From positions 88,910,001 to 88,974,000 of the forward strand of contig NC_086108.1 of the NCBI RefSeq assembly GCF_963921235.1: a stretch of 64,000 bases of DNA. Reading direction: 5' to 3'. The notes under the pieces were generated by a model. The model was given only the letters and a program-made list of their open reading frames with translations, had not been told where the DNA came from and did not search any database. Every line of letters begins with the position of its first letter. Positions within the stretch are counted from its first letter, which is position 1. The translations under genes were made by a program, and so were the position numbers. The DNA comes from Mobula hypostoma. Lineage: Eukaryota. Below are positions 1 through 64,000 of this stretch, one piece after another.

Positions 1-235
1 ATGTGCTATGTGCAGCTGGTAATGTGTTATGCAACTTGGCCCCAGAGGAACACTGTTTAGTTTGGTTATATTCATGTAGGGTTGACAGATAATTAAACTT
101 GAACTGGAATTAAACTTGAACTAAGGTAGTAATCTCTGGATCACTCCCATTACCATCTGCTAGTCAGGGCAGGATTAGCATGGCAGTATAGATAAGTGAG
201 TGGCTGAGGAACCAGCTAAAGGTTAACTTACAGGT

Positions 236-910
236 TGAGTCAGCGCTGAAGTGGGCAAATGCAATGTTAGCATTCATTTCAAGAGGTCTAGAATACAAGA
301 ACAGGGATGTGATGCTGAGGCTTTATAAGGCACTGATGAGGCCTCACTTTGAGTATTGTGAACAGTTTTAGGACCCTCATCTTAGAAATGATGTGCTGGC
401 ATTGGAGAGGGTCCTGAGGAGGTTCACAAGGATGATTCCAGGAATGAAAGGGTTATATACAAGGAACATTTGATGGCTCTGGGTCTGTACACACTGGAAT
501 TTAAAAAGATGAGGGGGGATCTCATTGAAACCTTTCGAATGTTGGAAGGCCTAGACATGGTACATGTGGAAAAGATAGTTTCCGTGTTGGGGGAGTCTAG
601 GACAAGAGGGCACAGCCTCAGGATTCATGATAGAGGGGCGTCCATTCAAAACAGAGATGTGGACAAATTTCTTTAGCCAGAAGGTAGTGAATTTGTGGAA
701 TTTGTTGCCACATATAGCTGGGGAGGCCAGGTCATTGGGTGTATTTAAGGCAGAGATTGATAGGTTCTTGATTGGACAGGGCATCAAAGGTTACGGGGAG
801 AACTTGGGAAATGGGGTTGAGGAGGAGAAAATAAGGGATCAGCCATGATTGAATGGCGGAGCAGACTCGATGGGCCAGATGCCCTAATTCTGCTCTTATG
901 TCTTAAGGTC
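236..910 (+). mobile_element. CR1 LINE, 5'-truncated 3' fragment (ORF2 C-terminus and 3' tail)
   Basis: ORFs 470-676 and 627-848 give CR1 ORF2 C-terminal peptides (LGLYTLEF..MRGDLIETF, SRTRGHSL, FFSQKVVNLWN); typical 3' tail ending ...tcttatgtcttaaggtct. Confidence 0.9.
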
Positions 911-911
911 T

Positions 912-3337
912 AACTCAAGAAACAATTAGGAAAGCCAGGAGGAGCCATAAAAAGTCCTTGACAAGTAGGATTAAAGTGAATCCCAAGGCATTCTAAACAT
1001 ACATCAATAGCAAGCATGGATGTGGAGAATGTGGGTGAGGTCCTTAATGAGTACTGTCTGTATTTATCAAGAAGATCGAGGTGGAGAATAGGGAGAACAG
1101 TGTTGAGCATATGGATATGCTAGGGCATTTTGACATTAAAGAGGAGATAGTGTTGGGTCTTTTAAAGAGCATTAAGGTAGATAAGATCTCACAGCCTGAT
1201 GGGATACACCCCAGGTTGTTGAGGGAGCCAAAAGAAGTAAATGCTGGGGCCTTGACCAATACCTTCCCATCCTCTCTATCAATAAGCAACATCCTGGAGA
1301 ACTGGCAAGTAGCTAATGTTGTTCCATTGTTGAAGGAGGGAACCAGGATAATCCTGGAGACTATAGACTGGTGAGTCTTGCATCAGTGGTAGGGAAGTTA
1401 CTGGAGAGAATTCTTAGGGATAGGATTTATGAGCATTTGGAAAACCTTGTCCTAATTAAGGAGAGCCAGCTTGGCTTTGTGCAGGGCAAGTTGTGTCTTA
1501 CTAACCTGATTGTGTTTTTTTTTAAACAAGGTGACAATGGTGATTGATGAAGGTAGAGCAGTGGATATTGTCTACATTGATTTTAGTAAGACGCTTTGCA
1601 AGTTTCCCTATGACAGGCTCATCCAGAAGATTAAGATGCATGGGATCCATAGTGAATTAGCCATTTAGATTCCGAATTGGCTTACCCATAGAAGCAGAAG
1701 GTAGTAGTTGAAGGGACTTATTCTAGCTGAAGGTTTGTGTATAGTGGTGTTCTGCAGAGATCTGTACTGGGACCTCTGCTGTTTGTGATGTGTATGAATG
1801 ACCTGGATGAAAATGTACATGGTGGGTTAGTAGGTTTGTGGATGATACGAAGATTGGTGTGTTATGGATAGCATTGAAGAATAGTAAAGAATACAATGAG
1901 ACAGATTGGTTGCAGATATGGGTGGAAAAATGGTAGATGGAGTTTAACCTGGCTAAATGTGAAGGGTTGCACCTTGGTAAGTCAAACACAAAGAGATAGT
2001 GCACTGTTAAGACCATAAGATATAGGAGCAGAATTAGGCCATTTGGCCCATCACATCTGCTGTCATTTTGTCATGGTTGATGCAATTTTTCCTCTCAGCC
2101 CCAGTCTCCTGCCTTCTCCTTGTATCCCTTCATGTCCTGACCAAGCAAGAATCTATCAACCTTTGCCTTAAATATCTATAAAGACTTGGCCTCCACGGCT
2201 TACTGTGGCAAAGAATTCCACAGATTTACCACTCCCTGGCTAAAGTAGTTCCTCATCTCCATTCTAAAAGGGCGCCCCTGAAGTTGTGTCCTCTGGTCTT
2301 AGACTCTCCCACTATATGAAACATCCTCTCTGCATCCACTGTATCAAGGCCTTTCACCATTTGATAGGTTTCAATGAGGTTACCCTTCATTCTTCTGAAT
2401 TTCAGGGAATACAAGCCCAGAGACATCGAACACTCTTCATATGACAAGCCATTCCATCCTGGAATCATCCTCGTGAACATCCTTTGAACCCTCTCCAATT
2501 TCAGTACATTCTTTCTAAGATAAGAGGCTTAAACCTGCTCACAATATTCCAAGTTACGGGCAAGATCCTTAACAGTGCCAATGAGTAGATAATGAGTAAA
2601 AGGTTCTGGGGGAGGGACTGTCAAGTTCATAGCTCCCTGAAAGTGACTACACAGGTTGATAGGGTGGTTAAGAAGGCGTTTGGCATGCTTGCTTTTATTA
2701 GTTGAGGCATTGAGTTCAAAAGTCAGGAAGTTATGTTGCAGCTTTATGAAATTTTAGTTAGGTTGCATTTGGAGTATTTCATATGGTTCTGGTCACCCCA
2801 TTTCAGGAAGGATACTTTAGAGAGAATACAGAAGAGGTTTACCAGGATTTTGCCTGGGTTAGAGAGCATGTGCTATTATGAGAGGTCAGACAAACTTGGA
2901 CAGTTTTCTTTGAAGTGGTGGAGGCCGAAGATAGATCTGGCAGAGGTTTATAATATTATGAGAGGCACAGACAGATAAAACAGACAGACAACATCATTTC
3001 CAAGTATTCAAATGTCCAAACCACAGGGCCTGCACTTAAGTTGTGAGAGGATCATTTCAAAGGAGACACGAGTGGCAAGTTTTTTATCCCCAAACACAGA
3101 ATGGTGAGTGACTGGAATGCGCTGCTTGGGGTGGTGGTACAGACAGAAACGTAAGAATTTTAAGAGACGTTTAGATAGGCACATGAATGAGAGGAAAATT
3201 GAAGGATATGGACATTGTGTAGGTGGAAGAAATTAGTTTAGTTAGCCATTTGATTATGAATTTAATTGGTTCGGTGCAACATTGTGGGCTGAAGTGCCTG
3301 TTTCTGTGCTTTGTTGTACTCTACTGTTCTATGTTCT
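912..3337 (+). mobile_element. Decayed CR1 LINE ORF2 (RT region to 3' tail), interrupted by an antisense CR1 at about 2012-2552
   Basis: ORF 1081-1374 (DKISQPDGIHPRLLRE..WQVANVVPL), RT region 1440-1990, resumes near 2553 (ORF 2733-2978 LVRLHLEY..WSPHFRKD), tail ctgttctatgttct near 3330. Confidence 0.88.
2012..2552 (-). mobile_element. CR1 LINE 3' fragment nested antisense inside another CR1
   Basis: Minus ORF 2253-2498 (ERVQRMFTRMIPG..LGLYSL..SKTRGHN); the host CR1 sequence is continuous across it (..ctgttaag | gttacggggcaagatcc). Confidence 0.88.
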
Positions 3338-3485
3338 GATATTTAGTCTGAATGACAACTGAACCTCTTGACCATATCTGCATACTTTTATGCATTGAGT
3401 TGCTGCCACATGATTGGCTGTTTAGATATTAGCATTAACAACCAGGTGTACCCAAGTATCAAATTTAGTAACCATTGATGGTCTG
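3338..3485. mobile_element. Terminal fragment of the Tc1-derived non-autonomous element
   Basis: gaacctcttgaccatatctgcatacttttatgcattgagttgctgccacatgattggctg matches the end of the copy at 55395-55515. Confidence 0.7.
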
Positions 3486-3578
3486 TTTAAAGGCAGATGA
3501 AGGAGGTGCCCCATGAGGTATTAGCAATGGTATTCATTCTATTAGTGTCACAGAAAGAATAGGGAAATGTATGACAAT

Positions 3579-3821
3579 CACAAACACAAGAAAATCTGCA
3601 GATGCTGGAGATGAGATACAAAGCAACACACACACACACAAAATGCTGGGAGCAACGCAGCAGGCTAGGCGGCATATAAAGAAAATAAACAGTTGAAGTC
3701 TGCTCCCCTTCCTTTCCTGTCCTGAAGAAGGGTGTCAGCCTGAAATGTTGACTGTTTACTCTTTTTCTTTGATGCTGCCTGGCCTGCTGCATTCCTCCAG
3801 TTTTTTTTTAATGTGTGTTGC
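3579..3821. mobile_element. Penelope-like terminal-repeat fold-back insertion with 14-bp TSD
   Basis: Two oppositely oriented terminal-repeat pieces; flanks aaatgtatgacaat (3565-3578) and aaatgaatgacaat (3822-3835); hammerhead-like gtcCTGAAGAaggg..cctGAAAtgttgac near 3718-3753. Confidence 0.8.
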
Positions 3822-3959
3822 AAATGAATGACAATAGTTGACCATTTGTGCCTTTGGGTGGAAGATCCAAAATCATAATCAGAATCATCGTAGCTTTCTC
3901 TCTGACTCCTATGTGTTTTGTAACATCTTCTGGCTCTTTTGGGTGCTGCAGTCACAGTC

Positions 3960-5770
3960 AAACCAGCAGAGGAGGCATATGAAGGTTGGGGAGAGAGAGC
4001 GAGAGATTTGAAAAAGGAGCTTTCGGGGATTTCTGGTTTCTTTTGGTGGTGGAGTCACTATTCGTTAGGAAGAGCAAATCAAAATAAGGCAGGGATGAGC
4101 ACAGCGACCATTTCTTTGGAGCGACCATTATGTGAGTGGACCAGGGTTAGGGTGGGGTGGCTTTGGCTCATCAGGCTTCAGTGAGAACAGACTTGGACAA
4201 GAGAAATATCTTCATTCTCCTTTTTTTTTTCCTTCTTCATACCAGAGGGAGATTGAAAACTTAGCTGAGTGGTATAATAGCAACAACCTCTCACTCAATG
4301 TCAATAAGCCCAAGGAACTGATTATAGACGTCAGGAGAGGGAAACCAGAAGTCCATGAGCCAGTAATCATCACAGGATCAGAGGTGGAGAAGGTCAATAA
4401 CTTTAAATTCCTAGATGTCTCCATCTCAGGGGACCTGTTCTGGACCCATCATATAAAAATTATTGCGAAGAGAGCACAACAGTGCCTCTACTTCCTCAGG
4501 GTCTGCCAAAGTTCAGCATGTCATAAAAAACCTTGGCAAATGTCTATAAATTTGTGGTGGAGAGTGTGCTGACTGGCTGCATTACAGCCTGGTATGAGAA
4601 CACCAATGTCTTTGAACAGAAAATCCTACGAAAGGTAGTGGATTTGGCCCAGTGCATCACAGGTAAAACTCCCCCAACCACTGAGCACATCTACATGAAA
4701 TGTTGCCTTAGAAAAGCAGCAACCATCATCAAAGATTCTCAACACCCAGACCATGCTCTTTTCTCGCTGCTGCCATCAGGTGGAAGGTACAGGGGCCTCA
4801 GGACTCGCACCACCAGGTTCAAGAACAGTTACTACCCCACAGCCATCAGGCTCTTGAATAAAATGGGATAACTACACTCATTTAAGGATCCTGTTATATT
4901 GTTATTTCATGCTCTTTACTTATTGCTATTTATCTGCATTTGCGCAGTTTGTTAACAGTTAACAATCCCTGATGTTTACGGTTTACAGTTACTGCTCTAT
5001 AGATTTGTTAAGTACACCTGCAGAAAAAGAATCTCAGAGTTGTATGTGGTGACATTTATGTAATCTGATAATAAATTTTACTTGGAACTTTGAACCTTGC
5101 TTCTTCTCCCTTCATCTGTTAGTACATAAAGCAGTTAGAATGACGCTGGGGGCTGTGTTACGTTCTTTGTAAGAGATGTGAGAATTCAGGGAGACCTCCA
5201 GCTATCCAGATAACCACATCTGCATCAGTTGCACCGAACTGCAGCTCCTCAGAGAATGTGTTAATGTAGGAAAACCAAGGCAGTCCTGAAGAGAGAATTT
5301 AGGGAGCTAGATGAAAGGTGAAAAGCAGGACCTTCAGGGTAGCAATCTCTGGATTGCTGCCAGTGCCATGCACCAGTGAGGATGAGAACAGGATGATTTG
5401 ACAGATGAATGCACGGCTGAGGAACTGGTGCAGGGGCCAGAGATTCAGATTTCTAGATCATTGGGATCTCTTCTGGGGAAGATATAACCTGTACAAAAGG
5501 GATGGCTTACACCTCAACCGGAGAGGGACTAATATCCTTGCAGGCAGGTTTGCTAGAGTTACTAGGGAGGGTTTAAACTACTCGGGCTGAGGATAGGGTT
5601 ATTGGTTTACAAGCAGAGACAGAGTACACAGACATTGTGAGGAAGGACAGGCAGATTACAGAGAAAAATTGCAGTCACAGGAATGAATTGCTGTGTAAAA
5701 GGGAGACAAAAAGCAATTACGAGTACAGGGCTGAAGGTATTATATTTGATTGCATGCAGTATATGGAAAA
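3960..5770 (+). mobile_element. CR1 5' region (5'UTR, ORF1 with SGNH/esterase-like end, start of ORF2), split by a Rex1 insertion
   Basis: ORF 5405-5590 (NARLRNWCRGQRFRFLDHWDLFWGRYNLYKRDGLHLNRRGTNILAGRF) is typical of the CR1 ORF1 esterase domain; Cys-rich ORF1 start near 5140; endonuclease start LKVLYL near 5730. The 5' limit is approximate. Confidence 0.75.
4240..5095 (+). mobile_element. Rex1/Babar-clade LINE, 3' fragment
   Basis: ORFs 4132-4572 and 4533-4871: NNLSLNVNKPKELIID, FKFL, ESVLTGCITAWY, HPDHALFSLLPSGGRYR, FKNSYYPTAIRLLN; tail ttggaactttgaac. Confidence 0.88.
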
Positions 5771-5779
5771 AGGTATATA

Positions 5780-6050
5780 AGGCCTGATGGAGTACCTGGT
5801 AAGGCTCTGAAAACCTGTGCCAACCAACTGGCGGGTGTGTTCCAAGGCATTGTCAATCTCTCACTGCTGCAGTTGGAAATTCCCACCTGCTTCAAAAGGG
5901 CAGTATTTATACCAGTGTCCAAGAAGAGTAGTGTGAGCTGCCTCAACGACTATCGCCCCAGTAGCGCTCACATCTATGGTGACAAAATGCTTTGAGAGGT
6001 TGGTCATGGCTGGAATCAACACCTGTCTCGGGAAGGACCTGGACCCACTG
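5780..6050 (+). mobile_element. Rex1/Babar RT N-terminal fragment
   Basis: ORF 5750-5995: PDGVPGKALKTCANQLAGVF..NLSL..PTCFK..IPVSKK..CLNDYRP. Confidence 0.85.
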
Positions 6051-6144
6051 AGAGGGTATTTAATAGAGCAAAAATTAGTGTGGAGTTAGAGGATTGTGAG
6101 ACTTTTAACAACTAACAGAAGGCAACTAAAAAGTTAATTTGAGG

Positions 6145-6735
6145 ATGAGTTGGTGGTGAAGAAGGCAACTATGATGTTAGCATTTATTTTGAGAGAATTA
6201 AAATATAAAGCAAGGACATAATGCTAAGGCTTTATAAGCCACAGGTTCTCACTCAGAGTATTGTGGACAGTTTTGAGCCCCTTATTTTAGAAAGGATGTG
6301 CTGACTTTGGGGATGCTTCAGAAGGTGCTCACAATAACGATTCCAGGAATGAAAGGTTTATCGTATGTGGGGCACTTGACGGCTCTAGGCCTTCTAGGCG
6401 TGTATTCACTGGAATTTAGAAGAATGAGGCGTAATCTCATTGAAATCTGTCAAATGTTGAAGTGGGTAAATAGAGTGGAATAGGAGAGAATATTTCCTCT
6501 ACAGGAGGAGTCTAGGACCGGAGGGCATATCCTCTCAACAGAGGGATGTCCACTTAGAACGGAGATGAGGAGGCATTACTTTAATCAGAGAGTGGTGAAT
6601 CTGTGGAATTCATTGCCGCAGGTGGCTGTGGAGGCCAGGGCATTGGATATATTTAAGGCAAAGCTTATATGTTCTTGATTAGTCAGGGCATGAAAGGTTA
6701 CGGGGAGAAATCAGGAGAATGGGGTTGAGAGGGCT
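6145..6735 (+). mobile_element. CR1 LINE 3' fragment
   Basis: ORF 6298-6483 (IPGMKGLSY..YSLEFRRMR.NLIE); similar to 236-910. Confidence 0.85.
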
Positions 6736-7049
6736 GGGCTGGGCAGCTCGTCTACCTGCTTTGCACTTTCTTAGCAGCTGTTACACTTCATTCTGCATTA
6801 TATTTGTTATTTTACTTTGTTCTACCTCAATGCATTGTGTAATGAATTGGTCTGTATGAATAACATGCAAGGCAAGCGTTCCTTTATATCTCAGTACATG
6901 TGACAAGAATAATAAAATAACAATTTTAATTTCAATGTAGACAAGAGGATATGCAAAACAGAGATGGCCTACCTCTGTCACAGTCAAAACTGGCAGCCTG
7001 TTTTGGGCTGATTCCCTGCTCTACCTCTTTCTTAAAGTGAATGAGGTTT

Positions 7050-7285
7050 TGGGAAGGAATCAGAAGAAGGAGAAAGAGGAGATTGTTGGTGAGGAGGGGG
7101 CATGGGGTGGGGGAGGGGTATGATAGTGTAGGTGGTGGGAGGCAGAAAAGAAGGGAGGGATCGATGGATGAGGTGGACGGAGGGTCTGGCAGAGGGGGAA
7201 GGGGTATGGAGAGTTTAAGGGGAGGGAGGAAAGGAAGGGAAAGGATGAAGGGGAGGGGAGTAGGGAGAGGGCAAGGATGAGTGAG
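7050..7285. repeat. Purine/G-rich low-complexity tract
   Basis: Strongly G/A-rich on the + strand with many GGG runs. Confidence 0.75.
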
Positions 7286-7794
7286 AAGCCATAAGCTGTG
7301 GACTGTCAGAACTCATGGTAGTATGAATCTCTGCTAATCAATTGCAGAAGATGGGACTGTTGATGGGGAGTTAAAACAGCTTTAGCAAGGGCCTGTGTTT
7401 GTTAGCTGTTTATCATTAATAAAGCATGAGAATAGTTCAGAAAGCAATCATGGATGAAGAACAATACATATATTCACTGCTGAATGTGCTTGGAAGAGCA
7501 CAGATGAAACATAGCAAGTATTTATTCAATGCATTTGTGTTTTATTATGTTTTACAAATAGTATGTTATACTGACAAAAAGATAGAAATAACAAGTTGAG
7601 CTTTGCAAACATGTGGCATCATTCAGACTTTGATTCCATTTTAATTCAGGTGTATCTAATCTCTTGTTTGAAGTAACCAGTCAAATCTTCTCAAGGAGCA
7701 ATCCCACACAACATATCGTTTCAATATAAAGATAGTTCAGGAGATCTGAAAGCTGCTGAACTTCTTTAGAACCACGTCCACTTCACAAATGGAA

Positions 7795-9160
7795 CAATGA
7801 ACATAGAATAACACAGGCCCTTCAGCCCATGATGTTCTGCTGACTTCTTAAGCTTTCTAAGATTTATCTAACCCTTCCCTCCCACGTAACCCTCCAATTT
7901 TTTCATCTATGCGACTACCTAAAAGTCTCTTAAATGTCCATAATATAACTGCCTCTAACACCACCTCTCACAGTGCACTCCACGCACCTACCTCTAACAT
8001 CCCCCTCTACACTTTCCCCCCAAATCACCATAAAATTATGGCCCCTCATTTTAGTCATTTCCACCCTGGGAAAAAGTCTCAGGGTGTCCAGTCTATCTTT
8101 GCCTCTTATCTCATACACCTCTATCATGTCACGTGTCATCCTCCTTAGCTCCAAAGAGAAAACCCTTAGCTCTCTAATCCAGTCAGCATCCTGGTAAATC
8201 ACCTCTGCTTCCTCTCTGAAGCTTCCATGTCTTTCCTATAATGCAGGTGAGTATGGAACAAAATACCAGGGTTTTATTGAACTGAAACATTACCTTGTGG
8301 CTCTTGAAGTCAATCCCGTTTTTGACTTACACCCACACTGACTCAGTAAACAATCCTTCTATCATGCCCTCCCCTTCTGCATGTGATACTATCCCTGATT
8401 AGCAATTCCACTCCCTCTTCTCTTTTACCTCCCCCTAGACCCTTTTGAAACGTCCAAAACCTGGAACATCCAGCAGTCATTCCTGCCCTTGTGACAACCA
8501 AGTCTCTCCAATGGACACAATGGATTGTCCCATGTACTGATTTATGTCTAAGCTCATCACCCTTGTCCTGCATTAAAAAAAGACATATTTCAACCCATTT
8601 ACCTGACTGCTGTTATGCCCTATGCTTCCTTGCAATTTCTCTACACTTTCCATTGTCCTTTACACCAATGGCTCCATCTTTGGACCTATCACTCTGGTTC
8701 CTATTTCCTTGCCAAACTATTTTAAACCTTCTCCAACAGTTCTACCAATGCGACTTGCCTTTGCATATTGGGCACACCACAGAGTTCCGGTATAACCTGT
8801 CTTTTTTGTACAGATCATACCTTTCCCAGAAGAGATCCCAAGGATCCACAAACCTGAAACCCTGCCCCTTACACCAATTCTTTTGTCTCACATTCATCTG
8901 CTAAATCATCAAATTCCAAATCTCACTGGTGTGTGGTCAGGGCAGCGATCCAGAGATTACTATCCTTGAAGTCCTGCTTTCCGCTTCCTACCTTGCTTTC
9001 TATATACTTTCTTCAGGACCTCATCCCTTTTCTTACCTCTGCTGTTGGTACTAATATGTACCACAACTTCTGGCTACTTCCTTGAAGAATGTTTTGGGCC
9101 TGATCCGAGATGTCCATGACTCTCGCAAGGAGGCAATAAATTTTACCGAAGTGTTTGTCG
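7795..9160 (-). mobile_element. Internally deleted, decayed CR1 (3' end plus endonuclease/ORF1 pieces)
   Basis: Minus ORF 7930-8202 (RELRVFSLELRRMTRDMIEVY..MRGHNF); 8340-8560 endonuclease-like (GGKREEGVELLIRDSIT); 8750-9000 antisense to ORF1-type sequence as at 5330-5580. Confidence 0.75.
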
Positions 9161-10975
9161 ATGGAACACCATTGGAACAGATCATTCCTTTTGTTAATCA
9201 ATGAGCAAAAAGTTTTCAAGAACAACTAAAAAGGTTTGTAAACTTTAGACCCTGTTTTATAATCACCAAATTTCTATGCCTTCTGGGAGAAACAAGAAGG
9301 AAATGCATGCCTATTTAGATAATGTAGCCAGGGATTTATTTACTGTAAATATCACAGCTGAGAAAGTGGCAGATGTTACAGAGACTATCTTAGAAATTAA
9401 TGGATTGTAAATTATCTCTGCCCATTTGATTGGTTAATTTACATCTGCGTATTAAGCCTAATCAATTGGAAAGATGCTCTTGTGAATAGCTATTTCACTG
9501 TTATGGAGCTCATCATTGCCAAGAATTGAACACTTTCTTATTAGAAATGCACAGTATGCTTTCAACAAGATTCTCTGCATGGGTTTCCAGCAATCTGGGG
9601 CTGTTTTATTACTATCCTAACTTATAAGGTTAGGAACAGATAAGCTTTACATAGAACAAAGAAGAGTACAACACAAGAGCAGGTCCTATGGCCCACCATG
9701 TTATGCTAAACATAATTCAATTAGCAAATCAACGCCCAACTAATCTAACCCCTTCAGTTTACAAAACATCCAATCTGTTTGTCCCAAAACAAAATTATTG
9801 GTTTGGTAAAGAGTGGACGTTTACCTGTAAGACCCTAGCTCTATAGCTTACCACTGATTAAGTGAGTAGAGCATCATGGAAGTATACAGAAGAAAAAGAA
9901 GTCACTTAGTCCATTGTCCATACCAGGTGTAAATATATAGTCCAGCAATTCCCATTTCCCAATTGGTAATCAGTAATCTTGACTTTGTTCAATTCATCCC
10001 TCTCATGACCAGTTTGTTAGTATTTATTTAAACTTGACAAATGGACTTCAATTCTTCATAATTAATATGGCCAATGCAGACAACAACAGCAACATTATTC
10101 CTGCCATACAAACCATTTTTTTTGTGTGGTAGAAAAGATCAAATTATATGAATATCAAAAGAGTACAGAATGTTGAAACTTTTACTTTAAGTTCAGAAAA
10201 TAACTGGAAAGACTCAACAGTTTAAGCAGCATCAATGGAGCCATGAACAGAGTTAATGTTTAAAGACCCTTCATTAGAAATGCTCAGACATAATTTGGGC
10301 CCCAATGGAGTTTTAACTAGCTCTTGGTGAATTGGTTGAAAACCCAGCTCCGGCCAAAAGATTTTGTAACATTCCCAGCCTATAATCATCCCGCTTTGAA
10401 CGGCCTTCTTCACCTTTCCTGCTCTGCAGCTGTTGTTATCCAACAGAAACTGAGATCCAACCATCAGCTTTCATTTAAGGCCCAGAGGTTAGGACATGCA
10501 ATTTACCTCATTGACATTACTAATTTGTCACAAACCAGGGTACAGTAGGCTCAGTAGACCATTTAGGCTCAATTTTAACCAAAACTCCATGAGTGAGATG
10601 TTACAGCTCAAATCCTTTGTGGACTACACTTATCACACACACACATGAATCACATGAAATTCTTTGGTTCAAATAATAAAAATTCTGAAATAAGCAAAAA
10701 GGTGAATTCCAGGTGTTCTGGGGCTATCTTCCAAAATGGTTTCAGTTTACATGCAAGTGTAAACTGCTTATTTCTGGTTGAATAGTGAAATATTTAAATA
10801 GATTTTATCATTTTCAAGATTGTCAGCCATATTATATCCGGCATATTATAACTTCTGGAATGCTATTTCATTCCTTTTGAAATTCAATCTGGTTTAAAAT
10901 TGCATGAGGAATTATTATTGTGTCTTTGATAGTTGAGCAGTCATTCCCAGATGAGTTCACATAAAGGTTAAAATA

Positions 10976-11498
10976 CACTCGGTGGCCACTTTATTAATTA
11001 CATCTGTACATCTGCTCATTAATGCAAATATCTAAAGAGTCAAACATTTTAATGCATAAAAATATGCAGACATGGGCAAAAGGTTCAGTTGTTCTTCCCA
11101 TCAAACATCAGAATAGGGATCAAATGTGATCCAAATGACTTTGATTGCAGAATGATTGCTGGTGCCAGACAGGGTGGTTTGAGTATTTTAGAAACTGCTA
11201 ATCTCCTGGGATTTTCACACACAGCAATTCCTAGAATTTACAGAGAATGGTGCAAAAATAAAAGAAGAATCCACTGAGCGGCATTTCTGTGGGGAAAAGC
11301 CTAGTTGCTGAGAGAGATCAGAGGAGGATGGCCTGACTGGTTTGAGCTGACAGGAAGGCGACAGTAACTCAAATTACAACAGTGGTGTGCTGAGGAGCAT
11401 CTCAGAACTCACAACATGTCAAACCTTGAAGTGGATCATCTATAGCTGCAAAAGACCATGAATGTACTCCTAATTTCTAATAAAGTAGCCACTGGGTG
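10976..11498 (+). mobile_element. Tc1/mariner-derived internally deleted DNA transposon, TA-flanked
   Basis: TIRs CACTCGGTGGCCACTTTATTA and (reverse complement) CACCCAGTGGCTACTTTATTA; TA at 10974-10975 and 11499-11500; ORF 11089-11277 keeps Tc1 N-terminal HTH-like peptide (DFDCRMIAGARQGGLSILETANLLGFSHTAIPRIYREW). Confidence 0.88.
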
Positions 11499-12294
11499 TA
11501 TATTTTAAACATTTAATCTTCCTTACTGCAGACTGTAATGATTCTGTTAAGAATGGTTAGTCAGGTTAATTATATACGATTTTACTGCACACAACTGGTC
11601 CAGTACTGATTGCTTTCAAAATAAGACAGTTGCAGAGATATCCTCAGATATTCATTAGTTGTCCGATCTGAAAATGCACAGGCACTTGTGTTTGGGTTGG
11701 ACTTAACTCCCATTTTCCCTCTCACCCCAGAATGATCATGTCTTTGCTGTCTAACTGAATGAACCATGAATGAACAAACATGGGACCATCCAATTTCAGA
11801 CAGAATCTTTTGAATCCATTAAATGAAGGGTAATTTTTATCAGCCCATCTTCACATGACACAACATTTTATCAAATGCAAAATCTGAGGACCTTATTGGG
11901 ATTGCAGTTGAGTTAGAAATCCATGCCTCACCCCAGTGGAAAGTGATCCAGCTCCTATTTCCATATGGCTCTGAGAAAGTGTTATAATGTAGGAAATTGC
12001 AGTCTTTTGAACGAGATGGTAACCTGAGTATTAACTCCCAACAAGGATCAGGATGGTCTGAGTATTTGAGAGGGGAGGAGGATGAAGAAAGGAATGATGC
12101 AAAATGATAGGGACTTTAAAATGAGTGTTTTGACCCAGGCTTTTGTCTACTCAGCCATTTCTGGGTCTAGGCAGTATGGTCCACTGCCTGTGCTATATGT
12201 TGTTAGTTGTTGGACTTTGTAGTGACTGCTTGGTTTCCTATATATTTATGGTCTCTCTTTAACAGTAATTTGTCAGTTCTGAAGTGTGTGGAAA

Positions 12295-12705
12295 ATCATA
12301 GTCATAGAATTAAGAGTTATACATCATGGAAACAGGCCTTTTAGCCCAATTAGTCCATGCCAACCATGACACTAATCCCATTTGCCAGCATTTGAAACAT
12401 TACCTTCTAAATCTTTTCATTCCATGTATATATCTGAGTGTCTTTTAAAAGCTGTAATTGTATCTGCTTTAGCCACTTCCTTAGGCAGCTCATTCCACTT
12501 ACACACCACTCTCCATACAAAAACAATGCACCTCGAGTTCCAATTAAATCTTTTCCTTTTCACTTTAAATCCATGCTCTCTAGTTCTTGATTCCCCAGCC
12601 CTGGGAAAGAAACAAGTGCAATCACTGTATCATTGGCTCTCATTATTTTTTATAACCTTTTATCAGATTAACTCTCAGTCTCCTTGCTCAAAAGAATGAA
12701 GCCCG
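12295..12705 (-). mobile_element. Old CR1 3' fragment
   Basis: catagtcatag tail and ggaaacaggccttttagccc 3'UTR in antisense, followed by degenerate ORF2 end. Confidence 0.7.
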
Positions 12706-13299
12706 AGACTTTAAAAAAAGAGAATTCTCTTTTTAAACTGTATATTCTGAGCTGGAACACAGCGTCATCATAAGAACTGGCAATATCCTTACAAGATACC
12801 CTAGTTGTGCAAACTTCATGAAGAGGATTACTTCAGCAACAGTTGAAATGTTATATTCCAACTGCTTAAATGTTTTGCGTTAATTTTGCTTTACGACAGC
12901 GCAATAACAATTAGGCTTCAATCTCTGCTTCAAATTGTGGTACAGGAATTTAATGCTGAAACAGTGAGAAAAATATAACAATTAAAAAGATTGTCCTTGC
13001 ATAGTAATAAACCTGCTTATGCTTTCTCTGAGTTGTTTGAATGTAAATAGACATTGCTATGCAGACTACTAGTCTACAAAGTCACTATGTTGCATCTAAA
13101 TTTTCCAAGCTACGATGTACTCAACAAAACAACTCTTAAAGAGGCGGTACTTGCAAGTTCTAATCAAAGGAAATGCTTTTACGCCTACCTGGATATGTCC
13201 TTGTGCAGATTAGACAACAATCAAAATTCCTCAAGGGATGAAGGAAACACTTTGTACATGAAAGATTTCTCTCTGGAGCATTTCAAATGTTTAAAATAA

Positions 13300-13750
13300 T
13301 CAGACACCCAAGCAGTTCAAGAGATTAGTCACAGCCCAGTTGCTACATTTCAATATCATGTACAAATGCCTCCCCCTCTCTCACCATTCCTGACAGTATG
13401 AATCAGTGCTCAAATCCATCCCACCGTTTTGTGCTGGCCACTCAAAGTTGTCTTGCTTTTCCTTGGCCCGACAGCTGCACTCCGCGACACACACTAGCAG
13501 TCAGAGGCAATTAGCTAATTACTTTTCTCTTAAATTAGCTTAGTGCGCGTTGGCGTCACGTCAGTCAGCTTGTCCTTTCAAGCTGCCATCCATACGTTTT
13601 ACAAACAAGCAGCAGCTGAGAGAATGACAACACAATTACACCATTTTTTTTAATATATATATGTACCTTTGTCGCTGGTTCCTGTCAGTTACATCTGTCT
13701 AACACTGCTTGTAACCGTGCTCTCTCCAATGTTCTCATGTTTTTCTGCAG
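13300..13750. promoter_or_regulatory. Candidate conserved enhancer or alternative promoter island
   Basis: Repeat-free, locally CpG-retaining (tccgcgac, gtgcgcgttggcgtcacgtcag), tandem CGTCA half-CRE sites at 13554-13563, TAAT/ATTA clusters and CAGCTG E-boxes. Function is inferred. Confidence 0.45.
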
Positions 13751-14589
13751 AAGGCTAGAAAATCCTCTGTGAAAAGTGGAAGTCAAAGCTGCTTTCCTGG
13801 CAGTGGGAAATCAAAAGACCCCACCCACTGTTTATTTTCTAGGCATGCATTCACAAAATCTGGGTGTCACCAGCCATTGTGTCTCTTATTGTCCATCCTT
13901 AATCACTCCTGAACTGAATTGCTTACTCTCAGTTAACATTGCTGAGAATCTGGTGTTTTATAGAAGCCATGGCAGGAGATTACATTCCCTGAAGGATGAG
14001 TTTGCAAAAAAAAAATCCACGTCCCCCATGTTCATCATTATTAATGCCAACTTTTTAAATCCAAGATTTAATAATTACTTGAATTTATTTTTCCCAGCTT
14101 CCACTGTGGAAATTGAACAATAGCCCAGATCTCTGACTCTAAGCCAATAATTTAAGCTTTATTCTGCAATATTTGAAAACAGAAGTAAATACATCAACAT
14201 TTGGCAACATATAAAAGAGAATATTTATTCCACAGAATGGTGAAGGGCCGATGTGTGTTAACTCTTTCATATTTTAAAAAATGTGCAGCCTGCTGGATAT
14301 TTTGAGGGATGAACTCATGAGTCATTAAATTCTCTTCATCAATATCACATAACAAGTTCAACAACCTACACTTATTTAGTGCCTTTTGTCAGTACTTCAT
14401 GAGTGTAAGCAAACAGGATTTGATACTGAATGCAGTCCTGATGCAGGGGACATCAACTTGCACTACTGATCCACTGAGTTCTTCCAGCATTCTGTTTGTT
14501 ATTCCCATTTCTTGCATCAGCAGTCTCTTTGTCTTCATTTGTGTCTGCTGTTCTTTCCCACTAACTCATTGGATCAAGCCACTAACATT

Positions 14590-14760
14590 TCTTCTCATTC
14601 ACCATCAGATTTCTGAATGGAGCAGAAACCCATGACCACTACCTCGTTTTTCATCTTTAGCAAGATATATTTATTTTTGTAGCTTAGTGTAACGTTTATG
14701 TTTTTGTACTGTAGTGCTGTCACAAATTATGTCAGAGGTAATAACCTCATTCTGATTCTA
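14590..14760 (+). mobile_element. Rex1-type LINE 3' tail
   Basis: accatcagatttctgaatgg..taataacctcattctgattct tail shared with other Rex1 copies in the window. Confidence 0.65.
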
Positions 14761-14889
14761 CTCTGGTCTTTTGACCAACAGAAATTTTAATCAGAAAAGG
14801 AATCCATGCTCAGCCCCATTACTATGTGCTGATTAAAGCAGCAAGCAGGATTAAAGCGTCGAAGTCCAAGAGCAGAAAAAGAACAGGAG

Positions 14890-15272
14890 TTCAGTGCCGT
14901 CTGCCCGCGTTTGTCCCATCTCCCTTTCTTTTTGCTACTACAGGAGTTGCAGAAGTCCTGGGTCCCTCGCTGCCAGGGTCAGGAACAGTGGCTGTCCTGC
15001 AGCCATCGAGCTCCTGGACCGACCTCACTTGACTCAGCGATAAACTGACTCCGCAGCCTGTAGACTCGCTTTTGGGGCTCTTCAGCTAACGTTTATGCAT
15101 TATTTGCATGATCTGTTCCTCTTTTTCACATGGGATGTTTGTTGGCCTTGGTTGTTTGTGGTTTTTCATGGATTCTATTGTGTTTCCTTATTTTGTGAGT
15201 ACCTTCAAGAACATGAATCTCAAGGTTAGATATGGTATACGTAATTGAAAATAACGTTACTTTGAAACTTTA
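14890..15272 (+). mobile_element. Short interspersed repeat ending in a Rex1-type tail
   Basis: Tail ..gaatctcaaggttagatatgg..ataacgttactttgaaactt matches 25240-25310 and 27105-27168; GC-richer 5' body. Confidence 0.55.
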
Positions 15273-15589
15273 ATCATCCGACTATTAGCAACAGACTCAG
15301 AATTCTGTCCCTGACACCTCTGTCTTTCTGCTCTCCTTCCTTCTTCAAGGCTCTAATCATCTTTGGCTTTGATTCATTTGCTCTAAACTCTCCTTGGTGT
15401 GACTTCCTCTCGGTGAGCCCTGCTGGCTTGCTAGTCAACGATTCTTTATAACCGCAAGAAATTCAGTTGAAAGACGGTCATCTTGAAACAGGGTAATTGT
15501 GTTTTGCTCTGTAGAGAGGTGTGCTGCCTGCCTGCCAAACACATCGTTTTCGATTTCAAATTTCCAGCATCCACATTATTTTTCTTTTG

Positions 15590-15850
15590 TGCTGCTGTTT
15601 GCTAAAGATATTAACTGAGCATGCCACTTGATGGTTCTCCACAATACTCAGCCTGACAGCTCTATAACATGCACGGAAAGCATGGCAGCTAATAGATTCC
15701 TTAATTTGCAAACTCATTAAGGAAGCAAGGTGCTTTTCATACAGATTGCCGCGACATGCTGACTCATTGGAGGATGCAAATGACACTACTGATCAGAGAT
15801 ACTGAAATGAAAAGATCCTATTAATGTCAGCTATATGCCAAAATCTGCAA
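15590..15850. promoter_or_regulatory. Candidate enhancer island
   Basis: Unique sequence with TGACTCA (15760-15766, within TGCTGACTCA), octamer ATGCAAAT (15774-15781) and TAATTTGCA. Function is inferred. Confidence 0.4.
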
Positions 15851-16089
15851 TAGTGTTTAGTCATGCTTAGAAATATTATTTAACTATGGCTCAGACTTAG
15901 TAAGTCTGAAGGGTGATCTAATAACCAGGAAATAAGGTGGCAGCAAAAGCTTCAGAGGAATATCATGAGTTTGGGCAAACAAATTTGTGATCAATGCATA
16001 AAATGATAAATTTGTTGAAGACAGTCTGCACAGATTCTGAACGTATGCCTTTAATGCAGGAAGTCAAAATGAGCAAACATATAAAAAAC

Positions 16090-16585
16090 CTTAGTAAGAG
16101 TACATGAAAGGGAAATGAGCGGTGCTCCCGATGCTTCTGTACCTGACAGGTGATAGTAGTGAGAAGAGAGCATGTCCTGGATGGTGAGGGTTTTGCCTGT
16201 GATGGACTAGGATGTATCCACCACTTCCTGTAGGTTTTTCCATTCCTGGGCTACGTTGTTTCCACACAAGGCCATAATGCATCCAGTCGGGATTCTCTCC
16301 ACTGTGCACAAATAAAAGTTTGTCAAAGTTTTAGATGACATGCTGAATCTGAGCAAACTTAAAGAATACAGAGGTGCTGTTGTGCCTTCTTTGTGGTGGA
16401 TCTGGGAGAGATTCTCTGATAGGATAACACCGCTATATTTAAAGTTACCAACCCTCTCCACCTTCGATTCCCTAATGAGGGTTTGTTCATGGAGCACCAG
16501 TTTCTTCCTTCTGTCGTCAATAATTAGCTCTTTGGATTTGCTGACATTGAATCAGAGGTTGTTGTTGTTGTGGCATAATTCAACA
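16090..16585 (-). mobile_element. Rex1/Babar LINE fragment
   Basis: Minus ORFs 16207-16497 and 16091-16309 (VERVGNFKY..KTLTNFYLCTVE..HPGHALFSLL). Confidence 0.85.
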
Positions 16586-17429
16586 AGATTGTCCCAGTAT
16601 TCCACAACTTTGAACCTTTACAGACCGTCACAATTGATCCACCTTTGCTTTATAACTCAATTTCTCCAGTCCTGGCAACACCTTTAAGAATTTGTTCTGC
16701 GCTCTTTCCAGCTTAATGACTTCCTTGCTGCTGAAGTACAAGGTCTGCCATGAACATGTTAACTGTCGGTGCATGCTCAAAGGACCAGATGCCTACTCCT
16801 ACACTTAATCTTACATCCTCATTAAAAAATGTTATCCACTGTGTCTTCGTGCATCCAGTACTATAATAGCATTCTCCCACCAAAGCATTCAAGTGGGTGT
16901 ATTTGGTGAATTATTTAATATGCCATAAATTTATTTTTATAACATAATACTGTATGTTATACTTATTTATTATTTATGACATAATACCACTGGTTTATTT
17001 GCCTCTTGGACATTCTTTGAGCCACAGATCATAAAGCCAATTATGCTTCAAATGTTGGATAAATGATTCTTAACAAGGGAACTCATTTATTTGCTGTATA
17101 GAAAGGATTAAAGGAGCCAAATCAACCTTTCACGAAATAGGAAAAAGTTCTGTACAGCCAAAGTAAACGGCTTCAGAGTGAAAATACTGCAACATTTATA
17201 CAAAGAGGAACAGTTATTGCTTCAGGGAATGACTATCCCCATTAGAACTGGGAAAGACAAAATACAAGCTAGTTTCAATGCAGAGGCTGGGTGTGAATGG
17301 AAAAGAAAGGGGGATATCAGAATTAGAATCAGAATAAGGTTTATTATCACTCATGTATGTTGTGAAATTCATTGTTTCATGCAGTAGTACAGCAGAAGAC
17401 AAAGAATTACTACAAGTTACAATTTAAAA

Positions 17430-20102
17430 GGGAAGGAACCATGGGTGACAAGTGAGCTGGAAAATCTAGTCAGGTGGAAGAAGGCAGCATACATGAGGTT
17501 TAGGAATCAAGGATCAGATGGGTCTATTGAGGAATATAGGGAAGCAAGAAAGGAGCTTAAGAAGGGGCTGAGAAGAGCAAGAAGGGGGCACGAGAAGGCC
17601 TTGGCGAATAGGGTAAAGGAAAACACCAAGGCATTCTTCAATTATGTGAAGAAAAAAAGGATGACAGGAGTGAAGGTAGGACCGATTAGAGATAAAGGTG
17701 GGAAGATGTGCCTGGAGGCTGTGGAAGTGAGCGAGGTCCTCAATGAATACTTCTCTTCGGTATTCACCAATGAGAGGGAACTTGACGATGGTGAGGACGA
17801 TATGAGTGAGGTTGATGTTCTGGAGCATGTTGATATTAAGGGAGAGGAGGTGTTGGAGTTGTTAAAATACATTAGGACAGATAAGTCCCTGGGGCCTGAT
17901 GGAATTTTCCCCAGGCTGCTCCACGAGGTGAGAGAAAAGATTGCTGAGCCTCTGGCTAGGATCTTTATGTCCTCGTTGTTCATGGGAATGGTACCGGAGG
18001 ATTGGAGGGAGGCAAGTGTTGTCCCCTTGTTCAAAAAAGGTAGTAGGGATAGTCTGGGTAATTATGGACCAGTGAGCATTACGTCTGTGGTGGGAAAGCT
18101 GTTGGAAAAGATTCTTAGAGATAGGATCTATAGGCATTTAGAGAATCATGGTCTGATCAGGGACAGTCAGCATGGCTTTGTGAAGGGCAGATCGTGTCTA
18201 ACAAGCCTGATAGAGTTCTTTGAGGAGGTGACCAGACATATAGATGAGGGTAGTGCAGTGGATGTGATCTATATGGATTTTAGTAAGGCATTTGACAAGG
18301 TTCCACACGGTAGGCTTATTCAGAAAGTTAGAAGGCATGGGATGCAGGGAAGTTTGGCCAGGTGGATTCAGAATTAGCTTGCCTGCAGAAGGCAGAGGGT
18401 GGTGGTGGAGGGAGTACATTCAGATTGGAGGATTGTGACCAGTAGTGTTCCACCAGGATCTGTTCTGGGACCTCTACTTTTCGTGATATTTATTAACGAA
18501 CTGGATGTGGGGGTAGGAGGGTGGGTTGGCAAGTTTGCAGACGACACAAGATAGTGTAGACGATTGTCAAAGATTGCAGAGAGACATTGATAGGATGCAG
18601 GAGTGGGCTGAGAAGTGGCAGATGGAGTTCAACCCGGAGAAGTATGAGGTGGTACACTTTGGAAGGACAAACTCCAAGGCAGAGTACAAAGTAAATGGCA
18701 GGATACTTGTGTAAGGGGGTTTCGATTTTTATGTTACTGCGGAGGCTAATTAAAATGGCGTCTTTGTTATGTTAATCTGGGGAATACGGCTTTGTTGTGT
18801 TAAACGCTGAGAAAGTTTGCACTAGCAGCTTGTTGCGGTTTAGAGGGTGATAAGAAATACGTTATTAATCAATTGGGATAGTTGTTATGGTTTTGGTGTA
18901 TTTGAAGATACTGTATGCGTGGGGTTTTGGGGCAGAAGTGGGGAGAGCGAGACAGAGGATGGACGAGGTGCTGTGTGTCCGCTAACGGGGTCGGACCCCG
19001 AGCAGGACGTTCGGGGAGGAGACGGAGACGGACTCGTGTGGAGCGTCTGGTCGACCACCGTTGTTGGTCCCAGGCGGCCGGTCAAGGTGGTCCGAGGGGG
19101 TCGCAGGGTGAAGAAGAAGGTCCTTGAGCTCCAATGGTTTTTGTGCACGAAGAGATTGAACTTTGATAAGTGTGGCGCCTTTTATTTTCCTTTTATATTT
19201 TATTCTCTTTTAATTATATAGTTCCAGTAATATCTATAAACTGTAAATCATTTAATTGCATCTGGTGTATTGTCTGTTATTTGGGTGGGGTGGGGTACCT
19301 CACACAGCATCCACACAAACGAATTATCCAGTGTGGCGGGGCCAAGGCTGTTTCCCTAGACGACAGCGAGCCGAGCGACCCTGAGGGTGGCCAGGGGGGC
19401 TACACTTGGTAGTGTGGAGGAGCAGAGGGATCTGGGGGTACATGTCCACAGATCCCTGAAAGTTGCCTCACAGGTAAATAGGGTAGTTAAGAAAGCTTAT
19501 GGGGTGTTCGCTTTCATAAGTCGAGGGATAAAGTTTAAGAATCACAATGTAATGATGCAGCTCTATAAAACTCTGGTTAGGCCACACTTGGAGTACTGTG
19601 TCCAGTTCTGGTCGCCTCACTATAGGAAAGATGTGGAAGCATTGGAAAGGGTACAGAGGAGATTTACCAGGATGCTGCCTGGTTTAGAAAGTATGCATTA
19701 TCATCAGAGATTAAGGGAGCTAGGGCTTTACTCTTTGGAGAGAAGGAGGATGAGAGGAGACATGATAGAGGTGTACAAGATAATAAGAGGAATAGATAGA
19801 GTAGATAGCTAGCGCCTCTTCCCTAGGGCACCACTGCTCAATACAAGAGGACATGGCTTTAAGGTAAGGGGTGGGAAGTTCAAGGGGGATATTAGAGGAA
19901 GGTTTTTTACCCAGAGATTGGTTGGTGCGTGGAATGCACTGCCTGAGTCAGCGGTGGAGGCAGATACACTAGTGAAGTTTAAGAGGCTACTAGACAGGTA
20001 TATGGACGAACTTAAGGTGGGGGCTTATATGGGAGGCAGAGTTTGAGGGTCGGCACAACGTTGTGGGCCGAAGGGCCTGTACTGTGCTGTGCTATTCTAT
20101 GT
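17430..20102 (+). mobile_element. Young 5'-truncated CR1 LINE (ORF2 RT domain to 3' tail), interrupted by a solo LTR
   Basis: 310-aa ORF 17445-18377 (GPDGIFPRLL, SQHGFVKGRSCLTSL, DVIYMDFSKAFDKVPH), FADD region near 18535, ORF 19387-19812 (LVRPHLEYCVQFWSPH), tail gctattctatgtt; ttaaaa on both sides as a possible short TSD. Confidence 0.95.
18710..19404. mobile_element. Solo LTR (695 bp, TGTA...TACA termini, 4-bp TSD CTTG)
   Basis: CR1 reads ggata-CTTG|insert|CTTG-gtagtgtgg; TSD at 18706-18709 and 19405-19408; insert is CpG-rich with no coding homology. Confidence 0.9.
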
Positions 20103-21424
20103 TAAAAAATAAATAGTGCAAAAAAGAAGGAACAGAGAGGTAGAGCCCATGGGTTCATGGATTGTTCAGAAAACTGATGGCAGAGGGTTGGAGCTGTTTT
20201 AAAACACTGAGTATGGGTCTTAAGGCTCCTGTACCTCCTCCCTGGAGACACTGATGAGAAGAGGGCACGTCCTGAATGGTGAGGGTTCTGTGATAGATAG
20301 CATCTTTTCAAGTACCACCTTTTGAAGATGTTCCTATGGTGGTGAGGGGTGTGCCTGTGATGGGTTTATGAATTTCCAGTAGGGTACAACTAGGACTACT
20401 GTGGGAATATTTATAGGTATCATCATCTAATGAAGGGGTTCCCAACAAGGGGTCCATGGAGCCCTTGCTTAATGGTATTCGCCATTTATCATGCACTCAC
20501 AAAGGATTGGACCCAGGTGTGGAGGAACAGCAGGATCCCAGGACAAGATAGAAACAAGAGTTTAAATATCAGAACCAGAGCCTCAAAGGCACAACCAAGC
20601 AACTCCCCAAGAACACACCCTGTCCAACACATTACCCCCACTGAGGCCCTGAATGAGAGCTTTCTTTAAAGAATCATAGAATGGGAAACACCTATGATTA
20701 TTTAACAATTATCTTGACAAAATTAAACTGAAAACACAAGGGCTTAATAACTCTAGTCAAGATAATGAATATTAAATACAGGTGCTCAAAAACCCAAGCA
20801 GCTCAATGCTCTATGGCAAGCCATAGGAATCATGACACCATTGGCATAAAAAAAAGTTTGGGAACTCCTTCCCTAATGGATTAAAGGGGAGAGCTGGAGA
20901 ACGATAATATAAATAATTAGTGTGAAAAGATGCAAAATATCCAACTATAGAAAATAGGGATCAGGTCAGGCTGTGCTAACAGAATGAAAGTAACAAGCTA
21001 GTATCACAGAGAGCTTACACTAGAAATGACGAGCACCAATACGGGCAGAAAAGGGGAGTTATTTGTAGTTGCAGAATTTCATATTGAGTCCAAAAGGCTG
21101 CCACACATCCAGAAGGAAGATGAAGTATTACTACTCAAGCTTGAATTGGTTTCATTGCAACCTAGTTCAAGCTTGAGGATACCACAGACAGATAGGTCTG
21201 AGTAGAAGTGAGCTGGAGGACCAAAGATTTAAAATTGAGTTTATTTGCTTATTTTGATATATATTTGTTATGCATGTTCATTTCTCTTGTAAGAATGGAC
21301 CTTATCATGTGCAATCCACTTCATTAGTATTACAGTTTTAGTGAGTGACTCCCAAAAGGGATGTTATGAAGAGTTGATATTATAGCTCAAACCTGTTGCT
21401 CACTTTATAGTGTCTAACTTAAAG

Positions 21425-21775
21425 TAGTTCAAAGTGAATTTATTATCAATGTGAATGTTATATATGTCCCTATATGCTACCTTGAGATCCATTTTCTTGC
21501 AGGGATTCACAGTAGAAAAAAGTACAACAGAATTAATGAAAAACTACACACAAAGAATGCCAAAAAAACCATGTGCAAAATCAGGCAAGCTATGCAAATA
21601 ATAATATTCAGAACATGAATTGCAGATCCCTTGAAAGTGAGCCCATCGGCTGTGGAATCAGTTCCTATACAAGGTGAATGCAGTTATCCACGCTGGTTCA
21701 GGAGCCTAGTTGTTGTAGAGTAATAACTCTTCATGAATCTGGTGGTGTGGGAGCAAAGGCTCCTGTACCTCCTTC
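21425..21775 (-). mobile_element. Rex1-type 3' tail fragment
   Basis: gttcaaagtgaatttattatc tail in antisense, ending in aggctcctgtacctcct as in other copies. Confidence 0.7.
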
Positions 21776-22064
21776 TCTACAAAGTACTATCACATTGAAA
21801 TTTATAATAGCAACAACACGTGTGCATTTAAATTCATAGCAACTTTTTAAAATTCTCAACCTTCACTTTACTGACCAACACATCTCATAAATAATTAGCA
21901 GACTGTATCTGTTACTTGAATGCTGAATGAATATTTTTAAAGCAGTGCAGATGACATTGTAAAGGCAGCGTTCTTGTCATTTATTTCAGTCAATAAATGT
22001 CAACACACAGAATTTATTGGTGAAATAATTAGTAATATTTTACTAATTTAATCTTCAGAAATAA

Positions 22065-22752
22065 TTGAGGCAGGTGACTGTTGCCAAATGGGTTCTAAAC
22101 AACATCAGTTGTGTGCAATTGTGTGGCCATTAGAAGCTATGCTATGCCTAGAGAGAACAGTTTTTAAATGGCATCAGTTGTGTGTGTTTGTGTTTAAAAA
22201 AAACAGTAATTTTTGTCACTGGTAGTTGGTGGGAAATAAGCTGTAAGACAATTCAGAACTGTTTTTCTCATGGTGGTTTCAACCATTCAGGCTTGGAGAT
22301 GCCAGGAATGTCCGGGAGTGAAAGTGAAATGATTTTGCTACTTCAACAAGTTAGGACAATGAGAAATTTGATGGTATCAGCAATTATCTTGAATGTTACA
22401 ATGAAAATGAAGATGTGGAGGAAGCAATCGCCGATAACATTGTTTAAATGTAGTCTATTATCTGCACTTGGTGTCTGCTTTGATTTTGTTCTTTGCACAT
22501 ACTGGATGAGTTCCTCTGTAGATAACGATTAGGAACTGATAGATAGTTTTATAATATTGTAGTATTATGATAGTGTTCTAACTTATTGTGCATTCATTTA
22601 AATATGTAATTTATTACTCAGTTTGTGTTTTTAATACTTTTTTTTATCTATTTCTATACAGTTACCTACTTAGCTATTTGGCTAATTGGGGCAGCTGCTT
22701 AATTGGACCAAAATGTGCTGGTCCAATGTATTCCAATTAACCGGACCCTCTG
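22065..22752 (+). mobile_element. pogo/Tigger-like DNA transposon relic (3' part)
   Basis: Peptide WWEISCKTIQNCFSHGGF in ORF 22182-22532 resembles the pogo/Tigger transposase C-terminal W..I.NCF..GF motif; ends ccaattaaccggaccctctg|TA. Confidence 0.65.
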
Positions 22753-24639
22753 TATTTGGAAATGCATGCAGTGTGGTACATTGCTTTGCAAATACACTGA
22801 CATTAAGACTTTGCATCTGTAAAGTTGGTTATAGCAAGAACAATAATAATCACACTAACTTCACTTAAAATGGAAAAGTGGCCCAAAAAGCATTATCAAA
22901 CAAGAAATGAAGTCATGGGATATAATGAACTAACAATGATGCTCTGCTGTTCTCTGCAAATCTTTAGACTTAAAGGTAGAGAGACAGAAAGAGCTTCATA
23001 GAGGAATTTTCAGAGCTTAGTGCTTCAACAGCTGAAGGCATGGTTGTCAATGATGAAGTGCTTAAATCTGTGATTGGAGAAGAGGTCAGAATTGGAGGCA
23101 TACAGATATTTTATGGAGTTACAGGTCTGGAGGGCATTGCAAAGTTAGGGTGGGGCAAGACCATGGATAGACTGGAAAACATTTGCAAGAACTTTATATA
23201 TCCATTTCATGAAATCCAAGAACAGGGCCAGAATCTTATGAAAGAGGTGGGCACCCTCTCTATTTCTGGATTTTGTCTAATATCTGTCAGAATAATATGT
23301 TGATTGATGGCCATAGGAGTATCAGACCAACTCCCACCAGAATAAAGCCATTCAATGCAGGGGATCAGTGAATAGAGAGTGACAAAATTAATGAGGGATT
23401 TTGAAATTGGTATTTCAGAGTCTTCAAACATAGAAAGGTTCTGTTTTTTTACTGGCTTTGAAAAATCATTGAAAATCACTTAGAGAACAATGAAATCCAA
23501 AGAAAAATGGAAAGAACTAAAATTGATTATTCACATTTCACTTTATACTTCAAAATAATATCTGCAGAATGTTGAGATGAAGGGAATTTAAATCAGATAC
23601 ATGGTTCGTGAAATTGAATTGTGTGTTACTAAATGATTCAGGAAATGGTTTAAAACCTTTGTCCTTCCTTCTTATGTATTATTCAGTCAGAAGCGCTGGT
23701 CTGTCTTTGGTTATGTTCAGCCTAAACTGAGGTCTCCTCTGAATGGTGACCTTGACCTTGATATCTGATACTTTTTAATACTATGATGTTCTGTATCAAT
23801 GTACAACTTGCTTACACAGCCAAATTGGATTCAGTTCAAGTCAAGCAGAGTACTCTCATTCATTTATTACCTTGTTCATTGCTTATTTTCCCAAGTGGTT
23901 TTAATGGTATTCCATCACTTAGTATTCCATGAATAGTTCTCATGTACTTCAATTAGAAACACAGGGAGAAGGATGAACAATAAACTGCGTTAAGCTTGAA
24001 GGATAAAGAAATGAGAGGTAATTTTCAATCATTTTGCTCCTTGGTAGGAATGGACTGATTTTTGTTGGACTGATAAACGTATCAGCAAAAGAATAAATGT
24101 ACTGTATGTAACTCATGGCACTGAAAAGATGCTGAGATACATACAAAAATGCCCCAACTAGAAATTTTTTCAGTTGAATGATGGCAGTAGATCTTCAGCT
24201 CTTCTAAGATTGTCAGGCATCCGGCCTTGAGCCACACTGATTCTTCCAGTGTGGTTCCCACTAGCCCTCCACTGGGAGCCCAACTCCTGGCATGTCCGCA
24301 TGACGTGGTGCAGCATGAGTTGCCTCATTGCCCTCTCAGAATGGTCTTGACAGCTGATGTGGCCCCACCCCAGGATCACCAGCTGTCTATTCTGTCACTG
24401 GTGTTGAATATCTGTAAATGCCTTTGACATTCACAGATGTTTAAAACCATATGGAAACTGCCAGTAAATAAATTAAATTTATAAAAATAAAATTATTTCT
24501 AAAAAATTGAAAATCAAAAGCCTGACCACACGCATGCTCAAAAATATCTTTAAACTAGCTCAACTAAATCAAATAGAAGGATATATTTATGATTCCTCCC
24601 ATTCATTTTGAAGGGGGTAATTTTACATGCTCCAACACA

Positions 24640-25010
24640 GGGTGTCACAATAGCACAGTTAGGACAGTTACTGCCACATAGCTCTGGCAACCAGTGTTCA
24701 GTCCTGAGCTCTGCTGCTGTCAGTCTGGAGTGTGCAAGCCCTCCCTGTAACCAGCACACACAAATGCTGGAGGAATTCTCAGCAGCGGCATCTATAAGGG
24801 GATAAACAGTCGACGTTTCAGGCCAGGACTCTTGATCAGGACTGGAAAGGAAAGGTTGTGTGGTTCCTCCAGGGGCTCCAGGTTCCTTCCACATCCCAAA
24901 AAATGTGCAGGTTAAGTAAATTAGCTAGTTAAGTAAGTTGGTCACTCTGAATTGAGCTTAGGGAACAGAGGAAGATCAAAATTAATGGGAAGATGGGGAG
25001 AAAAAATTGA
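24640..25010 (+). mobile_element. tRNA-headed SINE with a Penelope terminal-repeat piece inserted (about 24752-24855, minus strand)
   Basis: SINE head and body similar to 50278-50580; the insert carries a hammerhead-like motif at 24808-24843. Confidence 0.65.
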
Positions 25011-25029
25011 GTTAGAATATTAGTGTGGA

Positions 25030-25312
25030 TAACTTCACTTACCTCAACACTGACTGATTCCATAAGCTGTGGATTCGCTTTCAAGGATTCTATAGCTCAT
25101 GCTCTCAGTATTATTTATATATAGTTGTTTATTTATTTATTTGTATTTTCACAGCTTAAGTTCTTTTGCATGTTGGTTGTTTATCAGTCATTGTGAAAAG
25201 TTTTTCATTGATTGTATGTTCTTCTGTGAATACCTGCAAGAAAATGAATCTCAGGATAGTATATGGTGATATATAAGTACTTTGATAATAAATTTACTTT
25301 GAACTTTGAAAT
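25030..25312 (+). mobile_element. Rex1-type 3' tail
   Basis: ggataacttcact...gataataaatttactttgaactttg, same as 26865-27168. Confidence 0.75.
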
Positions 25313-25459
25313 TTGACTAGTGTAAATGAGTGCTTGATAGTTGGGTCCAAGCAATACACACTCACCGGCCTCAGCCTGAAACCTTGACTGTACTCTGTTT
25401 CATCGACACTGTCTGGCCTGCTGAGTTCCTCCAGCACTGAGTGTGTGTTGTTTGCTATT

Positions 25460-27168
25460 TGGGTACAAGAGAGTGATTGAAAATCTGGCTGAGTGGTCTC
25501 ATAACAACAACCCCTTACTCAATGTCAGCAAGACCAAGGATCTGATTATCGACTTCAGAAGGAGGAAATCAGAGTTCCATGAGCCAGTCCCCATCAGAGA
25601 ATCAGAAGTAGACAGTGTCAGCAGCTTTAAATTCCTTGGTGCTATTATTTTGGAGGACCTGTCCTGGGCCCAGCATGTAAATGCAATTACAAAGAAAGCA
25701 AGGCAACACTTCCTCCTCCTCAGGAAAAGATTCAGTATGACTTCAGTCCGAAGTGGATCCCTCAGCCAATGTTTTAGCACTTTCTTGCTGACGTACCACA
25801 ACACACATTATGCCACCACCAAAGTGGCTCCAGCCACCGCACTGATGAAAAGACAGCTTCGCCCCCGGCTTGACCTCCTTAGACCACAAAACAGATAGTG
25901 CTAAATGAACTGAAAAACCAAGCAGAGAGACGTGTGAAAGTGAAGTATCGATGTTTCACAGCAGGTGCAAGTAGTTGCTCGGAACTGCATCTCTGGAACA
26001 ATGTGGATGTTTGCTATGGAGGTGGCACAAACGAGTCCTGTGCCATACACAGTGGCAACTAGTAACCACAACATTTGGAGAAGGCACGTTGATCAGCTGT
26101 TGCCACTTCTGCAGCTACTGAAAGCCAACACAAACTGAACAATCCAGATCCATTTGTAGAAATGGTACAGGATTCTGAGACAATGACTGCAAAACCTCCA
26201 CTAAGATTAAATAACAGAGCCAGTGTTTCCCTATCACCTGTGCTTTCTGAGTGCTCCTTACTGATAATGCAGTACCCATACAGGAAAGGAATGGAGGGTT
26301 ATGGGCTGAGTGCAGGTCGGTGGGACTAGGTGAGAGTAAGGGTTCGGCACGGACTAGAAGGGCCAAGATGGCCTGTTTCCGTGCTGTAATGGTTATATGG
26401 TTATATGGTTAAACCTAGATATAGACATACACCACCAAGAGATAAAATGACTTTGGTGTCATCTTCTCAAACCCTCACAGAAACAGGCAGCCTCTAGACA
26501 GATTGAATCTCCAGTTTAGTAACATGCTCAGGAGTTTGTGAAGATTCAGCATAACACCTAAAACTTTGACTAAATTTATAGATGTGTCATGAAGAGTATA
26601 TTAACTGGCTGTCTCACAGCTTGGTATTGGAACACCAAAGCTCTTGAATGGAAAATCCTACAAAAAGTAGTGGATAGGTAAAGCCTCCCCACCACTGAGC
26701 ATATCCACATGAAGCACCGTTCATCATCAGGGATCCCCACACCCCCAGGACATGCTCTCATCTCACTGCTGCCATCGGGAAGAAGGCATAGGAGCCTCAG
26801 GACTCTCACCACCAGGTTTAGGAACAGTTATTATCCCTCAACCATCAGGCTCTTGAACCAAAGGGGATAACTTCACTTTCCCCATCATTGAAATGTTCCC
26901 ACCGTCTACGGACTTACATTCAAGGACTCTTCCTCTCATGTTTTTGATATTTATTGCTTATTTATTTATTTTTATTGTTTCTTTTTTTATCTGCTCAGTT
27001 TTTTTGTCTTTTGCACACTGGTTGAACAAAAGACAAATAGTCCATCATTGATTCTATTGTGGTTATTAATCTATTATGGATTTATTGAGTATGTCCACAA
27101 GAAACGAATCTCAGGGTTGTAGATGGTGATATATATGTACTTTGATAATAAACTTACTTTGAACTTTG
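25460..27168 (+). mobile_element. Rex1/Babar LINE 3' part interrupted by Gypsy-derived sequence
   Basis: ORF 25443-25898 N-part (ENLAEWSHNNNPLLNVSKTKDLIIDFRR..FKFLG); resumes near 26527 and runs to the tail at 27168. Confidence 0.85.
25745..26520 (+). mobile_element. Gypsy integrase C-terminal fragment without LTRs, itself carrying a short CR1 tail (26280-26410)
   Basis: Peptide FLLTYHNTHYATTKVAPATALMKRQLRPRLDLLRP and downstream WRRHVDQL parallel 43680-43990 (FVYRNSVYVTTKQTPAMLF..IDLLKP); CR1 tail ends atggttatatggttatatggtt. Confidence 0.75.
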
Positions 27169-27931
27169 GTATGGAATGAATGGTCTGACAGGCATGTTTC
27201 TGTGCTGTATCTACAGGAAGTCAAATCCCGCTAAGGGGATGAAGTTCCCAATCAGGGATCTGGTGAAGCTGTGAAATTTGTCTCAGCTCCACTTGGCCAT
27301 AACAGCCCACCAGCACAGCACTGGTGTCCTGGTGCTGGAAATCAGCTGAGCTGCTACTATCTACAACTGGGATTAGTTCTGTAGATATAGCTGGATCCTT
27401 GCAGCAGATCTGTCCTCTGATGTTACTGTCAATAAGACAGTCAGCTCCCTCTTGTGCCACCAGCAGAAGGAGGTATTAAGCACCTGGAAGGAAACAGTGC
27501 ATTCCTTCCCTTAAGTCAGCTGGACTCTGAGAATAATGGGGAGGTGGAAAAAGTAGCCAAGGAAATCACACTTCACTCCTGCCTCTCCACAGTTTCTGCC
27601 CATTGGGAAATAATGTCACATCATTGCATAATAGAAAGTCAAATGTATTATATTAATAATGGGGGGTGGGGGTGGTAGAAACTGTCCTTGAGACTGGAGG
27701 TACATCCTTTCAGGCTTTTGTATCTTCTGCCCCATGGAAGAAGGGTCATGTATATCCAGTGTGGGGTATGTCTATGGACATGTTTCTCATTTGCCCTTCT
27801 GCAGGTGAGTCCATTATTTCGAGCATAAGTTCATGAAAATGCTCTGATACAGCTGTGAGCTCTGAGTACTTTATGGTGGAGAAATGTCATAACCTGGGGA
27901 ACTTGAAGTTTACTGGGACTGGTGAGAAGTT

Positions 27932-30006
27932 ATAGACAATAGACAATAGGTGCAGGAGTAGGCCATTCAGCCCTTCGAACCAGCATCACCATTCACTGTG
28001 ATCATGGCTGATCATCCACAATCAGTACCCCGTTCCTGCCTTCTCCCCATATCCCTTCACTCTGCTATCTTTAAGAGCTCTATCTAACTCTTTCTTGAAA
28101 GAATCCAGAGAATTGGCCTCCACTGCCTTCTGAGACAGAGCATTCCACAGAACCACAACTCTCTGTGTGAAAAAGTTTTTCCTCAACTCTGTTCTAAATG
28201 GTCTACCCCTTATTCTTAAACTGTGGCCTCTGGTTCTGGACTCCCCCAACATCGGGAACATGGTTCCTGCCTCTAGCGCGTCCAATCCCTTAATAATCTT
28301 ATATGTTTCAATCAGATCCCCTCTCATCCTTCTAAATTCCAGTGAATACAACCCTAGTTGCTCCAATCTTTCAACATATGACAGTCCCGCCATCCTGGGA
28401 ATTAACCTCGTGAACCTACGCTGCACTCCCTCAATAGCTAGAATGTCCTTCCTCAAATTTGGAGACCAAAACTGTACACAATACTCCAGGTGTGGTCTCA
28501 CCAGGGCCCTGTACAGCTGCAGAAGGACCTCTTTGCTCCTATACTCAACTCCCCTTGTTATGAAGGCCAACAGGCCATTAGCTTTCTTCACTGCCTGCTA
28601 TACCTGTATGCTTACTTTCAGTGACTGATGAACAAGGACACCTAGATCTTGTTGTGCTTCCCCTTTTCCTAAGTTGACACCATTCAGATAGTAATCTGCC
28701 TTCCTGTTCTTGCCACCAAAGTGGATAACCTCACATTTATCCACATTAAGCTGCATCTGCCATGCATCTGCCCACTCACCCAACCTGTCCAAATCACCCT
28801 GCATTCTCATAACATTCTCCTCACATTTCACACTGCCACCCAACTTTGTGTCAACTGCAGATTTGCTAATGTTACTTTTAATCTCGTCATCTAAATCATT
28901 AATGTATATTATAAATAGCTGCGGTCCCAGCACCGAGCCTTGCGGTACCCCACTAGTCACTGCCTGCCATTCTGAAAAGGACCCATTAATCCCTACTCTT
29001 TGTTTCCTGTCTGCCAACCAATTTTCTATTCATGTCAGTACCCTACCCCCAATACCATTTGCTCTAATTTTGCACCTAACCTCCTATGTGGGACCTTATC
29101 AAAGGCTTTCTGGAAGTCCAGGTACACTACATCCACTGGCTTTCCCATGTCCATTTTCATAGTTACATTCTCAAAAAATTCCAGAAGATTAGTCAAGCAT
29201 GATTTCCCCTTCGTAAATCCATGCTGACTCGGACCTATCCTGCCACTGCTCTCCAAATATGCCACTATTTCATCTTTTGTAATTGATTTCAGCATCTTTC
29301 CCACCACTGATGTCAGACTAACTGGTCTATAATTGCCTGTTTTCTCTCTCCCTCCTTTCTTAAAATGTGGGATAACATTAGCTACCCTCCAATCCACAGG
29401 AACTGATCCTGAATCTATAGAACATTGGAAAATGATTACCAATGCATCCACGATTTCTGGAGCCACCTCCTTAAGTACCCTGGGATGCAGACCATCAGGC
29501 CCTGGGGATTTATCAGCCTTCAGTCCCCTCAGTTTACTCAACACCATTTTCTGCCTGATGCGAATTTCCTTCAGTTCCTCCGTTACCCTAGGTCCTCTGG
29601 CCACTATTACATCTGGGAGATTGTTTGTGTTTTCCTTAGTGAAGACAGATCCAAGGTATCTGTTCAGCTCCTCTGCCATTTCCTTGTTCCCCATAATAAT
29701 TTCACCCGTTTCTGTCTTCGAGGGCCCAACTTTGGTCTTAACTAATTTTTTCCTCTTCACATACCTAAAGAAGCTTTTACTATCCTCCTTTATATTCTTG
29801 GCTAGCTTACCTTCGTACCTCATCTTTCCCCCCCTCCCCCCATATTGCCTTTTTAGTTATCTTCTGTTGCTCCTTAAAAGTCTTCCAATCCTCTGGCTTC
29901 CCACTCATCCTTGCTATGTTATATTTCCTCTCTTTTATTTTTATACTGTCCTTGACTTCCCTTGTCATCCACGGTCATCCCTTACTCCCCTTAGAATCTT
30001 TCTTCC
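27932..30006 (-). mobile_element. Young 5'-truncated CR1 LINE (ORF2 RT and 3' tail)
   Basis: Minus ORFs 29035-29823, 28598-29017 and 28022-28591 are collinear CR1 ORF2 pieces (SPGPDGLHPRVLKE, YLDFQKAFDKVPH, SGVPQGSVLGP); FADD motif altered to SAVD; one frameshift and one stop. Confidence 0.96.
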
Positions 30007-30287
30007 TACAAGTTGCTACATTTGCATTCATACAATCAGAGAAGTTGAGAAATAGCTCGAACAAATACTACATTCATGGCTGTAGAACAGTTTCGAATAG
30101 AGCCAATGCCGTATGAAGTCAAAGAATTGCGCAAAGAGCACAGTGGGACATGAGCCTGTCATAATCAACATCCTTACCAGCCATTCAGATGAAAGTGCAT
30201 TGACCTGAAGTGATAACTCTAATTTCCCTCTCCATACTGCTGCCAGTCCTGCTGAATATTTCCAACACTTTTGTTTTTATTCTCTAA

Positions 30288-31300
30288 CTAGTTAGCAGCA
30301 ATGATAATAGAGGCCCTCCTTTGGTCGGTGCCGACCATGGATTTTGAAACCATCGTCTACGTGGTATGCAAGCCAGAGCAGTATGATATGGAGAACAAGC
30401 GGTTGCCCATGTAACAAACTCCCCTCTTTCCTCTCCGCGTAGCTGCTGAATCCAAAGGAGTGGCAGAGACTGATACAGTTTGGCACCAGTAGTGTCAAAG
30501 GAGTTGATGGTCAGCGTAGAACTCCTTAGGGCCATAAAACATAGGAGTAGATGTAGGCCGTTCAGCCCATCGAGTCTGCTCCACCATTCCATCTGGCTGA
30601 TCCTTTGATGCCCTGAATGAATAGGAAACTATACATTCCCACCTTAAATATACACATGGACTTGCCCTCCACCGCAGAATGTGGGAGAGCATTTCACAGA
30701 TTAACTACTCTCTGGCTAAAAAAAAATCCTCCTTACCTCTGTTCTAAACTGTCACCCTTCAATTTTGAGGCTGTGCCCTCTAGTTCTGGATACCCCCACC
30801 ATAGGAAATATCCTCTCCACATCCACCCTATCTAGTCCTTTCCACATTCAGTAGGTTTCAATATGATTCCCCCTGCATTCTTCTAAATTCCAGTGAGTAC
30901 AGGCCCAAAGCTGCCAACCGCTCCTCATACGTTAACCCCTTCATTCCCAGAATCATTCTTGTGAACTCAACGTAGGACTGCCTTAGGAACTCCAGCTCTG
31001 CATCTTCCCTCAATGATTACTTCTGAAGCCTTCCTCATGAGTGTGTATAGCCGTAAGGCAGCAGAGGTTTGACAAGTCCCATCTGCCCAAAGTGACTGGT
31101 TTTAACACACCAGTAACTCCCCTTTGCCCCTTCTCCTGTCAGTAGAAATGGTTCCACTGGGATTAGTAGCAAAGCCACTTGTGAGAGCCAGGAGCGGGGC
31201 TTGGTTGTCAGAGGCTATTTAAGTTGCACACTATTGAGAGTATTTAATAGGTAGTGGGAGCTTATCTTCACTACAAGCCCTGACTAAAACACCTGAAGGA
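30288..31300 (-). mobile_element. Unclassified interspersed repeat (possibly RTE-related) split by a CR1 fragment
   Basis: Sequence near the CR1 junction is duplicated (cagcgtagaactccttagg / caacgtaggactgccttagg); family assignment is a guess. Confidence 0.45.
30531..30967 (-). mobile_element. CR1 3' fragment
   Basis: Antisense CR1 3' end (cataggagtagatgtaggccgttcagccc...), similar to 2012-2552. Confidence 0.85.
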
Positions 31301-31339
31301 ACCAAGATTTTAAATAACTGGACAGATACTTATATATAT

Positions 31340-32410
31340 CAAAATCAGCTGATTCTGGCATACATTGGTATACATTGTGAAACTTGTTGTTCTGCAGCAG
31401 CTGTACATTGCAATACATAATAACAATGGTAATTTACAGTAAGAAGTATATATATATATTTGAAAAGTTAAATTAAATAAGTAGTGCAAAAAGAGAGGAA
31501 AAAAATGAAAAAGTAGTGAGGTAGCCTTCATGGGTTCAATGTCCATTCAGAAATCTGATGGTAGAGGGGAAGAAGCTGTTCTTAAATAATTGAATGTGTG
31601 CCTTTAGGTTCCTGTACCTCCTCCCTGGTTGAAGCAATGAGAAGAGGGCATGACCTGGCTGATGAGGGTCCTTAATGACGGATGCCATATTTTTGAGGCA
31701 TTGTTCCTTGACGATATCTTAGATGCTGAGGAGGCTAGTGCCCATTAATGAGCTGACTGAGTTTGCAACTTTCTGCAGCTTATTTCAATACCGTGCGATG
31801 ACATTTCACTCCCCACCTCCCCCCACACCAGACAGTAATGCAGCCAGTTAGAATGATCTCTATGGTTCATCTATAGAAAATTCCAAGTGTCTTTGGTGAC
31901 ATACCAAATCTCCTCAAACTCCAAATGAAATATATCCGCTGTCATGCCTTTTTGCAACTGCATCAGTATGTTGGCCCAGGATAGATCCTCAGAGATGTTG
32001 ACTCCCAGAAACTTGAAATTGCTCACTCTTTCTACTTTTGATCCCTTTATGAGGACTGGTGTGTGTTCCCTCATCTTACCCTATCTGAAGTCCATAATCA
32101 ATCCTTTGGTCTTACTGACACTGAGTGCGAGGTTGTTGCTGTGACACCATCAACCAGCTGATCTATCTCACTCCTGTGCGCCTTCTCATCAGCATCAGAA
32201 ATGCTGCCATCAATAGCTGTCGTCAGCAAATTTATAGATGGCATTTCAGCTTACCTAGCCACACAGTCATGGGTATAGAAAACATGGAGCAGTGGGCTAT
32301 GTACACATCCTTGAGGTGTGCCAGTGTTGATTATCAGCAAAGTGGAGATGTTATTTCCGATCTGTACAGACTGTGGTCTTCTCTTGAGAAAGTTGAAGAT
32401 TCAGTTGCTG
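31340..32410 (-). mobile_element. Rex1/Babar LINE 3' fragment
   Basis: Minus ORF 31871-32074 (PVLIKGSKVERVSNFKFLGVNISEDLSW) plus typical tail. Confidence 0.88.
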
Positions 32411-33246
32411 AACAAATTAAATGTGTTTTCTGCTGGGATAAACTCCGTCTCCAGAAAATTTTTGGAATTAAACTAATCCATAGCAATAGTGCAAAGCTGG
32501 TGACAGTAATTCAATTGCCTGTTTTAACATCCCACAAAATATACCTTTTTCAAAACCATGGCGGGAGAAACCTCTGTTGATTGATAGAATCACTTGTCAG
32601 GGATAGATTAAATATTAGAGTCTACTCTGTTTCTAAGTATAAATCTTGATATATGTAGCCAAATTAGTTTCAGCATCTCTCCAACCACCTGTATCAATTT
32701 TATATCTAAATATTTGCAATTCCAAAATTGCAATAAAGGTGATTGTCGAATAGATCCAGTCAGTGGATTCATACCAGGGAACAAAATGTAGCTGCAAAGA
32801 ATTCTGAAACAAAACTTCGGGAGGGCTTACATTATAGCAGTTCAAAGGGGTGGCTAACTACCAACTTCCCAGGTCAGTTAGGGAAAAGCAATAACTACTG
32901 ACCTTACCAATATTGTCCACATCCTGTAATAGAATTTCAAAAGGGCTTGGTTCACAATGTTACTTTAGAGACCTCTATTGTTGCAGCTTATCTGTTATCT
33001 ATAGATCTTTTTAGTAAATATACTAATTTAAAATACTTACGATTGACTCTCAGAAAACAAGGCACATTTTAATATGACGTTCTCCCTCAAATTAGAATAC
33101 ACCATACAGTAATATCTGAATAATTCCTAACTCAACCTCATCCTTGTACCCTTTAACACAACTTTCTGAAAGATTAATACAAGTAAACTGCATTCCTTGT
33201 AGAAAAGGCTAGTCAAGATACAAACATAACAAATAGATGTATATGT

Positions 33247-33346
33247 GAGAGAGAGCGAGAGAGAGAGAGAGAAAGGAAGGAGGGGGGAGGAGGGGAAGAG
33301 AGAGGGAGGGAGGGAGGGAGAGAGAGAGAGAGAGACAGGGAGAGAG
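33247..33346. repeat. (GA)n / purine-rich microsatellite
   Basis: Direct reading: gagagagagcgagagag...ggagggagggagagagag. Confidence 0.9.
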
Positions 33347-34091
33347 AATACAGCTGGATAACTTATTTCTCCTTCATCAGAACTTGGAATAGAAAGAGCC
33401 ACTTGTGATGAAGAGAAAATAAATTAACTTAAGTCGTAGATTTTAGTACTCAACCAAGAAGGCTACAATGTATCCGAAGTGTAAGGTTCTGTTCTTTAAA
33501 ATTCATTGATCCTTGTTCTTGTGGTACAGGAGGCATCGGGTAGATAGGCCAGTGTAGGATGGAGAATTAAAGTGGCCGATGAAAGTTGACAGCAAAAATT
33601 ATGAAATGTTTATGTTGTGTATGAATCAAGAGAATAGTACCGATGTTCAGTAATTGTTGATGTACAGGATTTGGAGTGGTCTGATTAAGAATGAAATAAA
33701 GACTATTCCAAGTATCTCACAAAAAATAGTAGTATAGCTTGGGTCCCTGTGGGTTCAAACAGATATACATGTGAGAGGAGTCGAAAGAGAAGTTGCTCAA
33801 TGGTGATTGAGTGTGTTGGTGGAGAGAACACATCTTGGAGATGTTGCCCTTTTTCTTCTAGGTGGCTGAGATGGCATTTGGGAGATGGTATCCGTGTACT
33901 CTAGTTGAGACATTGCAGTGCCTTTTGTAGATGGCGTATACCCAGTGGCAGTTTGACTTACCCTGCCCTTGTTCAACCTATACATATGCAAGCCAGTGGA
34001 GGGTATTCCAACTTACCCCAGAATTGTTCTATTCAATTATTGAAACTCCCTCTGCCAGATTTCTAAATACCTATGAACACTACTGATAATA

Positions 34092-34318
34092 AGCTGGTTG
34101 GTGGCGTAGTGGCATCAGCGCTGGACTTTGGAGCGAAGGGTCCCGAGTTCGAACCCACCTGACTCCCCAGGCATGCTTTCCATCCATGCTGGGTTGAACG
34201 TCAAGCTAGCAACTCGACCTCGTAAAAAAAGAAATTGCCTGCTACAGAAACATCAACAGCAAAAAGCTGATGGCCTATGCTCTCTCGTGAGTTTAAAAGG
34301 CAATTTCCTTTTCCTTTC
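34092..34318 (+). mobile_element. tRNA-derived SINE with perfect 12-bp TSD
   Basis: A-box TGGCGTAGTGG (about 34102), B-box GAGTTCGAACCC (about 34145), tail tttccttttcctttc; TSD CTACTGATAATA at 34080-34091 and 34319-34330. Confidence 0.88.
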
Positions 34319-35511
34319 CTACTGATAATATTGATAACAACTTCTTGAATTGGTGGGATGTCAGGTCATTTCTAAACATGGATCTTCTCTTCAATTAAAG
34401 AACTCAATCAGAAAAACATTAAACTTACTTTAGATTAATTTATCTTTTTGCCCGCTGGCAGTGTACCTTGTTGAGAAGGGGATATTTAAAGTTACTTCGT
34501 TGTTTTATTTTTAGCAGCCACATTCTGGTACCCTCCTTAAAAGCTTTCTTTCATGGACAGTAAAATATCAGTTTACCTGATTGCAGAATCCAATATAAAA
34601 TAAGATGAGCAGAATAAACAGCTTGTATTTAAATTTCACAGGTCCCCTACCCCGGAACAATTTGGAATTGGATACTTCCAACAAATTAAAGAGGGAATTG
34701 AACAGATTTTAGACAAAAAGAGATTTAAGTCGAGAAATGGGAAAATATGAGACCAGATAACTCAACAAAGTTTTCAAGTCCAGCACATTCCTATAGTCCT
34801 ATGCAATCTTTCCTATGGCATATTATACAAGATTGATTGGTTCTTCCGTTTTGTACCTTTTCCAAACAATGAAGAAACACAATACTTCATCTAAGGTCAT
34901 AGTTGCACACTGTAAAATTTTAATTTTATGGTTACCCATCAGCCCTGTTGCTTTTGATCCAGAAATGTTATAAAAGACACAAAGATCAAAATACTTTGTC
35001 CTCTGACATGAATAGCACATCTGAGTTATGGATAGAGAGAGTTGGCAGTGAAGAACTGTAAGTATATGGGAGTAAACATCACCCCAAGCGTTAAATGAAT
35101 TTCAGCATAATTACTGACAGCTGGCATGGAGCTGGAGGTTTAGAAACTTCTATTTTAAGTCTGAATGTAAATTGAAGCAGGTGTTTTCTGTCTTGATGTG
35201 AAGTGACTGTAATATTTTTGTTGTAAATAAATGTCCCTAGTTCATTTAAAAACCAATATCTACATGATGTATCAAATGTATTTTATTTTTATGATATAGT
35301 ATTAAAATCCAGCAGGACCAATGTAAAGATTTTGAATAAACTACAATATTTAAGCTTGGAAGATAAAAAAAAGTTTGCAAGTTTAAATTTGGACATGTAT
35401 GATCAACAGAAGTTTTCTATCAAATAGTGATATCTTAAAACTTAAGTGCATATTTCAATAACAACCTTGAAAAGTTTTGACCTGGAATGCTATCACAAGA
35501 CGCATCATAAA

Positions 35512-36055
35512 CACCGAGTGGCCACTTTATTATGTATGCCCGTGCAGCTTGCTCATTAATATCTAATCAGCCACTCATGTGGTAGTACATCAATGCATAA
35601 AAACATGAAGACATGGTCTAAAGGTAGACGTAGTCAGACCAAACATCAGAATGGGGAGGAAGTGGGATCTAAGTGACCTTAAGCATGGAATGATTGTTGG
35701 TACCATATGGGGTGGCTGGAGTAGCTCAGACATTGCTGATCTCCTGGGACTTTCACACACAACAGTCGTCAGAGTTTATGAAGAATGGTGAAAAAAAAAC
35801 AAAAAGCATCCTGCGAGTAGCAGTTTTGTGGGCAAAAACACCTTATTAATGAGAGCTGTCAGAGGAGGATGGCCATACTGTTTTAAGCTGACACAAAAAT
35901 GGCAGTAACTCAAATAAGCATGTGTTGCAACTGTGGAGTGCAGAAGAGCATTTCTGAGTGGAAAGTATGTTAAGCCTTGAAGTGGATGTGCTACAGCAGT
36001 GGAAGACCATGAAAATACATTCAGTGACCACTTTATTAGTTACTGGAGGTACTGA
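35512..36055 (+). mobile_element. Tc1-derived non-autonomous element (same family as 10976-11498)
   Basis: Starts caccgagtggccactttatta and is collinear with 10976-11498; right terminus degraded. Confidence 0.85.
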
Positions 36056-36110
36056 AGGTATTTCTACACGCAACTGACAAAGGTAGTTCTACACACAACT
36101 GACAAAGGTA
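36056..36110. repeat. Local tandem duplication of about 25 bp
   Basis: ttctacacgcaactgacaaaggta followed by ttctacacacaactgacaaaggta. Confidence 0.8.
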
Positions 36111-37513
36111 TAGAATTGAAAATCATCTTTAAAATTTAACCTTTATGTTATACTTGCATTTAACCTTTCAAAATGTGAAAATATTTCTCAAAAATACTCA
36201 TTTAAGTTTCTTCTAAATTTTTTTGGGCTTTTTGTGAACTGTCCATGAGCAAACTTACTTTGAGGACAACGGATCGTCCTTTAAATCTACTGCAATGACC
36301 TCAATGTTTCAGGATATACACTCAAGTGATTAGGTCTGACATGCTGTCTTTGTTCAAAGGTTGCAGCTTTGAGTCCAATCTTTGACATGCCTCTTCACTC
36401 TGTCAGTGCAATCATCGCCCTTGCTGCATCACTAACTAAATTTCATTGAAGTGCAACATTCACACCTCTGGCCTAGTTACATGAATTAATCCACAGCTCT
36501 GTGAAACCAGCAGGTCCTTATTTTTTCCCCTTCATTACAGTTTAAATTTGTGATTGCTGTTACTTTCTGACTCATGGGTTCCTCTGCATATGGCTACATG
36601 TCACTTTTTCCAGAGTGTAACGTTTTAAGCAGAATCCTTTCAATTCAGTTTCCAAAAGGAAATGATCAGATGTAATCACCCTGGGGATCAGAAATAACGT
36701 ACAATAGACCCTTAATAATGAATGTTCCATGGGTTAACCCCTCCAACACTAAAATTTCTTATTAATTTGCAAAACTATAACTGAAAACTGAAGACTGACT
36801 ACATATTGAGGCAGGTTTAAGATCCATGCATTTAGTGACACATTTAACAGAGCAAAATAATTGCAACAGTTTTGAAACTGAACGGCATTTGGCTTTCTAA
36901 ATTGTCTGCACTCAAGCTTTTTTAAACCCAGTGGTTGAGCATTACACCCTGTTATTGGTTTCCACATAGAATTCAGGTGCAGAGTTCCATTTTCACATTC
37001 AATATGCTGCAAAATTCATTGAAGGGCCAATGTAGAAATTTCAAATCATGGACATTACTTAACATTGGTAAAAAGAGAGATTACTCTCAATTTTGACATA
37101 GAGATGATTCCACCATTTAGTCATATCTTAAAGACTCTCAAAGCTGGTTTCCATTGAAGTTCCTGAGATATTTTGTTGGAGAATATTATTCCAGGGTGAA
37201 TTAATAAACATTCCACTTGTAAGGTTCAATTTATAGAACTATTCATATCAATTTTAAAACCTATCCACTGTGCTTTAGGGTAACAATAAGTACCAAAAAG
37301 ATGTGAAGTTGTTTTAAATGTTGAACCTCTATGCTCGTTGGGTAATCACCTCTCAGATTCTCAGCAGAGTAAACCTGATGAGAGGTCCGTGACGCTATTC
37401 ATTTCAATGGAAATTGGAGGGTTCCAGACGTTAAACATAAGTAGATTCCTCTCTATTTTTAATACTGTGTGTGTTTATCTTAATGATTTCATTAAATTTC
37501 ATCTTCATTTAAG

Positions 37514-37712
37514 TAGCACATCAAAATGCTGCAGGAACTCAGCAGGTCAAGCAGCATCTATGGAAAGGAATAAAGAGTCAATGTTTCTGGCCAAAACCAT
37601 TCTTTGGGACTGACTTTATTCCTTTCCTTAGATGTTGCCTGACCTGCTGAGTTCCTCCAGCTTTTTGTACGTTTACTCTAGATTTCCATCATCTGCAGAA
37701 TCACTTGTGTTT
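37514..37712. mobile_element. Older Penelope terminal-repeat fold-back
   Basis: aaatgctgcaggaactcagcaggtcaagcagcatcta...tagatgttgcctgacctgctgagttcctccagc in inverted arrangement. Confidence 0.78.
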
Positions 37713-38549
37713 ATCATTTTTATCTAACTCTATTTTCTTTTTTTTTAATGAGGTTATAATTTACCTTATTCAATAATTTTTAAAAGGAACTGAATGTCAG
37801 GGACAATGCTCAGGGCCTCAGGCATTACTTGGTCTTAAGCTTCAGGGAGATTGTGCTCCAAAGAGCAACATCATAGCTTCTGTCTCCATTTTCCTAGTCT
37901 GACCATACTTCTGGAGCTGGGAATGGTTTATATTCCAACCTCTGTATCTAGACTAAGTAGGTATGGGTGTGGAGACATCTACCTGGTACAAAGTCCAGGT
38001 AGGTGTCCTTCTAAACATGTGACTGAATTGGGATGTCATTCATTGATGCCCAAGAACAGGTTAAGTCTCAGAAATGGAGACCTAAGATTTCTTAAGGATT
38101 TATGTCACCTAGTTGTCCAGTTGCCATCAGTTTTGGGACTTTTCCATTCAGCCTTATGAGGGTGAAACTTTGCTTTCCGCTTGTAAGGTCAATGACTTCA
38201 GGGCATGGTGTGTTGTGTTTTGTGGGTACCTGGTGGAAAGTGGGTAGCACAGTCTAATTTCTTGGTTCTGTCAGAACGTGAGATTTCATTGGAGGTTAGT
38301 ACATCGATAAAGATGAGGTGCAGCGTACAAGTGAATCCAATGAAGGCAAAAGTAATACTCCAGGTCAGGAAAGTAAACTCCAGTCCCCAAAACAGGGAGA
38401 TTATTATTGGGAAAGGATAATGCATTATTATTGAAAAAAATGGATTTATGCACTTCCAACGGGAGCTGGAAAAGTGGTATTTTAGGCAAAAGTTGCCAGT
38501 ACTGTGGGCATCTTCTTCCTCACAGACTGAACCAGTTCCAATGTGGTCA

Positions 38550-39172
38550 GGGTAAGGCAGCATTAAGGGCTGCAAGGATGTCATATTTAGCCTTTATACA
38601 GCAACGGTGAGGCCTCACGTGGAGCATTGTGAGCAGTTTTGGGCCCCTTATCTTAGAAAGGATGTGCGGAAACTGGAGGTTCACGAAAATGATTCCAAGA
38701 TTGAATGGCTTGTCATATGAAGAGTGTTTGATGGCTCTGGGCCTGTATTCACCAGAATGCTGAAGAATGAAGAGTGCCCTCATTGAAACCTATCGAATGG
38801 CGAAAGGCCTTGGTACAGTGGATGTGGAGAGGGTACTTCCTATGGTGGGAGAGTCTAAGACCAGAGGACACAGCCTTGGAATAGTGGGGCGTACTTTTAG
38901 AATGGAGATGAGGAGAAATTCCTTTAGCCAGAGAGTGGTGAATTTGTGGAGTTCTTTGCCGCAGCAAGCTGTGGAGGCCAAGTCTTTCTGTATATATTTA
39001 GGCAGAGGTTGATAGATTCTTGATTGGTCAGGGCATGAAGGGATACAGGGAGAAGACAGGAGGTTGGGGCTAAGAGGAAAATTGGATTAGCCATGATAAA
39101 CTGGCAAAGCAGACACGATGGGCCAAATGGCCTAATTCTGCTCCTATATCATATGGTCTTATGGTCTTATGG
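38550..39172 (+). mobile_element. CR1 3' fragment
   Basis: ORF 38767-39012 (LIETYRM..SKTRGHSL..FSQRVVNLW); tail atggtcttatggtcttatgg. Confidence 0.9.
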
Positions 39173-40064
39173 ACTTGATGGTGGTATTAGCCCCACCCTC
39201 ATACATCTGAAAACTTATCCTGTTTTACCTTGTCACCAACATTGCCAGACCTTCTACGTATTTCCCACCTTTTCAACTTACAGACAGATACTGATAAAAG
39301 GATGCTACAAATTGCCAACACATTTTTGAGAAATATTTCAGAAAAACTTTAATCTGATGCTGTATAATAATAACTGTCAGGCAGACACTATTGATCATTT
39401 TTTATTAATGCAGAAATCTCTTTAATTTTTGAAAGAAAATAAGGTCACAACTGATTGAAAAATATATCTTTAGATATATAAAATAGCAGATTTGACACAT
39501 GAAGGAAGGAGAGGTACCACACTGAAATGAAAAGCTGTCATTTATGTTTTCTCAGTGGATTTTTTTTTGTGCAGAGATCAAGGTTCAGTACTTGTGAAGA
39601 CATCTTCCTGGTCCAGACATAATGAAGGATATTCACGATCAATATCCAACAAGAGCTCAGGGCAAGACTGCTGAACGATTCAGGCAGTTAACTGTATCAC
39701 ATAAACACTTACTTGTCTTTGAGAAAAGATCTATAAGGAGATTCAGTATGTTGAAAGCTTGCTGCGTTAGTGATCTCAAACCATGCCAGAATTAATGAAA
39801 TGAAGTTGCTTTGAAATTACACAACCACGAGAATTAACATTAATTTTGCCAGTTATATTAATCAGAACCTTAAAGAGCTCCAGTCTTAGCAATATAATGT
39901 TTAACCAGGTTGATTTGAATAACATATAACATTTGCTGAAGTGAGTTTGACTATTGAACACAAAAGTTTATAAAACTTTGACAACTTTCACAGTAAAAGA
40001 AAACAGCAGAAAAATAAATGAAGGCAGATTTATCATTCATTGGAAGGTTTGTCACTGACCTTAC

Positions 40065-40265
40065 CTTGAAGGCAGTAGAGTGGTGAAGGCTTCCCCGCCT
40101 GTTTGTGGAGTGAAGTGTTCAGTCGGGGAGCTCCTCAGATTTTCGCCTCGCAGCTGTTAAGTGCTGCAATGTATCAACATATCATAAATTCCTCAGGTCA
40201 CAGTCTGGCACAGGAAATCATTTAACAAAATAATGAAAGCTATGGTTTACGGCGACACAGTTATC
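40065..40265 (-). other. Putative internal non-coding (5'UTR) exon of a host gene, 201 bp; tentatively ZBTB20-like
   Basis: Minus strand: acceptor gttttactgtgtttaatttctgcag|GATAAC and donor TTCAAG|gtaagg; unique, CpG-retaining, stops in all three frames. Resemblance to a vertebrate ZBTB20 5'UTR exon (..CACTCCACAAACAGGCGGGGA..CCTTCACCACTCTACTGCC..) is from memory only and was not checked. Confidence 0.7.
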
Positions 40266-40425
40266 CTGCAGAAATTAAACACAGTAAAACTTATGCTCCC
40301 TTATCAATATTAAATTCAGATGCACCAGAAAACTTTGCAACTGAAGAAATCTGCATTAGTGGTTAATTTGAAAGAGCTCAATTTTTTATTTGATTTTCTT
40401 ATTATGCAATTGAAGGTAAGATTTT

Positions 40426-40657
40426 AAAAACGCAAACACGAGGAAATCTGCAGATGTTGGAAATTCAAGCAACACACATCAAGGTTGCTGGTGAACGCAG
40501 CAGGCCAGGCAGCATCTCTAGGAAGAGGTACAGTTGACGTTTTGGGCCGAAACCCTTCATTCAGGACGAAGGGTCTCAGCCCGAAACGTCGACTGTACCT
40601 CTTCCTAGAGATGCTGCCTGGCCTGCTGCGTTCACCAGCAACCTTGATGTGTGTTGG
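40426..40657. mobile_element. Young Penelope terminal-repeat fold-back insertion with perfect 16-bp TSD
   Basis: TSD TTGAAGGTAAGATTTT at 40410-40425 and 40658-40673; inverted arms of about 90 bp (40470-40560 versus 40565-40656). Confidence 0.92.
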
Positions 40658-40927
40658 TTGAAGGTAAGATTTTGTTACTTTTATATGGCGATTTGGTAGG
40701 ATATAAAGTAAGCATATCTCCACATAAATATAAATTGTAATGCATTATATCTATGTGGCATTTTCTTTGTTACTTTTAGTTTTAAAAATCTTGTAAAGAG
40801 CTGGTTTCTGACGCAGGGTCTGGATAATTTTGACTCCCTCTGATTTCAACCTTGTCTGCCTTTCCTCTTCTACTAACCACTCCCCTTCTACAGCTTTTAC
40901 CCAGAAGGTTGCTGTAAATGCAAAACC

Positions 40928-43900
40928 CTCACAAAATGCCAGAGGAACTTAGCAGGTCTGGCAGCATCAATGGAGGGAAATGAACAGTTGATATTTCAGG
41001 CCATGACGTTCATCAGAACTGGAAAGGAAGGGGGAAGATGCCAGAATAAGAAGGAGGACAAGCTACAAGGTGGTAAGTGAAGCCAGGTGGGTGGGAGGGT
41101 GAATGAAGAAGCTGGGAGTTGATGGGTGGAATGAAGGACTGAAGTAGGAATCTGATAGGAGAGGAGAGTGGACCATGGGAGAAAGGAAAGGTGGAGGGAT
41201 TCCTTCAGAGGTGATAGGCAGGTGAGGAAAGGCAATGAGGTAAGAGGGGCACAGAGTGGGGAATTGTAAAAGCTGGTGGGGGGGCAAGGGGAAGAATCAC
41301 TGGAAGTTGGAGAAATCGATGTTTATACCATCTGGTTGGAGGCTACTCAGACGGAATATGAGATGTTGCTCCTCCAATCTGAGAGCAGTGGCCTCGTTGT
41401 GGCCATCAGAATGGGAACGGGGATTGGAAATAAAATGGTTGGCCACTGGGTACTCCTGCTTTAGATGGATGGAACAGAGGTGCTCAATAAAGTGGTCCCC
41501 CAATCTAGATCAGGTCTCTCTTATAATGTGTAGACCTAATGCTTTTAGAGCAATGACTCCCTGTAGTACTACGTATGGACTAATAACTTACCAATGTGCT
41601 TTGATCTGTTGTCACTCTTTCTCTCTCTCACTGCAATGTGAATACACCAGTTAAAGCCATCTCCCACGTATATGATTTTATTTAATTGATATGTAGGTGC
41701 ACAGACACAACAAATTGGCGATGAGTACAAACCTGAATGTCAGAGAATATCACCAATTGCACTGGCAGTTACGGGATGATTACAGAATGAGACAGCGAGA
41801 GGAAAGAGTTAAACAATATGGAGTACGCTGTCACAGACGCTAACAAAGGGACACGTGAGTATTTGCCTAGCACCCAGTGTAAGACGCACAACGAGCAAAG
41901 TTAAAGTAAAAATAATGTAGCGATGGCTTTAGTTGGGAAAGTTGAATACAGTAATTTGATAATGCTAATGAAGGCTGGGAGTCATATATTGAGAGGGTTG
42001 AACTGTATTGTAATGTGAACAATATGGATGAGGAAAAGAAAGCTCCCAAGACTCTTAGCTTAATGGGTGCTTAAATGTACGGTTTCTTACACAACCTGGT
42101 AACTCCTGAAAAGGCAGGACAAAATTGCTGCAATTTTACAAAATCACTTGGGCACAAAACCACTGGTAATAGCTGAGACATTTAGAGTTCACAAAAATAA
42201 CCAGTCAAAGCATGAAAGCATTTCTGAATACATTACAGAACTGCACAAACTTTCCCAATACTGTGACTTTAGAGTTGGACTTTTTGATACATTAAGGGAC
42301 AGGCTTGGATGGGGCATGTATAGTCAAAGCACTCAAAAGAGGCTACTGTCAGAAAGAGACCTAACCTTAGAATGGGCATTGAACATTGCAATATATTTAG
42401 ACACTGCAGCCAAGGATGCAGCAGAACTACAGAAAAAGTGGTTAAATGTGAAATACACAAAATGCCCCTGAATAGTGCAAAAAGCCAAATATGTAATTGA
42501 TGTGGCAATTCCTCCCATGATTCAAATGACTCTTGGTTCAAGAAAAAGTCTGCAGAAGGTGTCATAGACAAGGTCACGTAGAGGGAATGTGCAAGGCAGA
42601 CAAAAAGCACACCAAGTGAAAGGTTTCACACACAAAACTAGCAAATGCATTAAGTGACCGAATGTGAAACAGAATCAGACAACACAGGTGAGCTGTCATG
42701 CCTAGAACTGCATAGTATTACTGAAGCAGATCACAAAATCATCTGGATCACAACAGATGTGTCTGGTGTAAAACTGAAAATGAAGCTGGATATGGGGTCA
42801 GCTTTGTCTATAATTTCAGGGGCTGACAGCAACAGACTGTTTTCTAAGCTACCATTAGAGAAGACCTTAGTGACGCTAAAGACCTACGCAGGTGAAAAGG
42901 TGTCTCCCAAAGGTAAACTGAAAGTGGATGTGATGTTTGGAGGCCAAAGACAGCAGTTAGAGCCTTATGTGTTGAAAAGTGGAAGGCCAGCACTTTTCAG
43001 ATGTGAACGGTTGAGAAAAGTCCAACCAGACAGGCACACAATCAAAGTTCTCAATGAGTCGTCAACAAGTAACTGCACCCCTGATGATAGCACTAACCAG
43101 AGACTGGCACAACTGTTTAATGCTATAATGAGAAGGTAGTAGAGATGAGCATGAAGGACACCTGGGTACAGATAAGATGAAGAGGCTCGCCTGGAGCTAC
43201 ATGTGGTGACCGGGAATAGATAGACAGATTGAAGACGTGACTAAAAGCCTTCTGGGATGCCAAAAGGTTTGAAATGTAACCCCACAGACACCGTTGTACC
43301 CATGGGAGTGGTTGTTGTCACCATGGCAAAGAGTTCATATTGATTTTCCGGGCCATTCATGGATTCTATGATTCTGAGTGCTCATTCAAAATGGCTGGAG
43401 GTCATACCAATGAAGTCAACCACCTCAGAAAAGGCTTTCCACTCTGAGTGCTATCTTCACCAGAAATAGCTTACCTGAAAAAAATTGTGAGTGATAATGG
43501 ATTACAATACACATCAGAAGAGTTCAGACTGTTCATGAAGAAAAATGGCATCAGTCATTTCAAGTTAGCTCCTCACCACCTGGCAATGAATGGATTAGTT
43601 GAAAGGTTTATGTAAACCTTCAAGAAGTCCATTAAAGTTATGGACAATGAGAACATTTCTCCACAGCATAAGGTGGACAATTCCCTTTTTGTGTATCGGA
43701 ACTCTGTTTATGTGACAACAAAGCAAACACCTGCAATGCTGTTCATGAGTGGGAATCTGAGATTTCACATAGACCTCCTGAAACCAGATCTACAGAGGGA
43801 AGTACAGAATAAACAGTTCAGCCAGTTGCCAAGTGAAGCAGCAAGGAGCTTCATGATTGGACAGGAAGTCCTAGAGCATGCTCACCAAGAGGCCAAGTGG

Positions 43901-45992
43901 ACACCTGGTAGGATAGCTACAAGAACTGGACTACTGTTCTTCACAGTCGACGTTGGAGATGGACACGTCATGTGGACGAGATACTGGACGCTCAACTGAA
44001 GAACAAAGTGGAGTCAACCGCATCCAACAAGACAGAAAAATTGCAGTCACCGGATTTACCTCTCAGTGATGATCATGTCACTGACAGCAATGTGACACCA
44101 GAAACCAAGGATGTTGCCTTTGACAAGACACCTGCCAAATTTAATGGATCCAGAGGTGCTACAAGAACATTGGCTTTGATAAGGCACCTACCAAACCTGA
44201 AGTCACTCCACAGGTCCAGTGGCACTATCCTGCAAGAAACAGAGCACCATCCAAAACACTGAATCTTTTACTATAGTGAAGTTGGTAATGGACCATTATT
44301 GTGAAAGCATGTTTATTTGGAATACAGTTTCTAAAAGGGAAATTGAATGTTTTGTACCTATACAGTTTTATATTACATTAATCTAAAGGGGGAAGAAGTG
44401 TAATGTATGGATCTATTTCTTTTAGAGCAATGACTCCCCTTAGCACTATGTATGCACTGGTAACTTACCTATGTGCATTGATCTGTTGTCTACACGTGTA
44501 TTGATTGCTCTCCCTCTCTCTTTCTCTTGCTGCAGTGTGAATACATCAGTTAAAGCCATCTCCCATGTGCGTGCTTTTATTTAGTTGATATGTAGTTGCA
44601 CAGACACAGCATCACCAGTGTAGAGGAGGCAGTATCAGATGCACTGAATACAGTAGACAATCCCAACAGATTTTCAAGTGAAGTCTTGCCTCTCCTGGTA
44701 GTTCTGTTTGGGACCCTGAATGGAGATGAGGGAGGAGGTGAACAGGCAAGGGATAAATGCCAGGAGGGAGACTACTGGGGAGGGATGAATGGACAAGAGA
44801 ATCATGGAGGGAGTGATCCCTGCAGAAAGTGGAGATTTGGGAGGAGGGAAAGATTTGTTTGGTGTTAGGGTCCCATTGAAGTTGATGGAAGTTGGGGAGA
44901 ATGATATGCTGGATGTGGAGGCTCATGGGGTGGTAGGTGAGGACAAGAGGAACTTTATCCCTGTTAAGGTGGTGAGAAGATGGGGTGAGCATGGATATCT
45001 AGAAAATGGAGGAGATATGGGTGAGGGCAGCATCAATGGTGGAGGAAGGGAAACTCCATTCTTTGATGTCCTGGAAAGGAAAGCCTCATCCTAGAAACAG
45101 ATGTGGCAGAGACAAAGGAATTGAGAAAAGGGAATAGCAATTTTACAGACAACAGGGTGGGAAGAGGCCTAGTCAAGATTGCTTTGGGAGTTGGAGGGTT
45201 TATAAAAGACGTCAGTAGAAATTTTGTCTCCAGGGATGGATCAGAGTTCAAGAAAAGGGAGAGGAGTGTCAGAAATGGACCAAGTGAACTTAAAGGCAGG
45301 GTGAAAGTTGAAGGCAAAGTTTATGAAATTGATGTGCTCAGCATGGGTACACGAAGCAGCAACAATGCAGTTGTCCATGTAGTGTAGGAAGAGTTGGGGA
45401 GTATTAGCTGGGAAAGCTTGGAACACTGACTGTTCTATGTAGCTAACAAAAAGGCAGTTATAACTGTGGTTCATGTGGGTGCCCTTGGCTACTCCTTGAG
45501 TTGGGTGGAAGTGGAGGAGCAGAAGGAGAAATTATCGAGTGTGAGGGCCAGTTCTGTCAGGTGGAGGAAGATGGTAGTGGAGGGGAACTGGTTGGGTCTG
45601 TTGTCGAGAAAGATGTAGAGAGATTTAAGGTTTTCTTTATGGAGGATAGAAGTCTATAGGGACTGGGAATCTGTAGTAAAAATGAAGTGACTCTCCTCCC
45701 TTATCAGATCCCTTCTTCTCCAGCCCTTACCTTTTCCACCTATCAACTCATACTTCATTCTCCCTACCCCACTCACCTGGCTTCGCCTATCATTTTTAGC
45801 TTGTACACCATCCTCTCCCACCTTATTATTGCTTCTTTTCCTTTCCTTTCTGGTTCTGATGAAGTGCCTTAGCCCAAAATGTTGATTATTTATTCCCTTC
45901 CATAGATGCTTCCTGTCTCACTGAGTTCTTCCAGCATTTTGTGCGTGTTGCTCAAAATTTCCAGCATCTACAGAATTTCTTGTATTTATGAG
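40928..45992 (-). mobile_element. Penelope-like retroelement (RT C-half, GIY-YIG end, terminal repeat) with an inverted terminal repeat at about 45690-45992; split by a Gypsy element
   Basis: Minus ORF 45241-45474 (..SYNCLFVSYIEQ..LFLHYMDNCI..FHPAFKFTWSISDTPLPFL, decayed YIDD), 44612-44992 (RDKVPLVLTYHP), 41297-41503 (PVANHF..LEEQHLIFRLSSLQPDGINIDFSNF); TSD ATGCAAAACC at 40918-40927 and 45993-46002. Confidence 0.9.
41522..44611 (+). mobile_element. Ty3/Gypsy LTR retrotransposon with both LTRs, decayed gag-protease-integrase, no RT/RNaseH
   Basis: 5' LTR 41522-41712 and 3' LTR 44399-44611 align; PBS-like ttggcgatgag at about 41715; PPT aaagggggaagaag before 44399; gag from ATG 41923 and ORF 42148-42471; protease-like LDMGSALSII in ORF 42654-43139; integrase HEGHLG from 43150 and ORF 43640-43999. 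Confidence 0.92.
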
Positions 45993-46914
45993 ATGCAAAA
46001 CCTGTACTTTTACTTCACAATAATTACTGCAGAGTATAGGGAACTAATCAGTTCCAAGTGAGGTAGTGAGTCACTTGCACCAAATTTCACTACAACTGTT
46101 GACAGAGCCATTGACTACAACATTTTTTCTGCACTTGGAAACTCCTCACCAGACAAAGCAAAGACAGAGATCCCTTGGTTCTCCCTTTCCATGACTTCAG
46201 TGTACATTTTCCCCTTCCCTCCACTTTCAGCATTCTGAAGGGAACAATCCCTTTGTGACCCCCTGAGCTCCTCTTCTCTATCTGTCAACCACCCTCCTTC
46301 TCATAACACCTTACCACACAACTACGTGAGGTAGTTTCCTGCCCGCCAACCAAGGACCCAAACAGAATTTCCATCTGAAGCAATGATTCAATTGCTGTTT
46401 ATTTTCAGTGCCTGCAGTTTTTCACTTTGATTTTCACTTGGCACATGTAGTTTTAGAGATGCAATTGATTTCTGAGCCTTTCATCTATAAATGAAAATAA
46501 AATCATTGATTTTAAGAGAAAGATATATTATCAACATGATCTCCTATTATTTTCATTTTCATATCATTTTGGACTCCTCTTAAATATCTATATCATATTC
46601 CAGCTATTCTCTGGTTAAGAAGTTTCTCCCAAATTGCTGAATGCATTCATGATTCTTGGTTTTGCATTACTTCATGAAAGAACATTTTTTTCTGTATATT
46701 GTAGCTATCAAATTATTCAAGTTGTAATTTTAGTGGCCCACATTGGACACTCTCCTTTATAACGAGAGTGAAGAAATAATCAATGTCCTGGCCTCAAGCC
46801 GAGTTGCTCTGCGGTACAGCAAAAGTATATCAATTAAAATATTGACTGTGTATTTCTATGAAAGCTCCATTATTTCAGTTTGTTGGAAATTTCTCCACAT
46901 GTGAAGAGAACCAT

Positions 46915-47036
46915 TGTCACACTGGGTGCGCCGAGAACGGACCCCAATGCGAGACACGGACACTGAGGTACAAGGAACAGGACTTATCCTGTCACGTCCC
47001 TACTCCAGTCAAGTCCTCAGCGCCCCCAGTGTGACA
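46915..47036. mobile_element. 122-bp mini element: TG...CA ends, 21-bp terminal inverted repeats, 5-bp TSD ACCAT
   Basis: Left TGTCACACTGGGTGCGCCGAG versus right (reverse complement) TGTCACACTGGGGGCGCTGAG, 19/21 identical; ACCAT at 46910-46914 and 47037-47041. Confidence 0.85.
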
Positions 47037-47144
47037 ACCATAACTCCAATAACTCAAAAGAACATGAACACCATCTGTACACCAACATACAGAAACTAAT
47101 AAAACACCAACACTAAGATGCAGAATAAACCAGCCCACTAATAT

Positions 47145-47460
47145 GGAATCGGAATCACTGACGAATGTCTTGAGATTTGTTTTGTGGCAGAAGTACAGTG
47201 CCGTACATAAGGTATACTATAAGGTAGAACAAAAAATAAAAAAAACATAAATAAATAGGCACAAAGAGAGCAGTGTAGTGACACAGTGTTCAAGAGTTCA
47301 TGGGCTGTTCAGAAATATGATGGCAGAGGGGAAGAAGCCGTCTCCAAAATACTGAGTGTGTGTTTATGTAGGTCACTGTACCTCCTATTTGATGGTAGTA
47401 ATGAGGAAAGGACATGTCCTGGGCAGTGGGGTCCTTCCTGATGGATGTGGCCTTTTTCAC
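47145..47460 (-). mobile_element. Rex1 3' fragment
   Basis: Minus ORF 47290-47472 (KKATSIRKDP) and antisense tail. Confidence 0.75.
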
Positions 47461-47509
47461 AACCCTGAACATACATGCTCATTTTATCCTTAGTCCATGA
47501 AATGAACCC

Positions 47510-47890
47510 GATATGTTCATTCGTTCTTTATGTGCCATGTCGTAAGGCATGGATGATCGCGGTCTTGCCATGACCATGACTGTTCTACAGAAGTGGTATG
47601 CCATTGCCTTCTTCCAGCAGTGTCTTTACAAGACAGGTGACCGTAGTCATTATGAATAACCTTCGGAGACTGCCTGGCTGGCGTCAATGGTCACATAACC
47701 AGGACTTGTGATATGTACCAGCTGCTCATATGACCGTCCAGCACCTGTTCCCCTGGCTTCAAGTGACCCTGATCATGGGGCTAAGCAGATGCTACACCTT
47801 GCCTTGCCCTAGGGGTGACCTGCAGGAGTGCCTTGAACCTCTTTTGGTAGAGATGTATCTCCACCCCACCATTCTTTCCACAGAAAGACT
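47510..47890. mobile_element. Unclassified interspersed repeat fragment
   Basis: GC-richer block starting gttcattcgttc (short tandem tail in antisense); family not assigned. Confidence 0.4.
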
Positions 47891-48509
47891 CCAAGCTCCA
47901 AGGGAATACCTCCACTAGAATAACAGCTCCCAGGGAACACCTTCACTAGACGAACTGCAAGATGGAGAAGATGACACACCAATATCTCCTCAAGGCCAGC
48001 TGGGGAAACATATTGCCAATGATGTTTGCATCCCATAAGTGAATATAATAAAGACATTTGAGGAGTATAAAGAAAGACCTTGTAATGTATCTCTTTGTTG
48101 CAACTCTCTACAATCAGGAACTAACAATTGGGTGGGGAAATAAGAGTTGGATCTCTGTATTGCACCTTCCTCTGAAAGGGGTTAAAATCTTGAAATACAC
48201 ATTTGCAACTAGGTGGGAAGTATGATCTTTGTCTAACTGTCAGAGAAGAGCAGTGGTCATAACTATAGGCTCATAGTAGTTGTTTGTGCAATGAACAAAG
48301 TGAATGTAGTCTGAAAGTAGAGTTTATTGAAAGATCACAGGGGAAAGAAAACAAGGCAGAACTTACAACAGCCACAATTATAAGGACAGCATAAAACTGC
48401 AGGGAGTAGAAGATAGCTATCACATTGATTGACAGTAGATGTGATTGATAGTAAAATGACCAAGTCTTTTGCAATTTATCAGGGAATAATATCAACAATA
48501 TATGCAAAC

Positions 48510-48728
48510 TTTCCCCTCTGCCATCCGATTTCTAAATGTACATTGAACCCATAAACACTATATACCTCAATACCTTTTATTTATTTCTGTTTTTGCTACT
48601 TACTTTAACTTAACAATTTAATTACTGTAATTCTTTTTTTCTCTATAGTTATCATGTATTGCATTGTGCTGCTGCTGAAAAGTTAACAAATTTCACGACA
48701 TATGCTGCTAATATTAAATCTGATTCTA
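48510..48728 (+). mobile_element. Rex1-type 3' tail
   Basis: ttcccctctgccatccgatttctaaatg...attaaatctgattct, antisense-equivalent to 31340-31570. Confidence 0.75.
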
Positions 48729-48890
48729 AAACCCGCTTAAAAATACTGTTTCATTAAAAAGCGATGTGACTCTTTTGGGGTGGGGAATTGTCAGGACAAC
48801 AAATAATAGCAGAAAGGTTCAGGGCCAAGCATTATAGATTGTGATGCTTTAAACCAAGTTGTAAATGGAGAACTGCATCTTTGTTTTGGT

Positions 48891-49772
48891 AACACACATC
48901 AAAGTTGCTGGTGAACGCAGCAGGCCAGACAGCACCTCTAGGAAGAGGTACAGTCGACGTTTCAGGCCGAGACCCTTCGTCAGGACTAACTGAAGGAAGA
49001 GTGAGTAAGGGATTTGAAAGTGGGAGGGGGAGGGGGAGATCCAAAATGATAGGAGAAGACAGGAGGGGGAGGGATGGAGCCAAGAGCTGGACAGGTGATT
49101 GGCAAAGGGGATATGAGAGGATCATGGGACAGAAGGCCTAGGGAGAAAGAAAAGAGGGAGGGGGGGGAAAAACCCAGAGGATGGGCAAGGGGTATAGTCA
49201 GAGGGATATAGGGAGAAAAAGGAGAGAGACAGAAAAAGGAGAGAGAGAGAGAAAGAATGTGTGTATATAAATAAATAACGGATGGGATACGAGGGGGAGG
49301 TGGGGCATTAGCGGAAATTAGAGAAGTCAATGTTCATGCCATCAGGTTGGAGACTACCTAGATGGAATATAAGGTGTTGTTCCTCCAACCCGAGTGCGGC
49401 TTCATCTTTACAGTAGAGGAGGCCGTGGATAGACATATCAGAATGGGAATGGGATGTGGAATTAAAATGCGTGGCCACTGACCCATAATCCTGTCCCATG
49501 ATCCTCTCATATCCCTTTTGCCAATCACCTGTCCAGCTCTTGGCTCCATCCCTCCCCCTCCTGTCTTCTCTTATCATTTTGGGTCTCCCCCTCCCCCTCC
49601 CACTTTCAAATCTCTTACTAGCTCTTCCTTCAGTTAGTCCTGACAAAGGGTCTCGGCCTGAAACGTTGACTGTACCTCTTCCTAGAGGTGCTGCCTGGCC
49701 TGCTGCGTTCACCAGCAACTTTGATGTGTGTTGCTTGAATTTCCAGCATCTGCAGAATTCCTCGTGTTTGCG
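48891..49772. mobile_element. Young Penelope-like insertion: 3' end plus inverted terminal repeat, perfect 13-bp TSD
   Basis: TSD TCTTTGTTTTGGT at 48878-48890 and 49773-49785; inverted arms of about 240 bp (48891-49131 versus 49491-49733); GIY-YIG C-terminal peptide VATHFNSTSHSHSDM..LEEQHLIFHLGSLQPDGMNIDFSNF in ORF 49308-49829. Confidence 0.93.
48952..48987 (-). ncRNA. Minimal type I hammerhead ribozyme motif in a Penelope terminal repeat
   Basis: Minus strand AGUC-CUGACGA-AGGGUCUCGGCCU-GAAAC-GUC-GACU: stem I AGUC/GACU, conserved CUGANGA and GAAA boxes, GUC cleavage triplet, vestigial palindromic stem III. Confidence 0.8.
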
Positions 49773-50277
49773 TCTTTGTTTTGGTGTTTTATTTATTGTT
49801 TGGAGCATAATTTCAATCACTATGGCCATTCAATATGCTGCACTGGTCTAAAACATTGGATGTTATGAACTTCTATTACCATAAGGCTTGAATACCCAGC
49901 CCAATATGGACAGTTACATGCAAATAAAGTAAACTCAATAATGTGATTTTGTTCCAGCGCTGCTGAGGTTAAAAATTTTTAATTTCAATTATCCTCTAAG
50001 GCAGTTGGCATGAACTAATGATGAAGAATGATAGATTTTTTTTAGGAAGCTATAGGCACAACCTTGAAGTGATCCAGGTGAAAATAAAGGTACTGTGCTT
50101 CATATGAAGGCCTGCTCTGTGGGGTTTGTCCCGCAATTACAGTGGTTGTGGACAAGGTCAATTCTATTGAAAGAGGAATTCCTGTTTTTATAGACGTGCC
50201 TGTTTAAGCTTTTGTATTTGCACTATCAGCTAATTAATCTTCATGGATCATAGGGAAGTAGCAAACAGTAGTCAGTT

Positions 50278-50580
50278 ATTTGCCACAGTAGCATGGTGGT
50301 TGGTATGTTGTATTACAGCCTGGGGCATTGCAGCTTTTGCAGTTCAATCTGACACTGCCTGTTAAGAGTTTGTACATTCTCTCTGTGAATGTGTGGGTTT
50401 TCTCCGGGTGCTCTGGTTTCGTCCCGCAGTCCAAAGACATATCGGTCAGTAGGTTAATTGTTCGTTGTAATTTGTCCTGTGATTGGGTAAGTGTTAAACA
50501 GGTGGGTTGCTGAGTGGAGCGACTCGTTGGGCCAGGCGGGCCTGTTTCATGATATATTTCTAAATAAATAAATAAATAGT
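50278..50580 (+). mobile_element. tRNA-headed SINE
   Basis: Head gccacagtagcatggtggtt, core gtgggttttctccgggtgctctggtttc, tail (taaa)n; antisense sister copy at 57060-57372. Confidence 0.82.
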
Positions 50581-50819
50581 CATCCAAATGTACTGCTATT
50601 AATCTCATGATAACATTATTGTGTCATAGTGGACAGCAGTGCTATATGAATGATTTAGAAATTGTTCTTTAATATTATTATTCTTGATAATCTGTGATGT
50701 TACTAAGCAGTTTACCTGTCCTTGGCCACTAGAGGACCTGTTTGAGCTGGAAATATAATAGAGACCTCCATCTGAATTCTCATGCCGCTGCACTGTTGTA
50801 TAACGATAATGACACAGAA

Positions 50820-52140
50820 GAACATCAAATACAAAGCATCACATAGAAAATATGGTACTTGTACGGTGCAAATGGGCCATGCTTCACTCAGAGTCTGTCT
50901 TTTGTTTCCTTCTCCAAGAATGTAATTTTAGCCCTTTCCTCTATTCTTCCTCATATACTGTATTTGTCCGTGCTCTTCTTAAACAAATCAGCACTATTTC
51001 ATGTGCTGGTGAGTTTCACATTCTTAGTATTCATTGCGTAAAGGAATTGGCTCAGAGTTCCCTATTGGATTTCTTGGTGATTTTCATGTATTGATGGCCT
51101 CTTGCTATAATTCTTCCTTGTAAGTACAACTGTTTACTCTCTATCTACTTTAGCAAAACTTTTCATAATTTTAAAAGCTTCTATTAGATTAGTTTTCAGC
51201 ATTTCACATCCAGAGAAAAGGGATCCAGTCTATTCATAGTTTCCTGAAAAGTAGACCTTGTCAACCTTCTTTGCATTTCCTCCATTATCATTGCATTTCT
51301 TTGTGTAATTGGATGACCAGAACAATACACAATACTCCAAATGTGGTCTAATCAAGGATTTCTGCAAAACTACCCCATGATTCAATTTTATCCGTTAGAA
51401 ATAAAGCCTACTTTTTACAGTTTGCTTTTTCTTATTGCCCTGAAAACATGTGGCATGATTTAAATGATGGATGCATTTCTATTCGAAGATCTCTTTGTTG
51501 TTCTGCCACATCTAAAAATGCACTGTTTAAATAATATTATTTCCCACTTCTTTCCACCAAAGTGTATCTGTTGAAACTTACTTGCCAATAGTTTACCCAT
51601 CCTTCAAGTGTTTTAATAAGCCTCCTTATTGGCTGTTGTGCTCTTTTGTATTGATTAACAATGCTAAAGTTCCTTAAGTTTGCTATTGATTCCAAATTCT
51701 GAATTATTAATATAAATTAATCAGTTCCAGCACTGATCCGGCGAAATGCCACCATTCATTTACTTCCTTATTCTCAGTTCCCAAAGTCTGCATTCCACCT
51801 AGGAGTCATCCTTCCTGCTATTTTCTCCAGCCTCCACATTCTCTGGCAGTCATTAGTTTATTATGAAATCTCTTCTCAAATATCTTTTGAAAATCCATTT
51901 AAATTAATTCTGCCATTTTACAGTTTTCTGCCCTCTGTGTTTTCCTTACAAAAAATGCACTACTGTTGGTCATGTAAGTATTTCTATTCTGAAGTCATGT
52001 TGAGTATTCACTTTCAAATCTTCTGTACCTAAATATTCTCTTTCTTCTTTAGATGGTGATTCCATTTCTAGTACTATTAGCTCTACGCTTCACTGGACAT
52101 TTCCAGGCCCATCTCAAAATGGGCATTATGACAAACATCT
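50820..52140 (-). mobile_element. Ancient, highly decayed CR1/L2-type LINE
   Basis: Antisense remnants such as gaccagaacaatacacaatactccaaatgtggtctaatc (LIRPHLEYCV.FWS) and cttttgaaaatccatttaaat (YLDFQK-like). Confidence 0.65.
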
Positions 52141-52550
52141 CAATAGGTCAATAGGTACATTTAATGTCAGAGAACTGTATACAATATACACCTGAAATTC
52201 TTTTTCTTCGTAAGCGTTCACGAAAATAGAGGAGTACCCCAAAGAATGAATGACGGTTAAATATTAGAATCCCAAAGCCCCCTAAGTCCCACCTCCCACG
52301 CACAAGCAGCAGCAAAGCAACGGCCCCCCAGCTCCCACCAGCAAAAAAACCTTGACCCCCCCCCACTGAGCACTCAAGTTTGCAACGAAGCATCAATAAA
52401 GACACAGACTTGCAATACCCCAAAGACTACTCGTTCACCAGGTAATTTGACATACCACAGTCTCTCTTTCTCTCCCTAATAAGGGAAAAAGAGATGCCCC
52501 ATTTCACAGCGAGAGGGGAGACATAACAAACAACTCACTGATTTATGATT
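52140..52550. mobile_element. Younger unclassified repeat inserted in the decayed LINE
   Basis: Abrupt compositional change; begins with short tandem caataggtcaatagg, consistent with an antisense retroposon tail. Confidence 0.5.
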
Positions 52551-53325
52551 CTGTTGCTACTAGTTCTTTGGCATTGAAATCTTTTCTGATTATTTGATAA
52601 ATATACACAGTAATGCCTATGCTATCTCTTCACTAGAATCCTATCAAATGAGTCAATGCAATCTATTCTATCATGGGTTTGTTTATTTTTATTAAATGCG
52701 TGTATAAGCTCTTTATCTGTTTTCTACATTTATTGTGTCATCACCCAATATTGGGTCTAGTTGCACTCTCTCCATATTAGGTATGAACTCATGATTTAAT
52801 ATTTCTGCAAACTCCTTGTTGTTCACTGTGTTACTTTGTTACCGATCCTTTCATGGTCCTAAATTCATTATGAATTTCCTTTCTTTTAAATGAAGATGCA
52901 GTTGCAGTTCTCACAGGATGTTATTATAAATCTGGAACAGATTCAATAATCTCATGTTCCCCACACAATTTGTAATCTTTGTGGAACACCGCGTGTTTCT
53001 GTGTGATACTGTAAGCATCGCCATCTCCACAAAAGAAAAATAATTGTTCTACGCTGGGTAATTGAATAGGAAATGTAAATACAGATATATCCAACTGAGA
53101 TGAGAGAGAGTATATGCCTAGTTCAATGGCGGAGATGTTTTATCTGCATTTGTCATTGCTATGGACGCTGTATCTGTAGATGCCTTTGGTGTACCTAAGG
53201 AATACAGGAATTAAAATAAAACCTTTCATTGTTAGAGCTGTCTCGCATCTTCCAGAATAGAAAACAATCATAGCAATCTCTGTAAGGGATTGTGTGGGAC
53301 TGAAATTCACAATGTTTATCATTTA

Positions 53326-55515
53326 CACTCAGTGGCCATTTTATTAGGTACCTCCTGTGGCCGCTGAGTGCATGTACATGGTCCTTTGCTGCTGTAGCCC
53401 TTTCACTGCAAGGTTCAACGTGTTGTGCCATCAGAGGTGCTCCTCTGCACTCCACTGTTGTAACACCTAATTATTAGAGCTACTTTTGCTTCCTGTCAGC
53501 TTGAACCCATCAGGCCATTCTCCTTTGACCTCTCTCAATAGCCAGCAGCTTTCGCCCACAGAACTATCGCTCACTGGATTTTATTTTTGGTTTTTTTGCA
53601 CCATTCTCTATAAACTCTAGAGACTGTTGTGTGTGAAAATCCCAGCAGATCAGTAGTTTCTGAGATACTCAAACCACTCCATCTGGTACCAAAATTCATT
53701 CCAGGGTCAAAGTCACATTTCTTCCCTGTTCTGATGTTTGGTCATCTACGGCATATCTGCCCTCCTTCTTCAAAGAAAAAGGCTTCCTTTCTCCACTGTC
53801 GGAATAAGGCCACACTGAGATTGGAGGAACAACACCTTATATTCCGTTTGGGTAGCCTCCAACCTGATGGCATGAACATCAATTTATCAAAACTTTCTGT
53901 AATGCCTCCCCCCCCACCCTTCACAATTTCCCATCCCTTTGTCCCTCTCCCATGTTATCTCCTTGCTCACTTGTCACCTCCCTCTGGTGCTCCTTCCCCC
54001 CCCCACCCTTTTTTCTTTCTTCCATAGCCTTCTGTCTCTTTCACCAATCAACTTCCTACCTCTTTGTTTCATCCTTCCCCCTCCAAGTTTCACCAATCGC
54101 TGGTGTTTCTCTCTCCCCTCTCTTCACACTTCAAATCTACTCCTCAATTTTTTATCTCCAGTCCTGCTGAAGGGTTTCGGCCCGAAATGTTGACTGTACT
54201 CCTTTTCATAGATGCTGCCTGGCCTGCTGAGTTCCTCCAGCATTTTGTGTGTGTAGTTCGGCTTCCCTTCCACCACCATCAATGCTGCCCTCACCCGCAT
54301 CTCTTCCATTTCACGCATGTCTGCCCTCACCTTCATCCTCCCGCTGTCCCACCACGGATAGGGTTCCTCCTGTCCTCAGCTACCACCCGACCACCCTCTG
54401 CGTCCAGCACATAGTTCTTCATAACTACTGCAAACTGCATTGGGATCCCACCATCAAGCACATCTTTCCCTCCCCCCACTTTCGGCTTTCTGCAGGGATC
54501 ACTCCCTATGTGGATCCCTTATCCATTCATCCCTCCCCCTCCTGGCACTTAACCTCGCAAGTGGAACAAGTACTACATCTCCCCCTACACCTCCTCCATC
54601 ACTACCATTCAGGGCCCCAAATAGTCCTTCCAAGCAAGGCAACATTTCACCTATGAGTCTGTTAGGGTCATTTACTGTATCTGGTGCTCCCGGTGTGGCC
54701 TCCTGTACAGCTGTGAGACCCGGTATAGATGACGGGATCACTTTTTGAGCACCTACCCTCCATCTGCCAGAAAAAATGGGATCTCCCAGTGGCCACCCAT
54801 TTTAATTCCACTTCTCATTCCCATTCCAATATGTCTATCCATGGCCTCCTCCACTGTGGTGACGAAACCACGTTCAGGTTGGAGAAGCAACACCTTATAC
54901 CTGTCTGGATAGGCCCCAGTCTGATGGCATGAACATCGATTTCTCAAAATTCTGGTAATGGCACCCCCTCTCCTTCACCTTTCCCTATTCCCATTTCCCC
55001 CTCTCAGCTCATCTCCTTACCTGCTCATCACCTCCCTCTGGTGCTCTGCCCTCTTTCTTTTCTTCTATGGCCTTCTCTCCTCTCCCATCAGATTCTCCCT
55101 TCCCCATCCCTTATCTCTTTCACCACTCAACTTGTCGGGTCTTTACTTTACCCCTTCCCTGTCCTGGTTTCATATATCACCTACTACATTTCCTTCCTTC
55201 CTTTCCTTCCCTCCCCCCACCTTCTTCCTCTGACTTCTCATCTTTTTTTCTCCAGTCCTGATGAAGGGTCTCAGCCCAAAACATTGACTATTTACTTTTC
55301 TCCATAAATGTTGCCTGACCTGCTGAGTTCCTCCAGCATTTTGTGTGTGTTGCTTGGATTTCCTGCATCTGCACTTCTTCTCTTGTTTGTAATTGAACCT
55401 CTTGACCATGTCCACGTGCTTTTATGAACTGCGTTTCTGCCACATGTTTGGCTGATTAGATATATGCATTAACGAGCAGGTGTACAGGTATACCTAATAA
55501 TGTAGCTACTAAGCG
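53326..55515 (-). mobile_element. Tc1-derived element split by two tandem Penelope fragments
   Basis: TA|cactcagtggccattttatta start; antisense to 10976-11498; resumes near 55390 and ends taataatgtagctactaagcg. Confidence 0.82.
53745..55388 (+). mobile_element. Two head-to-tail Penelope-like 3' fragments (about 53745-54255 and 54260-55388)
   Basis: LRLEEQHLIFRLGSLQPDGMNI (ORF 53629-54027), DRVPPVLSYHP (54249-54656), PVATHFNSTSHSHSNM (54729-54932); each ends in a terminal repeat with a decayed hammerhead (about 54160 and 55254). Confidence 0.88.
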
Positions 55516-55832
55516 CATGTGTGAGTCTAACTCCGTCAACTTCCCACCAGTCCCCTGCCTCTACAAATACCACTTGTAGTCCTCTTACTCTGACTGACAT
55601 CTTTTGGATTTTTTTCTATTTCACTTGCTGTATTCATAATTTAGGTTATGCCACCATCTCATTGAGTTGCTGGAAAGTGCACTCGGTGACATCTGGCAAG
55701 GGTTAAGAGTCAGAAAACTGGACTCAATAGCTTAAATGGGAAGTAGCAGCTAATCAGACAATTCTGCCCTGTTGTCAGTGGGAAGGTACTATAGTTGCCT
55801 CCAATAATAGAAATATTGGGCTACATTGCATC

Positions 55833-56430
55833 CAAATCAGAGTCAGGTTTATTGTCACTGACTTGGATGTTGTGAAATTTGGTGTTCTCTGGCAGCACTG
55901 CAGTGGAAAGCCATAAAAAGTCTGTAAATTACACACGTAAATAGTGCAAATAAAGAATAATGAATTAGTGTTCATGAATTCAGGAACTGCTGATTGTGGA
56001 GGGTTTCTAGCCTCTTATGCTTCCTCCCTGATGGTAGTAATGAGAAGAGGGCATGTCCCAGATGGCCAGGGTCCTTAATGATGGATGCATCTTGATGGTG
56101 GGGAGCGTTGTGCCCATTTTGGAGATGGCTGAGTCGACAACCCTCTGAAGGCTTTTGTAATCCTGTCCATACTAGGCAGTGATACAACCAGTCACAATAC
56201 TCTCCACCGTACACTTGCAAGAGTCTCTTGATGACGTAGCAAATCTCCTCAATCTCCCATAAAAGTAGAGCCAGTGGCGTACCTTCTTCACGATTGCATC
56301 AATGTGTTGGACCTAGGACAGATCCTCTGAAACGTTGACACTGAGGAACTTGAAGCTCCTTACCCATTCCACCTCTGACCCCTCAATGACCCCTAGGGTG
56401 TGTTCTACCATCTTCTAGTTTTTGAAGTCC
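55833..56430 (-). mobile_element. Rex1 3' fragment
   Basis: Minus ORF 55972-56220 (ASIIKDPGHLGHALFSLLPSGRK). Confidence 0.85.
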
Positions 56431-57059
56431 TGAATGACATTTATTCAAGACATGGAGGTTGTGCTGGCTTACAAACTGAGTGTCACAACCTTCCCAAGTT
56501 CATGCTAGTTTACATACAATTACATTGCAAGCTACTGACCTGAACACCTTTTCAGTCAAATGTCCTCAAATGGCTATCAACCTCAACCAACAACACAACC
56601 ATGAACAGTTTCACCTAGCTCTATAAAACAGTTGTGTGGGAGAACACTGGAACTTCATTGATCATATCAAAACAGTGAGATGTTGATTGTTTGAGGAATA
56701 CATGTACAACTTGAATGGGGTGGGTGACTTACCCTTTTTGATAATTCATCTGGGAACGTGGATAGTAAAACAGATCACTTTCTTTCTGTAGTGTGAGGTG
56801 GTCTCCAACGTTGTGTCAGTCTCATTTTAACTATTTGTTTCTCAGTTCAGTGGTCTTGAGGTCTTTGATGTTCCATTTCCAACAGGTTTTTTTTGCAATC
56901 TCTCTCCTCTTTTCCTATTGATACTGCTTCCTCCTTGAAGATGCTCCAGATTTTCAGATGATCAACTAGAATTTGTGATTGCCATCCTCAATCCCATCCC
57001 CAGAGATGCCCATCAACACCCACAATTATTTAACTAATCTGACTCTGAATCTTTTAAAA

Positions 57060-57372
57060 AATTATTTATTTCGAGATACAGTGTGGAATAGGCCCTTCTG
57101 GCCATTCAAGCCACATCGCCCAGCAACACCCAACAATCCCAGATTTAACCCTTACATAATCACGGGACAATCTACAACGATCGATTAACCCACTATCCAG
57201 TACTTCTTTGAATTGTAAGAGGAAACTGGAGCACCCAGAGAAAATGCATCCAACAGGGAGGGCAGACAGACTACTTATAGAGAGCAATGAGGGGATCGAA
57301 TCCCGAACTCCGAACTTTGATGCCCCAAGCTGTAATAGAGTCGTGCTAACTGCTTCGCTACCATGGCACCCA
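57060..57372 (-). mobile_element. tRNA-headed SINE (same family as 50278-50580)
   Basis: Antisense match including gaggaaactggagcacccagagaaaa and ttatttattt tail. Confidence 0.8.
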
Positions 57373-58859
57373 AATCTGCCAGGATCAGTAATGGGGGCAA
57401 TAATTGCTTGACAGTGAGCCTGTTCTACTTAAGGAATAGAATGAACATCAGCCAAACTTGACACACAATTTTAAACTAAAGATTTAAATGCTGGTTTGAT
57501 CATTATAAATACTTGCACTATTTTTAAGTGCAAAGAATTGTTTCTTTTACCCCGTCATATTTGTTCATTTGTCTTTTAAATAAAATATATTCTTTACAAC
57601 CAATATTGTGAATAAAGCATCTGAAACATATGAAGGAAGATAAAACCAAATGGCGTTTTTGTGAAGGTTGAATGTTAGGAATTCAAACATTGGACTCTGC
57701 TAGGATCATAGCTGGTGCAAATTCATGGTGGCAAAGACAGCTTGCTGAGTGGAGCAATCATTTTATGCTGTTGTTATGGCTACAAGCATTACTGGCTGCA
57801 ATTTGTGGTTCTCACTATCTCCTCCAGCAGCCAGTTTTGGAAGAATGCAACTTCAAAACTTCTAATAGTCTTCAGTCCTTTCTTGCATATCAGAATGAGG
57901 CGATTAAATTGTGCATTCTGCTTATCGTTATTTTTCTAAAGGTCAGCTTTAATGATATACAATGTCTGACTGAAAGACTGATTTCTGCATGACAGCTATG
58001 AAGTCTGCTTTTACAAGCAGCTAAGGAAATTTGTTATTTTCTCTTTGGTTTCCCTGGTAACTGTACAAACCCTTCTATGTCTATAGAACCTGCTGACAAG
58101 AATGAGCTTTAGAAATCTCTCAATGTTTTCCAAATGGGCCACTTCTGCTGGTTAATAATTATTACACCAAATGAAAAAACACTTAACTCATCACAAGACA
58201 AACACATAGAAGCGAGTAACCTAACTTGTAGGCTTGGATTAACATACTTACTAGGACCCATCTGATTATTCCAATAAACTCAGAGCACAGTGTTTCCTGG
58301 TTAGTTTGGCTCTGGAATATTGTATTTGACTTCATTCTTTTTCAAGAATGTAGGAATCGCTGCCAAAGTAGGCATTTATTGCCCATCCTTAACTGTTTTG
58401 GTGAAGATCATGATGAGCTGTCTTCTTGAACTACAGCAACCCTTTTAGAGATTTCCCCCCTTATGTTGTTGGGTGGAACTCCTAAGATTTCAAACCAGTG
58501 ACAATGAAAGACGCAGGTAAATGAAAGCAGCATTAGGCTGTCTGGTCCCTAGCATCTTCCACCCCAATTCAATACAATAGTAAGAGTGGTCACATCTCCA
58601 AATCAGAATGGTGTGCGACTTGGAAGGGGGACCTCCAGTTGGTGGTGTGGCCCTGCACTTCCTGTAGGTGGCGGTCATGAGTTTGCACAGTAGCCAAAGC
58701 CAATAACAGTAATGCATTTTGCAGCTGGGTACTGGTACAAAATGCATTCACTCTGTGTTGATGGTGAAGTTGAATTCATCCAGGCAAGGGGAGAGTATTC
58801 TATCACGCTCCTTACTCATGCTTTGTATGTATGGCATACTTAACCTTCTTCAGTTGAAG

Positions 58860-59455
58860 CATCAAGTATAAAAGTTGGCTAGTTATATTGCATCTGTATA
58901 AAGCTTCAGTTAGGCTATCTTTGGAGTACTTTGTGCAGCTTTGGTCACTGCAATACAGACCGAATGTGGAAGCTTTAGAGAGGGTGCAAAAGAGATTCAC
59001 TAGGATGTTGGCTGAATTGGAGAGTATGAGATATAAAGAAAATACAGACAAATATGGATTGTTCTTACCTGGAGCGCCTACGGCTGAGGAGTGACTTGAT
59101 GAAAGTACAGTACATTAAAGAGTAGACAATGAGTGTCTTTTTCCCATGGTGGAAATTTCAAATACCAGAGGGTATTTGTTTAAGGTGAGAGGAGGAAAGT
59201 TTATAGCAGGTGTGTGAGGCCTGTTTTTTTTACATGGAAAATGGTAGGTACCTGGAACGTGTTTCCAGGTACAGTAATAGAAGCAGAAACAGCAGCGGTG
59301 TTTACGAGGCATTGAGGTAAACACGTGAATAGTCAGGGAAAAGAGGTTACAGACCATGAGCAGGCCCATGGGATAACTAGACAGGCATCATGTTTATTGC
59401 AGACGTGGTGGGCTACATAGCCTCTTCTTGTGCTGTACTATTCTATGTTCTACTG
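58860..59455 (+). mobile_element. CR1 3' fragment
   Basis: ORF 58888-59094 (LYKASVRLSLEYFVQLWS..ALERVQKRFTRML); tail ttctatgttcta. Confidence 0.85.
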
Positions 59456-60084
59456 TACTCCAGTCATGGAACCCTGGTACTTTTATAAAATCTCAGTAGA
59501 GTGATCCATAGAGACAAGAAATGATGGGAATAAGTCTTTCATTGAACTGCTGTGTTTTGTAAAAGTTTGAAGGCAAACTGAAGGGCACACACTCATTTCA
59601 TTGAACATCTGAAATCCTTGCAGAAAGCAGTAATTATTCTGACTCATACTGGCAGTTCTATATTCAAGCCACCGTTTTTTCAAAGCTCTGCAGGAATGAT
59701 TTGGTCTTTCCTGAGGTGAACAATGCAGTATTTTATGAATTATTTCACCACCATCACCTTGAGGCATTACTGCATGTCATGTGATTTAATGAATACTTTA
59801 CATCATGTCTAGCATCGATCTTTTCCTCCAATTAGGAAAAGGCTGGAGTATAAATTAGAAAATGGGCTTCCTTAATTCAAATTAAGACATTTGGAATGTT
59901 CTTACTGATTTCCATTTTATAAATTTAATGCTGACAAGTTCCTGTATTTTATGCCTGGTTTCATATTCATTGGGTACATTGTATATTAATGTTAGTGTGT
60001 GACAATCCTTCTGATCAGGTTAGGATAGGAATGGTGTTGTATTAAGTCCAGTTAAAGCAACTTTAGCTGAAATATTCACTCTCC

Positions 60085-60482
60085 AGTTCCCTTCACAGAT
60101 GCTGCCTGATCTGCTGAGTTCTTCCAATGCCTTGATTATTGCTCCAGATTCCAGTGTCAGTAATTTCTTGCGTCTCCATAGCATTACTCTGTCTGTTTTA
60201 CCTCATAATTTGGAACAAGAGAAAATGGGTTAATGTTTCAGGTTGAAGATCCTACATTAGAACTGATGAATGGTCTGTTTCACTTCCCAGAAAAATAGCC
60301 TGGCCTGCTGAGTATTTCCAGTGTTCCCAGCGTCCAGTGTCCCGATGAAGGGTCTTCGCCCAAAACGTCGACCGTTTATTCCCCTCCACAGATGCTTCCT
60401 GTCCAGCTGAGCTCCTCCAGCACATCGTGTATATTTCCAGTGTTTTCTGTTTTTACTTTACACTTCCAGCATCTACAGTTCT
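60085..60482. mobile_element. Cluster of Penelope terminal-repeat fragments, one nested in another with a 13-bp TSD
   Basis: TATTTCCAGTGTT at 60313-60325 and 60432-60444 flank a copy with a decayed hammerhead (gtcccgatgaagggtcttcgcccaaaacgtcgac). Confidence 0.75.
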
Positions 60483-60764
60483 TCAAACAATATAAAGTAT
60501 CACTTACTTTATAATTGTCAAGTTTGATTCTATGGAATTGCTGAAAACAGAATTCGGCTTGTTGTAGCTATAACAGGACTAGTCAATTAGTCTCGTTGTC
60601 TTCACCCTAACAGTGGACCAGCAGTTTTTACTGTCTTTTCAAGTATTTATTCAACCCCTCATGTTAATTGTCTTTGAAAATAATTTTTGGATTTGATTTC
60701 CTTTCAGGTGATAAATATTTGTTCACACTTTTTCTCCCATACATAACCAATGATCCTTTATCCA

Positions 60765-61397
60765 TTTGTTTTCAATGCACAGAGAGTAGTGGGTGTATGG
60801 AACATGATGCCCAGGCTTGTGGTAGGCATACTATAGTTACATGAGGGGCATTTAAAATAAAACTCTTAATGATGGATGGATCGAAAAATGGAGGGCTATG
60901 TAGGAGGGAAGGGTTAGATTGATCTTACAGCAGGTGAAAATGTCGGCATAACGTCATGACCGAAGGGCCTGTATTGTGCTCCAATGTTCTATGTTGTGTT
61001 CAGTTCCATAAACTCATTATAGGAAGGATGCTTTAGAGTGTGCAGAGAAGATTTACCAGGGTTCTGCCTGGATTAGAGAGCAAGTCTTTTATGGATTGGT
61101 TGAGTGATCTAGGGCTTTGCTCTCTGGGGCAGAGGAGGACAAGAGGAGACTTTTAGGTGTACAAGATGATAAGAGTGGATATCCAGAGACTTTTTCCCAG
61201 GGTGGAAATGGCTAAAATGAGGTGGCATAATTTTAAGTTGACTGGAGGAACGTATAGGGGGAATGTCAGAAGTAATTTTTTTATACAGAGATTGGCAAGT
61301 GCGTCGAATCAAGGGTGGCAATACAGGCAGATATATTAGGGGCATTTAAGACATTCTTAGCTAGGCACATGAATGATATAAAATGGAGAGCTATGTT
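60765..61397 (+). mobile_element. Two adjacent CR1 3' fragments
   Basis: Tail atgttctatgtt near 60990, then a second piece with ORF 61157-61339 (LFPRVEMAKMRWHNFK). Confidence 0.8.
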
Positions 61398-61446
61398 TCA
61401 TGCATCTGTATCATGAATTTGCCTATTCCCACAGTTTCCCCACCAC

Positions 61447-61507
61447 AGATATTATAGTTGTAGTTATCCAGTTTATCTCACACTGGATAACTACAACTAT
61501 AATATCT
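61447..61507. repeat. Perfect inverted repeat: 26-bp stem, 9-nt loop
   Basis: AGATATTATAGTTGTAGTTATCCAGT (61447-61472), loop ttatctcac, ACTGGATAACTACAACTATAATATCT (61482-61507). Confidence 0.95.
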
Positions 61508-62055
61508 ATTTATGGACAAACAGAGAAATATCTATAAATTTTGAGGATGCTGGCACCATTTCCATATAAAAGTGGCACTGCTCTGAAGCTCCTGAATTTC
61601 TACCTTTATCTCCTAGAGATTTTGAAGCCAGTGACTTTTCAACTTTATCTGTTGCTGACCTTTTAAGCACAACAGTTTACCTATATTTATTCTTCTTAAT
61701 TTCACTATTTTCTCCATTGTAACATCAACAATAGTCTCATATTTATTCAGTGAAGTGCAAATGGAGAACACTGATTCCATGTCTTAGACATTCTGTCCAC
61801 CTTTACAAAAGGATCTCCATTGTGGACTCTAATTGGACCCTTCTCTTGACAATCTTGTTCTTGTGTTTTTGGAAAATATGCATTTCTTACATAACCTGTT
61901 AATCTATTTTCACACCATTTCCCGTACTGAGCACACCTCCCTCAACACTCCCCATTTTTTCTAATATCATTCTTTCCACGCTTTTTATATTCAACTTAGT
62001 TTTCCACGTTCAATGAGCAACTGCGTAGAAAACCACCTATCATTCAAAATCATTT

Positions 62056-63890
62056 ATAGAAACATAGAAACATAGAAAATAGGTGCAGGAGTAGGCCATT
62101 CGGCCCTTCGAGCCTGCACCGCCATTTATTATGATCATGGCTGATCATCCAACTCAGAACCCCGCCCCAGCCTTCCCTCCATACCCCCTGACCCCTTTAG
62201 CCACAAGGGCCATATCTAACTCCCTCTTAAATATAGCCAATAAACTGGCCTCAACTGTTTCCTGTGGCAGAGAATTCCACAGATTCACCACTCTCTGTGT
62301 GAAGAAGTTTTTCCTAATCTCGGTCCTAAAAGGCTTCCCCTCTATCCTCAAACTGTGACCCCTCGTTCTGGACTTCCCCAACATCGGGAACAATCTTCCT
62401 GCATCTAGCCTGTCCAATCCCTTTAGGATCTTATACGTTTCAATCAGATCCCCCCTCAATCTTCTAAATTCCAACTAGTACAAGCCCAATTCATCCAGTC
62501 TTTCTTCATATGGAAGTCCCGCCATCCCAGGAATCAATCTGGTGAACCTTCTTTGTACTCCCTCTATGGCAAAGATGTCTTCCCTCAGATTAGGGGACCA
62601 AAACTGCACACAATACTCCAGGTGTGGTCTCACCAAGGCCTTGTACAACTGCAGTAGTACCTCCCTGCTCCTGTACTCGAATCCTCTCGCTATAAATGCC
62701 AGCATACCATTCGCCTTTTTCACCGCCTGCTGTACCTGCATGCCCACTTTCAATGACTGGTGTATAATGACACCCAGGTCTCGTTGCACCTCCCCTTTTC
62801 CTAATCGGCCACCATTCAGATAATAATCTGTTTTCCTATTTTTGCCACCAAAGTGGATAACTTCACATTTATCCACATTAAATTGCATCTGCCATGAATT
62901 TGCCCACTCACCCAACCTATCCAAGTCACCCTGCATCCTCTTAGCATCCTCCTCACTGCTAACACTGCCACCCAGCTTCGTGTCATCTGCAAACTTGGAG
63001 ATGCTGCATTTAATTCCCTCATCCAAGTCATTAATATATATTGTAAACAACTGGGGTCCCAGCACCGAGCCTTGCGGTACCCCACTAGTCACCGCCTGCC
63101 ATTCTGAAAAGGTCCCGTTTATTCCCACTCTTTGCTTCCTGTCTGCTAACCAATTCTCCACCCACACCAATACCTTACCCCCAATACCGTGTGCTTTAAG
63201 TTTGCACACTAATCTCCTGTGTGGGACCTTGTCAAAAGCCTTTTGAAAATCCAAATATACCACATCCACTGGTTCTCCCCTATCCACTCTACTAGTTACA
63301 TCCTCAAAAAATTCTATGAGATTCGTCAGACATGATTTTCCTTTCACAAATCCATGCTGACTTTGTCCGATCATTTCACCGCTTTCCAAATGTGCTGTTA
63401 TCACATCCTTGATAACTGACTCCAGCAGTTTCCCCACCACCGATGTTAGGCTAACCGGTCTATAATTCCCCGGTTTCTCTCTCCCTCCTTTTTTAAAAAG
63501 TGGGGTTACATTAGCCACCCTCCAATCCTCAGGAACTAGTCCAGAATCTAACGAGTTTTGAAAAATTATCACTAATGCATCCACTATTTCTTGGGCTACT
63601 TCTTTAAGCACTCTAGGATGCAGACCATCTGGCCCTGGGGATTTATCTGCCCTTCAATTTACCTAACACCACTTCCCTACTAACATGTATTTCGCTCAGT
63701 TCCTCCATCCCACTGGACCCTCTGTCCCTTACTATTTCTGGAAGATTATTTATGTCCTCCTTAGTGAAGACAGAACCAAAGTAACTATTCAATTGGTCTG
63801 CCATGTCTTTGCTCCCCATAATCAATTCACCTGTTTCTGTCTGCAGGGGACCTACATTTGTCTTTACCAGTCTTTTCCTTTTTACATATT
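62056..63890 (-). mobile_element. Young 5'-truncated CR1 LINE with a nearly intact RT domain
   Basis: 378-aa minus ORF 62475-63611 (YRPVSLTS, QHGF, YLDFQKAFDKVPH, GVPQGSVLGP, FADDTK), continued by 62154-62474; tail (atagaaac)n at 62056-62080. Confidence 0.97.
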
Positions 63891-64000
63891 TATATTTCAC
63901 AAAGTCCATTCGATCTGTCATTGACTTGAATTTGGCAATTGGAATGAGTCTCAAATGTTCAAATTATCAAGTAATTCAAATGAAATGTCTTAGAATTCAG

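What the first reader, a model, noticed from the sequence alone, without database searches (positions are those of the whole stretch)
48952..48987. Core-intact hammerhead ribozyme motif on the putative host pre-mRNA strand
Seen: the minus strand reads AGUC CUGACGA AGGGUCUCGGCCU GAAAC GUC GACU, with both catalytic boxes, stem I and a GUC triplet. Known: Penelope-like elements carry minimal type I hammerheads with a very short palindromic stem III that are thought to cleave mainly as dimers. Inference: the exon at 40065-40265 is also on the minus strand, so this motif would be transcribed within the host intron. The inverted copy at 49636-49671 (core CUGACAA, triplet GUU) is transcribed earlier as its complement and could mask it, forming a built-in off switch.
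Basis: partly seen in the sequence, partly recalled or inferred. Interest (0 to 1): 0.72.

Follow-up and report, generated by a model that had tools for sequence, protein, structure and literature searches.

The report
Masked Penelope hammerhead relic in ray
The self-cutting RNA motif is really there, but it is the standard end-piece of an abundant jumping gene (Penelope-like) that landed in this ray's DNA as a mirror-image pair, a layout already described for this class; the motif is predicted to be folded shut and is likely an inactive relic, not a gene-control switch.

Summary
The motif is real: a minimal type I hammerhead on the minus strand at 48987-48952, with 1 descriptor hit against 0.025 expected. 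It lies in the 3' end of a Penelope-like element (PLE). The 882-bp insertion (48891-49772) has a GIY-YIG C-terminal remnant, a 242-bp inverted arm, a one-sided 40-nt tail and a 13-bp target-site duplication. That layout is published for PLEs, and three more such fold-backs occur in this window. The exon at 40265-40065 is spliced on the minus strand to 36680 in one contig; both exons have stops in all frames. Transcription across 48952 is not shown. Masking by the inverted arm is predicted, but it would be permanent and is redundant: the hammerhead stems are predicted at P≤0.003 even without the arm, stem III has no loop, 10.1-11.1 is G·U, and no intact partner lies on this strand in the window. 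The arm's two changes within the motif are CpG transitions. Verdict: an ordinary, likely silent retroelement relic; the 'off switch' is a by-product of insertion. A word search of this scan's notes returned 46 findings in at least 14 genomes; the 8 shown describe the same kind of thing.

The parts
48952..48987 (-). Minimal type I hammerhead motif (both boxes, extra A after A9, G10.1·U11.1, loopless AC/GU stem III, GUC; predicted cut 48956|48955)
48891..49480 (-). 5'-truncated PLE 3' end: GIY-YIG C-terminal remnant, 3' UTR/pLTR and hammerhead; ends without the tail
49308..49478 (-). End of the PLE ORF (C-terminal part of the GIY-YIG domain); best hit 95% identical, a Mobula protein
49491..49772 (+). 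Inverted, more deeply 5'-truncated copy of the same 3' end (242 bp pairs with 48891-49132; 9 differences) plus tail
49636..49671 (+). Hammerhead of the inverted arm, with G8->A and C17->U, both CpG transitions
49733..49772 (+). 40-nt one-sided PLE tail
48878..48890 (.). Left copy of the 13-bp target-site duplication
49773..49785 (.). Right copy of the 13-bp target-site duplication
40065..40265 (-). Host exon A, stops in all three frames (likely 5' UTR or lncRNA); donor confirmed by one spliced contig, acceptor from sequence only
36259..36680 (-). Host exon B, joined to exon A; 3' end inferred from a GTAAGT donor; stops in all frames

Best explanation
The hammerhead is the inherited terminal-repeat ribozyme of a Penelope-like retrotransposon whose 3' end was inserted here as an 882-bp fold-back with a target-site duplication, and it is likely silent because it is predicted never to reach an active fold. 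How it arose (inferred from published PLE biology): the element's enzyme cut the target and copied its RNA from two start sites 40 nt apart. This left one tail-less 590-nt arm on the minus strand and one tail-bearing 282-nt arm on the plus strand, both 5'-truncated. What happens now (predicted): if the minus-strand host transcript runs through, the plus arm's complement is made first. It can pair over 145 nt of the second arm before the ribozyme is even transcribed, then zips through it. Without that arm the core is still trapped by local hairpins; a loopless stem III needs a second copy, and none intact lies on this strand in the window. The two arms have since drifted (9 of 242 differences, 8 transitions). 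Shown: sequence, boundaries, duplication, tail, protein homology, one splice junction. Predicted: folding. Inferred: insertion mechanism and lack of cleavage.
For: PLE identity: the ORF remnant hits ray proteins at 75-95% identity (5 hits). The best hit, P0001, has a weak GIY-YIG match (E 5e-4, below Pfam's cutoff); many of its 60 longer relatives also carry RT PF00078. Architecture: 13-bp duplication, with 0 of about 2000 random flank pairs sharing >=11 nt; tail on one arm only. Three further fold-backs at 40426-40657 (16-bp duplication), 3579-3827 (8 bp) and about 37511-37715 (no clear duplication), with the tail arm on either strand. The same layout is described in PMC8557442 (passages) and PMC3846280 (passages); the two-start origin of the tail is in PMC11167929 (main text). 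Folding: stem I and stem II P<=0.003 in 48930-49010 and <=0.001 in the whole sense fragment without the arm; 0 with it; 242-bp duplex, -561.6 kcal/mol. Literature: a single S. mansoni min-HHR showed no cleavage, dimers low cleavage (PMC4209133, parts 1-2 of 4). The anole PLE hammerhead cleaved only with the element's protein, was dispensable for insertion in vitro, and gave no RNA-seq ends at the cut site. Decay: both boxes intact in only 3 of 13 aligned copies; the 11.1/12 dinucleotide is CG 2, TG 6, CA 4, AG 1. CpGs retained 5 of 5 in the minus arm and 3 of 5 in the plus arm, too few to differ. The minus arm has its own private change at 48929.
Against: The intact copy is the one on the strand of the host exon, and both in-motif differences fall on the other arm. 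Nearest-neighbour folding ignores tertiary contacts and proteins; one other copy (54160) does form both stems in its own context (P 0.84 and 0.92), so the trap is not universal. No cleavage or transcription data exist for this locus. No orthologous empty site could be examined (no genome held).
Confidence: 0.88

Rival explanations
1. Regulated off switch: the hammerhead can cut the host pre-mRNA and the inverted arm is kept to mask it, with release under some conditions (editing, helicases, fast splicing).
For: A minus-strand spliced exon lies 8.7 kb downstream. The arm is transcribed first and the duplex is predicted. The minus-strand copy is the only one passing the descriptor.
Against: No predicted active fold even without the arm. 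No loop in stem III and no intact partner on this strand. A 242-bp duplex is not easily reversed. The arm is a standard insertion product. The young-looking insertion (3.7% between arms) shows no selection signal. Transcription across the site is not shown.
Confidence: 0.03
2. Passive safeguard at family level: no switch at this locus, but PLE ends with a cleavable hammerhead in the sense of a host intron are purged unless they arrive as fold-backs, so masked copies like this one are survivors.
For: A bioRxiv preprint reports depletion of hammerhead retrozymes from Xenopus introns (10.64898/2026.07.22.740005, abstract and first part of Results). The one descriptor-passing copy here is in a fold-back.
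Against: One case only. Another minus-strand copy with both boxes (41020) is not seen in a close fold-back, though its stem II is broken. Min-HHRs barely cleave alone, so there may be little to purge.
Confidence: 0.06
3. The insertion lies upstream of the transcription unit or is otherwise not transcribed, so neither cleavage nor masking ever occurs. This is compatible with the best explanation and differs only in why the motif is silent.
For: No upstream exon was located.
Against: Exon A has a plausible acceptor, so it is probably internal. No CpG-island-like stretch lies between 40266 and 48952: no 500-nt bin there exceeds CpG o/e 0.56 or GC 0.40 among those listed.
Confidence: 0.3

Closest known systems
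Minimal type I hammerheads (min-HHR) in pLTRs of metazoan PLEs (Cervera and de la Pena 2014, PMC4209133)
   Same: Both boxes, 4-5 bp helix I, extra nucleotide between 9 and 10.1, palindromic 15.2-16.2 with no loop 3, position in the PLE terminal repeat, many dispersed truncated copies; that paper also notes pairs 100-700 bp apart on opposite strands (here about 650 bp).
   Different: Helix II is 4 bp here (7-8 bp in Schistosoma); 10.1-11.1 is G·U instead of the conserved G-C; rays are not among the vertebrates named in the parts read.
Inverted-pLTR-plus-tail insertions of EN+ PLEs (Craig et al. 2021, PMC8557442; Arkhipova et al. 2013, PMC3846280)
   Same: Inverted 5'-truncated copy joined at the 5' end, a 30-40 bp tail on one end only (40 here), short target-site duplication.
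   Different: No full ORF: only the last 56 codons or so remain; duplication is 13 bp against 8-10 bp in the rotifer examples.
PAc Poseidon element of Anolis carolinensis (PMC11167929)
   Same: Hammerhead just inside the element end; two end points separated by the tail (here about 85 and 125 nt past the start of stem II).
   Different: The ray family's relatives carry the CX2-5CxxC linker (61 of 65 proteins), which points to Neptune/Nematis rather than Poseidon; no protein is encoded by this insertion.
Domesticated intronic ribozymes (amniote RECK/CTCL hammerheads, PMC6155905 passages; CPEB3 ribozyme, PMC10919898 search listing only)
   Same: A self-cleaving motif possibly inside a host intron.
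   Different: Those are conserved across species at one locus; this one sits in a young-looking repeat copy with no evidence of conservation or activity.

Membership tests
PLE min-HHR (type I) | Catalytic boxes CUGANGA and GAAA, UH triplet | tested here: met
PLE min-HHR (type I) | Helix I of 4-5 bp and a helix II able to pair | tested here: met
   Complementary in sequence; 85% of cells paired over 13 copies, 3 of 500 shuffles as high; covariation no better than slid controls
PLE min-HHR (type I) | Extra nucleotide between 9 and 10.1; palindromic 15.2-16.2 | tested here: met
   A in 13 of 13 copies; ACGU palindrome
PLE min-HHR (type I) | Conserved G10.1-C11.1 pair | tested here: not met
   G·U in this copy and its mirror arm; G-C in 6 of 13 copies, so the family has it and this copy is a variant
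PLE min-HHR (type I) | Located in a PLE terminal repeat | tested here: met
   About 320 nt downstream of the GIY-YIG stop, same strand
PLE min-HHR (type I) | Self-cleavage as dimer or with element protein | not testable with these tools
   Folding predicts against it in context; no assay
Rfam hammerhead families | Covariance-model match | tested here: not met
EN+ Penelope-like element insertion | RT plus C-terminal GIY-YIG ORF | tested here: met
   Only the C-terminal remnant is in the insertion; RT and GIY-YIG are seen in relatives
EN+ Penelope-like element insertion | Inverted 5'-truncated copy, one-sided 30-40 bp tail, target-site duplication | tested here: met
Neptune/Nematis clade | CX2-5CxxC linker between RT and EN | tested here: met
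   In 61 of 65 fetched relatives; the region is not part of this insertion
Neptune/Nematis clade | RT phylogeny with named reference elements | not tested
   No reference sequences held
Domesticated intronic ribozyme / regulated switch | Lies inside a host transcript | tested here: inconclusive
   Splicing shown only for 40065->36680; upstream exon not found
Domesticated intronic ribozyme / regulated switch | Conserved at the orthologous site; selection on the core | tested here: inconclusive
   No relative's locus available; arm comparison shows no signal but has little power
Domesticated intronic ribozyme / regulated switch | An accessible active fold when unmasked | tested here: not met
   Prediction only: stems at P<=0.003 without the arm
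Non-LTR retrozyme | Head-to-tail tandem units without ORF | tested here: not met
   No tandem array here; copies are inverted and carry an ORF remnant

The most novel reading that the evidence does not exclude
Fold-back insertion is a family-wide licence for ribozyme-bearing PLE ends to sit in host introns: the mirror arm silences the hammerhead, so selection keeps core-intact sense copies mainly in fold-backs, and unwinding the duplex (editing, helicase, element protein) could unmask cleavage of this non-coding-exon transcript.
Probability: 0.06. Interest if true: 0.5.

Novelty: new member of a known kind. Interest (0 to 1): 0.1.

Why it matters
As it stands, little: one of many PLE ends (13 motif copies aligned from this 64 kb alone) with a published motif and a published layout. 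It is a clean example of the inverted arm, one-sided tail and duplication, and both arms share U11.1, which suggests the donor element moved with a non-canonical 10.1-11.1 pair. It would matter if masked sense-strand copies proved enriched in introns, which would show that PLE hammerheads cleave host RNA in vivo, an open question in the papers read.

Tried and rejected
Rfam: no hammerhead match. Own genome: none held, so no copy counts or orthologous site. Degenerate motif scans of viral and metagenome contigs: 0 matches each. RNA runs: no RNA holder listed; six runs guessed as RNA, all contigs. Laying four on 39001-59000 was swamped by repeat contigs; only 15 of about 2700 joints were shown, none from 40265; contigs cannot show RNA ends, strand or level. 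The excess of A>G and T>C places was rejected as evidence of editing: it mixes family copies and needs matched DNA. Host gene: 0 of 117 minus-strand ORFs of >=50 aa in non-repeat stretches hit Pfam; my splice-site scan missed both known exons, so its candidates were discarded. Covariation in 13 copies is not convincing: 3 pairs change on both sides, slid controls give 1-4. Blast rows lacking the 5' core or duplicating others were left out of the alignment (13 regions taken from the 18). The active dimer scored about 19 kcal/mol above the dimer minimum, but the model omits core contacts, so this is weak. Lunse et al. (dimer cleavage of PLE hammerheads) was not held and was seen only as cited in PMC6765202 (passages). 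No measured effect of G10.1·U11.1 was found (search, passage). Supplements of the papers were not read and may list shark or ray motifs.

Full report
Observation. A type I descriptor finds this one site in the window, against a mean of 0.025 in 200 dinucleotide shuffles, 5 of which had a hit. Rfam does not see it. The predicted cut is 48956|48955. The mirror copy at 49636-49671 has G8->A and C17->U.

What it sits in. The motif is part of an inverted repeat of 242 bp, 48891-49132 against 49491-49732, 96% complementary. Upstream on the minus strand, 49478-49308 encodes the end of a protein that matches ray proteins at 75-95% (best hits named Mobula and Hypanus). The best hit has a weak GIY-YIG match, many of its longer relatives carry an RT domain, and 61 of the 65 fetched proteins have the CX2-5CxxC linker that PMC8557442 ties to Neptune-type PLEs (passages). 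The insertion runs 48891-49772. It is flanked by a 13-bp direct repeat (0 of about 2000 random flank pairs share 11 nt or more), and only the plus arm carries an extra 40 nt. An inverted 5'-truncated copy, a 30-40 bp tail on one end and a short duplication are the described PLE layout (PMC8557442 and PMC3846280, passages). PMC11167929 (main text) explains the tail by two reverse-transcription start sites. Three more fold-backs of the family lie in the window: 40426-40657 (16-bp duplication), 3579-3827 (8 bp) and about 37511-37715; the tail arm is on the minus strand in two of the four and on the plus strand in two.

The motif against its family. Thirteen copies were aligned (truncated or duplicate rows left out). 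Both boxes are intact in 3 of 13 (48987-, 41020-, 3718+); the other two fail at stem II or the fourth pair of stem I. The extra A after A9 is in 13 of 13. Variation gathers at CpG sites: 11.1/12 is CG in 2, TG in 6, CA in 4, AG in 1. This copy therefore has G10.1·U11.1 where PMC4209133 (parts 1-2 of 4) lists G-C as highly conserved. Both arms share U11.1 and two other changes against the 40.5-kb copies, so it probably came with the donor (inference; conversion between arms is possible). Stems pair in 85% of cells, but covariation is no better than slid controls. The arms differ at 9 of 242 sites, 8 of them transitions; the two in the motif are CpG losses on the plus arm. CpG retention is 5 of 5 against 3 of 5, and the minus arm has its own change at 48929: no selection signal, with little power.

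Host transcript. One contig of run X1 covers 40064-40156 and continues at 36650-36679; the junction is GT-AG on the minus strand. The other three runs laid gave nothing there. Both exons have stops in all three frames, so this is likely a 5' UTR or lncRNA; 0 of 117 minus-strand ORFs hit Pfam. Exon A has a plausible acceptor, so an upstream exon is likely, but nothing places it beyond 48987 (one search was swamped by repeats). I put the chance that the insertion is intronic at about 0.7 (judgement).

How it would behave. Alone, the 36-mer is predicted to form stems I and II but to pair G5-G8 with C15.2-C17 (P about 0.97). With 20 nt of flank, or in the whole sense fragment without the arm, stems I and II fall to P<=0.003. 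With the arm, all core bases are paired in a duplex of -561.6 kcal/mol, and 145 nt of it can form before the motif is transcribed. Stem III has no loop, so a partner is needed, and none intact lies on this strand in the window. In published tests a single min-HHR did not cleave and dimers cleaved weakly; the anole PLE hammerhead needed the element's protein, with a minimal RNA of 172 nt past stem II, and left no ends in RNA-seq. This arm keeps only about 85 nt past stem II and lacks the tail (analogy across clades, inference). Against this reading: folding models omit tertiary contacts and proteins, one other copy forms both stems in its context, and no assay exists.

Verdict. It works like a silent PLE end, and it is a variant member of the PLE min-HHR class (one defining pair not met). 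On print: a search for hammerhead ribozyme + Penelope-like + shark gave one review, where 'shark' only explains the name; Penelope + Neptune + cartilaginous + genome gave one paper on protein fossils of transposable elements (listing only); a 2026 preprint reports hammerhead retrozymes in one chondrichthyan. The scan's own notes hold 46 findings for my search words; the 8 shown, two from this genome, describe the same kind of relic. They agree with my earlier stated reading but are not independent evidence. Interest 0.1; new member of a known kind.

Noticed in passing
window 40426-40657: Short PLE fold-back with two damaged hammerheads, a 16-bp duplication and a one-sided tail, 160 nt upstream of exon A's acceptor; close subfamily of the 48.9-kb insertion.
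   Followed up: partly
window 40265-40065 and 36680-36259 (minus): Two spliced exons with stops in all frames and several ATGs; host gene not identified; the X1 contig differs at 3 of 93 positions.
   Followed up: partly
window 53785-55395 (plus): Older PLE partial tandem: 3' end with hammerhead, then a truncated ORF and a second 3' end with hammerhead and tail; both motifs damaged.
   Followed up: partly
window 44600-45990, 24785-25454, 40910-41610, 60045-60480: Further decayed PLE pieces; the first two may be older inverted insertions; no duplication found at the three checked.
   Followed up: partly
window 41020-40985 (minus): Old copy with both boxes and a 5-bp stem I that has U-A at 2.1-1.1 instead of C-G, but a broken stem II.
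   Followed up: partly
window 42103-44262 (plus): Decayed LTR-retroelement-like stretch (weak aspartyl protease match, E 0.013); class judged from the ORF text, not tested.
   Followed up: no
window 17388-18377, 28022-29856, 62154-63963: LINE-type RT fragments (RVT_1 hits for two ORFs); CR1-like by recalled resemblance.
   Followed up: no
window 18501-19500: Highest CpG observed/expected in the window (0.68-0.81).
   Followed up: no
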